Origin: Phaeosaccion multiseriatum
Lineage: Eukaryota; Protista; Ochrophyta, other classes
DNA length: 64,000 nt
Assembly (NCBI GenBank): GCA_965112735.1
Contig: OZ218953.1
Location: forward strand, 3,100,001 to 3,164,000
Direction of reading: 5' to 3'
Shown here: piece by piece, positions 1 through 64,000 of the stretch
Numbering within the stretch: the first letter of the stretch is position 1
Layout: the number at the start of each line of letters is the position of its first letter
The notes under the pieces: model-generated
The model's database searches: none
Seen by the model: only the letters and a program-made list of their open reading frames with translations
Told to the model about the DNA's origin: nothing
Program-made: the position numbers and the translations under genes

Positions 1-1804
1 CGCGTCGGTAGCGGTGACCTCAACCGAAAGGATCTGTAGCTTCAGCGCCACCACCGCTTCTTCAGAAGCAGCAGCGGCAGCAGCACGACGAGTCGAGCTT
101 GACACTGAGCTGTCTTCATAGCCAAGGCCTCTAGTGAGAGGAACAAGAGGAGGAGGAGGAGGAGGGAGCACCTCCGGTCGCGCTCGCTTCACACTGAGGC
201 GCAAGTCGAGGTAGCCTTGCTCTGTCCCTGCCAGCGTCCTTTGCAAGCGCCTCTTCTTCTTGTTCCTCCTCTCTCCGGGGTAAGACCCCTGCACCTGCCC
301 TTGCCCCTGCCTCTCTCGAATACGCCTCTCCTCCTCGTCGTCGCCAACTCGCTCTGCCGGTCCGTATGCCCGCAGATGGTGACGCACGGGACCAGGGTAC
401 GCGCCAGCCCCCGCTAGCACGTCCTCGGGAGAGAGGCACACGCCCCCGAGGTAGCCTTGGTGGGAGGCGAAGGAGCGGCGGTGACGCGACAGGAAACGAG
501 TCACGCTGGTCCAGCGGGGAGCGACTGATGCAAGGGAGAGGGGAGGAAAGGGGGGGGGGGAGGAAAGGAGAGGAGAGGAGAGGAGAGCACAGGAGAGGAG
601 AGAAGAGGAGAGGAGAGGAGAGGAGAGCATAGGAGAGGAGAGGAGAGGAGAGGACGTGAAAGCAGAGCAAAGGGCAAACGCTGTGACATGACAAAAACGA
701 GAACACGAGGGAGCGAGGAGAGTATTAACACACACACACACACACACCCACACATGTATATACATGCATACAACACGCACACATACACACGCACGCACCT
801 TTCTTCGCCAAACGGCGACACAACATCCTCTTCCTGCCCATCGCCCTTGCCACGTGCGCCCTCCACTGAGCCTGAATGAGGGTGGCCATGTCGATGGGGA
901 GTTGTCGCTGTGCCTCCAGCAAGAGGGATCTCTCCTCCTTGAGGCGCTTCACTCTCTCCTTGCCGAGTGCGCGTTGCATCGCATCTTTGTAGAGGCGTCG
1001 CATACCCCGAGCCGCTCGGAGCTCTTGCACTGTCACCACACCGGTGGCCTGGGTGTGCGCGTATGTGTGTATGTGTGCGCGTGTGTGCGTGCGTGCGTGC
1101 GTGCGTGTGTGCGTGTGCGTTCGTGTATATGCGTGTGTAAGTGCGTTGGGTGTGTGTACATGTGTGTGTGCGTGTGGGTGGGTGTGTGAGTGTGTGTTTG
1201 TGGCAGTGGAGGGTAGAGCGGAGAGGGAGGAGGGAGAATAAGCACGTGTCTCCACACACACCCACACGCACACACACACACACACACACCACACGTCCCT
1301 TGAGAAGAGACCCTAGAAGCAGTAAGTCCTTCGTCCCAGCCCCACTCTCTCACTCCTCTCTCCCTCTCCTGCCTCATCCCCCCCCTCTCTATCTCTCCCC
1401 ATCCAGCCCAAAGTCAAGCTTCGTTGTTGGAGAGAGTGAGTCAGTCTCCTTTGTTTACGCGTGCGTACGTACCCAAATGGACTTGTCGCTCGGCGGAGGG
1501 AACAACCCTGGTGGTTGGCTGCAGACGTTAGGACAGAGACACTCCGCCACCCCTGCCATCACCGATAGACTCGCTTGATGGGCCAAGGAGTATCGCTTCA
1601 TGTGCAGGGCACATGCCTCAAGCCAGTGATAGGCAGTGGAAAGGGCCAAGAAAACGGAGCGGGTGCGGAAGCGCCGCCATTGGGCCTAGAAAGGAGGAGA
1701 GGGAGGGAGGGAGGGAAAAAGGGGGGATAGGGAGAGTTGGAGGGAGGGGAGGGAGGAGGGAGGGAGGAAGAGAGAGGGAGGGACACCTATACACACACGC
1801 ACCC

Positions 1805-1872
<68 letters not shown>

Positions 1873-4800
1873 GGAGCAGGACAGCGGCGCGCCTAAGGCG
1901 ACGTAGTTGAGCCCACGCGAACCTCCAGAATCGTGCCTTGAGACTGTAGCGAGCCATGCAACGCTTGAGAAGGGTGGAGGCTTGGCACGCGGTTGTGTAG
2001 GCATCGAGTCGGAGCAGCGTGTGGCCGCGTGTGCCTCGCAGGGAGTGTGCAATGGTGCTGCAGTGGGCACAATAGCGGAGGTGGTGGTAGTGTGGACGAG
2101 GTGGAGAGAGAGAGATGGAGGCAGACGCTGAGGCAGAGGCTGCTGCTGCCTCGCCCCCCCGCCCCCCACCCTGGCCCGCCTGCCCCGCCTGCTGTCGCTC
2201 CCTGCTCGTCCCGATGTGTTGGTGGTGGCCGTGTCTGATGCCTCCCTCGTCCTTGCTATGACTGCAATCGAGACACACGACCCGCCCCGGCAGTGGGCAC
2301 TCGATGCACACCCCGCACGTGGCCAGGCTTTGATGCAAGTATCGGCGGTAGAGGCGCTGCATCAGCGTGGCGGCACGGAGCCGCTTCTCGTGCTCTGCTC
2401 GAAAGAAGAAGGATGCGCTCCTCACGGCTATCACATCCACACCATGGACTACACGCTGGCCCTGACCCCGACCCTGGCCTTGTCTCTGACTGTCCGTGGT
2501 CGTGGCAGTGGTAGCAGTCAAGCCACCATCAACAGTGGGAGTTGTAGCTCGTGCCTCTCGCAGAACATCCATGGTGAGCCCATAGCACGGGGTGCAGAGG
2601 CGTTGCTCGGTGCCGTCGAACCAAACCTCCCATTGCCGACTGCAGCAAGCCTCACAGGCACCCCACTGCTTGAGCACTCGGCGCTGCTTGGCCTGTTGCT
2701 TGCCGAGGACTCTACGTACCCAGCGTTGTAGCACGATGGCTACTTTGTTGTGGAGCTCGCGCTTTCGGCGGATCCGGCGGCGGTTGGTGTAGGTCCACCC
2801 GAGGATGATTTTGCTCACTGGTGGGAGGAGTGGGTGGGGGGTGGGTGGGAGGGGGGGGGGGAGTGGGAGGGGAGGGCATCAGAGGCAACCAATCACAGAA
2901 TTGCCTCCTTCCCTCCTTCCTCCCTTCCTTCCTTGCTTGCTTGCTTCCTCGCCCCCTACTTCCTCTTAACGTACCCACGAGGAGAGCCCGCCTGGCCCTC
3001 AGCTTCCTTACGAAGGCCCTGTCCAGATAGCCCCGCACCACCCTCTGCATCAGGCGGGCGGCGTTCAGCTCAGTGCACAGCTCGTGTCTAAGCCGTCTCA
3101 CCCCTTTCGCTGCCCGGTCTCTGCGCACGTGGCTTTGAATGCGCGTGGCAGCCATCGTCTCCCTGACCAGATTCTGCATTTGTCTCGCCCGCTGTGATAG
3201 GGAGGGAGGGAGGGAGGGAGGGGGGAAGGGAGGAAAGGGGGCAGGCGAGGGCGGTGAAGAAGCGGCAGCCACATGGGTGAGAGAGGCGGACAAGAATAGG
3301 GCAAGCGAGGAGCAGTGACGTCGGAGCGACACTGAAGAAGGACTGATAAAATGAACGAAAGAAATGATGGAAGGAAGGAAGGAAGGAAGGAAGGAAGGAA
3401 GGAAGGAAGGAAGGAAGGAAGGAAGGAAATAAAGAAGAAGGGAAGGAAGACTGGCCGGACGCGCTTTGGCACTTCGCTTCTCTCCTTCCGCAACAACACA
3501 AGATACGAACTACGAAAGCGAACGAAACCAGCGAAGTACTGTACGCGACGCTACACACGCACCCACACGCGCTGTGGATTGTACACAGACACTCTGCACT
3601 ATACCGACACAGACACCAGATCGGCACTGTATTCAGCACTGGATGAGCACAGTATCAAAACTGTGTAAGCACTGCTGTACCTTCACTGCAATACCGTGGT
3701 ACCTGAATGCGATGCAGCCCCGCCCTGGCTAGGCTCTGAATGGCGACTGCGGCCCTCTCTCTCTGCGCCTCCTCCTGCGAGGCGTGGCGCTCCCTCTCCT
3801 TCCACTGAGCCGATCTCTTGCTTCCTTTGGCGGACTTTTGCTGCCTCCATTTGGAGTCTCGGCGCTGCTGTAACTCAAATTCTCTCCGAACCTTGTCTGC
3901 CAAGCGCCGCCGAGAGAGAAAGCCCCTGACCAGGCTTTGCAGGATTGTGGCTGCTGCTGCTGCTGCTGTCTGCGTGTGTCGCTGCGCCGCCTTTTTGCTA
4001 CCGCTGTTGCTTTCCTCCTCACCTTCCGAAGATGCTGTGGCTCCTCTGCTTCTCGTCCGACTTGCTCTCTGCCCCCTCCTGGAAGAAGAACGTGACTTCT
4101 TCTCCCTTCTCCCTTCCGACGTGTGTGGCTTGTGCGGCGTTCCCCGCTCCTGCACAGGCATGCGTGGCAAGCTTCGGCCTCCTCCTTCTGCAACAACCGT
4201 CGCTTCTCCTTCGCCTCCTCCTTCCCCCTCTACTACTCTTCGTCCCCTTCCGCCTACTGTCTCTGCCTCTGCCTCTGCCGCTGCCGCTGCTGCTGCTGCT
4301 GCTGCTGCCGCCGCAGATCCCGCCTTGTCTATCTTTTCTCGCTTGTCCCTCTTCCTATCCTGCGCCAGCCGTACATGCTCCCTTCTGTCTGAGGCCCGGA
4401 GCCGTCCCAAGCCCCCCCTGTAGCGAGCTTGCCCCCACATTGCGATGAGATGGAGAGCTCGGGACTCGTAACCCGCCATTGCTTTGCGATGTCTCAAGAG
4501 CTTGACCTTGCGCACGGCCAATCGAGCCCGGACACACATCTGAGCAGTCGTACGCAGGTAGATACGCAAGACCAAGATGTGTACAGTAAGTGAAGTTCCA
4601 GTTGCTCTCTTCCTTCCTCCACCCTTTCTTGTTTTGAATGAATGATTCATGGGGTGAATGAAGGCAAAGGTCCCAAGGTCTCACCTGTATGGCCGTGGCG
4701 GCGCTCTCTCTTCTGAGGTGTGCGTTGCTGCGCCACCGCCACATGAACAGCGCATAGACTGCGGCGTGACGCCTCCTCAACACGAGGGACAATGCCTGCA

Positions 4801-6428
4801 TGGAGAATACCAGCAAGAGAGCGAGGAAGAAAGGACGAGGGTGTGTAAGTGTATGGTGTGTGTGTGCGTGTATGTGTGTGTGTGTGCGCGCGCGTGTGTG
4901 TGTGTCTGTGGGGGATGGTGCGTGGGGTGTGTGTGTGCATGTGTGTGGTGTGGGTGGGGGTGGGCTTGAGGTTCAGAGATGTACACCTCACGCGATGTGG
5001 GTGAGGTGAGCGGACGACTGACTGACTAACACAATACAGCCCATCTTCGCCCCCCCAAACATGCTTCCTTTCCTCTCCTGCCTTGCACATGGGCTGCTCC
5101 GCGTCAGAGATGGCTTGCTCCGCATACACACACAGACGTACACACGCAAGCACACACTCACGCACGCACGCATTTATGTACCTGGCGCAGCGCTTTGTGC
5201 CTTTCGTCTCGGCACGCCTGCCTCAGCCTCTCCTCGGTGTGGAGCACCAGGAACTGAGTGGGCACCTCCACTTCCTTCACCACTGTGAAGCGCAGCATCC
5301 AGGACGGCCATGCGCTGTAGGAGGAATTAGTGTCAGTCGATGAGGCAAGTGAGGAAGGGCCTCCTCCTCCTCCTCTTTCTGCTGCTGCTGCTCCTCCTCC
5401 TGCTGCTGCTCCTGCTGCTGCTCCTGCTGCTGAGGGCGCCGGTGCGAGGAGCTGTCGAAGAGCGGCGTGGGGGTGCGCACCAGTTCTCATCTGACGCAGC
5501 TGCTCTTCCTCAGCGACAGCGAGCTCCCAGCTCCAGCCGTAATGCACCGCTCCTATGCAATGCATTGAGGGATCAAGAGTAGGGCTATCAGGCGGAAGGC
5601 AAGTGGAACACAAGTGCTTGAGGGGAGTGGGGAGGGGGGAGCGAGCCAGAGCAGCAGCAGCAGCAGCAGCAAGGGTGTACAGGATCTCCCCGTTCTCTTT
5701 GCCTTTTGCTTGGCAACCAACATCTCACCTGATTGAATGTGCTCAACCTTGAACACCCCTGCCAAGCCTCGCGTCCGCTGGCCGCTCTCAAGTCCCCTGT
5801 CATGTCCGTCCCCTAGAGGACGTAGCCGTATACTGTCACCGACGCTGCTTTGGCCTCGAGGACCACTCTGCTGCTGCTTCTTCTTCTTCTTCTTCCCACC
5901 CGTCCTTGCTGTTGGCTGGCCCTCCTCATTAGGCTCTACACTTTGGGGAAGTGAAGGCACAAGAGGGAGGTCTCGTGATGATGGGGCAAGAAAGGGGTTC
6001 TCAGCCCTCTCGTTCTCTCCCTGCAGAGCAGAATCCAAGGAGCGAAGCAGTTGGTCGAAGTTGCGCAACGCATCTGTACCACTGCCAAAGTCTATTGCCT
6101 CACACGAGGACGACCTCCCTATTTGCAATTCTCGCGAGCTCGCCATGCCCATTTTACTTCTAGTTCCCGCATCTTTGCCTCCTCTGCTGCTTGGAGCCGT
6201 GGACGGAGTTGCTCGGCGCAGCAAGGGCGGAAATGGGCCCTCGCTGGCCGATGAGTTTAGCGAGACGGCGATGGGCACAATCGTTTTCGTGAGACGCTTT
6301 CGTTTCCTCCCCCCCCGAGCATCGGTGTTGCTGCTGCTGCTGATTCGAGCAGATACCATCTCTGGTGCCGCCGCTGCACTCTCATCCTTTAAAGGCCGCC
6401 GGGCCCTTTTGTCCTTGGCCTTCTTCAT
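1..6428 (-). CDS. Multi-exon IQ calmodulin-binding motif protein with B-box-like zinc fingers (3' end runs off the window)
   Basis: Many IQ motifs in successive exons (AATILQSLVRGFLSRR, AATRIQSHVRR, AARLMQRVVRGYLDR, VAIVLQRWVRR, ATLMQRLYRRY, ATLIQAQWRAH). Cys/His clusters CEAC...LCTPC and CIEC...CLDC...CAHC...H lie in exon ~2818-1871. GT-AG introns link exons at ~6428-5730, 5520-5180, 4803-4684, 4540-3702, 3191-2972, 2818-1871, 1685-1472, 1045-798 and 430-1. The start at ATG 6428 is tentative. Confidence 0.75.
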
Positions 6429-6663
6429 TGTAGCTTCCTGTGCTGCCTTTGCTGGATCCACAGCTGCCTGTGCTGCCTTTGCTGGATCCACAGCCGTTGG
6501 CGCCGCCGTTCCCGTTTATGTAGGAACTAGTTGCATCGCGCGGGCCTTATCATCTATTACAAAGGCCGCGAGAAAAGTAAAGTAATAATTGAGCCGTTAC
6601 ATCGTTGACTTACTCTGATGGAACTTCGCTCTGTTGTGGTAGAGCAGTGATTGGCAACGTGGC

Positions 6664-7789
6664 ATGCATTCAGCCACAGAGAAAGGAGACGAGTGGGGCC
6701 AAGGCTCGTCGGCTGTGGTGGCGGCAGCGGCAGAGCTGGCGGGAGGGATAGGCGGCGGCGTGAGAGGGATTCAGCAGCACGCTAGAGAGCAGGAGCAGAA
6801 CAGCACGAGCCCCTCCGAAGATTTCCCTCCTTTCAGCGAGGACACTGTGGAGCATGGGGAGCCCGTCGATATACAGAGGTGCTTCTTTCAGGGCCATGCA
6901 GCAAGGCTGAGGGACCAGCGTGAAGTCGGGCGCTTCGTGAAGGCTTCTCGGAAGAGGGCTCACGCTGACAGTGGCCGAGCAAGCAGCAGGATCAGAAACG
7001 GGCACGGCAGCGACGTCTGTGCACTACCCTTTGCATATCGCCTGGAAAGGCGCGACGACAGGGGAGACGAAGGAGGAGGGGCAGAGCGAGAATTACACAG
7101 AGCAGGTGCAGCAGAGCGTGGGGTCGAAGGCTACGGGGATGGGGGAGACATCGGGATGGGGGAGAAACTCTTGCAGCTGCTGCGGCGGTGGGACGTACAG
7201 AATATGGCCCTAGCAGTGAGTCGTGTGGACGGCGGTTTTATGATGGCAGAGCTGCTCGGCGTGAAGCGGTACAAGGTGTGTGGAAGTGACGGACAGCATG
7301 CAGCCTTGAAGTTCGCCTAATGAATAAACTTCTGATCTCTCTCCGCCCGCTCGCTAGTGCTCTAACCCTGCTGCTCTCCTGCTCCTCTTTCCTACCAAGG
7401 TGGTAATGGACCGCGCCCACAAGGTCCTGGAGGCCTGCTACCTCGACAGAGTCCGACGGGCCATGACTGCCAATGTTGGTCGTCTGGCGGGCGTGCAAAG
7501 CATGGCAACCAACCCCTTGGCGGCCCGGCCAGAGATCGATGGGGACGAGACGGACACTAACAATGTATCATCCAAGCGCTTGCGATACAATAAGCATGGC
7601 TGCGGCAGAGGAGGAGGCCGTGGGCAGCAGCACAAAGTGGGTCTCCCCGTGCCTAACATCCTGCTGTCCTCTGGGACCAGCTTCTTGGGGTCTGGACCCA
7701 AGGCGGTGCAGAAGAGAGGCCGCGTGAACCACTTCATGGCCGGGGTGGACAAAGGGGGTGGTAAAGAGGTGACATTTAATGACTTGTAG
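6664..7789 (+). CDS. IMPACT/YigZ (UPF0029) domain protein, 2 exons
   Basis: Exon 1 6664-7275 and exon 2 7400-7789. GYGDGGDIGMGEKLLQLLRRWDVQNMALAVSRVDGG..LLGVKRYK|VVMDRA matches the UPF0029 signature DDGE..AG..LL.LL....NV.VVV.R..GG..LG..RFK. Confidence 0.75.
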
Positions 7790-8048
7790 GAATGAACCCA
7801 AGAAGTTGAAGGGGATGGCAACCTACAAAAAAAAAAGCGTCACTGCAAAAATACCCTAACTCGGTAGCTAAGACTATGACACCACCAAGCACCAACGCCA
7901 AAGCTGCTTGCTCCTAAGCGTGGGGGCGTGGTGTGTGTGTGTGTGTGTGCGCGCAAGGATGGCAGTCAAAAGTTACAGTTTCAGTTTCAGTTTCAGTTTA
8001 CAGTTTCGAAACTTTGCAGTGGTAGTTCACCGATTAGTATCCAGCAGG

Positions 8049-10205
8049 ATGATGAAGCCCCATCGCACGAAGCACGAAGCAGTAGAGCTAATTTGCAACG
8101 ACCCGGACATTATGGCAAAGCTGCAAGCTTTCGTTCTCATAAGGCTGAAGGGTCTGAGCACCGAGAAGGAGGAGAGGAAGAGGAGAGAGAGGGTTGTTTA
8201 CGACGTGGTGCGGGAGGTCTTTGGCTCGTCGGCTGTGCTGCAGGAGATTAGCAGGTGGAGGGCCCAGGAAGAAAAGCACTTTCTGCTGCAGCAAGAGGAG
8301 GATGGAGACAGTCTGACCAATGAGGGCCTGTCATCAAGCAAGACAGATGCGCAGAACCGCCTTCCTTTGAAGCTTCCACCTCTGGAGCAAGAGGAGGATG
8401 GTAAAGCCAAGGGAGGAGCTGGCGATGCGAAAGACTCCTCAGCGACGTGTATACTGGAGAAGGAAGAGGAAGGAGCCGGCCTTTCCAGCTTTGGTGTGGT
8501 TGTGGTTGTTGATGATGACGATGATGATGATGATAATGATGATACCGGTGCACGCGTTGCTCGCGTGATCTCTTCCAAGGTGGCGCAGTCGCAACAGCAG
8601 CAGGAGCAGGAGGGGGAGAAGGAGAAGGAGGAGGAGGTAGCTGAACTGGAGAAGGGAGGAGAGGGCGACACACAAGGGCCCCATAGAGGGTGGGATGGAT
8701 CAGAGAACAGCAAGGAGATGACAGAGAAGGGGAGGCTCGAGGCGGAAGGACACACTGAATCACCCTCTCCTCAAAGTGAAGAGGCAGGACGAACCTTTTT
8801 CTGTTCGGATGACGAGGAGGACCAAGAAGAAGTCGAGGAAAGGACCACCAGCACACCACAAAGTGGGTCAATATCTGCCCAACCGGTGGTCGTAGTTCCT
8901 CCTCAGCTGGTCTTCAAAAGCCAGGTTGGCGAAGAGAGGAGCAACGCGTGCAAGGTGGACTGTTTGTTTGCCTCTTCAGTTCACGTCGAGGTGGCGGCGT
9001 GGCCGGACACAAGAAAGGACGATAATGCTGCTGAGGTCAGCGATTTGGTGGCGCTGAAGGGAGATGTTCTTGTCGAGGAGCATAAAGAGATAGAAGAGGA
9101 GATTGAGGGGGAGGAGGAGGAGGAGGAGGAGGAGGAGGAGGAGGAGGAGGAGGAGGAGGAGGAGGAGGAGGAGGAGGAGGAGGAGGAGGGGGAGCAGGAG
9201 CAGGAGGAGGAGGAGGAGGAAAACGGGTACGGTAGTGACGGCTTTGAGGAGTACCAGCCCGCTGACGAAATGACGCTGCAAAAGCACGTCACGTTTAGCA
9301 CGCCCATAACCACCGCCGAGCACTGCGTCAGGGACATGTTCCTACCTCATGAGGTGGGTTGGAGAGAAGGGCTGGGGGGGGGGGGGGAGGGTGCGTGGGT
9401 GTGGTTGTGCTGCACTTGACCGCGACTGTCTGCTGTGTGTGGCCCTCGGAACTCTCGTCTTACAACACCTGCACCCGCACACAGCCGCGCACCCACACAA
9501 CACCTCCTCCACCTACTCCCACTCCCTCCCTCTCCAGTCATGGCGGTGTTTGCTCTCCTCTCCGTTCTCTTACCAAAGGAGCGCTTTTATCGCCCCTCCC
9601 TCACCTTCTCCCCTCCCTTCTCTCTTGCTCACCAGGTGCCTGAGCTGTTCTATTCTCAGGTCGAGATTGATACCATGGAAGATGAAGCGTATGCTGAAGA
9701 CTTGGCCCATGCGGAAGCAGCAAGTGAGTTTCCTTCTTAGTTGAGCCCCCGCCCCCGCCAGTTGCCGCCCCCCCTCGTCATCACTCTCTTTGGCCTATAT
9801 ACCTACCCCCAGGGAGGCGGCAACAGGGTACAGTGTAGAGCACAACACCACAATACCCATACATGTACCTTTGTACCTGACGTGTTGTTCATCCATCCCC
9901 TCGCATGTGTCCTCGCAGGTTCCCCTTCCTCTGCCGTCGACAGGAAGGGCCACTTGGCCCCAGCACAGGCACAACGAGCACAATCCCAGACACAGACACA
10001 GGTCTACCAAGGCGTCTACCAATGTGCCTCTGAAGGGCCCTGCCAAGCGAGCGTGGTGCCCGCTGAGGGCAATAAAGACGCTGTTGATGCTGTATCGCTG
10101 CTGCTCCTGCCTGAGCCTGAGCCTGACTCAGACGGTGACGGTGACGAGTCGAGCCTCGAAGTGGCCTTTGGGGATGACTCACGAGACTCCGACTCAGATT
10201 TTTGA
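8049..10205 (+). CDS. Acidic, low-complexity hypothetical protein with a KHVTF (RVxF-type) motif, 3 exons
   Basis: Exons 8049-9353 (alternative ATG 7959), 9636-9723 and 9919-10205 have compatible phases. Contains a poly-E tract (9110-9220). KHVTFS is followed by ELFYSQVEIDTM. Confidence 0.6.
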
Positions 10206-10297
10206 CTTAGACGTTCATCCTTTGTCTTACAGTGAGCAAAAAGTAGAAAGAAGAAGAATAATATATGTGTATGTATTCCCCCCCCCCTTATGGCGGT

Positions 10298-10437
10298 GGT
10301 GCGTGTACACTCTTGCTCTCCCGTTGTGGTGCGTGTGAGCGAAAAGCCCAAACGCTGAAAAGACGGTGCGTGTACATTCTTGCTCTCCCCGTTGTGGTGT
10401 GGTGCGTGTGAGCGAAAAGCCCAAACGCTGAAAAGAC
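10298..10437. repeat. Tandem duplication of a ~68-bp unit between convergent 3' ends
   Basis: GGTGCGTGTACAYTCTTGCTCTCCC..GTTGTGGTGCGTGTGAGCGAAAAGCCCAAACGCTGAAAAGAC occurs twice. Confidence 0.8.
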
Positions 10438-10506
10438 GAGACACACCTGCACTGAACATTCCTAAAAAGCAAACCCCCCAAGCCAAGAGAAACAACGCTT
10501 CTCTTC

Positions 10507-13500
10507 TTATCCCACATCCCTCCCCTCCGGCAGCACTGTGCTTCCGGTGCTGCTGGTCTGTGAGTACACGGAAATGTCTCCGCCATCTGTGTCGTACCCG
10601 TCGTCATCATCCACATCCCCATCAACCCCACCCGTCGTGTACCCTCCGTATCCAGTAGCATCATCATAGTCGATGAGCATCCCTCCATTGTCCACACCGT
10701 CCCCAGAGGTGGAGGTGTCAAAGTAATGTGCTCCGCTAGGCGCCGCCAGCAGGCTCGGGCGGATTTGGCCGCTGCCGTTGCGGCTACCGTTGCGGCTGTG
10801 GCTGTAGCTGCTGGTGCGGCTGTGGCCCATCGGTACCGAAGAGATTCGCACCCTCCTTCCCTCGTTGTCCATGTCGTGCCCCTCAACGCCGACGCCCTGG
10901 AGGAAGCTGTCCACACTTTCCCCGTCGTTGCTATCAACACCATCACCAGCAACATAACCCTCCCCTCCCACATCACTGTCGTCTTTCTCGATATCGCTGA
11001 GGTCTGTGGCGGGGTGCCCATACCCGGCAATAAGGGATTGCATGAGCACGGAATCCGCCATCTCCTCCGCGTGTTGAAGACTGAGAGCTGAGTCTGCCCC
11101 TGATGCCTCTGCCTTCTCTGCCCTCTCTGCCCTCTCCTCCTCCGCTTCCGCTTGCGACTCTTCCCATCCATCTGGGCGGTGGTCGGCAAGTCCTTCCCCA
11201 GCCACAGGATGGCCATCTTTCCCTTCGCCTGCAAGCGAGGGGCTGTCCTCGTCCTTCCACACCTCCCCCACTCCTCCCTCCCCCCCCATCTCCCCCACCT
11301 CCTCCTTCTCCTCCTCCCCCTCCCACTCCTCCGACTCGCTGTCCCCAAAGTCTCTCCAGGGCACTTCCCCGGGCTTGGCACCTGCGAGCCTGCTGCGCCT
11401 CACTCGGCGAGAATACGTGTACTCCGGCGGCATCATGAACAGCATGGGGTCGATGGGATCTCGCGCGTTGATATTCTGAAACGCCATGTCGGCACGCACC
11501 ATCATCATCAGAGGAAGCGTCATCTGCCACGAAGAAGAGAGAGAAAGAGAGACAGGGAGGGGGAAAGGGTAGCGAACGTGAGGGAAATGGGAAGTTCACA
11601 GGCAGCAACATATCCTTGGGGCTGGACAAGACAGCGAGAACAATGTCAAAAGGGCATGCTGCGAGTGATGCGTTGTCGCGACCTCGAGCGTGAAACCAAG
11701 CCGTAAGGAAGAAAGAAGAGTGGTGGTGAGCGGCCCAAAAACACTTGCTACTGCCGCTGTATGCTGTCAGGCCTTACCCTCATAGGGAAGCCGTTGACCG
11801 GCAGTCCGTCCGACTGGAGGATCTCCCGCACATTGTCAACGAGCTCATCTCCGAGCGACATGACCTGAGAGCAACAAGGAGGAGGAGGAGGAGGAGGAGG
11901 AGGAGGAGGAGGAGGAGGAGGAGGAGGAGGGCGGGGGTGGGGCAGAGCAGAGAGATAGGGCTTTAGGGCATGAACGAGACAGGGAGCGACGAGCGGGAGA
12001 GGCGAGAGGGGAGAGGCGAGAGAGAGGGAGAGAAACAGTGTATGTGTTCGTGCGTGTGTGTGTGCGTGTGTGTGGTGAAGTCCGAGAGTGGGTGATGCCC
12101 TGTCCGCCGCCAGCATGCCCGGAGGGGGGAATACATGTGTATCGATGTTAGAAACAAGGCCTCACCTCAAAGATGGGAAGGACGTCCTGCAGAGAGAGCG
12201 GGTAGTCAGCATCATTCCGTTGCCCCTGCTCCACAGAGCTGCTGCTGATGCCCCTACTGTGCCCTCCGGACTTGGGCCAGCCTCTGCCCATTTCCTGTGG
12301 CTGCTGCGACTGCTGCTGCTGCTGCTGCTGCTGTTGCTGATGGTGGGGAGGATGACTGCCGCTGCTCTCCGTGAGCCAGAGGGTAGCGTTCATCCTGGTC
12401 TCCTTCTCCCGCAAGAGCGTCTGCCCTTGCGTGTGCTTGCCCATCTCGACCTTCCCCTTGTACTTGCTCCCCGACGAAGGGAAAGAGGAGGTCAAAGTGG
12501 TCCGGAAGGCGTCCAGCATCCCGGTGCGCACCTTGCGGCTGAGGACAAGTCGGAGAGGGACACGCCACACACACCGAGAGAGAGAGAGGGAAAGAGAGAA
12601 AGAACGGACGAGGTATTGGGGGGGGGGGGGGCGCGGAAAACACAGAGAGTTAGAATCATGACTTGGCGGACGGAGGGCCAACAAGCTCACTCTATCACAA
12701 CGTGGAGAACCAACAAGCTTATCTCACAGCACACTGGAGGACCAACAAGCTCACTCTCATCTCAAACTGCACTCCAAATGAATCAATCCGTACGCTACGG
12801 AGGGCCCTGACCGTAACGTCGCTCCTTCACTGTGCTGCCTTTAGCTTGAGCATCCACCCCTGGGTACTGACCTCTCTCCCTCCTGCCCCTCCTTCCCAGC
12901 TCCGTCGCCCTCCTGCTTCGGCTCTTCCTCCCCTCCCTCTTGTTCGAAGTACGTGTCCGGCGTAACGCTTTCTGCCCAGTCCGTGGCATGCTGCTGCGTA
13001 TAGATCTGCTGCAGGAGGTGTCCGGAGCATTCGAAGCCTTGGCAGCGCCACCTTTCGGGCGACAAACAGACAAGCAAGGTAGGTGACAAAATAAGACAGG
13101 CGGGGTAGGCGAGGATATGTGCTAAGCAAGGGCTGCCCATGACCAATAGAGGCAACACGGTTTCATGCCAAGAGAGACGACTGCTCCATTGCTCTGGACT
13201 TTCAAAACAATCAAGGCAGGGTATGAACAGAGCAGGCACAGCTGAGTGTTTGAAATAGAGACAGAGGACATGTTTGCGTGTGTCTTACTTTTCGATTGTA
13301 CAGGTCTTCTGCTTCTGCTGGGCGCCCACCCCCGTAGTGAGAGGATGGAACGTGAGGCCGTCGTAATGGCACTGTGTGTGCAGATGGAAAAACGAGAGGA
13401 AACGCCGTGTGGGGATGAATTGAATGTGGGTGTGCGCAGGGAGCAGGCTTTGCATGCCGCGGTCGCCCTCCTTCCGTCTTGTCCTACCTTGGTCTTTTCT

Positions 13501-13613
13501 CGCCTGGGGCGGTCGATCTTCCTCCGGCAGAAGGTGGAGGCCTCATCGTCCGACATGCGGTACAGTTTGCGCAAAGCGTTGTACACCTGCACACCCATAC
13601 ACACATCCACACG

Positions 13614-13679
<66 letters not shown>

Positions 13680-13949
13680 TACCCAGTCAGGCCCAAATGC
13701 GGCGAAGAGCAGCACAGACAGAGGAGTGGTTCTGAGACAGGAATAGCATAAGAGGATAAGAGGCGGCCACCGGATGCGTATCGTACCTTCTTTTTGTCTC
13801 TGTCTATTCTCACCAGATACCCTGGGCATCGAGAGTCCTTGCCCATGAAGATCAAACTCATATTGCCCCGCTTGACCTTGAACCTGCCGCAGCGTCAGCG
13901 CCAGAGGGACAGAGAGAGAGAGAGGGGGGGAGAGAGGGAGAGAGGGAGG

Positions 13950-14017
<68 letters not shown>

Positions 14018-16224
14018 GATATTCTCAGAGGAGAGGGGGGGGGGAACAAGAGGGGCGGCATCATCAGCAGGACGTGCGTCCAGCAAGGAGGAAGGAAGGG
14101 CATGTGGGGCAGGTCCAGGGCACACTAAAAAGACACAGAGAACCAACTTGCCAATTGCCATTGAACATCCTATTGTTGGTCATCCGTGTTACAGACATAC
14201 ATGGCTCTGGCTTGGAAGGAAGGTCCTGCCAGCGCGGAAGAGTGTCGGTATCGGCCTGCTGATCGGTCCCACGCTCTACTACATGTGTAACTAAGATTAA
14301 AACCAGAACCGAAACTGAAACTGACCTGCCCAAAATGCCAGTGATGGTGGTGTCCATGCGCAGCCAAGAGCCGCGCTTCCAAATGCGGTACCTGTTGGGG
14401 TCAGACAAGACAAAATAGTAGCAGAGCATTTAGACGAAGGAGTGGATGACTGGCAGAGCTAGGACGTTATGTGAAGGGCAGGGGGAGCAGGAGAACGCTG
14501 CGCGATACCGCCCGTACAGGAGGGAGCAGAGGGATACCATCCACCACAGAGAGGTTGAGAGGGTGAGCACTGGAGTGCGTCACTTACGTGTCATGTGGCG
14601 TCAGAGCTTTCACAAGCGATGACAAGACCGTACTGCTGCCGAACTCCTGCAGAGGAGGTGTCGGAAGCAATGCAGGAATAGAGATTGGGGGGGGGGGGGG
14701 AGGCGGGGAGGGATTAGACAAAGGGAAACGGGGCCGGGGGGGTGGGAGGGGGGCGAACCCTGCGTGCCACACCACCCTACAAGAGCACCAAGTCGCCTGC
14801 CCTTCCCATCGCTCCTCTTTCTCCCCCTTCCCTTGTCCCCTATCCCACCCTCCCGGCTCGTCCCGTCTCGCTTACCCAGCGCATCTCCACATAGAAGTCC
14901 GGTAGCGCCTCCAACCTGTCCAGCAGCACAGGCACCCTCCTCCTCCACCGGCCCCATCCAGCCCTCTGCTCCAGTAGAGCCACCCGCATCAGCAGCGGCA
15001 CAGAGCCGAGCAGCGCCACGTCGTCCGAGAGGCGAAAGTGGCCGGCTGTAGTGTATGGGCGAGGAGGGGTTTGGGGTAAAAATAGAGAAGTTGAGGCGGA
15101 GGAGGAGGAGGAGGAGGAGATGAGAAGAAGGCACAAAGGAGGAGGGGGTGGAGCTATTCTCAGTGCTCTGGGAGGACTTGACAACGGGCCGATGGTACAA
15201 CAACAGAGAGGGTTGTTGGGGGGGGGGGGGGCACTACCCAACTAACGTAACATAATGGTATTACAGACCTGCCCTCGTCGGATCCGGCTTGTCTTCTAAG
15301 ACCTCCGCCCCCGCGTCCAACAGAGCCTCGGCGGCCTCGATCTTGCCAAGCTTGACGGCGAGTTTGAGGGCAGTGTAGCCGTTGTGGTCCTTGGCGTTGA
15401 TGCCCTGGGGGTGAAGCGATAGGGAGGTGGTGGGCAGGTCGGGCAGAGATACGGCAACGAAAGACAGACAGAGACGAATGAAGTGAAACGCGACCCTTCT
15501 GCCACCACATGAGAGGAAGGGGAGGACACACCTTGACTTCACGGAGGCAGAGCGCCCACAGCGAGTCGAGAGAGTCTTCGAACACAGCTCGGTGATAGGG
15601 GAAGGATGCAGGAGCCGGAGACACGACAGCTGCCGCTGCTGCTGCTGGGGTCGCTTTTTCTCCTTTGCGGGCACCCTCTCCCCCCCCTCCTCCACTACCT
15701 CCTTCTTTTCCTCCTCCTCTTCCTCCTGCTGCTCCTGCTGTCGCTGTTGCTCCCCCCTCGGCTGCTGGTGACGGTAATGGTATGACTGATGGTGGTGAAG
15801 CACAAACTGGCCTGTGGAGGGTCGGAAACTCAGCCATGCATGGCGGAGAGTACGGCGGAGAGAACGGGGGAGAGAACGGCGGAGAGACGGCGGGTGGGTC
15901 CCTCGGGTCCGGGGGAGGAGGAGGGACCTCTGCGATTGCGATGGGCACCACTGCTGGAGGCTCCACCTCCACCATCTTGGCAGGGCCTCCATCTACATCT
16001 CTAGAAGCAGACTCCCGCGGAGAAGAGATCCCATCACTGCTGGTGGTCACGTCAACGCCCGTGCCGTTGGCAGACAGAGGCGGCGGCGGCGCAGGATGGG
16101 CTCCATAGACAGAGGATACAGAGGCTGCCTCTGTTTCGCTGCTTCTCCTCTTTCTTCGCCTGCTGGAGACGCTGCTCCTTCGCCCGCCGCAGAAGCAGCT
16201 TGTGGCTATGTTTATAAACTTCAT
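10507..16224 (-). CDS. ANKRD13: Ankyrin repeat domain 13 family protein (ankyrin repeats + GPCR-chaperone domain)
   Basis: Ankyrin repeat INAKDHNGYTALKLAVKLGKIEAAEALLDAGA. Family motifs across exons: LEALPDFYVEMRW|EFGSS..LVKALTPHDT|YRIWKRGSWLRMDTT, ATLWLTE..YPLSLQDVLPIFE|VMS..LPVNGFPMR|MTLPL..FMMPPEY. Ends in an acidic tail. Confidence 0.85.
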
Positions 16225-16805
16225 CCCTGCAGCCCTTGCAGCCCACCAAGGGCGTGTTCAATCGATGCGGTCCATCTCGGCCCTCCCAAAATTTGGGTTC
16301 CAAAGGATTCTCTCTCCTCTGTTGCTGCTGCTATGCTGCTGCCCCCCCCCTCCTTGCTGGTGTAGCTTCTTCGAAAGATGCTATGTGCTCCTCTCTCCGC
16401 GTTTTCTCATGCTGCTGCACTTCGCAGACGACATTTCGACAGGAGTGGAATGGAAAAAAAAAAAAAAAAAAAAAAACCCGTGTGGCGCGCATTCTGGCGA
16501 CGACGTTCTTCCTCGGAGTACAACAAGCTCACCGCTTCTCCCGAACCTTTGCCCTTGGTTTCCCTTTTTCCTCTTCTCCAGATGCTACACTGTACGTATA
16601 TATCAGCAGCACCCCATCTCTAGGAGCTAAGGATATTGGTGTGCCCGTTCAGAGAGGAGTGCTGCGGCATCTGAGGAAAGATAGGAGAAGGGAAGGTCTC
16701 AGGTTGGTCGATGCGATGGGTGCTTAGCTCTGCATTTGCAGGGGGCTGAGGAGAACGGAGCGCAAGAGGGGGGGCTGCGGGCCGTAAACGCGCGGGAGAA
16801 GCGGC

Positions 16806-17324
16806 ATGAGGAAGCCACGCCGGGGCTTGGATGGGCGCCTCTCTGCGATGCCCGTCTCGATGAGCGACGGTACGTGAGTGCCTCCTTTTTTTCCCTCTAG
16901 TAATCTTAATCTTACTTCCCTCTTCTCAGCTCTCCTTGCATTCTCACCCTCCTCTCGCCCCTCCCTCCCTACTGACTCGACTCGACTCCTTTCTCCGCCC
17001 CTCCCCTCTCTCCTCGCAGTGAAGGATAACTACTTTTTGGTACGTGCAGCGCAGCACGGGGCCTGGGCCAGGAGTATATGTGTGGCTCTTCTCCTTTCAC
17101 CTTTTCTGCTGCTGCCTACTCACCCAACTAACTTGATCCCTCCCTACGTGAACCATCAGAGGGCCTGTCGAGTGCTCAGCTTGATTGTCCAACTCTTCGC
17201 CGCCCTGTCGGTGGTTGCGAATGTGGCCACACTCGCCTTTGCAGCAAGGGAGAGACGCACCCCTTTCGCAAACTTTGTGGAGATATGTTTGAGGGCCTAC
17301 ACCTGCGCCATGGGGGGAGTGGGA

Positions 17325-17372
<48 letters not shown>

Positions 17373-18134
17373 GTCAGTCTCTCGCCCTGCCCCTCGATGC
17401 TAATTGCGTCTCCGTCTCCTTACCATTAAGCGGCGCTTCCTATACACATCTCTTCCCTGCCCCACTTCTCTGACCACCCTCTCCCCACCTCCTCGTGCTG
17501 CCCCCCCCACGCTGCCGCGAGCGCAGTTCTCGTAGAGGCAGAGAATGCATGGATACTAAGCCAGTGTCGGGTGATGGAGTCCTGGCTGTTCCGGGGCTCG
17601 TTTACGATATTGTACGTACTGCAGCGGGTCCTGCGCCCCCCCTCCCTCGCCCTCCCATACGATGCTCATTTCGCCTCCCCTCTCGTTATCTTCTGCTTCC
17701 GTCTGACACTACGCTCATTCACCTACTCCCACTCAGCGTGGGTATTTGCACTCTGCATAGCTCAGCAGACGGAGTAGTGCTCATCGCTTTCTACCGGGAA
17801 GTTGTGGGTGTGGCCTTGGTGGGAGCGGGACTATTGTATAGCGGACTAGGTACGCAACAAGACGGGGAGGGCGATATATCTGGCCATCTTCCTCTGCGTC
17901 AACACTTCAGACATCTTCCTCCCGTCGTGAGCTTCGTTTAGATGCATAAGCCCCCGCCCCCTGCTCCTCATACTCCCCGCAGGGCTGTTGTGTTTCAAGC
18001 AGCTCAAGACGTCGCACTTGATGAGGATCAGGAGAGCGAAACTCATGAAACAGGAGCTAGCGGAGCTGTCCCAGCACAAGCAGCAGCTGGAGACGCTGCT
18101 GGCGGCCACAGAGACCAAGATAGAGGCTCTATAA
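16806..18134 (+). CDS. COPI-associated / TVP15-like Golgi membrane protein, 6 small exons
   Basis: Exons ~16806(or 16848)-16869, 17020-17039, 17160-17324, 17527-17611, 17737-17849 and 17983-18134 splice in frame. Hydrophobic helices with ICLRAY and MESWLFRGSFTIFVG (cf. FL.SW.GRG.FYIFVG), followed by a C-terminal coiled coil. Confidence 0.65.
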
Positions 18135-18414
18135 TACCCTTCTTGAATGGTGCGCCTTCCTGTTGTATGCACAGAGGAGAGGATGGATGGATGCCGCGAA
18201 CACGTGCAAGCAAAGCAGTGGGTGGTACGAGCAGCAGGGTAACAGAGATGATGGCTGACCCAATAGCGAATGGGAGAAACACCAAGAGTGAGGCTTGCAG
18301 GCAGGTAGTGAGGAGGAGAAACGACTTTTTTTGTTTTTGTTTTTTGTATATACACTTTCTTTTAAGAAGTTTGGAGCTCAAATCAGTCTTGATGACTCCA
18401 CGTCAAAAAGAGTG

Positions 18415-21267
18415 CTAAGCAACAAGCGCCCCCCTCGCGCCTCCTCTGCCTCTACTGTTGGTGCTACTACCGCTACCGACTGCTTTTTGAGCGCCCAGCC
18501 AAGAGTCAAAGCGCCTCCGCGACAATGCGCACACTGGCATGACGTGCTTGTCGAACTTGGGTCGAATGCCCATCTGTCGTAAGAGCGCCAGTCTGGGCCT
18601 CATGGTTTGCTCAATGCTCCGATCGGTGAGCAGAGGGAGGCGCATGCCAATCTTCCTGGGCGTTGTCCCTTCCATCTCCACTGACACGAGGTGAGCAATC
18701 GCCTGCTGCTTGTGCAGACTCACCGCCTTGAGCCGCCGGGCAGTGGGTGGATGCTGCAAGAGCTTCTGCCAACCCGCTTCCGACAGCCCCAGCTCGCTCC
18801 TGTACCACTCCCTCCTCTCCTGCAGTGGTGGCAGGATGCGCTTCTGCAACCAAGGAGGAAACACGTCGTTTGCCAGTACACAAACCGCCTTGGCATGGTC
18901 GTGGAAGGTGGGCGTTAACCCCGACGCCTTCATCTGCTCAATCCGCGGCCGATACGTGTTCTCTACGCTAAAGTTGACGGTGATGCGCGCCAGCAGCAAG
19001 CCCACTTCCCTTGGCGTGCTCCCCTCCATCTGCTCCAGCAGCAGCTCGGCCACCGCCTGCATCTTCTGCACGCGCACCCTTGCCAGCTTTTTGAGTTTGG
19101 GCGCGTCACTTATAATCTCGTTCCACTCATCATCGGAGAGCCCCAGCTCCTCCACAAACCACCGCCTCTTGTCCTCCAACGCGCGCTCGGGGGTGCTGTT
19201 GAGGTTCCTCAGCCACCGCTTGAATTGCGACGCGTTTTGCGTGCACACTGCCTTTGCATGGTCCTTAAACACCGGCGTAAAGCCCATGGCCTTCATCTGC
19301 TTGAGTCTTGCCTTGATCGTGCGCTCCACATTGTGGCCCAGCACGAGTCGAGGCAAGTCCAGTCCAATGTCCCTCCGCGTCACCCCCTCCATCTCCTCCA
19401 GCAGAACGTCGACAAACTCCTGCATCTTCCGCAGGGTCGTACCCTTGACCTTGACAGCAAGGCTCGGAACGTAAAAGAATGCTTCATACTCCTCCTCCGA
19501 CACCCCCAGCTCGTCCACAAACCACGCCCGCTTATACTCCATCAGCACATCTTTGGTGTAGATCTGCCCATGCAGCCACGACGCGAATTGCCGCTCGTTC
19601 AGAGCACACATGGAGCTGACATGGTACGCAAACACCGGCTCCACCCCCAACGCCCTCAGCCTCTCCAGTCGAGGCTTGACTGTCCGCTCGATGCTCGGGC
19701 TGGACAGCCGTGGCAGCCTGAGACCTACCGCGTGGGGCGTGGCCCCCTCCATCTCGCGCATCAGCGTCCGTGCCATTGCCTTCATCTTGACCAGGCTCGT
19801 CGTCTTCAATGACCTGGTGGTCACACGATGCTTGAAAAAGCCTTCCCATTCTTGCAGAGTCAGGCCAAGCTCATCCATGTACCACTTCCTCTTCTCCTCC
19901 ATGACCACGTGGGGCGAATGCTCCATCGCATTGTGAAGCATCCTCTTCTCAAGCCACTCGTCAAAGTTGTGCCTCGTGAGGCGGCAAACGGCCTTGGCGT
20001 GGTCGGCAAAGACGGGCACCACACCGTGCTCCCGCATGGCCGCGAGCCGAGGCTTGATGGTGTTGTCCACACTGTGCCGCACCAAAAAGGGCAGTGCCAT
20101 ACCCACTTCCCTCGGCGTGGCTCCCTCCATCCCCTCGAGCAGAGCCGCAGACAGTGCCCGCATCTGGCGAAGGCTCACCTTGTGCAGGTACTTGCTAGCC
20201 CGCCACACCAGCTCCTGCCAGTCCGGTCGCGAGAGCCCCATCTCCCCCATGAGCCACTCGCGCTTCTCCTCCTCCAGGACTGCCGGTGTCCGGAGCTGGA
20301 GCTGCAGCCACGTGTCGAAGCGCGCGTCTGAGTATGTGCACACCGGTCTGGCGTGCTTTTTGAACTGGGGCTGAATGCCGTGCCGGAGCAGCACCTGCAG
20401 CCGAGGTCTCAGGTTCCTGGGGTTCCTGCTCCGCCCAATGATGCGGGGAAGCAGCAGCCCGACATCTCTAGGAGTGGCTCCGTCCATCTCCAGCAGGAGC
20501 AGCCCTGCCAGCTCCTGGAACTTGGACAGGCTCACCGAGGACAGCATTCGCGCACTAACCGTGTGGCCGAAAAAGACTTGCCACTCAACCTCGGAAATAT
20601 CCAGCGCTTTGATGAACCACTCCTTCTTCTCCTTGAGCGAGAACTCCGTCGACACTTTGTCCACCCGCTGCCTCAACCAGGCATCAAAGGGAGCACTCGC
20701 CAGCTTGCACACGGCGTTGGCGTGCTCCTCAAAGCGAGGTGGGACGCCGGCGTCCCGCAACATTTGCAGCCGAGGCATGATACTATTTTCAATGCTCAAC
20801 GTCGACAAGCGCGGTAGCGCCAAGGCCACTTCTCTCTTCGTCGCTCCCTCCATCTCTGTAGTCAAGATCTTGGCCATGGCTTTCAACTTTACGAGGCTCA
20901 TTGTGGTGAGCCTCTTTCCCGTCGACCCGTCGTCGAGCAGGCCTTGCCACTCCTCCTCCGTTATCCCCATCCTATATACAAAGAACTGCCTCCGCTCCTC
21001 CATAGGGGCGTGGGAGTATCGCTTCCCCACCCTTGGCCGTGCCTTCATTGCCACTTCCACTTCTCCTCTGCGGCTGCCCGTCAGTCTCCTATTGCTACTT
21101 CTGCTACTGCTACTGCTACTGCCACTGCCGCTGCTGCGGCTAGTACTGTGGCCTCCTTGGATAAAGAGCGCGCTGCTGCAAAAGGCGCGCGTTTCCACCA
21201 TCAAATGCAACCCCACCACCCCAGCTCGTAACATGGTCCACCACGGCCGCCTCCTCCGCTTAGGCAT
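18415..21267 (-). CDS. Intronless helical repeat protein with seven ~120-aa mTERF-like repeats and a putative bipartite plastid presequence
   Basis: Single open frame (ORF 18415-21531; likely ATG 21267 or 21234). Repeats start at 21003, 20637, 20274, 19902, 19542, 19179 and 18825. Each has LPRL..S.E.T.KPRL, resembling the mTERF motif. The N-terminus MLRAGVVGLHLMVETRA-FC is followed by an S/R-rich stretch. Confidence 0.8.
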   Translation of the reverse strand: MPKRRRRPWWTMLRAGVVGLHLMVETRAFCSSALFIQGGHSTSRSSGSGSSSSSSRSSNRRLTGSRRGEVEVAMKARPRVGKRYSHAPMEERRQFFVYRMGITEEEWQGLLDDGSTGKRLTTMSLVKLKAMAKILTTEMEGATKREVALALPRLSTLSIENSIMPRLQMLRDAGVPPRFEEHANAVCKLASAPFDAWLRQRVDKVSTEFSLKEKKEWFIKALDISEVEWQVFFGHTVSARMLSSVSLSKFQELAGLLLLEMDGATPRDVGLLLPRIIGRSRNPRNLRPRLQVLLRHGIQPQFKKHARPVCTYSDARFDTWLQLQLRTPAVLEEEKREWLMGEMGLSRPDWQELVWRASKYLHKVSLRQMRALSAALLEGMEGATPREVGMALPFLVRHSVDNTIKPRLAAMREHGVVPVFADHAKAVCRLTRHNFDEWLEKRMLHNAMEHSPHVVMEEKRKWYMDELGLTLQEWEGFFKHRVTTRSLKTTSLVKMKAMARTLMREMEGATPHAVGLRLPRLSSPSIERTVKPRLERLRALGVEPVFAYHVSSMCALNERQFASWLHGQIYTKDVLMEYKRAWFVDELGVSEEEYEAFFYVPSLAVKVKGTTLRKMQEFVDVLLEEMEGVTRRDIGLDLPRLVLGHNVERTIKARLKQMKAMGFTPVFKDHAKAVCTQNASQFKRWLRNLNSTPERALEDKRRWFVEELGLSDDEWNEIISDAPKLKKLARVRVQKMQAVAELLLEQMEGSTPREVGLLLARITVNFSVENTYRPRIEQMKASGLTPTFHDHAKAVCVLANDVFPPWLQKRILPPLQERREWYRSELGLSEAGWQKLLQHPPTARRLKAVSLHKQQAIAHLVSVEMEGTTPRKIGMRLPLLTDRSIEQTMRPRLALLRQMGIRPKFDKHVMPVCALSRRRFDSWLGAQKAVGSGSSTNSRGRGGARGALVA

Positions 21268-22216
21268 GGTGCTACCGTCTCTCCTCCCTCCAAGAGAGAA
21301 GGAGGGCGTGGCCCTGGGCAAAACGGGGTCTCCTCTTCTTCCGTCGGTCCAGCTGCCACTGTTGGTTGGACATTGGTTCATGCGCTGCTGGGACACATTG
21401 TCCTCCTCCTCTTTCCTCTCCTCTCTTGTCAGGGCGCCCACTTTTGAGGGAAAATTCTCCAATCCCTCTATCGCTTGCCACAGACCTTCAGGAGGGTATC
21501 TTGGACGTCTCCTCCAACTCGGCGGCAGCACCGTTGGGGAGATATTGAGCTATAGAAAGCACACTTCAAGAAAATTGGAGAGGGTGGGTGGTGTTGCAAG
21601 ATATCGATCATCTCTATTTTATTTCGATCATCTCTAATTTTATGATCTATTTTATTTAGATCATCTCGACAGCTCGAGCAGCAGAGGCTGAGGGGCTGAG
21701 GGAGGAGCCTATGTCTTTGGTAGCAGCAACTGCCGCGGCTGCGGCTGCGAGTAGCGCCGAGGCATGCACCCTGTGGGAGCAAGCCCCCTCCCTCTCTACT
21801 CGACCGGCCATACTTCGCGCTAAATCACAGCGGAAGAGGGCCTGTAAGATGTGCGAGAAGTGTGGGCATTAGCAGGAGGCTCGGAGGGGTGGCGTGGGCG
21901 TGCACACAGGGAAGGAGAAGACTTGTTGCATACCGATTGACAAGCGGACCAGGAAGCGCAATCGCAATGGCGAGCTCATTCCAGAGACCCAGTCCGCCAG
22001 CAAGATGTATGGTGGGCCCTGTGAGTGTGTATTCTGCAGTTCATTCGCAGCTTCTAAGCCATAGAAAGGCCAATACAGGGCCAATAAAGGGGGCCAAAGT
22101 CTCTTCGCTTATTGTAATCCACTAGCCAGTCGCCAGTTGTGGTGGTGGAATTTGAATTTAATTGGCTGGCCCTTCCTTCCCCCTTTTCTCACGATATTCG
22201 CCTCTTTCCCCCATCC

Positions 22217-22675
22217 TCGACTCACCGATAACTATTACGGCACCACCTGATTACTGATTATGGCGCCAGCCGGGCCTGATTACTGATTATGGCCGGTGCC
22301 AGCCGGGCCTGGTTACTGATTATGACCGGCGCCAGCCGGCCTGAATACTAGTTTTTTTTCCAAGCCAGCCTGATTACTGATTATTGATTATTGGCTCCAG
22401 TCGGCCCCTGACATGCTTCTGAGACAGGCCAGCCCAGAAGCAGGAAGCAGGCCGGCTGGCGCCGGCCAGAAGCAGGAACCAGCCTTGGCCTTCATCATTG
22501 CCTTATTACATGGCTTTCCCTCAGAACCTGGAACTGATGGAACCTGCCTGCTTGGCCGGCTGGCGCCGGCCAGAATCAGGAAGCAGGGTCGCCTCAGAAG
22601 CATGTCAGGGGCCGAGGCCAGCCGGCCTAATTGCTGATTTTGGCCGGCGCACACTGTAACCTTGTCCAGGCTCGA
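22217..22675. mobile_element. Putative non-autonomous element with TCGA termini, 6-bp TSD CCATCC and an internal ~30-bp tandem array
   Basis: CCATCC|TCGA at 22211-22220 and TCGA|CCATCC at 22672-22681. Internal CCTGATTACTGATTATGG-CGCCAGCCGG repeats start at 22246, 22275, 22308, 22340 and 22369, with a degenerate copy after 22616. The inverted repeat beyond TCGA is weak. Confidence 0.55.
22401..22615. mobile_element. MITE, 215 bp, perfect 23-bp TIR, nested in the tandem array
   Basis: TCGGCCCCTGACATGCTTCTGAG (22401-22423) and its exact reverse complement (22593-22615). Flanks CTCCAG / GGCCAG are a possible degenerate 6-bp TSD. Confidence 0.75.
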
Positions 22676-23888
22676 CCATCCCTTTTCGATCTCCTCGGCA
22701 CATGTTCGAAGGAAAATCCTCGGCACATGTTTGGAGGAAAAGAAACAAAAGCCGGAGAGGTACACGAGCGGCTTTCTGGGGGGGGGGGTAGGGTAGATAG
22801 GGTAGGAATTGTCTAGAAGTTCCTTCCCCCCCCCCCAGACTGCTGACGACTGACGACTGACGACAAGAAGCTATTGGGCGATCACATCGCGCTGACCCCG
22901 GCATCAAGCCGGCCCGCTTCCCCAGCCTTTGCCGCAGAGCAGTGCTTTGCCTCTTCCCCCCTTTGAGACTCCACATTCTCCGGCACTACAGGCACAAGGC
23001 ATATGGGCAGGACAAGCAACGGCAGGCAGGCAGCAGGGTGCGGCAGCAGGGCCGGTGCCCAGCCGGCACCCTTTCAGCTGTTGATTTATGTGTGTGTGTG
23101 TGTGTGTATGGCCAAGAGCTAGCTCTCGACAAATATGCAATAGCGCGTCAGGGGTTCAATACGTAAGGTCAGTAGCTACGTCACGCCAACAAGTCTGGCT
23201 GGGCGCCAGCCAGAGGCGCGGCTTACCCTCTCCCTTTATTCTTCCTCATCTTCTGATGGGCTTTGTGAGTTCGGATTAAAGTTCGGGGGGGGCGGGGAGG
23301 TCGCGAAGAAGCTACTACGTTAAAAAGAAGGATGGCTGGGGAGATCGTGAAGAAGAAATGGCCCTCCATTGCAGCTCGTCGTCCGAATGAAGCACTGGAA
23401 TTCAAACTGCTAGACCCGAATAGTCAAATCAAGGTCAAATACAAACCATCTCGAGAGTCGCGCCCAGCGGCCTTCCTGAATAATTCGGGCTCCTCTAGGT
23501 ACGCCGCCCACGACATAAGCTGCCCGTTTCCACTGCGCCACCTACACGCACGCCCTCACCCTGCAACTAGCCGGACCTGTGTAGAAGAGCTGATTTGCAA
23601 TACACTGAGGTCTCGCGCTCCTTTATTATTAATACCTTGCAGTGGCGCTAGGCTTTTGAAAGACTTGAGATGATGGCGTTGCAAGAGAAACCGTAGGCGG
23701 GCTAGACTTTCTGCTGCTGGAGAGGGACAACCCAATGGATTGCATAGATATGTGCGAGGAGAAGTAGCAGCAGAAGAGCTACGCACCCTCACCCAGGCCC
23801 CTTCAGTCTCTTGGAGCATTCCGCGTTTTCTCTGACGCCACTTTATCTGTGGGCCAGCGCCAAGTGCGGGGAGAGCCAGAGAGACCTT

Positions 23889-26234
23889 ATGCGCACAAGC
23901 GGGAATAAACGCGGTGGCGACGGGAGCCGAGAGACGGGTGTGTGTCGCTCAACTGATTGCGGCAGGCGACGAGCTGAGCGTTGCAGAGGCCGTAAGAGAC
24001 GTGGTATTGTTTGGTGCGTTATGGCGTTGGTGGCCTTTGCTCTCCTTCTGAGTCCCTGTGCGGCATCTACCTCGGCCCCCACCCTCGAGCCGCTTTCCTG
24101 CGGCGAGGAGGCGGGAGGCTCGGACTCCGGAGAGGTGACGTACTATACTACCGCCCCGGTGGAGGGAGACGAGTACACGGCCGAGAGCGGCCGGGTGTAC
24201 ATCGCCTGGGAGGTGCTCGAGGGGCGATGCTTCTCCAGCGGCTTCGTCGACATTTCAGTCGTCCATGAAAGCAGCAAGTGAGTGCCCATCTGTCATTCTA
24301 CCTCCATGTTGGGTCTGCGGGGGGGAGAGGCAGAGAAATTTCCGCAGAGGAATTCGAAAACACCCAGACACACCATGCTGGGCCTTTTCTTCCTACAAGT
24401 GAGGGAGAGGGGCTGTACTTCCTTTGTCATTGATCCTCACACGCTGCTCCAACCCCCCCCCCTGATGGCGATCTGCTGCTCCCCCCCCCCCCCCCATTAT
24501 TTTGTAACGTTCCAGTCTCAGCCACATTGTTGCTTCCGGAGTGAGGAGCAGCCTCAACTCTACGACCAATGGGGCATATTATCTAGTGACGAAGGATTGG
24601 CTTTTCGCGGGGGAAGGCGAGGGGTACGAGATTCGCGTGACAGACTCGGATGCATCAGTCGCCTCCGGCACGTACATGTGAGTAGTTGGGGAGGGGATGA
24701 GAAGCGAGGGAGGGGCAGGGTGGGGGAGGGAGGGTTTCAGTGGGATGAGGAGGGGGGAATGGAGTGTGGGTGAGGGAGGGACGAAGTACATTTCGAGGTG
24801 GGTGGGTGGGGTTGCGTAAGGGAGGAATGTGAGTGGCCGCACTGAGAGTCCAATGCGTCTGGCGTATCAAGGATGCAGCACAGCTCTGTCTCTGATTCTC
24901 TGGGCCTTTATGGGGCGGGGTGAGTAAGTGAGGGAATGTGAGCGGCTGCACTGAGAAACCACTGCGTCTGCGTCCTCTCTCTGTCTCTGATTCCCTCGAC
25001 CCCCCTGCTCCTTTGCTTGCGCTCGTCCAACCTTCCTCCGCCCCCCCAACAACCCAACAACCAACAACACAGTGCCAGCTCATTCGCGCTGGTACAAGGA
25101 GAGGCGGCAAATAGCAACGACCCAGCCTTGGGCGTTATCATTTTGGTGTTCATCGTTTTCGCGCCGCTCTGCCTGATAGTGTCGGCTTTGGTGTGGTACT
25201 GCGGACATTACGATGATGGCAAGGCGCGGCGGGTACGGCTAAAGGGGTCGAAGACGAGTGAGGGAGGGAGCGGAGGAGACTCCAAATCTCCCTCGCGGAG
25301 CGCGGAGGAGTCTGCATGGGAGATTAAGCGGCGGCAACTGAATCAGTACGTGCGGCTGCAGGACGCCCTCGCCGCGCAGCAGGGGCAGCAGCACCATTAC
25401 TTTCACCACCACCATCCTCAACACGACGGGAGTATTGGGGAGGAGTCAGAGGGGTTGGAGAGCGTGCGGTCCAGCTCGGGCAAATGGGTGCACAACCCCG
25501 TCCATCAGCGTGTGCTGCGTGGGTCGGATCGTGGGCCCGAGTGCGAACGTCCGGAGGACCAGCAGCAGGAGCAGCCGCAGCAGCGCTCCTTCTTTGCCGG
25601 GCCATCGCATCAGCGGCGGCAGAAGAACTACCAGCAGTACGTGCGGAAACTGCATCAGCTGCAGAAAATGCCCCACCTGCAGTCTCCGAGCCCGGGTGCG
25701 GCCACGTTCTCCTCCTGCTCCCACTCACAGGCATCGCAACAAGCCACCCCGAATCATTTGTATTACGCCCAGCCCTCCCCATCCGGCACAGCATCGCCCA
25801 ACAATGCCCAGCTTTCCTCAACCTCCAGCGTTGACAGTGGCTTCGGCCCGCTAACCGCCGGATCGAGGCAGCAATTCATGTCGACGCTCGAGCACCACTT
25901 CCCTCAACCGTACCTGGACTCTGTACCAGAGTCCATGGCAAGCACTCCGGACTCGGGCTTCGGATCTCACTCCATACGTTCAATTGGAGCGCTTGTGGAC
26001 TTCTCCAGCTCCCCTGGGCAGACCTACGGCTCGTCCTATACCATAGATGGTCAAGACCAATTGTGCTCGGACGGAACGACGTACATTGGCGGCATTCGTC
26101 ACACTTGCTCGGCCGTCACCCTCGCCGGCTCCGGCGGCACGGATAGCACCAAAGGCTCCGAGCCTTCCTATTCGGGGGAGCAGGTGGATTATGATTTGGG
26201 GTGCGATTACAACTTTGGGGGTGACGTTGTCTAA
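23889..26234 (+). CDS. Type I membrane protein: signal peptide, small beta-rich ectodomain (Kre9/Knh1-like), TM helix, disordered Ser/Gln-rich cytoplasmic tail
   Basis: Exons 23889(or 24021)-24277, 24517-24677 and 25073-26234. Signal peptide MALVAFALLLSPCAA. Ectodomain motifs VYIAWE...YEIRVTDS...ASSFALV. TM helix LGVIILVFIVFAPLCLIVSALVWYC. Confidence 0.65.
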
Positions 26235-27311
26235 TAGGGTGTGCGGGAGGGAGGAGGTGGCACCCCATTTGAACCTTGCTTTGAGGAAGAGTGTTGTAAG
26301 TACTCTTTTCTTTCTCGAAAACTCAACAGAGCGCTAGTAGTAGCTCCAGTAGTAGTCTTAGATAGTTGCTGTGAGTTGAGTCTTGCCCAGCGGTCCTGCT
26401 GCGCACAGCACGCCACGGGGTAGGCACGGAGGGGGTGTTTTTCAGTTGCAGTTATTGCAACGAGACGGATTCATCTTTCAATGGATTCATGTATTTCAAA
26501 AATATGAACATATACAGAGTTATTGAAGAGAGGGGGGGGGATACTTAACGCCCTGCCCTCTACCTTTGGCGTCCAGTCTCCAACAAGGGGCGGTAGCGTA
26601 TGCATTCACAGGGGACGTCTTGTCACAGTGGATGCCTTGCCTCGTACCGAGCCCACCTCATTGCAGTCCACTGTTGTGTGTCGTAGCTACCGCTGTGCTG
26701 CTGGTGATACTGCTGCTCTCAGAGCTCTGTGGGCCTTCCTTCGAGTTGTGCAGATGCCCAAGCGTGTGTCTATTCTCTCGCTCAGAGAGTCACGTACGTA
26801 CTACCATACACCATCGAGCGGCGCGGTGCTGTGGGCGCTTAGGTTAGGCGCGCTGACCTGTCCAGCAAAACCCCGTCGCCGTTGCTTGCCTCGCCTAGCT
26901 GTTGGGGCCGGTCTGCCGATGAGTCTGGGGATGGCAGTCTGTGGTGTGGGGGAGGGGCTCCGAGCAACCACCATGAAACGCTCCTTGCCTCGTCTTCCAT
27001 GCAGGGCGTGTGGGCCTCTACAATATGGGGCTGAAGCGTGTCGACTCGAACCCGTTGGTGAGCTCTCCCACTGACCCCAGTGCACCCGCCTTTTAGACGA
27101 GGCGCCCACTGCTCTCGCGAGCTGAGTCATCAAAGCCCTTCAAGCCCAGCCCTTCCTCCAAGAGTAGCTCAGGTAGGTATCTTCGAGTCGAACATAGAGA
27201 GATAGGAGCTAGGTCATCGCCCCAAAGTCGGAAGCGCTGTCGGACCCTGACACTTCTCACCCCTCCGCCTCGAGAGGCCGTGCGTGTAAGACAAGACCAT
27301 CCGAGCGCGCG

Positions 27312-28257
27312 TCAGTCGTCCTCGTGAGGCCTCCTCCTGAACCACTTCACCAGGCCTTGCCACAAGTTGCGGAAGCGCTTCCTCAAGAGCGCCGCTTGCA
27401 GCTCTCTCTGGTCTGCCCGAAAGAGCTCCTCCGCCACCTGCTTGGACTCGTACCGCTCCCTCCAGTCCACGGCGATGCTGTCTCTTGTTCTCTCTCTGTC
27501 TAATGCTGCCGACTTACTACTGAAAGACCCTTCTGCCGTCCCTCCTGCTCGGACGGTCTCTTCCACCACCCCCACCCCCTCCCTTGGACTGAGGCTGGGG
27601 CTCTCCCATGCCTCCTCAGACAACCCCAGCGCTTCCAAGGAGGAGGAGATGTGGCGGGCTTCCTCCCGCAGCTCGGTGACCTCGCTGCTGGGTGAGCGGC
27701 AGCGCTCGGTGACCTCGCTGGAGCTCCACGCGACGAAGCTCTGCTTTCCCGACTTGCCTAGTCCGGGGCATTCGACCCATACTCTCGGACTCGTGGGGAT
27801 TTTGTTCACCTGGCGAGGGACAGACGTTGAGGGGGGGGCGATAAGGGAGAAGGCAGAGAGGGACCGGCAGGATGAGCAGAGCATTCTGTGACTGATTCGT
27901 CATGCATGAGGTCGAAACGACTCCAGCGAGCAGGACGGAGGGAGGCTCATGGCCCATGATAAAGGGAATGCTGTGGTACGGCCCACGTTCAGGAGATGCC
28001 ACGACGTCGAGACAGCTTCCACCCTCACTTCCTGTACCGTAGGTCCTTTCCCCTTCCTCGTCCACTTTGCTTGCTCCTCCTGACCCTCACCTTGGCGCAA
28101 ATGTCTTCCGCCTCGGCTTCGGAAGTCACAGAGAGATGCAAAATATGCACCTCTCCAGGCGGAATGACGTGCGATCGGCGATATCCTCGGCTTGGGGCTA
28201 CTTCCAACGCCACGGCGAACGTACTCGTGAGGGCACCGAGGCTGAAGCTTCTGTTGC

Positions 28258-28294
<37 letters not shown>

Positions 28295-28631
28295 CCTTAG
28301 GGATACTCCCTCTGCGGCGTAGAGCGTGTTCTGATCCGACGCCGTAGCTCCTTGTATGTGTTGATATCGGAGCCACTGGCGGAGGAGAAGGCCTGTCCTC
28401 TCATTGGCTCGGTAGAGCAGAGCCCAGTTGTGAGGGTGGGCAGAATGGAGGAAGGTGGCTTGGGCGAAATCAAAGAACCTCGGATCTGTGTGTGCGCGTT
28501 TTGATTTCAACCATACGTCAATCAATGAAGAGAGTGTAGGTAGAAAAAAGAGGGGAAGCAGCAGGAGTGGACAGGGAGTAGTTCACGTACTTCACAGCAG
28601 AGAGCACCCAGGGGCGTACAGCACGCAAACA

Positions 28632-28697
<66 letters not shown>

Positions 28698-29653
28698 GAG
28701 AGAGGACCAAAAGAGAGCAGGGCACAAGAGACGCCTCATCGCGCGGGTCCCTTGCCAAAGCTCTGCTCGCAAGGCATTGAATGACTTGGCTGCACCGATC
28801 CACCTATCCACCCACCCACCAGTTTCGTCCACGGCCAGCATGTCCTCTAGGCCTCCTCCAACAAAGTCTGCCGAGCACGCCAGGCCTGAGTCGTCATCGA
28901 TTAGTTGGTCGGTTTGGTTGGTCGGCCGCGTGTGAGTGAGTACAGCAGAGGCACACCACGGCAAGTAGCCAGCCCCAACTCCCTCCCGCCGGCAACACAG
29001 GCCATACCCCCCCTCCATGCCCTCAGCACTAGTGTAGTAAGTTCAAGCCAGAGCACCTTGGGAGTCCAGCGCCAGGGTGAGCTCGAAAGGCGTGCGTGAG
29101 AGGTACATGAGGCGCGTCTGCCATTGAGACTCCATGGCGCCCTTGCCTCCCTTCCATTTGGGAACGACCCCGTCCACTATGTCCTCCTCCGCCACACGAA
29201 TTATCTGTGGGACAGCGAGCGATTGCAGAGCGAGCAACACACGAGGTGGCACAGCAGGGTGGGTAGAGGGTTGGTGGAAAAAGGTCAGTTCGCTTCCCTC
29301 ATTCTCGGTGAGCACAGCCTTTGATGGGCCGAGGACATGACCTCATTTTCTGTGTTCGTCACCAGCGCCAGCTGCAGACTGGGGTTTAACTTCCGAAATC
29401 GTCTTGCAGAGAGTACTGCCTCTTTCGAGAAGTGTGTCACAGTTTTCCTGCTCGATCCGTAGGCAAAGAACAGCGCACCAGCGCCCTTGCGCTGGATTGG
29501 TGCGTCGTCGTCGAAAACGCTGAGCACATCTCTACTCCCATGGCCGGGCAGCAGCCAAGAGGCGGGAGGCGCGAAGAGAAGGCGAACAACACCAATCAGC
29601 ACACAGGCCCCCAGGAAGGCCAACCAGCGACCTTTCCTCGAAGGCCTGCTCAT
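27312..29653 (-). CDS. Type II Golgi GT-A fold (nucleotide-diphospho-sugar) glycosyltransferase-like protein
   Basis: N-terminal anchor WLAFLGACVLIGVVRLLFA. Motifs GALFFAYG, EAVLSARRFRKLNPSLQLALVTN, TRLMYLSRTPFELTLALDSQ, PHNWALLY and SDQNTL. Exons ~29653-29342, 29225-29057, 28885-28820, 28505-28092 and 27808-27312. Confidence 0.7.
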
Positions 29654-29814
29654 TCAAAGATCAATGGGGACATAAGGGGGAAAAAAAACAAGAAATCAAG
29701 TACTGTTGTTTACATCAAGTGCCATCTATAGGCACGTTGGTCCTCCAATTTTAAATGAACAAATGGCACTTAAGGGTGTAATAAAAAGGATAACATTCTC
29801 CTCCAGAAGCCCAA

Positions 29815-32796
29815 ATGCGAGCTGCTACTGCACAGGCAAGATGTCTGAGGGGGCGGAAGAGGCGCTTACCATGGCCAGTCTACTCCCCCTCGCGCCTCAG
29901 AGCTTTATCGCCGTGCATGCCTCCCATACTTGGCGCCACTGGAGGCAGCCTATTTACCACCTATTCTCCGTTCCGAGCAGAGCAGGGAAGGGAGCTCAAC
30001 CCACCCCTTCATCGCCACCCTCATCCCCAGCCACCGAATCAAGCCCAGTACCAGCGGCAGCGGCAGCAGAGGCAACATCGCCCACAGACTTCCCATATCC
30101 CGGGGAATCGAGTAAGAGCCCTCATGCGTAGGCTTGGCTCTCTCGGGATGCACAACTCGGGCACGAGCAAACAGGTGGAGGCCATTTTGGAAGAGGTGCG
30201 ACGAGAAGGCTTGCCCCTCAATCACCCTGTCTACTCAGTTGCCGTCAGGGTCTTCGCCAAACGTGGCCTGTGGAGGAGAGCAATCGGGGTCCTCCGAGAA
30301 ATTGAAAGCTGTGAGGCCGCTCAGCAGGAGCAGCAGCAAGAAGGTCTTGGTACCCGCGGTGCCCCTCCCGACGACGAGGAGATGCGGCGCGAAAGAGTAG
30401 TCACCTATACTCACCTCGTAAACGCATGTGGCAAGGCCGGCCACGTGCAGGAGGCACTCCAGCTTGCGGAGGAGATGGAGTCGAAGGGGCTGAAGCCTAA
30501 CGAGGTACGACTTTTGCTCATTTGTCCCTCACCACAAATGAGCTGAACTGTGCAGCTGGTGAGGGGGTAGGGCTTGCCTTTCGCTTTGGCTGTCAAGTTC
30601 TCGATTTGGTAGACCACTTGGAAGGGCGCCGACTTACATACCCTCCTTCAAATGCGCCCATTTGTGACATCCTCGCCAACCGGACCCCCCCTTCTCTATG
30701 CTCTCCCGTGGAAGGTGACTTACAGCATCCTCATGAAGGCTTTAGGGAGGAGCGGCCTGCACTCAAAGGCTCTCGATCTGCTGAGTGAGATGCAAGAGAA
30801 AGGGGTGCAGCCCGACTGTGTGGTGTACAATGTGGCCATCAGCCTGTGCGCCAAGACGGGCAATTACGAGCGGGCTCTCCAGATCCTACTGCGGGACATG
30901 CCTCAGGCGGGGGTGGCGCCGGACGTTCTGTCGTACGATGCGGCGATGGATGCGTGTGCAAAGGCGGAAAGACCGAATGAGGCCATGGAGCTGCTGGAGG
31001 AGATGCGAAGGGGAGGGGAGGAGAGGAGGAGGGTGGCAGCACTACAAGGAGAAGCATGTGGGGAAAGTGTGGTGGACGAAGTGGCAGGGTCAGGGGGGAC
31101 AGCTGCAGAGAGAGAAGCAGCCAGAAGAAGAACACCAAGAGGAAAGATGGGAAGCGGAAGAAGTGGTAATGCAACGAAACACAACCAGCCACCGGCACCG
31201 GCACCACACACGAGTAGCTTCAACGCCGCCATGCATGCGTGCGCCAGAAGCGGCATGTATCGGTGGGCAATGGCACTCTTCCTCGAGCTGGAGGAGCAGC
31301 AACTGCGCCCCACACGTCACACGTTCAACATTGCCATGCATGCGTGCAGTAAAGTGGGGGAGTGTGACACGGCACGCAGTCTCTTGAACAAGATGAAGGC
31401 GAGTGGCGACCCGGAGCTGTGGCCGGACAGTATCACGTACAACACTGCTATTTCCACCTACGCCAACAAGGGAATGGTGGCGCCTGCGATGGAGCTCCTG
31501 CGAGAAATGGAAGAGGAGAGCAGGGGGGCGAGGAAGGAGATGAGGGAGGGGGGAGGGGCAGGGGCAGGGGTGGGAGTAGGAAGACCCAGCGGGAGGGATT
31601 TGCGGCCTGATCGGATCACGTACAACTCAGTCCTTTTTGCGTGTGATAGAGCCAGTGTTTTAGCAGCACAGGAGGTTGAAAAGAGCGACAGCAACAGCGA
31701 GAGTGACAGCAGTCGCGCCGAGAAGGGAAACGGGCAGCAGCAGCAGCAGCAGCAGCAGCAGCCCTTGGAGGTGGCGCTGGCCCTGCTGGAGGAGATGCGA
31801 AACGGAGGCGGGCAAGGAGGGCGGGGCGTCCGAGCAGTCCGCCCAGACTACATCAGCTACCACAGCGCCCTCAAGACTTGCCGGGGCGCCAAAGGAAGCA
31901 GCGACACCATGCTGCAGCTCCTTGCGGAGATGCGGGAGAGAGGCTGCCCACCGCAGACTCTGGATTACAACCTTGTCATTGACACGCTGCGGAGAGCGAA
32001 GGAGTACGGCCGGGCTCTGGATCTGTGGAGGGGGATGGGGGTGGAGGGGGCGGCAGCGGTGCCTGCAGTTGTTGAGGTGGAGGACAAGGGAGGAGAACCG
32101 ACGGGGCGTTTCCGTGGCGGTGGCTGGAATGGACGTGGAAAGGGGAATAGTGATGATGGCATGGTGCGACCGAATGCTGAGACTCTCAACGTCGTTTTGG
32201 ACTGCCTCGAGGAGGCGCAGATGCACGAGGAAGCCGACCGTCAGTACGCGGAGGCCCTGCACTCAGGTCTGCGGCCATCGCACTGGTGCCAGCGAGACGC
32301 TACGACGAAGAGTCCCCAAGCGCCCCGTGCTGCTGCTGCCCAAGGAGGAAGTAGAGAGGGAAGAGGAGGAGGAGTAGAAGTTCGCGATACAGCAGCCGGG
32401 CCATCTGTGTGGAGGCATGGGAACACGAACTTGCCCGGCGACGTGATGGACTTGCATGGATTCGGGGTCGGGGCCTCTCGGGCGGCTTTGCGGCATGCTC
32501 TGATTCATGAAGGAGTGGGAGTGACCTCTCCCGTCCATGTCGTTACGGGTTGGGGAAGCGGCAGCGGCAGCAGCAGGGCAAAGGGCCGAGCACTTGGTCT
32601 TGGTGATACAGCAGTTGGTGATACAGCAGCAGCAGCAGCAACAGCAGCAAGAGACGGGGCAGGAGGTGGCAGAGGGAGGATGAGCAAGGTGCGCGAGGCC
32701 GTGCTTAGATACGTGCAGGACGTGCTGGGAAGGGAGGCGGAGGAGCACCCCACCAACAAGGGCGTGGTGGTGATTCGGGCCGCCAGGTGTAGCTAA
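29815..32796 (+). CDS. Pentatricopeptide repeat protein with C-terminal SMR domain (PPR-SMR), 2 exons
   Basis: Exons 29815-30504 and 30715-32796. About 12 PPR motifs (e.g. VTYTHLVNACGKAGHVQEALQLAEEMESKGLKPN, VVYNVAISLCAKTGNYERALQIL). SMR domain MDLHGFGVGASRAAL...VHVVTGWGSGS...VREAVLRYV...TNKGVVVI. Confidence 0.92.
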
Positions 32797-33108
32797 CTAA
32801 CAGAAGACGAGACGGGAAAGAGAAAAAAGAATTGAGCGTCTGTCAGATGGCTATTCATGGGTTGCAGGAGCCAACGAGGCCGGCATTCGACTTGATGTGG
32901 GACGAGCCTGATGCCCACTCACATCGTCTAGTGAGGGAATTTATCTATCGAGTGAGGGGTACGGTGGGGGGGGGGGGGACAGAGCTCGCCCCCACTGCTG
33001 GCCTAGACTAGAGAGAACGTATGACGGCCTAAAGCCTACGATGTACGCGCTAAGAATAGTATAGTACACCGATAGAAACGTAAATTACATGGACGACTGG
33101 ACAGCTTT

Positions 33109-36086
33109 TTACGCTCCCGCCGCTGCCGCGAGAGTGGACGGCACTTGTTCCCCTCCTGCTGTCGCTGCTGCTTCTCCCTCAGGGGCCTCTCCCTCAGGCG
33201 GCCTGCAGAGCGTGCCCTCGCACACGGCCCATCGCGCGTTCCACTCCGCCCCGCTCACACAAGAGAAGGCTGCACCCGCACCCCAGCTCCCGGTGCTGCT
33301 CCTCTCGGTGCTGCTGCTGCTGCCGCTGCTGCTGCTGCTGGCACTCTTGCCTCCCTCCCCCATCTCCAACCGGAACCCTTCGCTGGGCCAGTCACCGCTC
33401 ACCAACCCTCGCAGAAAGGCAGCCGCCTCCTCCGTCTGCAGCCCGAGCAAGGCGGTGGCATTGCCCCCAAAGACAAAGTTGAAGTGGAGCTGCTCCGCCC
33501 TCGAGGACGGAGCATCATCATCATCATCATCATCATCACCCCCTTTACCTACATAATCGTCTATCATCCTCTGTTCTTCCTGGTCACCCGCCCCTCCTCC
33601 TCCTCCTCCTCCTCCTCCTCCTCCTACTCCTCCTCGCCCTCCTTTCCGCTGCGGCCGCTGCTGCCCCTCTTCAGAGGGGAGGACGCACACCACCGACGCG
33701 AGTTGGCAATCCATCCTCGGTACGTCGTCGCCAATCTGCACAAAGTTAATGAGATTGGCCACGGAAAGAGGCACCTTCTTCTCCTGTCTCTCCCCACGGG
33801 CAACAGACGAAGAGCCCCCACCCCCCTCAGCGCAACAGGTGAGGCAGGAGGGCGGGGGGGCGAAGCGGCTGCTCAGAGCTCGAGCGAGGATCTGCTCTCA
33901 CCCACCAGCAGGGCAGAGGCGCGGAAGGGAAGGGAAGGGAAGGGCACAGGGGTGGGGTTGGGGCGGAGGGGTCGGAGGGGGAGGGCGTTGGCTTGATTGG
34001 GGAGGGGGGTTGGATCACGGGGTTGAAAATACGCTTTTAAGCTTGGGGGTAGTTGCACTCCGGGTAAGAGGTGGCACCTGCGGTTCCGGCGATCACCCCG
34101 TTCCTTCGGAGAGGAACCGCAAGATTCTTGCCCCCCCCCCCCCAAGTCACAGGGGAGGGGCAGGACGGGGCACGAGGGGCAAGGAGAGACCGCTCACCTT
34201 CGGGTACAGCTCATTCGCAATGTCGAAGACTCCGTTAGCAGCGAAGCCGACTGCGAGTGAGTCGAAGTGCATCCCCATCATGTGCGCCACGGCCCCGCCC
34301 AGTGAGTACCTTCATTCGCCAGGGAGGGAAGGGGGACGGAGGGGGGCGGAGGGGGGTTGAGGCAACAGGCGACGGACACACACACAGAGAGAGAGAGAGA
34401 GAAAGAGAGAGTATGCGATAAAAGCAGGCGAGACAGGAAAGACGAGTGAGGAGAAGAGGGGCTCGCATTCGCCTCACTAGGCCACACGAGCACCATCGAT
34501 GATGAACGACAGCTACAGAGACGAAACAGTATGTAGCAGGCGCTCCCCTCTTACCCTGCGAAGATGACGGAGGGTGCATCCTTTGCCGGAGCCTCTGCGC
34601 CAGCCCCCTCTACTGCTCCTCCTGCCCCTCCTTCTCTTCCTCCTTCTCTTCCTCCTCGTGCTGCAGCTGCTGCCTGCTGCTGCCGGTGCTGGGCCGAGAT
34701 GTCCTCCACCAAGTTGATGCCCTGTGTGACGTAGTCCACCTCTCGCCAGCTACGGAACCACCAGATGGCCTGACGGGAGGGACGAGAGTACAACAATATT
34801 GATCGATGAGTTGCTGGCCCCGGGCAAGAGAAAAAGAAAGAGAGGTGCAACACCCACGCTGACTGACAAACTAACCACCTAACCTTCTGAACAAACTAAC
34901 TACCTGACCTTCTGAACAACCTACCTACGTAACCTTCTGAACAAACTAACTACCTAACCTTCTGAATCGTCGTCGCTGCGCTCGACCACACACTGCACGG
35001 CGCAAAGACCCCGCCTTGTTGGTGCCCGCTCCCCCTCTCCCTCTCCCTCTCGTCCGCGTCCTCTGGGTCCGTGCTCTGCTCTCTCCTCCTCCCTCCGGCA
35101 AGTAAGTCAAGGAAGTTCCTCCCAAAGAGCCCCATGCACTGCGATGGCGAATATGACCAAGGAAGCAGGAGCAGGAGCAGCCGCAGCAGCCGCAGCAGCA
35201 AGAGGAGGAGGACCAGGAGCAGGGGAAACGAGCAGGGGCAAGGAGCAGCACACGCTACGTTGGTGCATTCAAGATCTAAGTATCAAAACCACTGAGGCAC
35301 CCAGCCTCCCAACAAGGGGAGAAAGCAAGGGTGGGGTGAGTGGTGACGGCGCTTGGCTCGTGGCAGTGGCAGGAGCTCGAAGAAGGAATGAATCTGCTTG
35401 CTAAAAATCAAGTCTCTCAAGCAGCAAGTATTGATTGTACCACACTAACGAAGGTCAATCACACTAAACCCCTCACCTCCCACATCTCTCCCGAGAGAGG
35501 GCTCTCCTCTTCTTGGTGCCTGGAGGAGAAGGGGAGGGGACGGTGAGTGTCAGGCCTTTCGTCGCACACGGCAATGCAGCTCTCATGACAGGTACTGGTC
35601 ACCTGAAGACGATAGACAGAGAGGGGGGAGCTCCTGTTCCTTCTTCCCCTGTGCCTGCCTCCTTTCGGGAGAAGGCGAGCACGTGCATGCCCTTTGGCCC
35701 GACAATCTCTGTGTCCTTCAGTCCGCCGAGGGTGTATCCATCGGGGAGGAAAGGCTCCCTGCAGTTGTTAAGAGGCACAGAGTGAGGGAGAATCATCAAG
35801 GCCAGGCTCTGCGTTGCCCCCAGACGTACCATCGCTCATGAAAGCCCAGAGCTCGACACTGCTCATCATCCTTCGGCTGTTCAATACCCCCTTCCACATT
35901 CTCCTCTGTCTTTCCCTCCCCATCCACCGGGGGAAGCAAATGCGAGTAGACAAAGGGTGCGGCGAAGGCCCGAGTTTGGCACAGCAAGTCCAAGAACAGA
36001 ATGGAGTCCTCTGCATTATGGATGCTGGAGGCAGCAGCAGCAGCAGCAGCGAGGAGAGCTGCAGAGGAGAGGGAGAGGATCCACAT
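33109..36086 (-). CDS. Secreted/vacuolar class-3 (Atg15-like) lipase, multi-exon
   Basis: Signal peptide MWILSLSSAALLAAA. LSIVFR motif. Nucleophile elbow VIFAG|YSLGGAVAHMMG..FAANG split by an intron (~34552/34308). NFVQIGDDVP and a downstream His (EQLHF). Exons between 35600 and 34960 are not fully resolved. Confidence 0.7.
34866..34965 (-). repeat. 4x ~25-bp tandem repeat of an exon-end/5' splice site (TTCAGAAG|GTTAGGTAGTTAGTTTG)
   Basis: The forward unit AACAAACTAACTACCTAACCTTCTG is repeated four times with small variants. Confidence 0.75.
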
Positions 36087-36369
36087 CCCCTAGAAGTAAA
36101 CCCACCACTTCAGCCCACCACTTCATCCATCCTCCTATCCTCTACGACACCTTGCTTGGGGTTGCTTCTGGCGTGTTGTCTCTGTTGTGCCGGTCTTACG
36201 TCGGATTTGTCTTTCTCGAAGTGATCGAAGATCGTTACTTTTAGGCACGCACTCCCCACATACGGAATCACATACGTTTATTACGTTTTGGCCCCTTCAT
36301 CTGTGCCTTCCTCCCGCTACAGCTGGTTAGGCGGAGAAAACAGCAGTGAGTGGGTGCAAGTGCGACATC

Positions 36370-36401
<32 letters not shown>

Positions 36402-36825
36402 GGCGAGAGAGAGAGAAGGACACGAGAAGGGAAGGGAAGGAGCGAGAGATTCCATTAGGCCGCAAGAGTGGGCACCACCTTCACACACCTCGACATCCCG
36501 CTCCTCCTTCTCTTCAGCCCCTTCTTCACCTCTCACTTCTTCTCTACTGTTCAAAGCTTGTTTTTACATCACTGGGGAGGCAAGGAGAGAGACATATACG
36601 AAAGAGAGATTAAATCATGCCGCCCTCCCTTGGACTCAATCCCCTCTCTCTTCATCCCTGTCACCCCTGTTCATCTCCATCCCGCCCCTTTCCCTCCCCT
36701 GCTTCGAAACGCCATGGAAAAGACACAAAAGCGAGACGAAGAATGTGCTGAGCGCCCTAGGAGGGTGACTTGTGGAAGTGGGAAGTGTAGAAACACTCAA
36801 CGGGCCCAAACACACACGCGCACCA

Positions 36826-38356
36826 ATGGAGAACAACATCTTCACTCAGCCGCAGCGGCTAGACATCTACCCCCCCATGTGGGATGTGAAGATGGACGGC
36901 ACGTGGTGCGAGATGCTGTTCCAGACCAAGTGCCCCAACAGCACAACGCTGTTCCTCGGCCTATTCTTCACAGGTGAGGAGGATCATGATAGACCAGAGC
37001 CTGCCACTGCTGGCACTGCTGCCTGTGGCTCGGCCCCGATCGTATTCGTGCCCCAGATATTAGTCTTACTAACGCGAGCTGTCTTCCCTGTCTTTACCCC
37101 CCCCCCCCCTCCTCTCCTGTCCAGGTCGAGGTGCGGTGGTGTTGACCTTCTTCACTGCAATCCTCCTCCTGCTGTTTCGCCGCTTCGGGCCGCAGGAAGT
37201 GGACACGAGGAAGGAAGAACTACAGCAGCGCTGGGAAGAGCACTCAGATAGGTGGACCAGAACGTCCAAGAAGGGCGTCTTGGGCAGCATTGGCAAAACG
37301 GCCTTTTTGCTGCCTCCCCCGGAGGAGGGGGAGGAGGAAGTAGAAGGTATCCGGATGATCGAGCCGGTGGTGGGGGCGAGGTTTGGAATGGAGAAACGAA
37401 TGATGATAGAACCGAAAGGCAGAGACGATGCAGCAGAAGATGAGACGACCACCACGCCTCCCACGGGATCAGCAGCAGCAGATGGAGGCTATGTCCAGCA
37501 GAGGAGGGGCGGTGTAGCGAGAGAGACCCTGTATGTGAGTACCAGCACCGGCCCCACGAGGGTGACCATTGTTGGCGACCGAAGCTCCCCCGCTGTGCCC
37601 CTTGTGACCCTCCACGGCACGTTCCACAACCACCGAACCGCCTATGGCAGACTCACTCAGGTAAGTAAGCTTTTAGAGCTTTTTATAAAGCTTCGTGGCA
37701 GAGAGAGGGAAGAAGAAAGACAAGCAGGACAGTTCGTTGTAATTTCGAAGGGATAGGTAGGACAGCTCCTTCCACACCTCCCCAGCAGACGATTATTTCG
37801 AGGTATGCTTGGCCCCCTTGCCGACACCCACCAGTCCATGTCCTCCTCCTGCCCGCCCGCCCACCCCACCCCACCCCACCCCACCCCACCGCCACCCCAC
37901 TACTCACATTTGGGGTTACGTGCTTCCTGTTCTGTGGGTGTCGTGTCTATCTGTGTGTCTGTCTATCTGTCTGTCTGTGTCTGTCTGTGTCTGTCTGTGT
38001 CTGTCTGTGTCTGTCTGTGTCTGTCTGTGTCTGTCTGTGTCTGTCTGTGTCTGTCTGTCTGTCTGTCTGTCTGTTGCCTTCCTTCGCCCCTTCGCAACAG
38101 GTGCTGACCGACCCTGCCACGGGCCTGAGTGCGCATTGCATCTTCCACATTGACACCCCTGGGCATGAGGAAGACGCGACAGACATTGGCAGCAGGACTC
38201 TGTCGTTGGAGGGGCAGGCTGCCCAGTTGGAGGTGGTGCTGAGGGAGTTGGGCATTGGGCGCTTTGTTGGGGTGGGGGCGCAGGCCGGCGCCAACGTGTG
38301 GCTGCGGTACGCGTGCAATAGAGGCAACGACGCACGAGAGAAGCAAAGAAGTGGAG

Positions 38357-38393
<37 letters not shown>

Positions 38394-39096
38394 CGGAAAT
38401 AGTAGTGGTGGTAGTGGTAATAGTAGTAGCAGAGAAGAAAGCAGCAGCGGTCAGTCCAGCCTGGCCGGTCTCATTCTCCTCAACCCTTCCTGCGCCCCGC
38501 CTCGACGACGGGAGCACAACGTCTGGAAGTACTGGGCCGCCCGGCGCTGGCTTGGCAGCTGGGTAGGGGGAGTGGGAGGACAGGGTGACAATAACAGCCT
38601 GGAAACCATTGTCGCCTACACGTACCCCCTGGCAGCAAGGGCAGGAACAGGTCGCCACCTCAGCCCTGATGCCAAGTGCGCGAGGGCGTATAGGAGAGGC
38701 TTGTCGCATATGAAGGTGGTCAACTTGGTCAAGCTTTATGAGGCGTGGAGGGAGAGAGACGGGATCGGGGAGGAGCGGCTCAAGGGGCTCGCCAGGCTGC
38801 AGGCGCCGGTTACCATTCTTCAGCCAGAGGAGGAAGCAGATGGGGGTAGGGGTGCTGGCATGATGTCGGCTTGCTTTGCAGGCCTGATGGACTTGGACGA
38901 GGAGTGGCAAGCGACGACGGTCTATGAGAAGCTCCTCGGGGCGCACGTGAAGGTCAGCTGGAAGGAGGTGGGCGGCGGGGCTGAGGGGGGTGTAGCAGCA
39001 GGGGTAGAGCCAGGGGTGGCGAGGGGGCTGCTGACAGAGACCGTCCCGGTAGGTGTTGCGGCCCAGGTAAAGGCCTTCTTATCGGGGGTGGTGTGA
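36826..39096 (+). CDS. NDRG/Ndr-family alpha/beta-hydrolase-fold protein with an N-terminal transmembrane segment, 3 exons
   Basis: Exons 36826-36973, 37125-37660 and 38101-39096. Motifs LVTLHGTFHNH, CIFHIDTPGHEEDA, FVGVGAQAGANVWLRYA and LAGLILLNP match NDRG motifs. Confidence 0.8.
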
Positions 39097-39974
39097 TACC
39101 CAAGTCCATCAATCAATGGTGATGCGATAACAAGCAATCAATGTGGTTTGGCTTTTTCTTCAAGGCAATGACTCCTCTTGAGGAATTTTGAAAGACCCCA
39201 AGTACTGTACAATTATCGTTGGAAGCAAGTCTGTTCCGCGGTCAGAGCACGGCAACCCATTACTTATTACTTATTGAGCCTTCGCAAAGGAGAAAGAAGG
39301 GTGCGTGCCATGTGTCTACATCGTGCTGTGCGTTGAATGCGACACGACATACGTCGTTGGCCTATCGTTGGCCTGTTGTTGGGCTGTGCACTTGCTGATA
39401 AGGCCAGCAGTGCTCGTTCAGCTGCTCGGGAGTCGCTCAGTCCTCTTCTTAGGAAGTCGACATCGACTTTCGCATCGACCTTCGACCCTTTCCCTCCCTC
39501 GGTGGACGTGCTCGTGGGGTGGAGTGGTTGTGAATGCTCGCCACTGTTGCACCACTGCTGCAGGCCCGGCCGGGGGGGGGGGGCGGCGCAGTCATGTCCT
39601 GCAGAGGGAAGAGGCGTAGCCGTGCTGCCCTGATCTTTCCACTTCCCTCTCATCCTTTGCCACCGCGCTCCGCCTCTCTCTTTTCTATTGGTGCCCCCTC
39701 GGTCGCGTTCTCTCAAACCCACGCACGCACCCACGCCAAGGAGGGTATACAGCACCGGAGGGAGCGCAGCAGCAGCAGACGGAGCGGCGACACAGCGCAA
39801 AGCGGCGGCACAGGGTCGGGTCGGGGCCGTCCTTCGCAGGCGCCATTCTGCGCTATTTATTCCCTCTCGCGCTCCGTACGAGGAAGGGACACGAAAAGAC
39901 GATAAGGAAGGCCACAGAAAGGGCCCTACCCCTCACTCCCTTCGCTGGAGATATAGCTGTTGGTTGTACTGCCT

Positions 39975-41525
39975 CTACAGCCTGCACTTGGTCACTCGCT
40001 GCACCACCTGAGATGGGGATACAACAACAACAGCACGAAGCACAACACACAACACACAAGCACAGTTCATTCCGAATCAACGAAAGAAGGCACGCATACG
40101 CACGCACACGCACACGCACACGCACACGCACACGCCTAGACACACTGACAAGCACGCACCTCCTTCCACCTCGGCCCTACGGTGGGGCTGAGCAAGATGG
40201 CCTCAAGACCCAGCACATCTCCGTCCCCGCTGTGTGCCCCCGCCATCTGCTGTCCGCCATGCAAGTGGCTGTACAGCAGGCCCAGACTGAACTTGGGGGG
40301 CATTGGGGGTAAGAATTGGGGGTCCAAAGGGTCCTGGGGAGGTTGTCGGGGGTTGGCCCATAGAGACGCGTCCTTCAGCACTGCGTTTCGTTGCCATCAG
40401 TTGCCATATCGTAGATTTTTTTTTTTTTTTTTTTTTGCATCAGTTGCCAGTGGTTTAGCAGGGGGGACGGGGGGCAAAAGGAGGGAAGGGGGAAGGGGAG
40501 GGGAGAGGAGGGGAGGGGAGGTGGGTTGCTAGAGTTGCACAGGCAGTTAGTTGGATGGGGAAGTCACAAGGATCGAAGGGACAGGACAATGAGGAAAAGC
40601 CCTACTGAGCCTGTGCATCAGTCGGCCTTTCGTCATCAGTCAGTCAGTCAGGCAGTCTCCCTCCCTCCCTCCCCCCCTCCCTCCCTCCCTCCCTCCCTCC
40701 CTCCCTCCCTCCCTCCCTCCCTGATGCTTGGCTGTGCCGGATCACCCACACGCACCTTGTAGCGTATCCACCCACCCAAGCACACCTGCCTGCCCCAAAA
40801 TCAGCCTCCCCTGCCCCATCCCCCGCCCCGAAGCGGCAGAGGAGTCAACAACAGCAGATGTGGTGGTGGTGGTGCTTGTCGACGCCTGCTTCGTCTGTGC
40901 TGAGGTGGTGGTGGAAGGTGACGACAAAGAGGAGCCGGTGCTGGAGGTGGACAAGACTGCGGTGCCTTGGGCTGGGGTAGAGGCAGAGGCGGAGACAGAG
41001 ACGGAGGAGGAGGAGGAGGAGGAGGAGGAGGAGGAGGAGGAGGAGGAGGAGGAGGAGGAGGAGGGGCAACCAAGTCGGTCTAGCTCCGCCAGCAGAAAGC
41101 CCTGGTCGAAGCGGGCGTTGTGCGCGATCATGACCTTGCCCGTGTCTGCTGCGCTGGAGGAGGAGTCAGTCACGTGTAGCTGAGAGAAGAGGGAGAGGGG
41201 GGAGGGAGGGAGGGAGGGAGGGAGGGAGGGAGGGACGGAGGGAGGGGGGTAGGGTGGGAGTGAAGAAAAAAAGAGCACGGGGTATGAGCACGAGAAGCGA
41301 GAGACAGTGAGACAGTGAGACAGGAGGGTGCAGACGAGGAGGGATACTCCTTGAGCGCCGTAGGAGATGACAAATAATGAAAGAAAGGCGGTGAGGAAAC
41401 CCTTGCTGACTCCCTCACCTGCTGCAGCCACTCCTTGAAGTGTACCCACACCTCGGCAAAGGGCCTCGCGTTTTGATCGGCAAGTACCTGGGCAGTGATG
41501 CCTGTCGTCGCATCGTGTGTGTGTA

Positions 41526-41615
<90 letters not shown>

Positions 41616-42841
41616 CGTGCCCGTCAACAAGAGAAAAATCAATGAGGCCTGAGCATCACGCGACCACTTACCCAACCCATCCACCGCGGCACTCGCTCAC
41701 TCACTCACTCACTCACTCACTCACACAGACACACACACTTACTCACTTACTCACTTACTCGCTCACTCACTTACTCTCACACACACACTCACTCACACAA
41801 TCACTCCCTCCCTCCCTCCCTTCCTCCCTAACTCACTCACTCCTCCGTCCGACGCCCCTCAAACGCCCCTCCAACACCCGTATACCCAACACGCGTACCT
41901 GTGATGCTGCTGGCTTGCCACGGGATGTCCCTTTGTGGGTCCACGTACATGACAAAGGAGTGCTCCTTCTTCGCTGACCCCAGCACCTTGGGATGGAAGT
42001 GGACGGACAGGGGATGGCAGAGGATGGGCAGGGCAGGAAGGAAGGCGGTGAGGGAAGGGGTGACCAGGTCTACAGGGGACAAAAAGGAGCGCATTTGAAG
42101 CGCCACTCACTGCCAACAACCAGACGAAACTAAACTAGCGACCAGGTCACGCCAGGCCAGGCTAGGCAACCTCTCCTCCTCCTCCTCCTCCTCCTCCTCC
42201 TCCTCCTCCTCCTCCTCCTCCTCTCCTCCTCCTCCTCTCCTCCTCCTCCTCCTCCTCCTCCTCCTCCTCCTCCTCCTCCTCCTTCTTCTTCTTCTTCTTC
42301 TTCTTCTTCTTCTTGTTCTTCTTGTTCCTGTCGCTGACCTTGCCGGCAATCTGTGTCACCCTATGCGTGGTGCTGTCCAGGCCTGTCGTCTCAAGATCGA
42401 ACAGGACGTGTAACCCGTCTGGACACACAGGCGTTACACAGGCGTTACACAGGCGTTGTATTGAATTGAATTGAATTGGCAGGGAAGGCAGCAAGAAGGG
42501 AGGAGGAGGATCGCGACAAGAGAGTATCCATGCCAAAGGTGGGTGTGAATCAGGGTGGGATAAGCAGCAGCGGCGGCAGAGGGACAGACAGTCTAGCCCG
42601 CACACACACACATACACACACACACAACCACGGCCCCACCTCCCCCCCCCCCCCCCCACAGACACACACACATCATGCACACACACATACACAACCACCC
42701 ACCCACACCCACACCCACAACTACACAAACACAAACACGAACACAAAAGCATATGCGCTCGCACCTGCGAAATCGCCTGCGCTCAGTGTGTCAAACGAGG
42801 CCCTAGTGGGAGCCTTCACCCTCGCCCCGCTGCTACTGCCG

Positions 42842-42878
<37 letters not shown>

Positions 42879-43858
42879 GCTGCCTCTTCTGCTTGAGGAG
42901 TAGCGCCTCCTTAGCGCGCTCTTCCCTTTGTTGCACCTCACGGGCGGCAAGGGCATCGTGATGACTCAAGCCCTGGAGGGAAGACAAGAGAGGTGTGTGT
43001 ATATGTGGTGTTGAGGGAGGGTGAGAGGGGAGAGGAGGGGGGGGGGGAAACAAGGCCAGTGAGGTACAATATGTGGGTGGCGAGAGGGGGGTTAGAGGGG
43101 GGGGAGGGGGGTAATGGCAGGCAGTAGGACGGGTTGTATGGAGTGTAGGGTGACGGGAGAGAGGGACCGAAAGAGAAGGAGACACAGATACACACACACA
43201 CACACACAAAGAAGCCCATCCTCACGTGCGCCAAGACTCAAAAGCCTCTTTCTCCCTCTTCCCTCCCTACCTCCCTACCTCCCTACCTCCTCCTCCCCCC
43301 CACCCCCCCTCTCCCCACCTACCTTGAGCACAGACACATCTCTACCGAAGGTCCTCATCATCATGAGGAGGGATTCCTCGTGGCCGCTACTGAGCTTCCC
43401 CTCACTCACGCGCTCTGCCACTGTGCGTGCGTGCGCGTGGGCTTTCTCCATGAGAAGGCCTGGCGGGCGGAGCATTGGATGGGACGGCAGTGAGTGAGTG
43501 GATGGAAGGAGGAGTGCAGCAGTGGGGCAATCAAAGGGAAGAGACAACAAAGAATCATCACAAAACACCCCTTGCCGCTTCTCCTCACCTCCCCTGCCCT
43601 CCCCTCCCCTTCTCCTTCCCTCCCCCTCTTCGTGCATCAGAGCAGGCAAGCGCGTTGAGCCGCGTCGTCCTACTTATCCCCCCTCCCACCACCCGATCCC
43701 CTCTGTGCAATGACTGACCCCCCCCCCCCCCCCTCCCCCCCGGTCTCACCGTCTGCCCGAAAGTCCGCCACCCGCAGCGTCTTGCCCAGGAGGAACCCTT
43801 TTTGCCGTACCCCGAGAAGGTCTCCCGGCCCTCGCAGTTGCAGGTCCTGGTCAGGGCA

Positions 43859-43908
<50 letters not shown>

Positions 43909-43920
43909 GAGAGAGACACA

Positions 43921-43976
<56 letters not shown>

Positions 43977-43989
43977 CAGAGAGAGAGAA

Positions 43990-44036
<47 letters not shown>

Positions 44037-46407
44037 AAGAGAGAGAGAGGAGGGGAGGTCAGAGAGAGAAGAGAGAGAAAGAGAAGCGAGAGACACAAGA
44101 GAGATCAGAGAGCAATGAAGACAAGAGAGGGGCGAGGGCAAAACAGGGCAAGGCAGGGCAAGACAGATAGAGAGAGAGATAAGGACATGCCGTCTTGCAT
44201 CTTCCTTCCCTCCTTCCATCCTACCTTCTCGGCGATGTGAAATCCGTCTGTGCTGCTCTTGAGCACCTCGAGTCGCTGCTTACCCACTGCGCCGATGTCC
44301 GGGTCGTGCAGCAGGAGACAGTGACATCGACCCAGGAGCTGCTCTTCTGCACGTGGGAGGGGGAGAGAGGGGAGAAGAGGGAGAAGGATGTGGGGGGAGA
44401 TGGGGGGAGAGGGAGAGGGAGAGGGAGAGGGAGAGGGAGAGGGAGAGGGGGGCAGAGGAGAGGATAGAGAGACGAGAGAGCATGGGAAGAGGAGAGGATA
44501 GAGAGACGAGAGAGCATGGGAAGAGGGCGGAGAGCACAGCTCGAGGGTTGAGGAGAAGCAAAAGTTCCAAGAGGTGTTGCGCGGTGCCATTCAGAGGAAA
44601 TGTGGTGTGTGTTTGTGTCCGCGCACGCACGCACGCACGCCCTCACTCACTCACTCACTCCCCCACTCACCCTCGCTGCTGCTCCCCTCGCCTGAGGATG
44701 TGGAGGTGCCACCTGCTCTGCCCACCCTTCCTCTGATCTGATGCAGCTGCGCCAGACCGAACTGCTCTGCGTTCTCAACGATGCAGATGGTGGCGTTGTG
44801 GACATCGACGCCCACCTCGATGATAGAAGTTGCCACCAGCTGGGAGGGAGGGAGGGAGGGAGGGGAGGAAGCAAGGGGGGGGGGATAGCAGACGCACCAA
44901 CACCAACGAAGGGAAATTGTCAAATGGGAGTGGGGGGGGGGTAGACGGTACAGGAGGACACGCACAAGCACACGCAAACGTACGCCAACAAGGGGGACGG
45001 CGCATTGATGGAGCGAAAGAGGGTGTAGGGAGGGACGGGGTTTGAAACAAGAGGAAACACCACAAGCCACACACACACACACCCACACACACACACACAC
45101 CCACACACCCACACACCCATACACACAGCTACACATAAATGCCCACCCAGTTCCACACACAGCTCCACCACTCAGCCCCGCTCACGCTCACCACTCGCAT
45201 GTTTCCCTCCCCTCCCCTGCTGAAGGCCTCGAGCGTGTCTGCCTTCTCCTGGGGCTTCATCCGTCCGTGCAGCAGGCCCACCTCATGCCTGCCCAGTGCC
45301 TCAGACACGTGACTGAAGCGCTCCTTCACACTACCTACATCCTCCCGAGACGAGCTGCAAGGCGGGGGGGCAATCAACAGGCAATGTGCAATGGGGGATG
45401 GCAGTCAATGGGCAATGGGCAATGGGGGATGGCAATCAACGACAGGCAACGGGCAATGGGCAGTGGGGGATGGCACTCAACGGGCAAGGGGCAAGGGGAA
45501 AGAAGGGGCAATGAAGGCTGAAGCTCTTTTCCCCACCAACCCACCAACCCACCTGGCCTCCACGAAGGGAAGTACCCAGAACACCTTCACGTCCATACGG
45601 GGCTCGTGCTGGGGGGGGGGAGGAGGACAGACGAGGGGCAACAGTTGGTGATACAACAGCGAAGAGAGAGAAGTGAGGCAACAAGAGGTGAGGCCAAGGA
45701 GAGGAGCGAAGGAAACATTCGTTTGTTGTGCGTAGCTGGTGCCGAAAGCCGAAAGAGTCGGTCGGTGTCTGTCCCTCAGCGCGTTGCAGGCCAGTTCAGG
45801 CCATGTCAAGTCCCCCTTCCTGCACAACTTGTTAGGGGAAGGAGCGACTTCACGCGACGAGCGCGACTCACGCACGCACGCACGCACCCCCGCCCTCACT
45901 CACATCGAGTTGTCGCTTAATCCTCGCCACGACTTGATCGATCATACCCGTGTCCACAACGGTGGTGAGCACCTGCCTGCCCCCCTTGGGTTTGTGCATG
46001 AGGCGCGTCACATCCATGTCACCGAACATGGCGAGGGACAGAGAGCGCGGGATTGGTGTGGCTGACATGTACAGGCTGGGTGGGTGGGTGGGTGGGTGGG
46101 CGTGGAGTGGGAGGGGAGGGGAGGGGAGGGGAGGGGAGGGGAGGGGAGGGGAGGGGAGGAGAGGGGAGGGGAGGGGGGAGAGGGAGGGCTTGAGGCGGGG
46201 CCTGTCAGAATGGAACGGCAAAGCTCAAGTTCAAGCTCAAGTTCAAGTTCGGGCAGAGGGAGGGAGGCATATTTGAAACACGCCGAAGGACGCATAAACC
46301 CAAGGACATTTTCGTACTGAATAAATGCTCGACAGCACACAACGCACTCACGCAACACACGCACACGCACACACGCACGCACGCACTCTCTCTCTCTCAC
46401 ACACACA

Positions 46408-46442
<35 letters not shown>

Positions 46443-46942
46443 ACATACACACGCACGCACGCACTGACCTATGCGCCTCTTTCGCCAGGGCTGCTCGCTG
46501 CTCCACCCCGAATCGCTGCTCCTCGTCCACGACCACGAAGCCTAAGTCAGCAAACTGTACGGCGTCTCCAAGTAGGGCGTGAGTGCCCACCGCTATGTCA
46601 ATGCGCCCCTCCCTGAGGCCCGACAAGATGGCCTCACGAGCCTTCCCCTTGACGGCTGAGGACAGGAAGCCCACTCGCACTTCCTTCGTCTGTGGCGTGT
46701 GAGGTGTGTGATGTGTGATGTGTGGAAGGTGGACGAAGGAAGTGTGGCGTGTGAGGTGTGTGATGTATGATGTGTGGGGGGTGGTGTGTGAGGAAAGTTG
46801 AGCACGGAAAGAGCTCACAGATAGGGCAGGGGGAGGAGGAGGAGGAGGAGGAGGGTGCCTGCACCCACCCACGCCCACACACACACAAACCCACACCCAC
46901 ACCCACACCCACACCCACATCCAAAACCCGGCCAAACACACA

Positions 46943-47005
<63 letters not shown>

Positions 47006-47790
47006 CCGCCCAAGCAAACAACCACACACACATTACAGCACAGCCCACACACCTCTGGGTGTTGCTCCTTCATCCTCCTCACAGCCGCGCACACATTCTT
47101 GTAGTGCTGCTGTGCGAGCACCTCTGTGGGGGCCAGCAATGCCGTCTGCGCACCCGCCTCGACTGCGGTGAGCATTGCCAGCAGAGCTACCACCGTCTTG
47201 CCAGTGCCTACATCTCCCTGGAGTAGTCTGATAAGAGGAGGGGGAGGAGGGGCGGGGCGGGGGAGGGGGGGAGGGTGTTTGTGTGTGAGTGTCGGTCGCT
47301 GAGGCGCAGAGGAAGGAGGAGGGGCAGACGTAGGGTAGGCCCTGCCGTGTCAGAGAAGGATGAAAGTTAGTTACGTGTTCATCATCCTCCTCCCTACACT
47401 GACTCACTCACTGGCTCACAGACAGACAGACAGACTGACTGACTGACTGGGTGACTGACTGACTGAGTGAGTGAGTGACTGACTGACCTGTTCATCCTCC
47501 TCCCTACACTGACTCACTCACTGGCTCACAGACAGACAGATAGACTGACTGGGTGACTGACTGACAGACTGACTGGGTGACTGACTGACTGACTGACTGA
47601 CTGAGTGAGTGAGTGACTGACTGACCTGTTCATTCTCCTCCCTCCTGCCCTTGTCAAGTCTCCAATGACATCCTGCACCGCCTCCTCCTGGCCCGCCGTG
47701 AGGGAGAAGGGAAGCGTCGCTCTGTATAAGGCAATCGATACCACCACCGATCGCACACGGGGAGGAGGGGGGGGGGGACAGAGACAGCAA

Positions 47791-47843
<53 letters not shown>

Positions 47844-50401
47844 GAAGCTGACGTTTTGAGAGAAGAATGAACAGCACCGAAGGGAGGGAGGCGCCTAGCC
47901 ATCGAAGTGCACAAGGTATGCGAAAGGTAGTACAAAGACAATAATAAAAAATAAAGACAGATCCACTTAGCGTGAGGGTTAGGGATAGGGTTAAATCCGT
48001 TCGGAGATTAGATGAAATAACATGCTTCATGATTCCATTACCTGCACGCACTGGCAAGGGTACCATCGCCCACCAGAGCTGCGCAGGCGGAGTCGCTACT
48101 CTGGCGTCGGAAGGCCATGGCAAGCTGTCCAGAGAAGAGCTCGTCGTAGGCCAGGCGCTGCCTCGCTGCTCGCAAGGGGGCAAAGGGGGGATGGTAGTGA
48201 ATGGGGAGGGAGGGAGGGAGGGAGGGAGGGAGGGAGAGAGAGAGGGAGGGAGGGAGGGAGGGAGGGAGGGAGGGAGGGAGGGAGGGAGGGAGGGAGGGAG
48301 GGAGGGAGGAAGGGAGGAAGGAGAGCGAGAGGGAGGTCAGAGGTCGACCGTGTAGATGGAGAGACAGAGAGATACCACGAGCTCAATTCATCGAAAAAGC
48401 ACGCACCCACGCGGAGGCACACACACGCAGGCACACACACATACACACACACACGCGCGCGCCCACACACACACTAAGCGAGGCGTTCGTACCTCGTCCC
48501 TGAGGGCCCAAGTCCTCCTCCGTTTCGGGGTGGTGCACCTGTTGGTTGTTCATTGTTTGCAGTGGATGGAGACAAAATTGAGCCTTACGTAGGGTATATA
48601 CCATGGCTACCTCTCCTTTCCTGTCCTCTCTCCCCTTCTCCCCCTGGGCAACGAAAAGGGGCGGATCAGACACACGCACACACACACACACACACACACA
48701 CGACACACACACTTACTGTATACACTCACACACACACACACGCACCAGCCACAGAGCCTTGACGAAGCCGGGCCAGTCCATGGCCTCCCTTGTCTGCAGA
48801 GGCAGCCAGTCACGACAGATCTCCTCCTTGCCCAGAGACTCCCGCAGCGCGGCGTCGATGTAGTCGCGCAGCTTCTTCGTAGTGAGGCCTTTCGTCAGCC
48901 TGAGAGAACGGGAGAGGGGAAGCGGATGGGAGGAACAGACGGGAGAGAGAGGGAGAGAGAAAGAAATAAAAGAAGAGAGGGGAAGGAAGGGAGGACGGGA
49001 GAGAGGGGGAGGGAGGCAAGTGGCATGAGGGGAGAGAGGGATGGAAAAACCGGAGGGGGGGGGGGGGAGAGCGCCTGCTGGCCTGGCCCTTTCTGTTTGT
49101 ATTTCCTCCCCCTCCCCTCCCCTCCCGCCCTCACCCGTAATGCGGCTCCACTCCCAGCACTTGGTCCATCTCCTCAATGGGCTTGACAATGTCGGGCTGC
49201 ATCTGCAGGGTGTTTTGGTACGTCTTGAGGGTGCCGCTGATGACCCGCACCTCGCCTTTCTGCATGAGCTCCTTGATGGGCACCCACGTGTACCAGTTCT
49301 TCACAAAGAACACCAGATTGATGGGTGTGCCTGCTTTCAGGTGTGTCATGTGTCAGGTGTAGGGTGTGAGGTGTGAGATGTGAGGTGTGAGGTGTGAGGT
49401 GTGAGGTATTAGAGGGGAGACAGGAGTTTAGAAGTGGCAGTGAAGGAAGGAAGGGGAGGAGGAGGGAGGGGAAAGAAAGCTTCTTCTCTCAAGATCCAGC
49501 CCAAGGCTGCTTTGTTTTACATTGCTGTATTGTTCTATCTATCCATGAACTCTGCTTCAGCTGTCCCTCTCTCCTTCTTGTGTTCACCTTGCTCGTCATA
49601 GCAGTGCACGGTCTTGGGAAGAGAGGGTTTAGGGGGCTCAGAGATGCTCCGCACCTGCACAGACAGACAGCGGTTGGACAAGGATGAAGCATGTTGGTTG
49701 GTAGGGGGGTTGGATGTACAAAGGGAGGGACAGGAGAAAGAGAAAATGGAGAGCAGTGTGAGGCTGAGCAGCTGTGGAGAGCTTCGCTGAGGAGCAAGAG
49801 AGGCAACTTTGTCGCCTTATGGCAGGGGCAGGGGCCACATGCCACCCAATCGCCTTTCCTGGGAGGATTCCTTCCCCAGCCCCCAAACAGCAAAATTTCA
49901 CGCCCCTAATTCCCGTAACTCCCTGTGTCTGTCAGCCTGTCTGTCTCTCGCTCCCCCCCTCCCCCCCCCCTCCACGCTCGTTTCTCGCTCACCGTGACAA
50001 CTGCGGTGACAACCGATCCATCCTCTGCCTCCGTCAAATTCGAGACGACACTGCCACAGATGGAGAGGGTGGTGGGAAGAAACCATTGGGAGATGCACAG
50101 CAGCAAGGTCAGTCGGGAATGAAGTCGTTGATATGCAAACCGTGTCCACTCCTCTTGGAAATGCTTCAGTCACGTGAGCAAGTTATGTGACCCAATGATG
50201 ACAAAAGAGGGGGCGATATTTGCTCACCTTCGATCCACGATCCCTGTGGGCAGGTGAAGGAGAAGGTCGAGCACAGAGGTGATGCCCAGTTTGGACAGGA
50301 GCTCTGCACTCTTGGGCCCCACGCCGCGCAGGACCGTGCACGGAGAGCACAGAGTGCTGCACACCGCCACGAGATTGTCTGGCGTCGCCCCTGCCCCGCT
50401 G

Positions 50402-50441
<40 letters not shown>

Positions 50442-51135
50442 TGCTGCCCCTAATGCTGCTGCTCCTACTACTGTCGATTCCAAATCTGTTGCCAGTCCGC
50501 CGGTGATCGTGCTCGGCGCCGAAGCTCCCACTTTCTCCATTGGCTCCTCGGCAAGCGGGGGAGAAGCGGGGAACTGAGAGGGACGAGAAGAGGGCGGACG
50601 AGGAACGGTGGGACGAGCACAGAGAGCGACTGCCCGGCTGGAGGAGGGAAGAGAGAGGCGCACCACTGTCGCCTTGGTACAGCCGGCTGGGAATGAGGCC
50701 ATTTGCGCCGCTGCTGCTTCTGGGTCTGCTGTAGCATCTGCTTCGTAGGCATTGGAGCCCCTTCGCTGCTACCCCCGCTGCTGCTCTACTGCTGCTACTT
50801 CTGCTGCCGCCGGCTCGAGAGATTGCCAGCATCGCTGAGTCCGGTCGACAGTGGCTACGAGTTGACCTGCTGCTGCTCCTACCCTCCTTAGTGCTTTTGA
50901 AGGTCGACTGGAGGGAGAGCGCAGAGCTGGCACGGAGCCAAACGGGGCTCACTACCAGCACGAGCGCGAGGGCAGTCGACAGGAGCAGCGGCAGCGGTGC
51001 GACGCCGTCCGAACGACGTCTCGCGCCCTTCGCCCTTGCCCTCTCGTACCGCTCCTGCTCCTCCTCCCGGCTTGCCTCGTGCTGCTCCTGGGGCTGCCGC
51101 TGCTGTCTCCAGTGTTCGCGCAAACGACTCTTCAT
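39975..51135 (-). CDS. recG: Organelle-targeted RecG helicase fused to a C-terminal DEDDh 3'-5' exonuclease domain (over 20 exons)
   Basis: RecG motifs: [146 protein letters not shown]. These are followed in frame by [16 protein letters not shown] and AHSGDGDV. Last exon 40007-39975. Confidence 0.92.
47376..47650 (-). repeat. Intronic ~120-140-bp duplications of the RecG exon end and donor site
   Basis: GGAGGAG(A/G)ATGAACAG|GTCAGTCAGTCAC appears at the true exon end (~47626) and again at ~47488. A decayed third copy lies at ~47376. Confidence 0.65.
48205..48330. repeat. (GGGA)n polypurine microsatellite in a RecG intron, representative of dozens of intronic SSRs
   Basis: Long GGGA run. Similar (CA)n, (GA)n, (GGAA)n and (CTCCT)n tracts occur at e.g. 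1815-1870, 3370-3428, 43860-44030 and 63260-63510. Confidence 0.9.
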
Positions 51136-51659
51136 GCCCTTCACATTTCCTTTCCTCAGCACGCTGTTCTCTGAAAGCTGGTGGGGGAGGCAGATCCCCT
51201 TTATCCTTTATTATTTTTTTGGGGGTGGCTTAGTTTTCCCCTTTACCTTACAGGACTTGGGTCTCCCTCACCCCAACTTTCGTCGCGTCCGGCGTGTGGC
51301 CACGACCACGACCTACCAGCCCACCGGGCAACCAATATTCTTTCTTCCCCACATGCTCCTTCCTCAGTGCTGATTCGGGGATCGATGCCGGCCACACTCC
51401 CGCAGTGGTGGTGCGCATCACCCCATCCTCCCTGCTCCGCGCCACTTTGCAAATGGGTGTGCACAGGTTTGAGACTTGAGGGAGAAAAAATGACGCAGTT
51501 TGCCATGGTATGGTACTTTGCACATATTCTATTCACATCTTAGAGGGACTCGAGTAACAGACACACAGGACTGGTACACACATCTGCAACACACACACCC
51601 GTCGCCGTACTACATAACAGCCGTTGGTGTGTGCCTTTTCGACGTCTCACCCCCCCTCC

Positions 51660-52787
51660 CTACCGCGCTGCGGCCGACCGACCGGGGTGGAGCATATGGT
51701 GCAGATACCCACCCAAGTTGAACCCACGCCGCGGCCCCTTACTTTTTTCCTTCGGCGCCGAGGCTGCTGCTGCTGCTACCTCTGCTGCTGCGCCTTTCGT
51801 GCCCTTTTTACCACAGCCAAACAAGGAGAATCCACTGCCGCTTGTCTTGGACCCCGCCCCTTCCTCTCCTGCCACCCCCCGTCCCTTGCCCTTGCCCTTC
51901 TTCTGCTCCTGCACATTCTCCTGCTCCTCCTGCTCTAACCGTAGGCGCACCTCCTTCATCACTTCGGCCACTTGCTCTCTGATCTCGTCCGGCGTACCGG
52001 GGCTGAACACGTCCCCCAGGCGCTGCCCCTTGGCGTCCGTGACACTCGCGTCGGCCCCCTTGGCCAAGAGCACTTGCAGAGCCACGCAGTTACCCGTGTA
52101 GGCCGACACAAACATTGGCGTCATGCCGGTCTGTTCCCGCGCCTCCAGTGCCGAGGGGTCACGCGAAAGGATGGCGGTCGCTATCTCCTCGATCTGAGCC
52201 CGGGGGCCTTTACGAGTGGCCAGCACGTGAAGCGGTGTGAAGTTGCTATTGTCCCTCGACGATGGCCAGGCCCCGTGCTTGAGCATGAGATTCACCACGG
52301 GGACGAGGCCCGCCATCACGCCATAGTGGAGGGGACTGAAGCCGACGGAGTTGGCCACGTTCACCCTGGCGCCCGCGGCGAGCAACACCTCCACCACCCC
52401 GACCCCCGTGCCCGCTGCGTAGTGCAGGGCGGCGTTCCCTTCCCGATCTCGCTCGTTGACCACATCTGCATGGTACCTGGCGCCCTCCGCTTTCAGGATA
52501 TCTCTCATGGCGCTCGTATCTGCGCTGAGGGTTGCGGTGAGCAGACGGGAACGGGGGATGTCCGTGGGGTCGAAGGGGCGCTCCTGCCGCTGCTTTGCCA
52601 GCTTGAGCTTGAGAATCTTGCGGTACGCGTCTTGCTTAATCTTCTGCGCATGATCCTTCTGCTGGTGACTCCGCCGCTGCTGCTGGTTGCAGTCCTCCTC
52701 TTCTACCACACTCCGCTGCTGCCTCTCCTCCGTGACCCCGCCCGTTGCATCGCTACTCGCCTCCAGCAGAGCACTAGCCGCTGGCAT
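51660..52787 (-). CDS. Intronless ankyrin repeat protein
   Basis: Repeats VNERDREGNAALHYAA, VNVANSVGFSPLHYGV, RDNSNFTPLHVLA and EQTGMTPMFVSAYTGN. Likely ATG at 52787; the ORF is open to 53237. Confidence 0.85.
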   Translation of the reverse strand: MPAASALLEASSDATGGVTEERQQRSVVEEEDCNQQQRRSHQQKDHAQKIKQDAYRKILKLKLAKQRQERPFDPTDIPRSRLLTATLSADTSAMRDILKAEGARYHADVVNERDREGNAALHYAAGTGVGVVEVLLAAGARVNVANSVGFSPLHYGVMAGLVPVVNLMLKHGAWPSSRDNSNFTPLHVLATRKGPRAQIEEIATAILSRDPSALEAREQTGMTPMFVSAYTGNCVALQVLLAKGADASVTDAKGQRLGDVFSPGTPDEIREQVAEVMKEVRLRLEQEEQENVQEQKKGKGKGRGVAGEEGAGSKTSGSGFSLFGCGKKGTKGAAAEVAAAAASAPKEKSKGPRRGFNLGGYLHHMLHPGRSAAAR

Positions 52788-53208
52788 CTTGGCCGTGCGG
52801 CCAGAACTGAGAAGAGAATTGGAGGCGGCTCCTTCAGAAACGGGTGAGGTGAGGTCGCCGCCGTCCCTTGTAACCGGCCGCCACTGCAAGTGTGCGAGCT
52901 GCGGACTCAAGTTCCCTGAGACTGGGGCTGTGCAGCGATCCTCTGCGTACGTCAATGCTGTGGCTGCGAGAGATGGGAAATGGTGAGGTGTGCGCCTCTC
53001 GTCGCGAACTACCGTTCTCCGCGAGAGCAGTATAGGATGATCAGGTGGGGTGCGACTGCCCACGCGCAAGGGCCAAATCGACTTTTCTTTCTTTTCTTTC
53101 CAACCGCTGAGAGAACCGCTCGGGCGTTCTCTGCCGTTACACACGTGATGGTATTTCAAAAATGAAATACAATGTACCCCCCCAGAACGCAAATTCAAAC
53201 TCACATAC

Positions 53209-53736
53209 GCCACATGCACGCCTGACCACGACCACATACATGGTGCCGTTTTGCTCTAGGCCGCTAGCCGCTCGGGGGGGGGGGGCCTTCGGCCGATCTA
53301 GGCCTAGGCCGGTGTCCTCCGGCCGCTCTAGGCCGCTCACTTTTCAGTCCTAGGCGGCCTATAGCCCGCCTCTAGGCAGCCTCCCAGTGACCGTGGGCGC
53401 GTGCGTGGTGCGTGGTGGGCCACTGCCGCCCAGCCAGTGGGTAGCAGCACACCTGTAGGTCTGCACTCCTCGTAGGGCCAGCGAGGCGGAAAGAGACAAC
53501 ACGAACGAAGTCTACTCCTCACTTCCAATCCCATGCAATGAAACTGACTACTCTTTGTACACTCCCACCGTCCGCCTAGTAGTTGCTTGTTGGCTGGCGT
53601 CTGCCCTAGGCCGCGCGGGCCTCCGGCCCGCCTAGGCCGCCTAGGCGGCGGCATATAAATAGGCCGAGGGCCTACAGCCCTCGCTAGGTCGGGCAATTTC
53701 CCCAAATAGGCCTAGGCCGCTAGGCGTGCATGGGGC
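53209..53736. mobile_element. Candidate MITE with CTAGG(CC)-rich subterminal arrays
   Basis: 14/15 inverted repeat GCCACATGCACGCCT / AGGCGTGCATGGGGC. Dense CTAGGC motifs at 53250-53380 and 53575-53725 flank a unique core. No clear TSD. Confidence 0.4.
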
Positions 53737-53764
53737 TGACTTGCTGACAACTGCAGACAGAATG

Positions 53765-54274
53765 TCGACCCCTGACGCGCTATCGTCGACCTCTGACGCA
53801 TTATCGCCCACATTCTCGATAGCGGGCAATCGGCCGCCGGCCGATAGCGTCGAATAGCGGATAGCGGATCGGCTGGCGCCGGCGATAGCGGATAGCGGAT
53901 AGTGCGTCAGGGGTTGACTAGCGCCCACATTCTCGATAGCACGCCATCGGCCCCCCCCGATAGCGGATAGCGCGCCGGCTGGCGCCGGCGATAGCGGATA
54001 TCGGATATCGGCTCCAGCCACGCAGGGCTTCTCTGGCCCCCCGATAAGCAGAAGCCTGAGGCGGCCTGCGGCCAAAGCAAAAAGCCCGGGGCTGGCCTGC
54101 GGCCAGAAGCCTGCATAATCTCTCCTCCCCCCCCCCCCTGAACCTCCCTGAGAAGCCTGAAGCCCAGACCACTGGCTTCTGCGGGAAGCCCGAAGCCTGG
54201 AGGGGGCTATGGCTCAGAAGCCCGGAGCCCGAGAAGCCCTGCGGGGAGCCGACGGATAGCGCGTCAGGGGTCGA
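53765..54274. mobile_element. MITE, 510 bp, perfect 20-bp TIR, perfect 6-bp TSD AGAATG
   Basis: TCGACCCCTGACGCGCTATC (53765-53784) and its exact reverse complement (54255-54274). AGAATG lies at 53759-53764 and 54275-54280. Internal GATAGCG and GAAGCC repeats. Confidence 0.85.
53786..53917. mobile_element. Nested 132-bp MITE of the same family
   Basis: 17/20 TIR (TCGACCTCTGACGCATTATC / GATAGTGCGTCAGGGGTTGA). Flanks CTATCG / CTAGCG match 5/6. Shares the subterminal GCCCACATTCTCGATAGC with the host element. Confidence 0.7.
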
Positions 54275-54545
54275 AGAATGGTCCAAGAAAAGAGCTCAAC
54301 CCTTAATCAGGAAGCGCCGCATGATTTGCACAGGCCGACCCGTGGCCAGAGATTGTTGGCTAGTTCTACGATGTATTAGAATGGGGGAGAAGGGGTGTTT
54401 CGAGCCCCAAAAGACGCCTATTAAAACTTGCGGCGGCGAAGCTCCATCTCAGCCACGCTCTGGCTGCCCAACAACAGCATAGACAACAGAGGGCGGAGGG
54501 GTGCTCCGCTCCCCGCCCCCCCCCCACCTCCTTCGAGACCGTTGC

Positions 54546-56083
54546 CTAGCCCCTCCGAAGATTCGCCAGCCTCGCCTCCAGCTCGCTCTCCATGCCCCCC
54601 CCCCCCCTCCTCCTCCTCCTCCTCCTCCTCCCCCTCCTGGTGGTGGAGCAGCAGGGGGGTGGTCGTCTTTGCCGCCCCCCCCGTCTGGCCCTGCTCCCAG
54701 GGCAACTTTGCTCGGTCCCTCCGCTTGCGGCGAAGCGGCCAAGCCCTGTGGAGCCCCAGGCACGCTCTCTGCGAAGTTGATGCCAATCTCGTCAAGCACC
54801 TGGCTTACGATTTGGTCCTCCGCCTCCTCGTCGCCATCCTCGCCCAGCCCGTCGTCAATGACATCGCCTTGAACAAGATAATTGTACACGGGCACGGACG
54901 AGGAGCGCACGCACGAGACAGAATGAGGAGAAGGACTGAGGAGCAAGACCACTACCAAGACCACTACCAAGACCAAAGCTAAGACCCCTACCCCCCCGCG
55001 CCTCCCTCCCTCCCCCCCCCCTCTCCCGCTGCTGGTACTGCTGCTGGGAGACCCCGCCTGGAACACGTGGGCACACCCCCCCCCACCACCCATTCACCAC
55101 TCCACCAGTATTTGGACGCGTGCTCTGCCCAGGGACCCTAAGGACACAAGATTCGCCTTACTCCCTCCCTCCCTTCTCCTCCCTTCACCCCGCTACTACA
55201 CCCCCACCCACCCCCACACGCCCATTCGACTCACCGAGCATCTCCCCCGTGAGCTCCTGCTTCTCGTTCTCCCTGGCGAAGTCCATCATGATCTTCTGCA
55301 GCTGCGGAATGTTTACCTGCTTGTTGAGGCTCACCATGGCCTTGGTGACGTCCTTCATGGCACCCGCCATGGCCTCGTGCGAGCGCACCGTCTCCAGCTT
55401 CAAGCCCACGCCCTGCTCGCGTCCGTCGTTTCCACATGCATATATATATACACACACGTTCACGTTGGTTGGGGGCTCGCGTCGGCGTCAAGGCATTCGG
55501 TGCGCCGGGAAGAGTCGATAGACACTCCTGCTTTCCTCCCCTCCTCCTCCACTCGCGACACAAGTTCAGTCGGACTCTATTCTTCCCGCTTACCTGAAGG
55601 TGGCTCCTGAACTCTATAAACTTGGTAATGTAGTTGCGGGTGCGCACCAAGTCTTTGGCAAGCACCTGAGAGGGACGATAGAAAGGAAAGAGGGGGCGTT
55701 CTGTCAGTGCCCAAGGCAGCGTGGCGCCCCCAAGCGAGTTTTTTTGGGGGGGGGAGGGCTGCAGCGCGGGGAAGGCGGGTCTTGGGGGGCGCCACACTGT
55801 ACGCTCTGCCCTGCCCCGTCTTGCTCAATCACCTCCCCACACACATGTGTATCGTTTGCGGTCTAACTCAGCAAAGAAAGGACCACACCTTTCAACGACT
55901 CACCTTGACGGCCCCCATTTGGTTGGCCTTTGCCGTCTTCTTAATCTCGCCTATCAGCTTCTTCTCCTGTCTCTCCAGGTTCGTCTTCTCTCTGTCAATC
56001 TCCCTCACGGCTCTGCTTATCGTCCTCTTATTCTCCCGAAGAATCTCCTTCAGGGGCTTCTTCCTGCCAAAGGCATTCCCCAT
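54546..56083 (-). CDS. VPS2: ESCRT-III subunit Vps2/CHMP2A, 4 exons (apparent homopolymer frameshift near the C-terminus)
   Basis: MGNAFGRKKPLKEILRENKRTISRAVREIDRE..QMGAVK|VLAKDLVRTR..|GVGLKLETVRSHEAMAGAMKDVTKAM..|DVIDD..QIVSQVLDEIG. The C-terminal MIM1 motif ELEARLANLRRG* is reached only after a frame change in the C13 run at 54595-54607. Confidence 0.92.
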
Positions 56084-56350
56084 CCTGCCTCCCAATCTGC
56101 CAGAGTATGCCCTCCAGTAACTCAACTAGACCTATGGAGACGACCTTACATGTGGGTACAGCTCGTGCTCTTCTTAGTTGAGTTTGGGGGCCGCGTGATC
56201 GATTAAGCGAGTTCCCTCCTTCTCCGCCCCCAACTGTGACTCAGGATTCGGACCACCAACACGCGAGCTTGGCCTTAAACACCTCAAAACTCACATCCCG
56301 GCATTCGCGGCAGCCTGTGGGAGGGGAAGTGCCCCAGAGGCCCCTAGCCT

Positions 56351-57135
56351 ATGGTGGTGCTCACCCCGAACCCTCGGACGGTGGGGCGGCCTCCGAACCC
56401 GTCGCAGCTGTCCAAACTCGCACTTGCCCATCGCTACACGTTCGAGACGCAAACACTGAGGAAACGCAAGGCCTTTCAAGCCCAAGATCCGACCTACAAG
56501 TCCGCCGGACTGAAGCTTTTCTTGAGCCTGCAGCAGGAGCCTCCAGTGGCAAGAGGTGGGGCTGGTAATGGTCATGGTGGGGGGAGGGGAAGCTCTGGTT
56601 GTGAGCGTGGCGGGAACAACGATGAGACGCTTAGCGTGTTCGGCGGGGAGCTGTCTTACACCAGCCCCCAGAGTAACAGAGGGGATCATCAGTTCGGCGG
56701 GCAATGCCAAGGGCAAGAAAGGCGGCAACTCAGGGATGGAGAGGAGGAGGGCTCGGGGGTAGGCACGCAGAGCCAGAGCCAGGACAGCCCTCTTCACAGA
56801 TTGCGGCGTCGCCCGTTGCCGTCTCCTGAACCGCAGCAACAAGAGGTCCCATCCCTGCGGCGCTCATTGCAGGGCTCTTCGCACCACTCGCAAGGCCCCG
56901 GGGCGGGGGCGGGGGCGGGCTCGCCGCAGCTGTGGCAGGACGAGGAGCCTCCTTCGTCCCAGCTCAGGCCACCGCTGCATCCACAGCAGGAGGGGCGATG
57001 GCCGAGGCAGCGATCTCCTACTGAGGATGGCCTGGATCTCTCCGCACTCTCTGCGGCAGAAGCTGGCACCTCGCAACGCCCTCCGCGCTCCTCTCAGGCT
57101 GTCCCACTTTTGAGCCAAGCGAGGTGGCAGAAGCA

Positions 57136-57166
<31 letters not shown>

Positions 57167-59478
57167 GAGGAGGAGGACAGCAGCCAAGGCATGGGCAACA
57201 ATCTCTCCCCAAGTCCACCCTTGAATCCGTATCAGTCTCAGTCCCAGCAGCAGCAGCAGCATCAAGGCATCAGTCAGCAGCGGCAGCGGCAACCCTCCCC
57301 ACCGCGGCAGCGCCAACGCTCCCCCTTATCTTCCATGTGGCCCACTTCTGCTGCAGCAGAAGCTGCTTCTCGTAGCCAGTCAGGCCCTGGCAGCGGTAGA
57401 GCAAGTACGCCCCAACGTCAACGTGGTAGAGCCTCGCAGCAGGGCGGGGGTAGTGCCAACAGCAGCAACAGCAACAGCAGCAACATCAGTGGCAGTGGCG
57501 GCAGGAAGAGACAACGGACCCCCTCCCCATCCCCTTCCCCAAGTCCGGCGCACTTGCGGTCCAGTCCCTGGGACAGCTTCCCGGCGGTAAGAGCAGGCCT
57601 TACCTTACAGTGGGAATGAACTTCTCTCTAGTGATTGGCGTCAGAAGGGAGGGGTACTGTGCTTAACGTGGTAGGGTCGGGGTCGTCGCCAACTGGTGCT
57701 CTATGGGAGTCTGGACTAATTTGCGTACCACCTTTTCCGTCGCCTTTGCCCTTCTTGGTCGTATTGACTGACGCTTCTACTTTTGCCGCCCTTTTGCTTG
57801 CCGCTGCTGCTCTCCTCATCCGAAACGCTTCCCCCCCGTCCAGCCCCCCCTGCCACACCGGGGCAATGAGTCCACCACCACCCCCACTGGCAGCAGTAGC
57901 AACCGCCAGAGTGGAAACCTGAACCAGGGCCGGCGCCAGAGCCAGAGCCAGAGCCAAATTCAGAGCCAGATTCAGAGCCAGACACAGCTGGAAACACCGA
58001 CGCAGACGTCTCATAGGCAGTCCCAGTCCTCGAGGCGCCCATCCCCTGGGGCGGTGGCGGCGGCGGCGGCTGCTGCTGCTGCTGCTTACGTGGACGCCCC
58101 TCCCCCCCTGCTGCATCTGCGGGCAGAGCATTGGCGAGGCCTGCATGAGGTGGAAGGGCTGCTCAACGCGTGTCAGAGGAAGGAGTCACTGGAGGCCTTC
58201 CTGGCCCTGTGTGAAGGGGAGAAGGGCAAAGGCGGCTTCCTCTCCATGGCGGTGCTGTGGGTAAGTAAGGAGGGAAGGCGGTAGAGAATCGATGGCAGTC
58301 AAGGGCATGCGTGTAATGGACCCTGCTGGAGCGCCCGCACCCTGGGGAGTGTATGGATGGGGTGCGTGTGCTGCCTTCCCTGCTGTGGGCCGGGGTTGTG
58401 TTTTGGAGGGGGGTGCTCTCTTCCTTCCTTCCTTCGTTTTTTTTCTTTCTGGCGTCGCGGCGCCTGTCTTCTGATCTCAGGTTTGCTTCCTTCGGCCTTC
58501 ACGGACTTGTCCCATGCGTGTATGGTTTAGAGCTCTAACTCTTGCCCTTTCTTGTAACGCCATCGCAGGCCGATCTGAGCACCAACTTCGCCAATGTGAG
58601 TGCCAAGCTCTGCGTGCCGTCGGAGCAGTGCCATGTGTGGCACTGTGCCTGTGGACGCACCGTCCGAGCTCAGGTGCGTACGCCCCCCTCTCTTTCTGTC
58701 GCTCTGCCTCTCTCTTTCGCTCGCTTGCTCCTTTCCGGCAGCACCTCCCCGCCCCCCACCCACCCTCCCCTTCTGATATGTTAGAGGAGGGAGGAGGAGG
58801 GGAAAGGGAAATGGGGATTCTACAAAAATAGCTACGATAATACACGCAGCGCCTACCCCGCAAGCAGACAAGACTCCCCACTTGTTTTCACTACAGCTCT
58901 CACCTTCAAGCCCCGCTTCTCTCGCCCCACCTCTCCCCTTGTCTAAAACGTTACGTGCCCTTCTGATCATCCTCTCTTCCTGTCTGCGTGTTGCTTGCTG
59001 CCTCCCGGCGCCTCTATGTTTCTCGCAGGCCAAGGGTCGTGCCCCCTTGGGGCTCCTGGTCATGCTCCCCTCCTCCAACCAAACCTTCTTTCTTCCCTTG
59101 GCCGAACCTGCTCCATCCATGGAGGAGGAGGAGGAGGAGGAGAAGGAGGAGGAGGAGGAGGAGGAGGAGGAGGAAGAGGATGATTTTAAAGCCCACTACC
59201 CCTTTCCCTGTGAGTCGTCCACCGAGGAGCGCTGGGCAGCGGTGGCCCAACTGCTGAGCCTATCCCATGTAGCCAAAGTCCTGTACTCGGCGCAATCTGC
59301 TCTCTTGCCCCTCTTGGGTAAGTAAGTAGACTTGGGGGGGGGGAGGTTTGGGGGGTTGGAGGGTTGGAGGCGGGGGGCAGGGCAAGGCAGCAGCTTTTTC
59401 TATAAAAGTTTACCGCGGTTTCTTTTTGGCGCCCCACACACAACTCTGTTTGTGCCTGCAGCGACTCAAGCAACTTCG

Positions 59479-59554
<76 letters not shown>

Positions 59555-59618
59555 TGTGCTGTCCACACAGGGCGACTCATGGGGCCGTCGGACAGAAGGA
59601 TACGACACGGTGCCACCC

Positions 59619-59653
<35 letters not shown>

Positions 59654-62600
59654 GGCAGCAGCAGCAGCAGCAGCAGCAGCAGAGGCAGCGGTAGTGGAGA
59701 CAGTGCTTCCTCTCTATGCAACGCCTTGGTGGACCCCATGATCGCGGCATGGATGCTCAACACGGGCCAAAGCGAAGACAAGCTGCAGTTCGACGAGCTG
59801 GTGCAGACCTGGGGAGGAGGAGGAGGAGGAGGAGGAGGGCAACAACAAACACCACCACAGGAGGGAGGAGCAGCAGCAGCGCATGCCTCGAGAAGGAGAG
59901 GGGATGGATCGATGGTGGTGAGGCTCCGAGTCGCCATGGCGCAGCTGAAGCAGTCCATGGCCCTCGCGCAGACCCTGCTGGGCAAGCTCGACGAGGCTGG
60001 TCTGAAAAGAGCTTTTCTGCAGGTATCTGGGGAGGGGCGGATGGCAGTTGATGGGATGGGTCCACACGTGGCGAGGTGTGTCTGTCTACATCGGCGGGCT
60101 CTTGTGTTGTGTGTGCGTTTGTTGCGAGCGTGTGTGCCTCTGCCTCTGCCCTGCCCATCTCCATATCCCCCGTATGCTTTTAAATATACTCCTCTGCCCG
60201 TTCGCGCCGCCTCTCTCTTTGTGCTCCACCCGACTGCCTACCCTCCTGCCTTGGACAGATGGAGATGCCCCTCGCCTGTGTGCTGAGCGCCATGGAACTC
60301 CGAGGGGTGGGTCTCGTAACGGCAAAGCTCCACTCCTACAGGGATCGGATTGATCAGCACGTTGAAGACCTGTCTCTGAGGGCGGCGGCCGCGGTGTCCC
60401 CGCCGGGGTCTGCGCCATTCCTATTCAATTGCTCCTCGCCCGAGCAGGTCGCCAAGGTACGTCTCTCTGTTGGTCGGTCGAGTGCGCCCCACTCGACCCG
60501 ACCCGAGGAAAGAGCTGCCCTCGTCCCTACTCTAAACCCCCCCTAACCCCTACCGCTACGACCCGATCCCCTGCGTCCCTCCCCTCCCCTCCCCCCCCCC
60601 TCACTCTCTTCGGCGGCGTCTCTGCATCAGGTCCTCTATACACGCCTCAAGCTGCCGGCCCCTGCCCTTAGGAAGGGAGCCAAACACCCGAGTACTTCAG
60701 AGGACGTGTTGGAGTCACTCACTCACTTGCACCCCGTTGTCGACATCTTGCTCGAGTTTAGAGGGTGAGTAGTGCGGGCAAGTGTGACTGAGTGCATGTG
60801 TGTATGGTAGTGTGTGGAAGGTAGCCTATGGCCAAGCGGAGTGGGTGGAGCATAGGGGGTGAGTGAGGGGAAGTGTGAGTGTTATGGTTGAGAGTAAAAG
60901 TGCGTGCATGTGTGTGTTTTTGTGTTGTCTGTGTATGAGAGATGTAGACTATGGCAAAATGCGAGCGTCTGTCCAGTCCAAAACGCATGCACACACGCAC
61001 ACACACACTGCTTCGCTCCCATCCTCCTCCCCCCCCCCTCCTGCCGCATGCTCTTTTGTTCAAGTGTACGCAAGATTCAATCCACCTACGTCAACACCCT
61101 CTCCGGGCACGCCTTGTCAGGCAAGGTACATGCCCAGTGGAGCCAGGTGGGTGGGTGGGTGGGTGGGTGGGTGGGTGGGTGGGTGGGTGGAAGGGGAGGG
61201 GCCAATTGGGGTGAGGACGTGCGCCGGTGGGTAGGTAGGTGGGTGGGGAGGTGGGAGCGAGCCAGTCCGATCTCCGCTGAAAAAAGTGAAGAGTAAAAGC
61301 AGGACCTTTTTTTGTTCTCGCTATGTGTGCGTGCGCTCAAACGGGTTGCGTGTGTGCAGGCGTCCACTCGGACGGGCCGTATCAGCTGCAGCAGGCCCAA
61401 CCTTCAGGTGCGTCATCCAAGACTCAATACCCACTTTCCGTTTCGAGCAAGTACAGTACCGAATCCCTGTGCCATATGGGTCAGATCCAACGGGTGACAG
61501 CACGACACGGCACCCCACTCCTCCTCAACTTGCGCCTCCGGATTCACCCTTCATTCATGCCTTCATTCATGTATTCCTCCGATGGTAACCTAGTCACGCT
61601 CCTTCGCCTCCTTCACCTCCGCCCCTCCTTGCCAACCTCCCCACCTCCCACCATCTCTCACCTCCGTCCTTCCTGCGACTGTATCTCCTTCCTTGCCGCG
61701 ATTGGGTATTATCTTGGCCTTGTTGGGTCTCGCAGCAAATGCCAAAGGACGCAGAGAGCGAGGGTGCGGGACGGGCAGGAGCGGCTTTGCTCCGTATGGG
61801 GGTCAACATCAGGGACGCTTTTCGAAGTCCAGGGGGTTACGTCTTTGTGTGCGCTGACTATAGACAGGTCCGTCGGAAGGAAGAAGGGAAGCGAGGGAGG
61901 ACGGAGAGAAGGAGGGGGAGAGGGAGGGCGGGAGGGAGGAAGGAAGGAAGGAAGCGAGGGACAAAGGGAGGAAGGAGGGAGGGAGGGAGGGAGGGAGGCG
62001 GGACCTCGTGTATCCCCATGTTGTTTGGCATGATCGATGCATACTCTCCTCCCCCCATACTCTGCACATCCCTGACCGTCCGAGCTAATCCTTCCCTGCC
62101 TCTCTTCTCCTCTCTTCTTCTCCTCTCTACTCCTCTCTTCTTCTCCTCTCCCCTCCTCCCTCCTCCTCTCTACTCCTCACTACTCGTACTGCACCCACCT
62201 GTTGACACAAGATGGAAATGTCAGTCATGGCCCATGTATGCGGAGACGCCGCTTTGAAGCGCGCCCTTCAGGGCAACCCTCCTTCGGCGGCGCAGGAGCA
62301 GAGTCAGAGTCAGAGTCAGGGGCAGGGACAGGGGCAGGGTCTGACCCCCAATCAGGACAAGAAGAAGGGTTGTGAGACCCCCAAGGACGTGTACGAGGCT
62401 CTAGCGGCGGCTCTGCTCGGCAAGGGCCAGGACGAGCCGATCTCAAAGGTGCGCAGGGGGTGGGGGGGGGGCAGTGGGACACACCAACAGCATGGAGGTC
62501 CAACATGCATACATGCCATTGCATAGGGCAGCCAGCCACATGGTCCTGTGTTTTGTGTGTCTTGTTGGAGTACGCGTGCACTTGCGTTTGCCTCAACTCA

Positions 62601-64000
62601 AACAAAGGTAGGGGCAGGGGGGTGGCTCCTTTTGCATTCTCTGCCCTCCACCCACCCCCAGTCCTCATTCGTTCTCTTCCATGGTCTCACTCCCCCCCCC
62701 CCCCCCACACACACCCTGCCTCCCCTCCACTTCCCTCCCCTCCCATCCCCTCCCCCCCTGCACACCCTGCACACCACCCCCAGACGGACCGCAATATAGC
62801 CAAGAAGCTTTGCCTTGCCATGATGTACGGTCTCGGCGCAGGCTCACTCGCTCGTCAGCTCGGCATGAGCGAGGGGCAGGCCCTGCGTCACAAGCAAGCC
62901 TTCCACCGCGCCTTCCCGCAGATGGTGCGTGGGGTGGGATGGGATGGGGTGGCGTGGGGTGGCTTCTCCCTACCTCTGTATGCCTACCTGCCTACCTACC
63001 CACCTACCTACCTACCTCCCTACTTTCTTCGTACCTACCTACATACCTACCTATCTGCCTACCCACCTACTTACCTACCTATCTGCCTACCTGCCTACTT
63101 GCCTACCTACCTACCTGCCTGCCTGTCTTCCCACTTAACGGCCCGCCTGCTCAAGGTCTCTCTTCTCTTTCTTGGGCCACACCCACACATTCGCAGCACT
63201 CGGTCGTGTTTCCTCCCTGTTCCCTACCTCCGCTGCGCTCTGAGCCGCTCTGGGCCGCTTCTATCCTCTCCTCTCCTCTCCACTCCACTCCACTCCTCTC
63301 CTCTCCTCTCCTCTCCTCTCCTCTCCTCTCCCTCTCCTCTCCTCTCCTCTCCTCTCCTCTCCTCTCCTCTCCCTCCCTCTCCTCTCCTCTTCTCTCTTCT
63401 CCTCTTCTCTCCTCTCCTCTTCTCTTCTCTCCTCTCCTCTCCTCTCCTCTCCTCCCCTCTTATCCCCTCCCCCCCCCTCCCCCCCCCTCTCCTCTCCTCT
63501 CCTCTCGTCTCGTCCCTACAGAGGGCATTTGTGGAAAGGTGCAAGAGCGATGCAAGGGCGAACGGCTTCGTCACCACCATCACGGGGAGGCGCAGGTGTG
63601 TGTTGGGGGGCGCTCTCTCTGTCTCTCGCTCGCTCGCTCTCTGTGTCTCTCTGGCGCTCTCTCTCTCTCTCTCGCTCGCTCGCTCTCTGTGTCTCTCTGG
63701 CGCTCTCTCTCTCTCTCGCTCGCTCGCTCTCTGTGTCTCTCTGGCTCTCTCTCTCTCTCTCGCTCTCTCTTGTGTCTGCGTCTCTCTGTCTCTCGCTCGC
63801 TCGCTCTCTGTGTCTCTCTGGCGCTCTCTCTCTCTCTCGCTCTCTCTTGTGTCTGCGTCTCTCTGTCTCTGTCTCTGTGTCTATCTCTGTCTTTCTTTGC
63901 CTTTGATGCATCACCAACCGCGACGGCTACTTTTTCGTCCTTTTTCGTCCGTAGGCTTCTTCCTGAGCTACGCAGCTCCTCCGCCGCTGCAAGGGCTACG
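56351..64000 (+). CDS. Family A DNA polymerase, POLN (nu)-like, with a long disordered N-terminus (3' end off the window)
   Basis: Motifs DPMIAAWMLN, MEMPLACVLSAMELRGV, FNCSSPEQVAKVLY, STSEDVLESL, TRTGRISCSRPNLQ, NIRDAF..VCADYRQMEMSVMAH (motif A), RNIAKKLCLAMMYG (motif B) and GFVTTITGRRR. First exons 56351-57586 and 57844-58260. No helicase domain is seen. Confidence 0.88.

Follow-up and report, generated by a model that had tools for sequence, protein, structure and literature searches.

The array gene and its seven units

The window analysed here, a stretch of 64,000 nucleotides from Phaeosaccion multiseriatum, carries on its minus strand one long frame, modelled without splicing and with no stop inside, the features of which are collected in Table 1. 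Counted from a GTG the frame has 1,038 codons, and it lies within a stop-to-stop open stretch of 1,044 codons. The start of the probable coding sequence (MPKRRRRPWW) is similar to that of a paralogue, L017 (MPRSRRVRPW). Contigs from four genomic DNA runs of one sample (X1 to X4) were compared with a 5,901-letter stretch containing the locus: X2, X3 and X4 each gave a single contig of ~4.3-4.4 kb, reaching from 17380 to 21707-21723, and in X1 two overlapping contigs span the array, all of them with 0 differences. The array gene is intact. A read joint from 19178 to 19631 was considered as a splice; since its shorter side measures only 25 letters, it was taken as a cross-unit assembly artefact. 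An Rfam search of 16-24 kb gave no match.

Table 1. Features of the array gene (positions in the window) and places of its paralogues in the genome
Feature	Position	Strand	Remarks
Open reading frame, 1038 codons from GTG	18415..21531	-	stop codon at 18415-18417
Probable CDS, 950 aa, ATG at aa 89	18418..21267	-	start codon inferred
Signal-peptide-like N-terminus, aa 89-116, MPKRRRRPWWTMLRAGVVGLHLMVETRA	21184..21267	-	hydropathy peak 2.0
Phe117 at putative cleavage site	21181-21183	-	after TRA (TRA/F)
Ser/Arg-rich transit-peptide-like stretch, aa 117-173	21013..21183	-	
Unit 1, aa 174-295	20647..21012	-	variable segment DDGSTGKRLTTM at 20899-20934
Unit 2, aa 296-414	20290..20646	-	variable segment at 20533-20568
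Unit 3, aa 415-540	19912..20289	-	variable segment at 20176-20205
Unit 4, aa 541-660	19552..19911	-	variable segment at 19798-19833; unit modelled alone
Unit 5, aa 661-781	19189..19551	-	variable segment at 19438-19473
Unit 6, aa 782-899	18835..19188	-	variable segment at 19075-19110
Unit 7, aa 900-1026	18454..18834	-	variable segment at 18721-18756
Short Gly/Arg-rich C-terminal tail (RGRGGARGALVA)	18418..18453	-	
Paralogues	C4:1.53, 2.81, 2.82, 2.99, 3.26 Mb; C2:2.97 Mb; C6:3.47 Mb; C12:2.12, 2.14 Mb		

A sequence-only reading of the locus had placed seven tandem units of ~120 aa at 18490-21003. Anchoring on the motif xM[ED]G[ASTV]T recovers these seven units, spaced by 122, 119, 126, 120, 121 and 118 aa and together covering essentially the same span, nt 18454-21012 of the minus strand. 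That reading had also called M[ED]G.T and H-x4-C invariant, which holds in every unit, and its seven variable basic segments are present exactly as quoted. Thirteen residues are the same in 7/7 units (M54, G56, T58, L66, R81, G89, P92, F94, H97, C102, F109, W112 and L113), while the residue preceding the M of M[ED]G.T varies: five units have E there, one has G and one has Q. Pairwise identity among the units is 33-46%, with the differences spread along the whole length. The most variable part is found at unit positions 23-38, where the basic segments fall and where indels occur; the share of K/R reaches 51-59% at positions 33, 34 and 36, and the variable helix lies at positions 27-38. It is unlikely that H-x4-C binds a metal: conservation of the Cys is 76% across the family, and the related protein of the brown alga Choristocarpus tenellus lacks it. 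The location of H97, A98, V101 and C102, together with F94, on one face of helix 7 suggests core packing.

The repeat exists at the protein level only, as TRF detected no tandem repeat in the DNA encoding the units and placed short simple repeats solely in the presequence-coding part (one of them, at 21089-21148, encodes a poly-Ser run of the transit-peptide-like stretch) and outside the frame. Unit-to-unit identity at codon positions 1/2/3 is 0.53/0.63/0.44, against 0.27/0.26/0.36 expected from composition, and from this pattern we conclude that the amplification is old and has been kept by selection on the protein.

Ahead of the units, the N-terminus shows a succession of basic residues, a hydrophobic stretch and a small residue followed by Phe, and the same pattern is seen in 9/10 readable N-termini of the family. 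This pattern fits the ASAFAP-type motif described previously (PMC4329603), so the plastid destination proposed earlier agrees with the N-terminal sequence, and the protein is probably directed to the plastid. The h-region of the signal peptide, in which R and H occur, reaches only moderate hydrophobicity, and this leaves room for mitochondrial targeting.

Family membership and fold of the unit

Against the Pfam mTERF family (PF02536), the whole protein scores 57.4 bits (E 1.5e-15, cut-off 23.1) as a sum over five stretches. Single units reach 15-17 bits or no score and stay under the Pfam cut-off, so that family membership rests on the summed score in combination with structure. The matched stretches map only to profile positions ~211-314, the C-terminal end piece of the domain; profile positions ~1-210, which hold the N-terminal and central motifs of a complete mTERF domain, were looked for and are absent from the array protein, and residues 89-173 have no family match.

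Unit 4 was modelled alone with a pLDDT of 97.0 and a pTM of 0.88. The model has the mTERF fold of stacked motifs of three short helices and superposes at 2.5-2.7 Å on the last three motifs plus the C-segment of MTERF1 and MTERF3. Its structural matches also include Tetrahymena 6z1p_BY, Polytomella 8a22_Xb and human MTERF4-NSUN4. A sequence search of the PDB with the protein and with a 41-unit profile returned chance-level matches only (eL21, designed helical proteins) and no mTERF chain; thus, the contact residues of MTERF1 are not transferable to unit columns. The resemblance of the C-terminal part of the unit to an mTERF motif, noted from the sequence, is borne out. As had been proposed, the unit is a multi-motif module derived from mTERF and amplified as a block. 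The protein had been presented as a new modular protein, and this stands for the architecture only. The module itself, which folds autonomously, corresponds to the end piece that ordinary members of a known domain family possess.

The 21 motifs could also form one continuous solenoid, a single mTERF-type superhelix tracking at least 50 bp or nt of its target, and the ~120-aa periodicity would then reflect only the growth history of the gene, without functional modularity. We hold this to be unlikely. A model of three units has a pTM of 0.50 versus 0.88 for one unit, and its superposition on MTERF1 gives an rmsd of 20-25 Å. The three-unit alignment contained 11 rows of non-overlapping segments, and this, instead of real flexibility, may be the cause of the low pTM. 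Also speaking against a continuous superhelix, the terminal cap (F..WL) is kept in every unit, and the genome encodes single-unit proteins as well.

Related arrays in the genome and beyond

The array gene belongs to a gene family. The sequence-only reading had predicted paralogues with other repeat numbers, and a unit-profile search of the genome identified them, with 1, 3, 5, 6 or 8 units, the six being split 3+3 between two overlapping frames. In all, about 11 genes with about 45 modules carry end-piece arrays, against about 6 ordinary mTERF loci. The seven units of the array gene score 163-176 bits each and cover profile positions 1-3 to 115-120 of 121; those of the paralogues score 75-146 bits each and are 28-48% identical to them. 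Most paralogues are single open frames, and their presequence is of the kind seen in the array gene; long tails, either acidic or of low complexity, occur in some of them (L018). The unit tree is star-like, with 4/41 inner branches well supported, and therefore the order of amplification is not readable from it; the 1:1 pairing of the units of L015 and L019 is its sole clear result.

We treated as end-piece-only arrays, or poly mini-mTERFs, those with at least two tandem, individually capped units of ~115-125 aa that span the profile, and with no canonical N-terminal mTERF part. The array gene has this layout, and the other members, in the genome and in Choristocarpus, have 3-8 units spanning the unit profile. 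Outside the genome, the end piece repeated alone was found in one protein only, CAM9431374.1 of C. tenellus (P0001, 538 aa, unnamed), with full units at 153-262, 284-395 and 418-527 and one partial unit. It shares with the array gene the hallmarks ...EDMGA..., ...LRPR... and ...G..P.F.DH...F.RW, but differs in having three to four units instead of seven, in the lack of conservation of Cys102, and in a motif 1 that is still recognisable as an mTERF motif of the normal kind. Its units score 32-41 bits against the unit profile of the genome and group together in the unit tree, which points to a separate amplification or to homogenisation. A word-index search for homologues of the whole array retrieved none at E <= 1e-3 (candidates of 0.55-1.75x the query length). 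The end-piece-only layout of this known family is rare, being found in about 11 genes here and one in a brown alga. A search of the searchable literature library found no description of such mTERF arrays, and neither did a search for plastid gene-expression factors of ochrophyte algae (diatoms, brown algae and relatives).

Proposed function and comparison with known systems

Taken together, the gene encodes a divergent mTERF member, in which an organelle presequence, most likely for the plastid, is followed only by seven copies of the end piece, and we infer that the protein acts as a multivalent nucleic-acid binder of the plastid; to this reading as a whole we give a probability of roughly 0.6. 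Each copy is an eight-helix module of ~120 aa that folds on its own, with consecutive modules joined through helices, and the basic array (pI 9.87 for the protein) may bind double-stranded or structured nucleic acid at many points. The piece of MTERF1 homologous to the unit reads bases directly and carries R350 and R387 (PMC4705650). Each module might likewise grip a short stretch, as the end piece of MTERF1 does in forming its "C-site", and a series of seven would make the footprint long and add avidity. Any sequence specificity would have to lie in surface residues that vary, among them those of the third, basic helix of motif 1. Judged from known mTERFs, the likeliest roles would be in the handling of plastid transcripts or rRNA (termination, processing, splicing or ribosome assembly), with RNA or DNA as possible ligand.

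The sequence-only reading went further and inferred an array of the PPR/TALE kind, in which each unit may read its own subsite. In such a programmable reader the variable basic segment would select the subsite and the order of units would spell the target. The K/R-rich positions 23-38, different in every unit, the varying repeat number of the paralogues and the direct base reading by the homologous piece of MTERF1 are in favour of it, but several observations make it quite unlikely. Differences between units are found everywhere, without being confined to fixed code positions, indels occur in the variable segment, and a geometry of one repeat per base is impossible with a 120-aa unit; near-uniform repeats, fixed specificity positions and one repeat per base, as in PPR/TALE-type proteins, are not what the array displays. 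Moreover, when the units of two duplicate genes are compared in their 1:1 pairs, the variable segment is 25% identical versus 50% for the remainder, a difference that fits relaxed constraint as well as diversification, so that neutral drift would explain it equally well.

It is similarly doubtful that the array is a scaffold or a structural protein of an organelle ribosome, binding proteins or rRNA architecturally and not as a sequence-specific regulator. The structural matches to 6z1p_BY, 8a22_Xb and MTERF4-NSUN4 are mTERFs built into mitoribosomes or assembly intermediates, which speaks for it, but some 11 fast-diverging paralogues with differing unit numbers are unexpected for a fixed structural component. 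Finally, a non-functional or unexpressed frame, either a family copy in decay after the expansion or a frame open by chance in DNA rich in GC, is very improbable: RNA runs were sought for the locus and none found, and long antisense ORFs overlap the gene, but these plus-strand ORFs have no Pfam match, the probability of 1,038 codons staying open by chance is ~8e-12 (local stop-codon frequency 0.024), conservation at codon positions 1 and 2 clearly exceeds that at position 3, with a GC3 of 0.78, and the 13 invariant residues are kept throughout.

For the control of plastid gene expression, PPR proteins serve land plants and OPR proteins serve Chlamydomonas. Since end-piece arrays outnumber ordinary mTERF loci in this genome, they are plausible lineage-specific factors of plastid gene expression. 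A bolder view, which we regard as speculative and improbable, is that they are the ochrophyte counterpart of the PPR/OPR expansions, a set of fast-diversifying plastid factors in which each autonomous three-motif mini-mTERF module would recognise a short nucleic-acid subsite and the order of modules would set the target; if true, they would constitute a new, possibly re-programmable reader with a recognition unit much larger than that of PPR or TALE. Should each module bind nucleic acid by itself, engineering would gain a building block that is compact (~120 aa) and folds well. The family also shows that a solenoid domain can release its end piece as a free-standing module, which then multiplies; new repeat proteins can thus arise in a way other than the amplification of single motifs.

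The family resembles PPR, OPR, HPR and TALE proteins in being a lineage-specific, nuclear expansion of helical-repeat proteins with variable repeat number, and PPR, OPR and HPR proteins are organelle-targeted. With canonical mTERFs (human MTERF1-4, plant mTERF1-35 and Chlamydomonas MOC1), the array shares the Pro-capped motif of three short helices and the same fold, and both are nuclear-encoded and basic, with an organelle presequence that is probable in the array; however, canonical members have one domain of ~8 motifs in which profile positions 1-210 are present, whereas the array has the end piece only, seven times, and is highly divergent in sequence. The pTERFs, prokaryotic mTERF-like tandem repeat proteins for which DNA binding has been shown experimentally, also have mTERF-like helical units strictly in tandem, with a single three-helix motif as the repeat, in 3-11 copies (PMC11417379). 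In contrast, the array comes from a eukaryote, and its repeat is of higher order, combining three motifs that differ from one another with a cap.

The array gene and its repeat units

The minus-strand frame that carries the seven tandem units would stay open by chance with a probability of ~8e-12, given the local stop-codon frequency of 0.024. Units were delimited by the anchor motif xM[ED]G[ASTV]T, which gives seven anchors spaced by 118-126 aa, and the translation reproduced exactly the consensus, both motifs described as invariant and all seven variable segments of the sequence-only reading. Pairwise, the units are 33-46% identical, and thirteen residues are invariant in 7/7 (M54, G56, T58, L66, R81, G89, P92, F94, H97, C102, F109, W112 and L113). 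The repeat is detectable at the protein level only; Tandem Repeats Finder reported no periodicity in the repeat-coding DNA. Identity between units at codon positions 1, 2 and 3 is 0.53, 0.63 and 0.44, versus 0.27, 0.26 and 0.36 expected from composition, with a GC3 of 0.78. The array is thus an ancient amplification, maintained by selection on the protein.

The array-gene sequence is sound, since contigs from four DNA runs of one sample match it without difference: in X2, X3 and X4 a single contig spans 17380 to 21707-21723 with 0 differences, and in X1 two overlapping contigs span the region, likewise with 0. None of the RNA runs searched contains the locus. Plus-strand ORFs overlapping the gene had no family match, Rfam gave zero matches across window 16-24 kb, and the locus encodes nothing further. 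At window 21730-22710, just upstream of the gene, the DNA runs show summed contig depths that climb from ~100 to as high as 46,000 (262,000 for the largest run), together with numerous loose ends and alternative joints; this pattern marks a very high-copy short repeat.

The array gene, its units and the paralogous loci in the Phaeosaccion genome (C2, C4, C6 and C12 are contigs)
Feature	Location	Strand	Content
Array gene, open frame	window 18415-21531	minus	1038 codons, uninterrupted; 7 units
Seven units (motif anchoring)	aa 174-1026, nt 18454-21012	minus	118-127 aa each
Paralogue	C12:2.12 Mb		8 units
Paralogues	C4:2.81 Mb, C2:2.97 Mb, C6:3.47 Mb		5 units each
Paralogue	C4:1.53 Mb		3+3 units, two overlapping frames, probably one gene
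Paralogues	C4:3.26 Mb, C4:2.82 Mb		3 units each
Single-unit genes	C12:2.14 Mb (two), C4:2.99 Mb

Identity of the unit and its variable segment

The Pfam mTERF model (PF02536) matched the whole array protein at 57.4 bits (E 1.5e-15, cut-off 23.1), all reported stretches mapping to profile positions ~211-314 of 314, and individual units at 15-17 bits or not at all. A profile of 41 units, from the array gene and its paralogues, was searched against 1.84 billion representative proteins, giving 248 matches at E <= 1e-3, 30 at <= 1e-10 and 0 at <= 1e-30. Eight top matches scanned with Pfam all scored as strong mTERF proteins (101-225 bits); the ones with a named source are brown-algal (Choristocarpus, Discosporangium, Ectocarpus) or bear the label 'mTERF domain-containing protein'. 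Among the best 150 of the 248 matches, many proteins have a single full unit that lies at their C-terminus or close to it (e.g., 441-552 of 554, 371-482 of 484 and 420-530 of 538). These single C-terminal units and the mTERF identity of the top matches show that the unit is an end piece, taken from an ordinary mTERF domain. The array protein belongs to mTERF by sequence and, on the predicted model, by fold, and it does not contain a complete domain, profile positions 1-210 being missing.

The unit reads as three motifs, a reading that the better-preserved units of a Choristocarpus tenellus protein (CAM9431374.1) bear out clearly. The motifs of the unit are EEKR.WF..ELGLS..EW..ll-[P]-variable helix-L...SL (motif 1), K.M.A.A..L..EMEGAT.REVGL.LPRL...S.E. 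(motif 2) and T.KPRL..LR..GI.P.F..HA..VC......F..WL (motif 3 and cap). A very confident AF2 model of unit 4, built from the 41-row alignment, has eight helices (pLDDT 97.0, pTM 0.88), and an exhaustive structure comparison over 48,161 solved chains, independent of Foldseek, ranked five mTERF structures at the top.

The AF2 models place the variable segment at residues 29-37, where it forms the third, short helix of the first motif. It had been proposed that this basic segment lets each unit read its own subsite, as in PPR or TALE proteins. The segment is the most variable part of the unit across the 41 units and is K/R-rich, as described; a per-unit code gains no support from the tests made here, the units diverging over their full length and the segment carrying indels. 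Between 1:1 paired units of duplicate genes the segment is 25% identical (15/59 positions) versus 50% (205/411) for the rest of the unit, and between unpaired units 13% versus 35%. Judged from these alignments, neutral drift and diversifying selection fit equally well.

The array family within and outside the genome

The unit profile gave 49 matches in the 67-Mb genome and, after the loci were fetched and re-scored, ~11 genes with ~45 units in total; a PF02536 search found only ~6 ordinary mTERF loci. Contig C4 carries six family loci, five of them at 2.81-3.26 Mb; these five of the ~11 genes lie within 450 kb (loci L013, L014 and L020 and the window), and the group looks like a local cluster expanded by segmental duplication. 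L014 holds two family genes ~4 kb apart (2250-4907 and 6953-8482). The six-unit paralogue (L016:1383-4729, plus strand; C4:1.53 Mb) is present as overlapping open frames of 749 and 475 aa, joined at an LSLSLS stretch encoded by (CTCTCT)n; the split could be an intron or a microsatellite frameshift. At C12:2.14 Mb (L018:3030-6152, minus strand), a 1041-aa ORF contains one unit (aa 285-405) between long poly-Glu, poly-Gln and poly-Ser tracts, a context very unlike the arrays, showing that a unit can exist by itself. Locus L021 (C1:3309000-3316500), one of the ~6 ordinary mTERF loci, includes a canonical mTERF domain (96 bits). It consists of two neighbouring canonical genes with ORFs of 911 aa and 984 aa; in the latter, a ~320-aa Lys/Ala-rich, histone-H1-like tail comes behind the mTERF domain. 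The tree of units has long branches and a star-like shape; its sole clear signal is the 1:1 pairing of the units of the C2 gene with those of the C6 gene, so the array predates that duplication. The three Choristocarpus units group together.

Outside this genome, among the best 150 of the 248 matches, the end piece alone is repeated only in C. tenellus CAM9431374.1 (three full units and one partial); the library consists of 50%-identity representatives from lineages with gene calls, and multi-unit arrays would be expected near the top of the ranking. A few ~1,100-aa metagenome or transcriptome proteins have two full-unit matches each, and their Pfam scores of 224 bits indicate repeats of whole mTERF domains, a layout distinct from the end-piece arrays. 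In Ectocarpus sp. 13 (CAM9284515.1, 1058 aa), one full unit (518-631) is followed by a methyltransferase-like region, probably an mTERF-RlmI-type fusion.

Targeting, proposed function and known systems

With the ATG at 21267 taken as start codon, the array protein begins with MPKRRRRPWWTMLRAGVVGLHLMVETRA/FCSS and continues into an S/R-rich stretch. By eye, 9/10 readable family N-termini have a basic start, a hydrophobic stretch, a small residue plus Phe (e.g., EG/FSAHAP, RC/FTPAAP, QG/FGSG and LA/FQGG) and an S/R-rich region. This plan appears to be that of the bipartite ASAFAP-type plastid presequence known from diatoms and from other algae whose secondary plastids belong to the red lineage (PMC4329603). 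The hydrophobic stretch of the array gene is only moderate, and plastid targeting of its product is likely. The presequence poly-Ser run is encoded by a (CTGCTA)n-type simple repeat (window 21089-21148, plus strand), where DNA-run depth spikes ~16-fold owing to similar repeats elsewhere in the genome.

The array protein is basic (pI 9.87); position Arg81 is basic in 41/41 units and Arg60 in 85%. With a probability of roughly 0.6, we propose a plastid protein made of seven autonomous mini-mTERF modules, each of which would hold on to duplex or structured nucleic acid over a short length, the seven in series providing avidity and a long footprint. Among known mTERFs, MTERF1 acts on double-stranded DNA, and MTERF4, the plant proteins mTERF4 and mTERF9, and mitoribosomal mTERFs act on rRNA or introns.

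MTERF1 reads bases directly through R162, R202, R251, R350 and R387, of which R350 and R387 fall within residues 286-399 (PMC4705650), and the copied unit corresponds to the portion forming the 'C-site' of that protein. The literature searched contained no description of arrays built from mTERF end pieces only. The nearest published tandem layout is that of pTERF, prokaryotic proteins with 3-11 single mTERF-like motifs that bind DNA (PMC11417379); whereas pTERF repeats a single motif in prokaryotes, the array gene repeats a capped three-motif block in a eukaryote.

Follow-up and report, generated by a model that had tools for sequence, protein, structure and literature searches.

Does the RecG helicase gene at this locus stop where RecG stops in bacteria, or does the same chain continue into a DEDDh 3'-5' exonuclease, as the initial annotation of the sequence had proposed? 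In the window, meaning the whole stretch of 64,000 nucleotides that was analysed, the minus strand from 50832 to 39975 very probably holds one nuclear gene that encodes RecG and DEDDh domain in a single chain; unwinding and 3'-strand degradation would be coupled in such a protein, likely in an organelle. The RecG-DEDDh fusion is a real, conserved and uncharacterised variant of RecG, and the continuity of this organism's gene is predicted from its DNA sequence.

Gene model

The spliced model, for which the exon ends were computed by script, comprises 23 exons and 1263 residues on the minus strand (50832-39975). All 22 introns are GT-AG introns with a length of 152-586 nt, and the only stop in the spliced frame is the terminal TAG (39977-39975). 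For exons 2-7, tblastn with relaxed settings against four fused relatives supplied anchors, which were combined with a splice-site search under frame and stop constraints. The order along the chain is a presequence-like N-terminus, a complete bacterial-type RecG, a short disordered linker and the DEDDh 3'-5' exonuclease. The exons and motifs are as follows.

50228-50832, minus strand: exon 1, candidate start, Ser/Arg-rich presequence-like N-terminus and RecG N-terminal helix-hairpin-helix region
50832, minus strand: candidate start ATG, with an in-frame alternative ATG at 51135
50050-49920, 49333-49135, 48899-48746, 48538-48493, 48165-48048 and 47721-47626, minus strand: exons 2-7, RecG wedge domain and linker to the helicase core
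43750-47227, minus strand: exons 8-15, SF2 helicase core and TRG motif
47217-47194, minus strand: motif I GDVGTGKT of the SF2 core
46527-46507, minus strand: motif II DEEQ of the SF2 core
46065-46045, minus strand: SATPIPR of the SF2 core
44749-44717, minus strand: further helicase-core motif within exons 8-15
43834-43796, minus strand: TRG motif, in the exon that ends at 43750 with ..FRADG in phase 1
43459-43323, minus strand: exon 16, LLMEKA..SVLK, last 45 RecG residues, phase-0 donor at 43323
42972-42765, minus strand: exon 17, GLSHH..poly-Ser..GDFA, 70-residue linker
42418-42339, minus strand: exon 18, ExoI FDLETTG at 42401-42381 (D962, E964)
41986-41899, minus strand: exon 19, exonuclease segment VLGS..YVDP (exons 19-20)
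41501-41419, minus strand: exon 20, exonuclease segment ITAQVL..PFAEVW
41179-40756, minus strand: exon 21, ExoII AHNARFD at 41125-41105 (D1063), Ser/Thr-rich insert of about 95 residues, then ..WVDTLQ
40380-40160, minus strand: exon 22, ExoIII AHSGDGD at 40237-40217 (H1229, D1234)
40007-39975, minus strand: exon 23, ending in TAG
Exons 22-23, minus strand: family-specific C-terminal RW(K/R) motif near the protein end

The initial annotation covered only the 3' part of this gene, and its details agree with the spliced model. The junctions quoted from the TRG exon onward are all GT-AG and phase-compatible, with a frame open to the TAG at 39975, and the claimed limits 39975-43460 coincide with the stop codon at one end and, at the other, with the acceptor that opens the last RecG exon. 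The peptides and motifs named there (DLE, HNARFD, HSGDGD, ITGIT and PFAEV) are all present in the spliced frame. Because the 22 introns are rich in microsatellites, automatic annotation would probably split or mis-model the gene. A search of sequencing runs for the stretch gave four real holders with shares of 0.83-0.86, which are DNA-like; RNA runs had shares of 0.05-0.06, most likely from microsatellite words.

The RecG part

Between model residues 157-883 and residues 5-687 of 693-residue bacterial RecG, blastp gives 41% identity (E ~1e-161), and the bacterial RecG alignments stop at model residue 883 of 885, in the last residues of exon 16. The wedge domain is present, as seen from the alignment starting at bacterial residue 5 and from a Pfam RecG_wedge match of exon 1 as a single fragment (E 1.2e-4, 22.2 bits, just below the 23-bit cut-off). 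Exon 1 is also 67-69% identical to the annotated fused relatives P0039 and P0040 in tblastn. Within exons 2-7, confidence is lowest for the boundaries of exons 2 and 3, where the model may lack a small exon. SF2 motifs I, II, III and VI were all located in the model. In the Pfam scans of exon fragments, DEAD (9.4e-17), Helicase_C (1e-7) and RecG_dom3_C (2.7e-4 on this gene's exon, 1.1e-10 on the corresponding exon of the relative L086) were better than the E-value level of 0.001, with RecG_wedge just under its own bit cut-off. The TRG motif and the C-terminal domain 3 are present as well, the alignment extending to residue 687 of 693. Judged by these alignments and motifs, the RecG part is complete and of the bacterial type, with wedge, SF2 motor, TRG hairpin and C-terminal helices.

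Leaving fused proteins aside, the RecG part finds its best matches exclusively in alphaproteobacteria. RNase_T was found in none of the 119 best bacterial matches, which are ~670-720 residues long, in line with the earlier statement that bacterial RecG carries no nuclease.

The junction between RecG and exonuclease

Exon 17 has a length of 1 mod 3, as required between the phase-0 donor at 43323 and the phase-1 acceptor at 42418. If the intron after exon 16 is retained, a stop follows 19 codons on (ORF end 43275). Two adjacent genes might be imagined, with RecG stopping at 43275, 19 codons past 43323, and the exonuclease transcribed separately, for example from an ATG at ~42752. Alternative ORFs at 43275-43649 and 42162-42764 do exist, and the ATG at ~42752 reads through a microsatellite into the frame of the ExoI exon, but the resulting exonuclease N-terminus would consist of ~110 residues of translated GT/GGT microsatellite. 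Neither the linker exon nor the first exonuclease exon contains an in-frame Met. At the domain junction the introns measure 350 and 346 nt, an ordinary size, which leaves no space for one gene to end in a 3' UTR and a second to begin with its promoter and 5' UTR. Two database entries seem to contain the exonuclease as a stand-alone protein, P0007 (339 aa) and P0005 (334 aa); however, P0007 is the fused P0009 cut short by a contig end, and the contig of P0005 is cut at its 5' end, with no Met ahead of the domain. Relatives furthermore hold the junction in a single exon or ORF (see below). We therefore consider two separate genes very unlikely and continue with the single-chain model.

The exonuclease domain and the linker

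ExoI D-x-E, the ExoII D and ExoIII H-x4-D are all present in the model. D962, E964, D1063, H1229 and D1234 are invariant columns in an alignment of the model with ten family members (11 sequences), and by these residues the exonuclease domain is predicted to be catalytically intact. It is 41-46% identical to the brown-algal members. The exon-by-exon Pfam scans were weak here, exon 18 alone (26 residues) matching RNase_T with E 0.0016, below the cut-off. The family profile A3 matched the PolC exonuclease domain as the closest sequence match (2.5e-18), TREX1 (3.6e-14) and the DinG exonuclease (1.1e-8), as well as DnaQ and RNase T; this whole-domain match holds for the family and is indirect for this gene's copy, which was scanned exon by exon. 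For the brown-algal orthologue P0039:1205-1445, rather than this copy, the AlphaFold model has a pLDDT of 91.9, and a Foldseek search gave TREX1 and RNase T as top folds (E ~1e-11, TM 0.59-0.76). Through this orthologue, the modelled fold of the exonuclease domain is RNase H-like alpha/beta.

Conserved features of the algal exonuclease family are VLGS..YVDP, ITGIT, DTLxxLK and the C-terminal RWR. Searching 1.84 billion representatives with the ExoIII-region exon yielded only 7 relatives (E<1e-3), all in the algal family. A metagenome scan with the exonuclease alignment found no orthologues, and its 80 loci were excluded as bacterial DnaQ-like (27-40% identity). A search of the ESM Atlas returned generic RNase_T fragments only.

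In every family member aligned, the linker is of variable length and low complexity. The linker exon of this gene (42972-42765) is likewise of low complexity, and its own homology is not clear. The Ser/Thr-rich insert of exon 21 is open in all three frames, and the loop is variable across the family. An intron confined to this insert could be hidden in frame; for a candidate intron inside exon 21 with donor CTTG/GTTGCC, the acceptor GGCAG/GTGTG was rejected, as it would lose GRLILGQ, which aligns to conserved brown-algal residues.

The low-complexity insert and the poly-Ser in the linker, together with an ExoIII motif reading HSGDGD in place of the usual family H-x-A-x-GD, might suggest a decaying pseudogene, or a catalytically dead exonuclease kept as a DNA-end-binding or protein-interaction module. 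Against this stand 1263 codons over 23 exons free of stops and frameshifts and the retention of all five catalytic residues, while the insert loop varies in P0005 and the diatom proteins too. We hold it for extremely improbable that the gene or its nuclease is dead, and an active fusion is assumed in what follows.

Fused relatives

Matches in tblastn to P0039 and P0040 are collinear over 50343-40157, from the N-terminal HhH/wedge region through the end of the exonuclease. The same layout is found in the annotated proteins P0009, P0011, P0039, P0040 and P0042 of Ectocarpus, Scytosiphon and Thalassiosira profunda, and P0042-P0044 also have the RecG-linker-DEDDh layout. Precomputed Pfam matches are available for P0039-P0044 (RecG wedge, Pfam: PF17191) and for the relatives (Pfam: PF00929).

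Related contigs carry the junction too. In L086 one exon, starting from 8877, encodes the RecG C-terminal helices, the linker and ExoI in a single frame; a PDB sequence search with this junction exon gave no significant match. L088 and L089 each encode RecG_wedge, DEAD, Helicase_C and RNase_T in one unbroken ORF, of 1111 and 1340 residues respectively, on contigs which barely exceed the ORFs, and P0041 is the intron-free 1111-aa ORF of L088. In L004, RecG is followed by the exonuclease, linked by 355 stop-free codons. Its frame breaks are taken as assembly indels because they lie inside contiguous conserved RecG motifs and the contig coverage is 0.5, and L004 is weaker support than L086. The collinearity with the brown-algal fusions and the junction within one exon or ORF in relatives bear out the central proposal of the initial annotation, a single chain of RecG and an intact DEDDh domain.

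The RecG-DEDDh fusion is conserved in diatoms, brown algae and other relatives. The 'stand-alone' exonuclease models of 339, 334 and 511 aa are either fragments of the fusion, incomplete or lacking the 5' end, or consistent with it, which corrects these database entries. The Pylaiella exonuclease model (L001) is marked partial, and the 10 kb upstream of it yielded no RecG exon; brown-algal introns are long. In P0045 an exonuclease of this family follows an N-terminus other than RecG; the domain is therefore not tied to RecG. The initial annotation had called a RecG fusion unfamiliar. This stands for the literature searched, where we found no publication describing the RecG-DEDDh architecture. 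The architecture is nevertheless present in public diatom and brown-algal proteomes, in entries that are all unnamed or hypothetical, and this goes part of the way towards the initial annotation's own refuting condition of a widespread, annotated architecture.

Possible function and compartment

RecG has been studied for decades and its role in vivo is still debated. The strongest genetic clue from E. coli is the overlap with 3' single-strand exonucleases on 3' flaps at fusing forks: RecG and these exonucleases both take away 3' flaps, and recG mutants in which three of the 3' ssDNA exonucleases are also missing are inviable (PMC4999828). In the fused protein, the RecG motor would bind branched DNA, such as a stalled or fused fork, a D-loop or an R-loop, and pump the duplex. 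The peeled-off 3'-ended strand would pass to the tethered exonuclease and be degraded. Branch removal would then be irreversible, with no 3' end remaining for priming of replication or for re-invasion.

The nuclease could also act mainly on RNA, with RecG unwinding R-loops and the RNase T/TREX-like domain degrading the 3' end of the freed RNA, which would limit replication primed by R-loops, or collisions of transcription with replication, in the organelle. The fold and profile matches do include RNase T and TREX1, a TREX1-RNA product complex is on the Foldseek list, and a possible role of RecG in dissociating R-loops has been discussed (PMC4999828). The closest sequence match, however, is the proofreading domain of a DNA polymerase (PolC, 2.5e-18), and the E. 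coli genetics link RecG to 3' ssDNA exonucleases and not to RNases (PMC4999828). The observations fit either substrate; we regard RNA as the main substrate as rather improbable and prefer the degradation of displaced DNA strands.

The compartment is probably organellar. An organelle genome would be the likely site of action. Two points favour the mitochondrion: the RecG part resembles alphaproteobacterial RecG most closely, and by eye the N-terminus is rich in Ser and Arg. That the fused protein acts in the nucleus or plastid instead is less likely. The Thalassiosira profunda protein begins MAPRRALFMMLLSLLQRTGAFSN, which by eye resembles a diatom signal peptide in which Phe follows the cleavage site, a feature of plastid import, and the alternative start at 51135 lies ahead of a hydrophobic stretch. 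The wholly alphaproteobacterial set of best non-fused matches argues weakly against these compartments, as do the Arg/Ser-rich N-termini of the brown-algal proteins and of this gene, in which no clear signal peptide was seen by eye.

We tentatively propose, at slightly less than even confidence, that RecG-DEDDh is the ancestral organellar RecG of ochrophyte algae (diatoms, brown algae and relatives), of alphaproteobacterial/mitochondrial descent, combining unwinding and 3'-end erasure in one chain. If true, destruction of displaced 3' ends would suppress three processes on organelle genomes: ectopic recombination, over-replication where forks converge, and priming from R-loops. Such a 'Rosetta-stone' fusion would also argue that RecG and 3' exonucleases are redundant in E. 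coli because substrate passes directly from one to the other. A fusion with catalytic residues kept across diatoms and brown algae is an independent evolutionary sign that both activities share one intermediate. As diatoms are transformable, they offer a tractable system for RecG function on organelle genomes.

Comparison with known systems

Bacterial RecG of the E. coli and T. maritima type is collinear with the model over HhH/wedge, SF2 motifs I-VI, TRG and C-terminal helices. It ends at the end of exon 16, whereas the algal protein adds a presequence of ~155 residues, the linker and a DEDDh exonuclease of ~300 residues.

In plant mitochondria, branch migration depends on the organellar RECG1 (PMC9129000). 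RECG1 of Arabidopsis and Physcomitrium is likewise a nuclear-encoded RecG homologue with the same expected role, recombination surveillance on organelle DNA. It is not known to carry a nuclease domain. An end after domain 3, as in the plant RECG1 type, was not found here, the algal protein running 378 residues past the RecG end. The origin may differ from that of plant RECG1, the algal RecG part being alphaproteobacterial-like in sequence.

DinG of Bacillus and Staphylococcus likewise joins a helicase to a DEDDh-type 3'-5' exonuclease in a single polypeptide and acts when replication is under stress (PMC12525004). Its helicase is XPD-like and its nuclease N-terminal, whereas the algal fusion has a RecG motor and a C-terminal nuclease behind a disordered linker. 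The nuclear protein WRN has a RecQ motor and an N-terminal DEDDy-type 3'-5' exonuclease, and like the algal fusion it unites branch-processing helicase and 3'-5' exonuclease in a single polypeptide. TREX1, RNase T, DnaQ (epsilon) and the PolC exonuclease have the DEDDh motifs in common with the algal family (profile E 2.5e-18 to ~1e-10). These exonucleases are stand-alone or attached to a polymerase, whereas the algal domain is attached to RecG and has conserved features of its own.

Structure of the gene model

The gene lies on the minus strand (50832-39975) in a eukaryotic, GC-rich (about 0.59), microsatellite-rich and intron-dense genome. The initial annotation had proposed a RecG helicase fused to a DEDDh 3'-5' exonuclease at 39975-43460, and all the exon junctions it quoted were reproduced when 44200-39900 was read in reverse complement. 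Exon ends from the exon with the translocation-in-RecG (TRG) motif onwards were set by script, and the upstream part was modelled from tblastn matches to fused relatives, used as anchors, together with a splice-site search under frame and stop constraints.

Exons of the model from the TRG exon to the 3' end
to 43750, minus strand, RecG TRG exon, ending ..FRADG in phase 1
43459-43323, minus strand, exon 16, last RecG exon
42972-42765, minus strand, exon 17, linker
42418-42339, minus strand, exon
41986-41899, minus strand, exon
41501-41419, minus strand, exon
41179-40756, minus strand, exon
40380-40160, minus strand, exon
40007-39975, minus strand, last exon

The exons after the TRG exon have AG/GT at every flank and compatible phases throughout, and the sole stop in the spliced frame is the TAG at 39977-39975. 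The full model has 23 exons and a coding sequence of 3792 nt (1263 residues), with GT-AG borders in 22 of 22 introns (152-586 nt). The boundaries of exons 2-3 and the choice of start codon (50832 or 51135) are uncertain, and a Ser/Thr insert of ~95 residues in exon 21 may conceal an in-frame intron. Nearly all introns of 39975-50832 consist largely of microsatellite, namely (GT)n, (CT)n, (GAG)n, (GGGA)n and (GAGT)n, and their sizes bunch tightly at 200-400 nt. Several are open in more than one frame, so that calling exons by open reading frame (ORF) is misleading in this gene.

A 531-codon open frame with ankyrin-repeat-like sequence (51663-53255, minus strand; ..NAALHYAAGTG..GFSPLHYGV..NFTPLHVLA..) immediately precedes the RecG gene in the same orientation, separated by about 500-800 nt from its candidate start codons. 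Downstream on the opposite strand is a 369-codon ORF (37987-39096, plus strand), alpha/beta-hydrolase- or NDRG-like by eye (..GHEEDATDIG..FVGVGAQAGANVWLRYA..) and broken up by low-complexity Ser and Gly runs.

The RecG half and the linker

By blastp against the proteins gathered during the analysis, residues 157-883 of the model align with residues 5-687 of 693-residue bacterial RecG proteins (identity ~41%, E ~1e-161). Since these alignments stop at residue 883, RecG stops at most 2 residues short of the exon 16 boundary (residue 885, coordinate 43323). Helicase motifs I, II, III and VI and the TRG motif were all located, and Pfam searches on exon fragments matched DEAD, Helicase_C and RecG_dom3_C, with RecG_wedge slightly below the cut-off. 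Judged by its sequence, the RecG half is complete.

Past the TRG motif, members of the family share the order (F/L)(K/R)VAD.., a helix and a conserved L..LL..(F/L)G patch marking the end of RecG, followed by a low-complexity spacer, between 40 and about 300 residues long, that leads to the exonuclease entry (V/I)DL..x(V/I)(V/L).D.ETTGL. The spacers of the window (~70 residues) and of the metagenome contig L086 are the shortest. With 208 nt (1 mod 3), the linker exon of the window has the length required to connect the donor at 43323, in phase 0, to the acceptor at 42418, in phase 1; without it the frame is lost. The introns on either side (350 and 346 nt) are the same size as the others, and a terminator and a promoter with intergenic sequence between them would not fit there. 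Two adjacent genes could be read from a stop that lies 19 codons past 43323, within the intron, and an ATG at ~42752, in frame with the catalytic motif ExoI via translated microsatellite, but with junction introns of ordinary size and relatives that join both domains in one exon or ORF, we consider this very improbable.

The exonuclease half

In a MAFFT alignment of the window and ten family members, D962, E964, D1063, H1229 and D1234 of the model fall in invariant columns. The family profile matches the PolC proofreading domain (2.5e-18) and also TREX1, DnaQ, RNase T and the DinG exonuclease. The exonuclease domain of a brown-algal orthologue, modelled with AlphaFold in place of the window copy (pLDDT 91.9), resembles TREX1 and RNase T in fold, with TM scores of 0.59-0.76. 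The Pfam scan of the window exonuclease was made exon by exon. Judged by its catalytic residues, this half, too, is complete; a dead domain or a pseudogene is unlikely given the unbroken 1263-codon frame and the invariant catalytic residues.

The same exonuclease family is also found in P0045 (794 aa; Logan/ENA), with the motifs VDVETTG, ITGIS, VAHNARFD, YVDTL and SHNAMGDV, behind a different N-terminal region of ~500 residues. P0045 has no RecG domains, and thus the nuclease module has been joined to at least two partners.

The fusion in relatives

That the two halves form one protein is argued by comparison with relatives. A search of sequencing runs for the window gene gave only four true holders, apparently DNA, and the ExoIII exon found only seven relatives among 1.84 billion representatives. 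On L086 (28.6 kb) the exonuclease exons are directly preceded by RecG exons. After an 84-nt intron (8793-8876, GTGAGG..CACAG), the exon from 8877 encodes in one frame the RecG C-terminal helices (AHADLLEEAHALAQEYV..LDLLMGIF), a linker of ~95 residues and ExoI (FMTLDCETTGLTADDRIIQLAAK), so the domain junction is free of splice inference. The metagenome contig L004 has RecG followed by the exonuclease, with a 355-codon stop-free stretch from RecG tail to ExoI. Its frame shifts at 5000-8400 within contiguous conserved RecG motifs, e.g. between ..LRCAEAG and RKQAVLLAPTDLL, point to assembly indels and not introns; given these breaks and a coverage of 0.5, it was weighed less.

Searches seeded with two brown-algal fused proteins, P0009 and P0011, retrieved proteins with RecG_wedge, DEAD, Helicase_C and RecG_dom3_C together with RNase_T.

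Fused proteins
Ectocarpus sp. 6, 967 aa
EukProt entry, 1482 aa
Scytosiphon promiscuus, 1497 aa
Thalassiosira profunda, 1302 aa
three unnamed, 1111, 1340 and 1390 aa

Two of the unnamed proteins are encoded, with exact translation, by uninterrupted ORFs on contigs that scarcely exceed them (L088, 3487 nt, ORF 35-3370; L089, 4525 nt, ORF 255-4277). The contigs represent either transcripts or genes without introns, and in both cases the two domains share one continuous frame. Window positions 50343-40157 are collinear with the brown-algal fused proteins, which are also the best overall matches of the model.

A 339-residue Ectocarpus fasciculatus entry was rejected as a stand-alone exonuclease. 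It is truncated by a contig end, and cluster look-up gave its 716-residue sibling P0009, with RecG motifs V and VI, TRG, linker and an identical exonuclease. In Pylaiella littoralis (L001, GCA_964200295.2) no RecG exon was detectable at positions 1-10000, up to 10 kb upstream of a partial 511-residue exonuclease model. The locus has no N runs and differs from Ectocarpus and Scytosiphon in the missing nearby RecG; very long introns, mis-assembly or a true gene split are possible.

Across the diatoms, brown algae and unnamed relatives covered, public predicted proteomes already list the architecture, under the names 'unnamed protein product' or 'hypothetical protein' and with its Pfam hits attached, and full-text literature searches found no paper on a RecG-exonuclease fusion. 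What is recognised here is not a new protein of this genome; it is a conserved RecG variant of ochrophyte algae that has yet to be characterised, and the window is predicted to carry one intact member.

Compartment and proposed mechanism

The protein may be plastidial or mitochondrial. The Thalassiosira N-terminus resembles a diatom plastid signal by eye, but the Arg/Ser-rich N-termini of the window and brown-algal proteins lean towards the mitochondrion, as do the closest non-fused relatives of the RecG half. Among the matches listed, these are all alphaproteobacterial RecG (39-42% identity), including Rhodospirillales (Rhodospirillaceae), Iodidimonas, Bradyrhizobium, Bartonella and Paremcibacter, an affinity read from a match list that may serve as a lead to a mitochondrial origin. 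A mitochondrial location is thus tentatively favoured.

Where forks fuse in E. coli, 3' flaps are cleared by 3' ssDNA exonucleases or converted by RecG to 5' flaps, and cells without recG and three 3' ssDNA exonucleases are inviable (PMC4999828). We infer that the fused protein couples unwinding to digestion of the 3' strand. The RecG wedge would bind branched DNA and the motor would draw the duplex through, so that the strands are peeled away at the branch, while the nuclease, on a flexible linker behind the motor, would be positioned to digest the displaced 3'-ended strand. This would make the removal of D-loops, flaps or R-loops irreversible and leave no primer for PriA-like or recombinational restart. 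The nuclease may act on DNA 3' ends or on R-loop RNA. The known anti-recombination role of plant organellar RECG1 is consistent with this proposed mechanism (PMC9129000).
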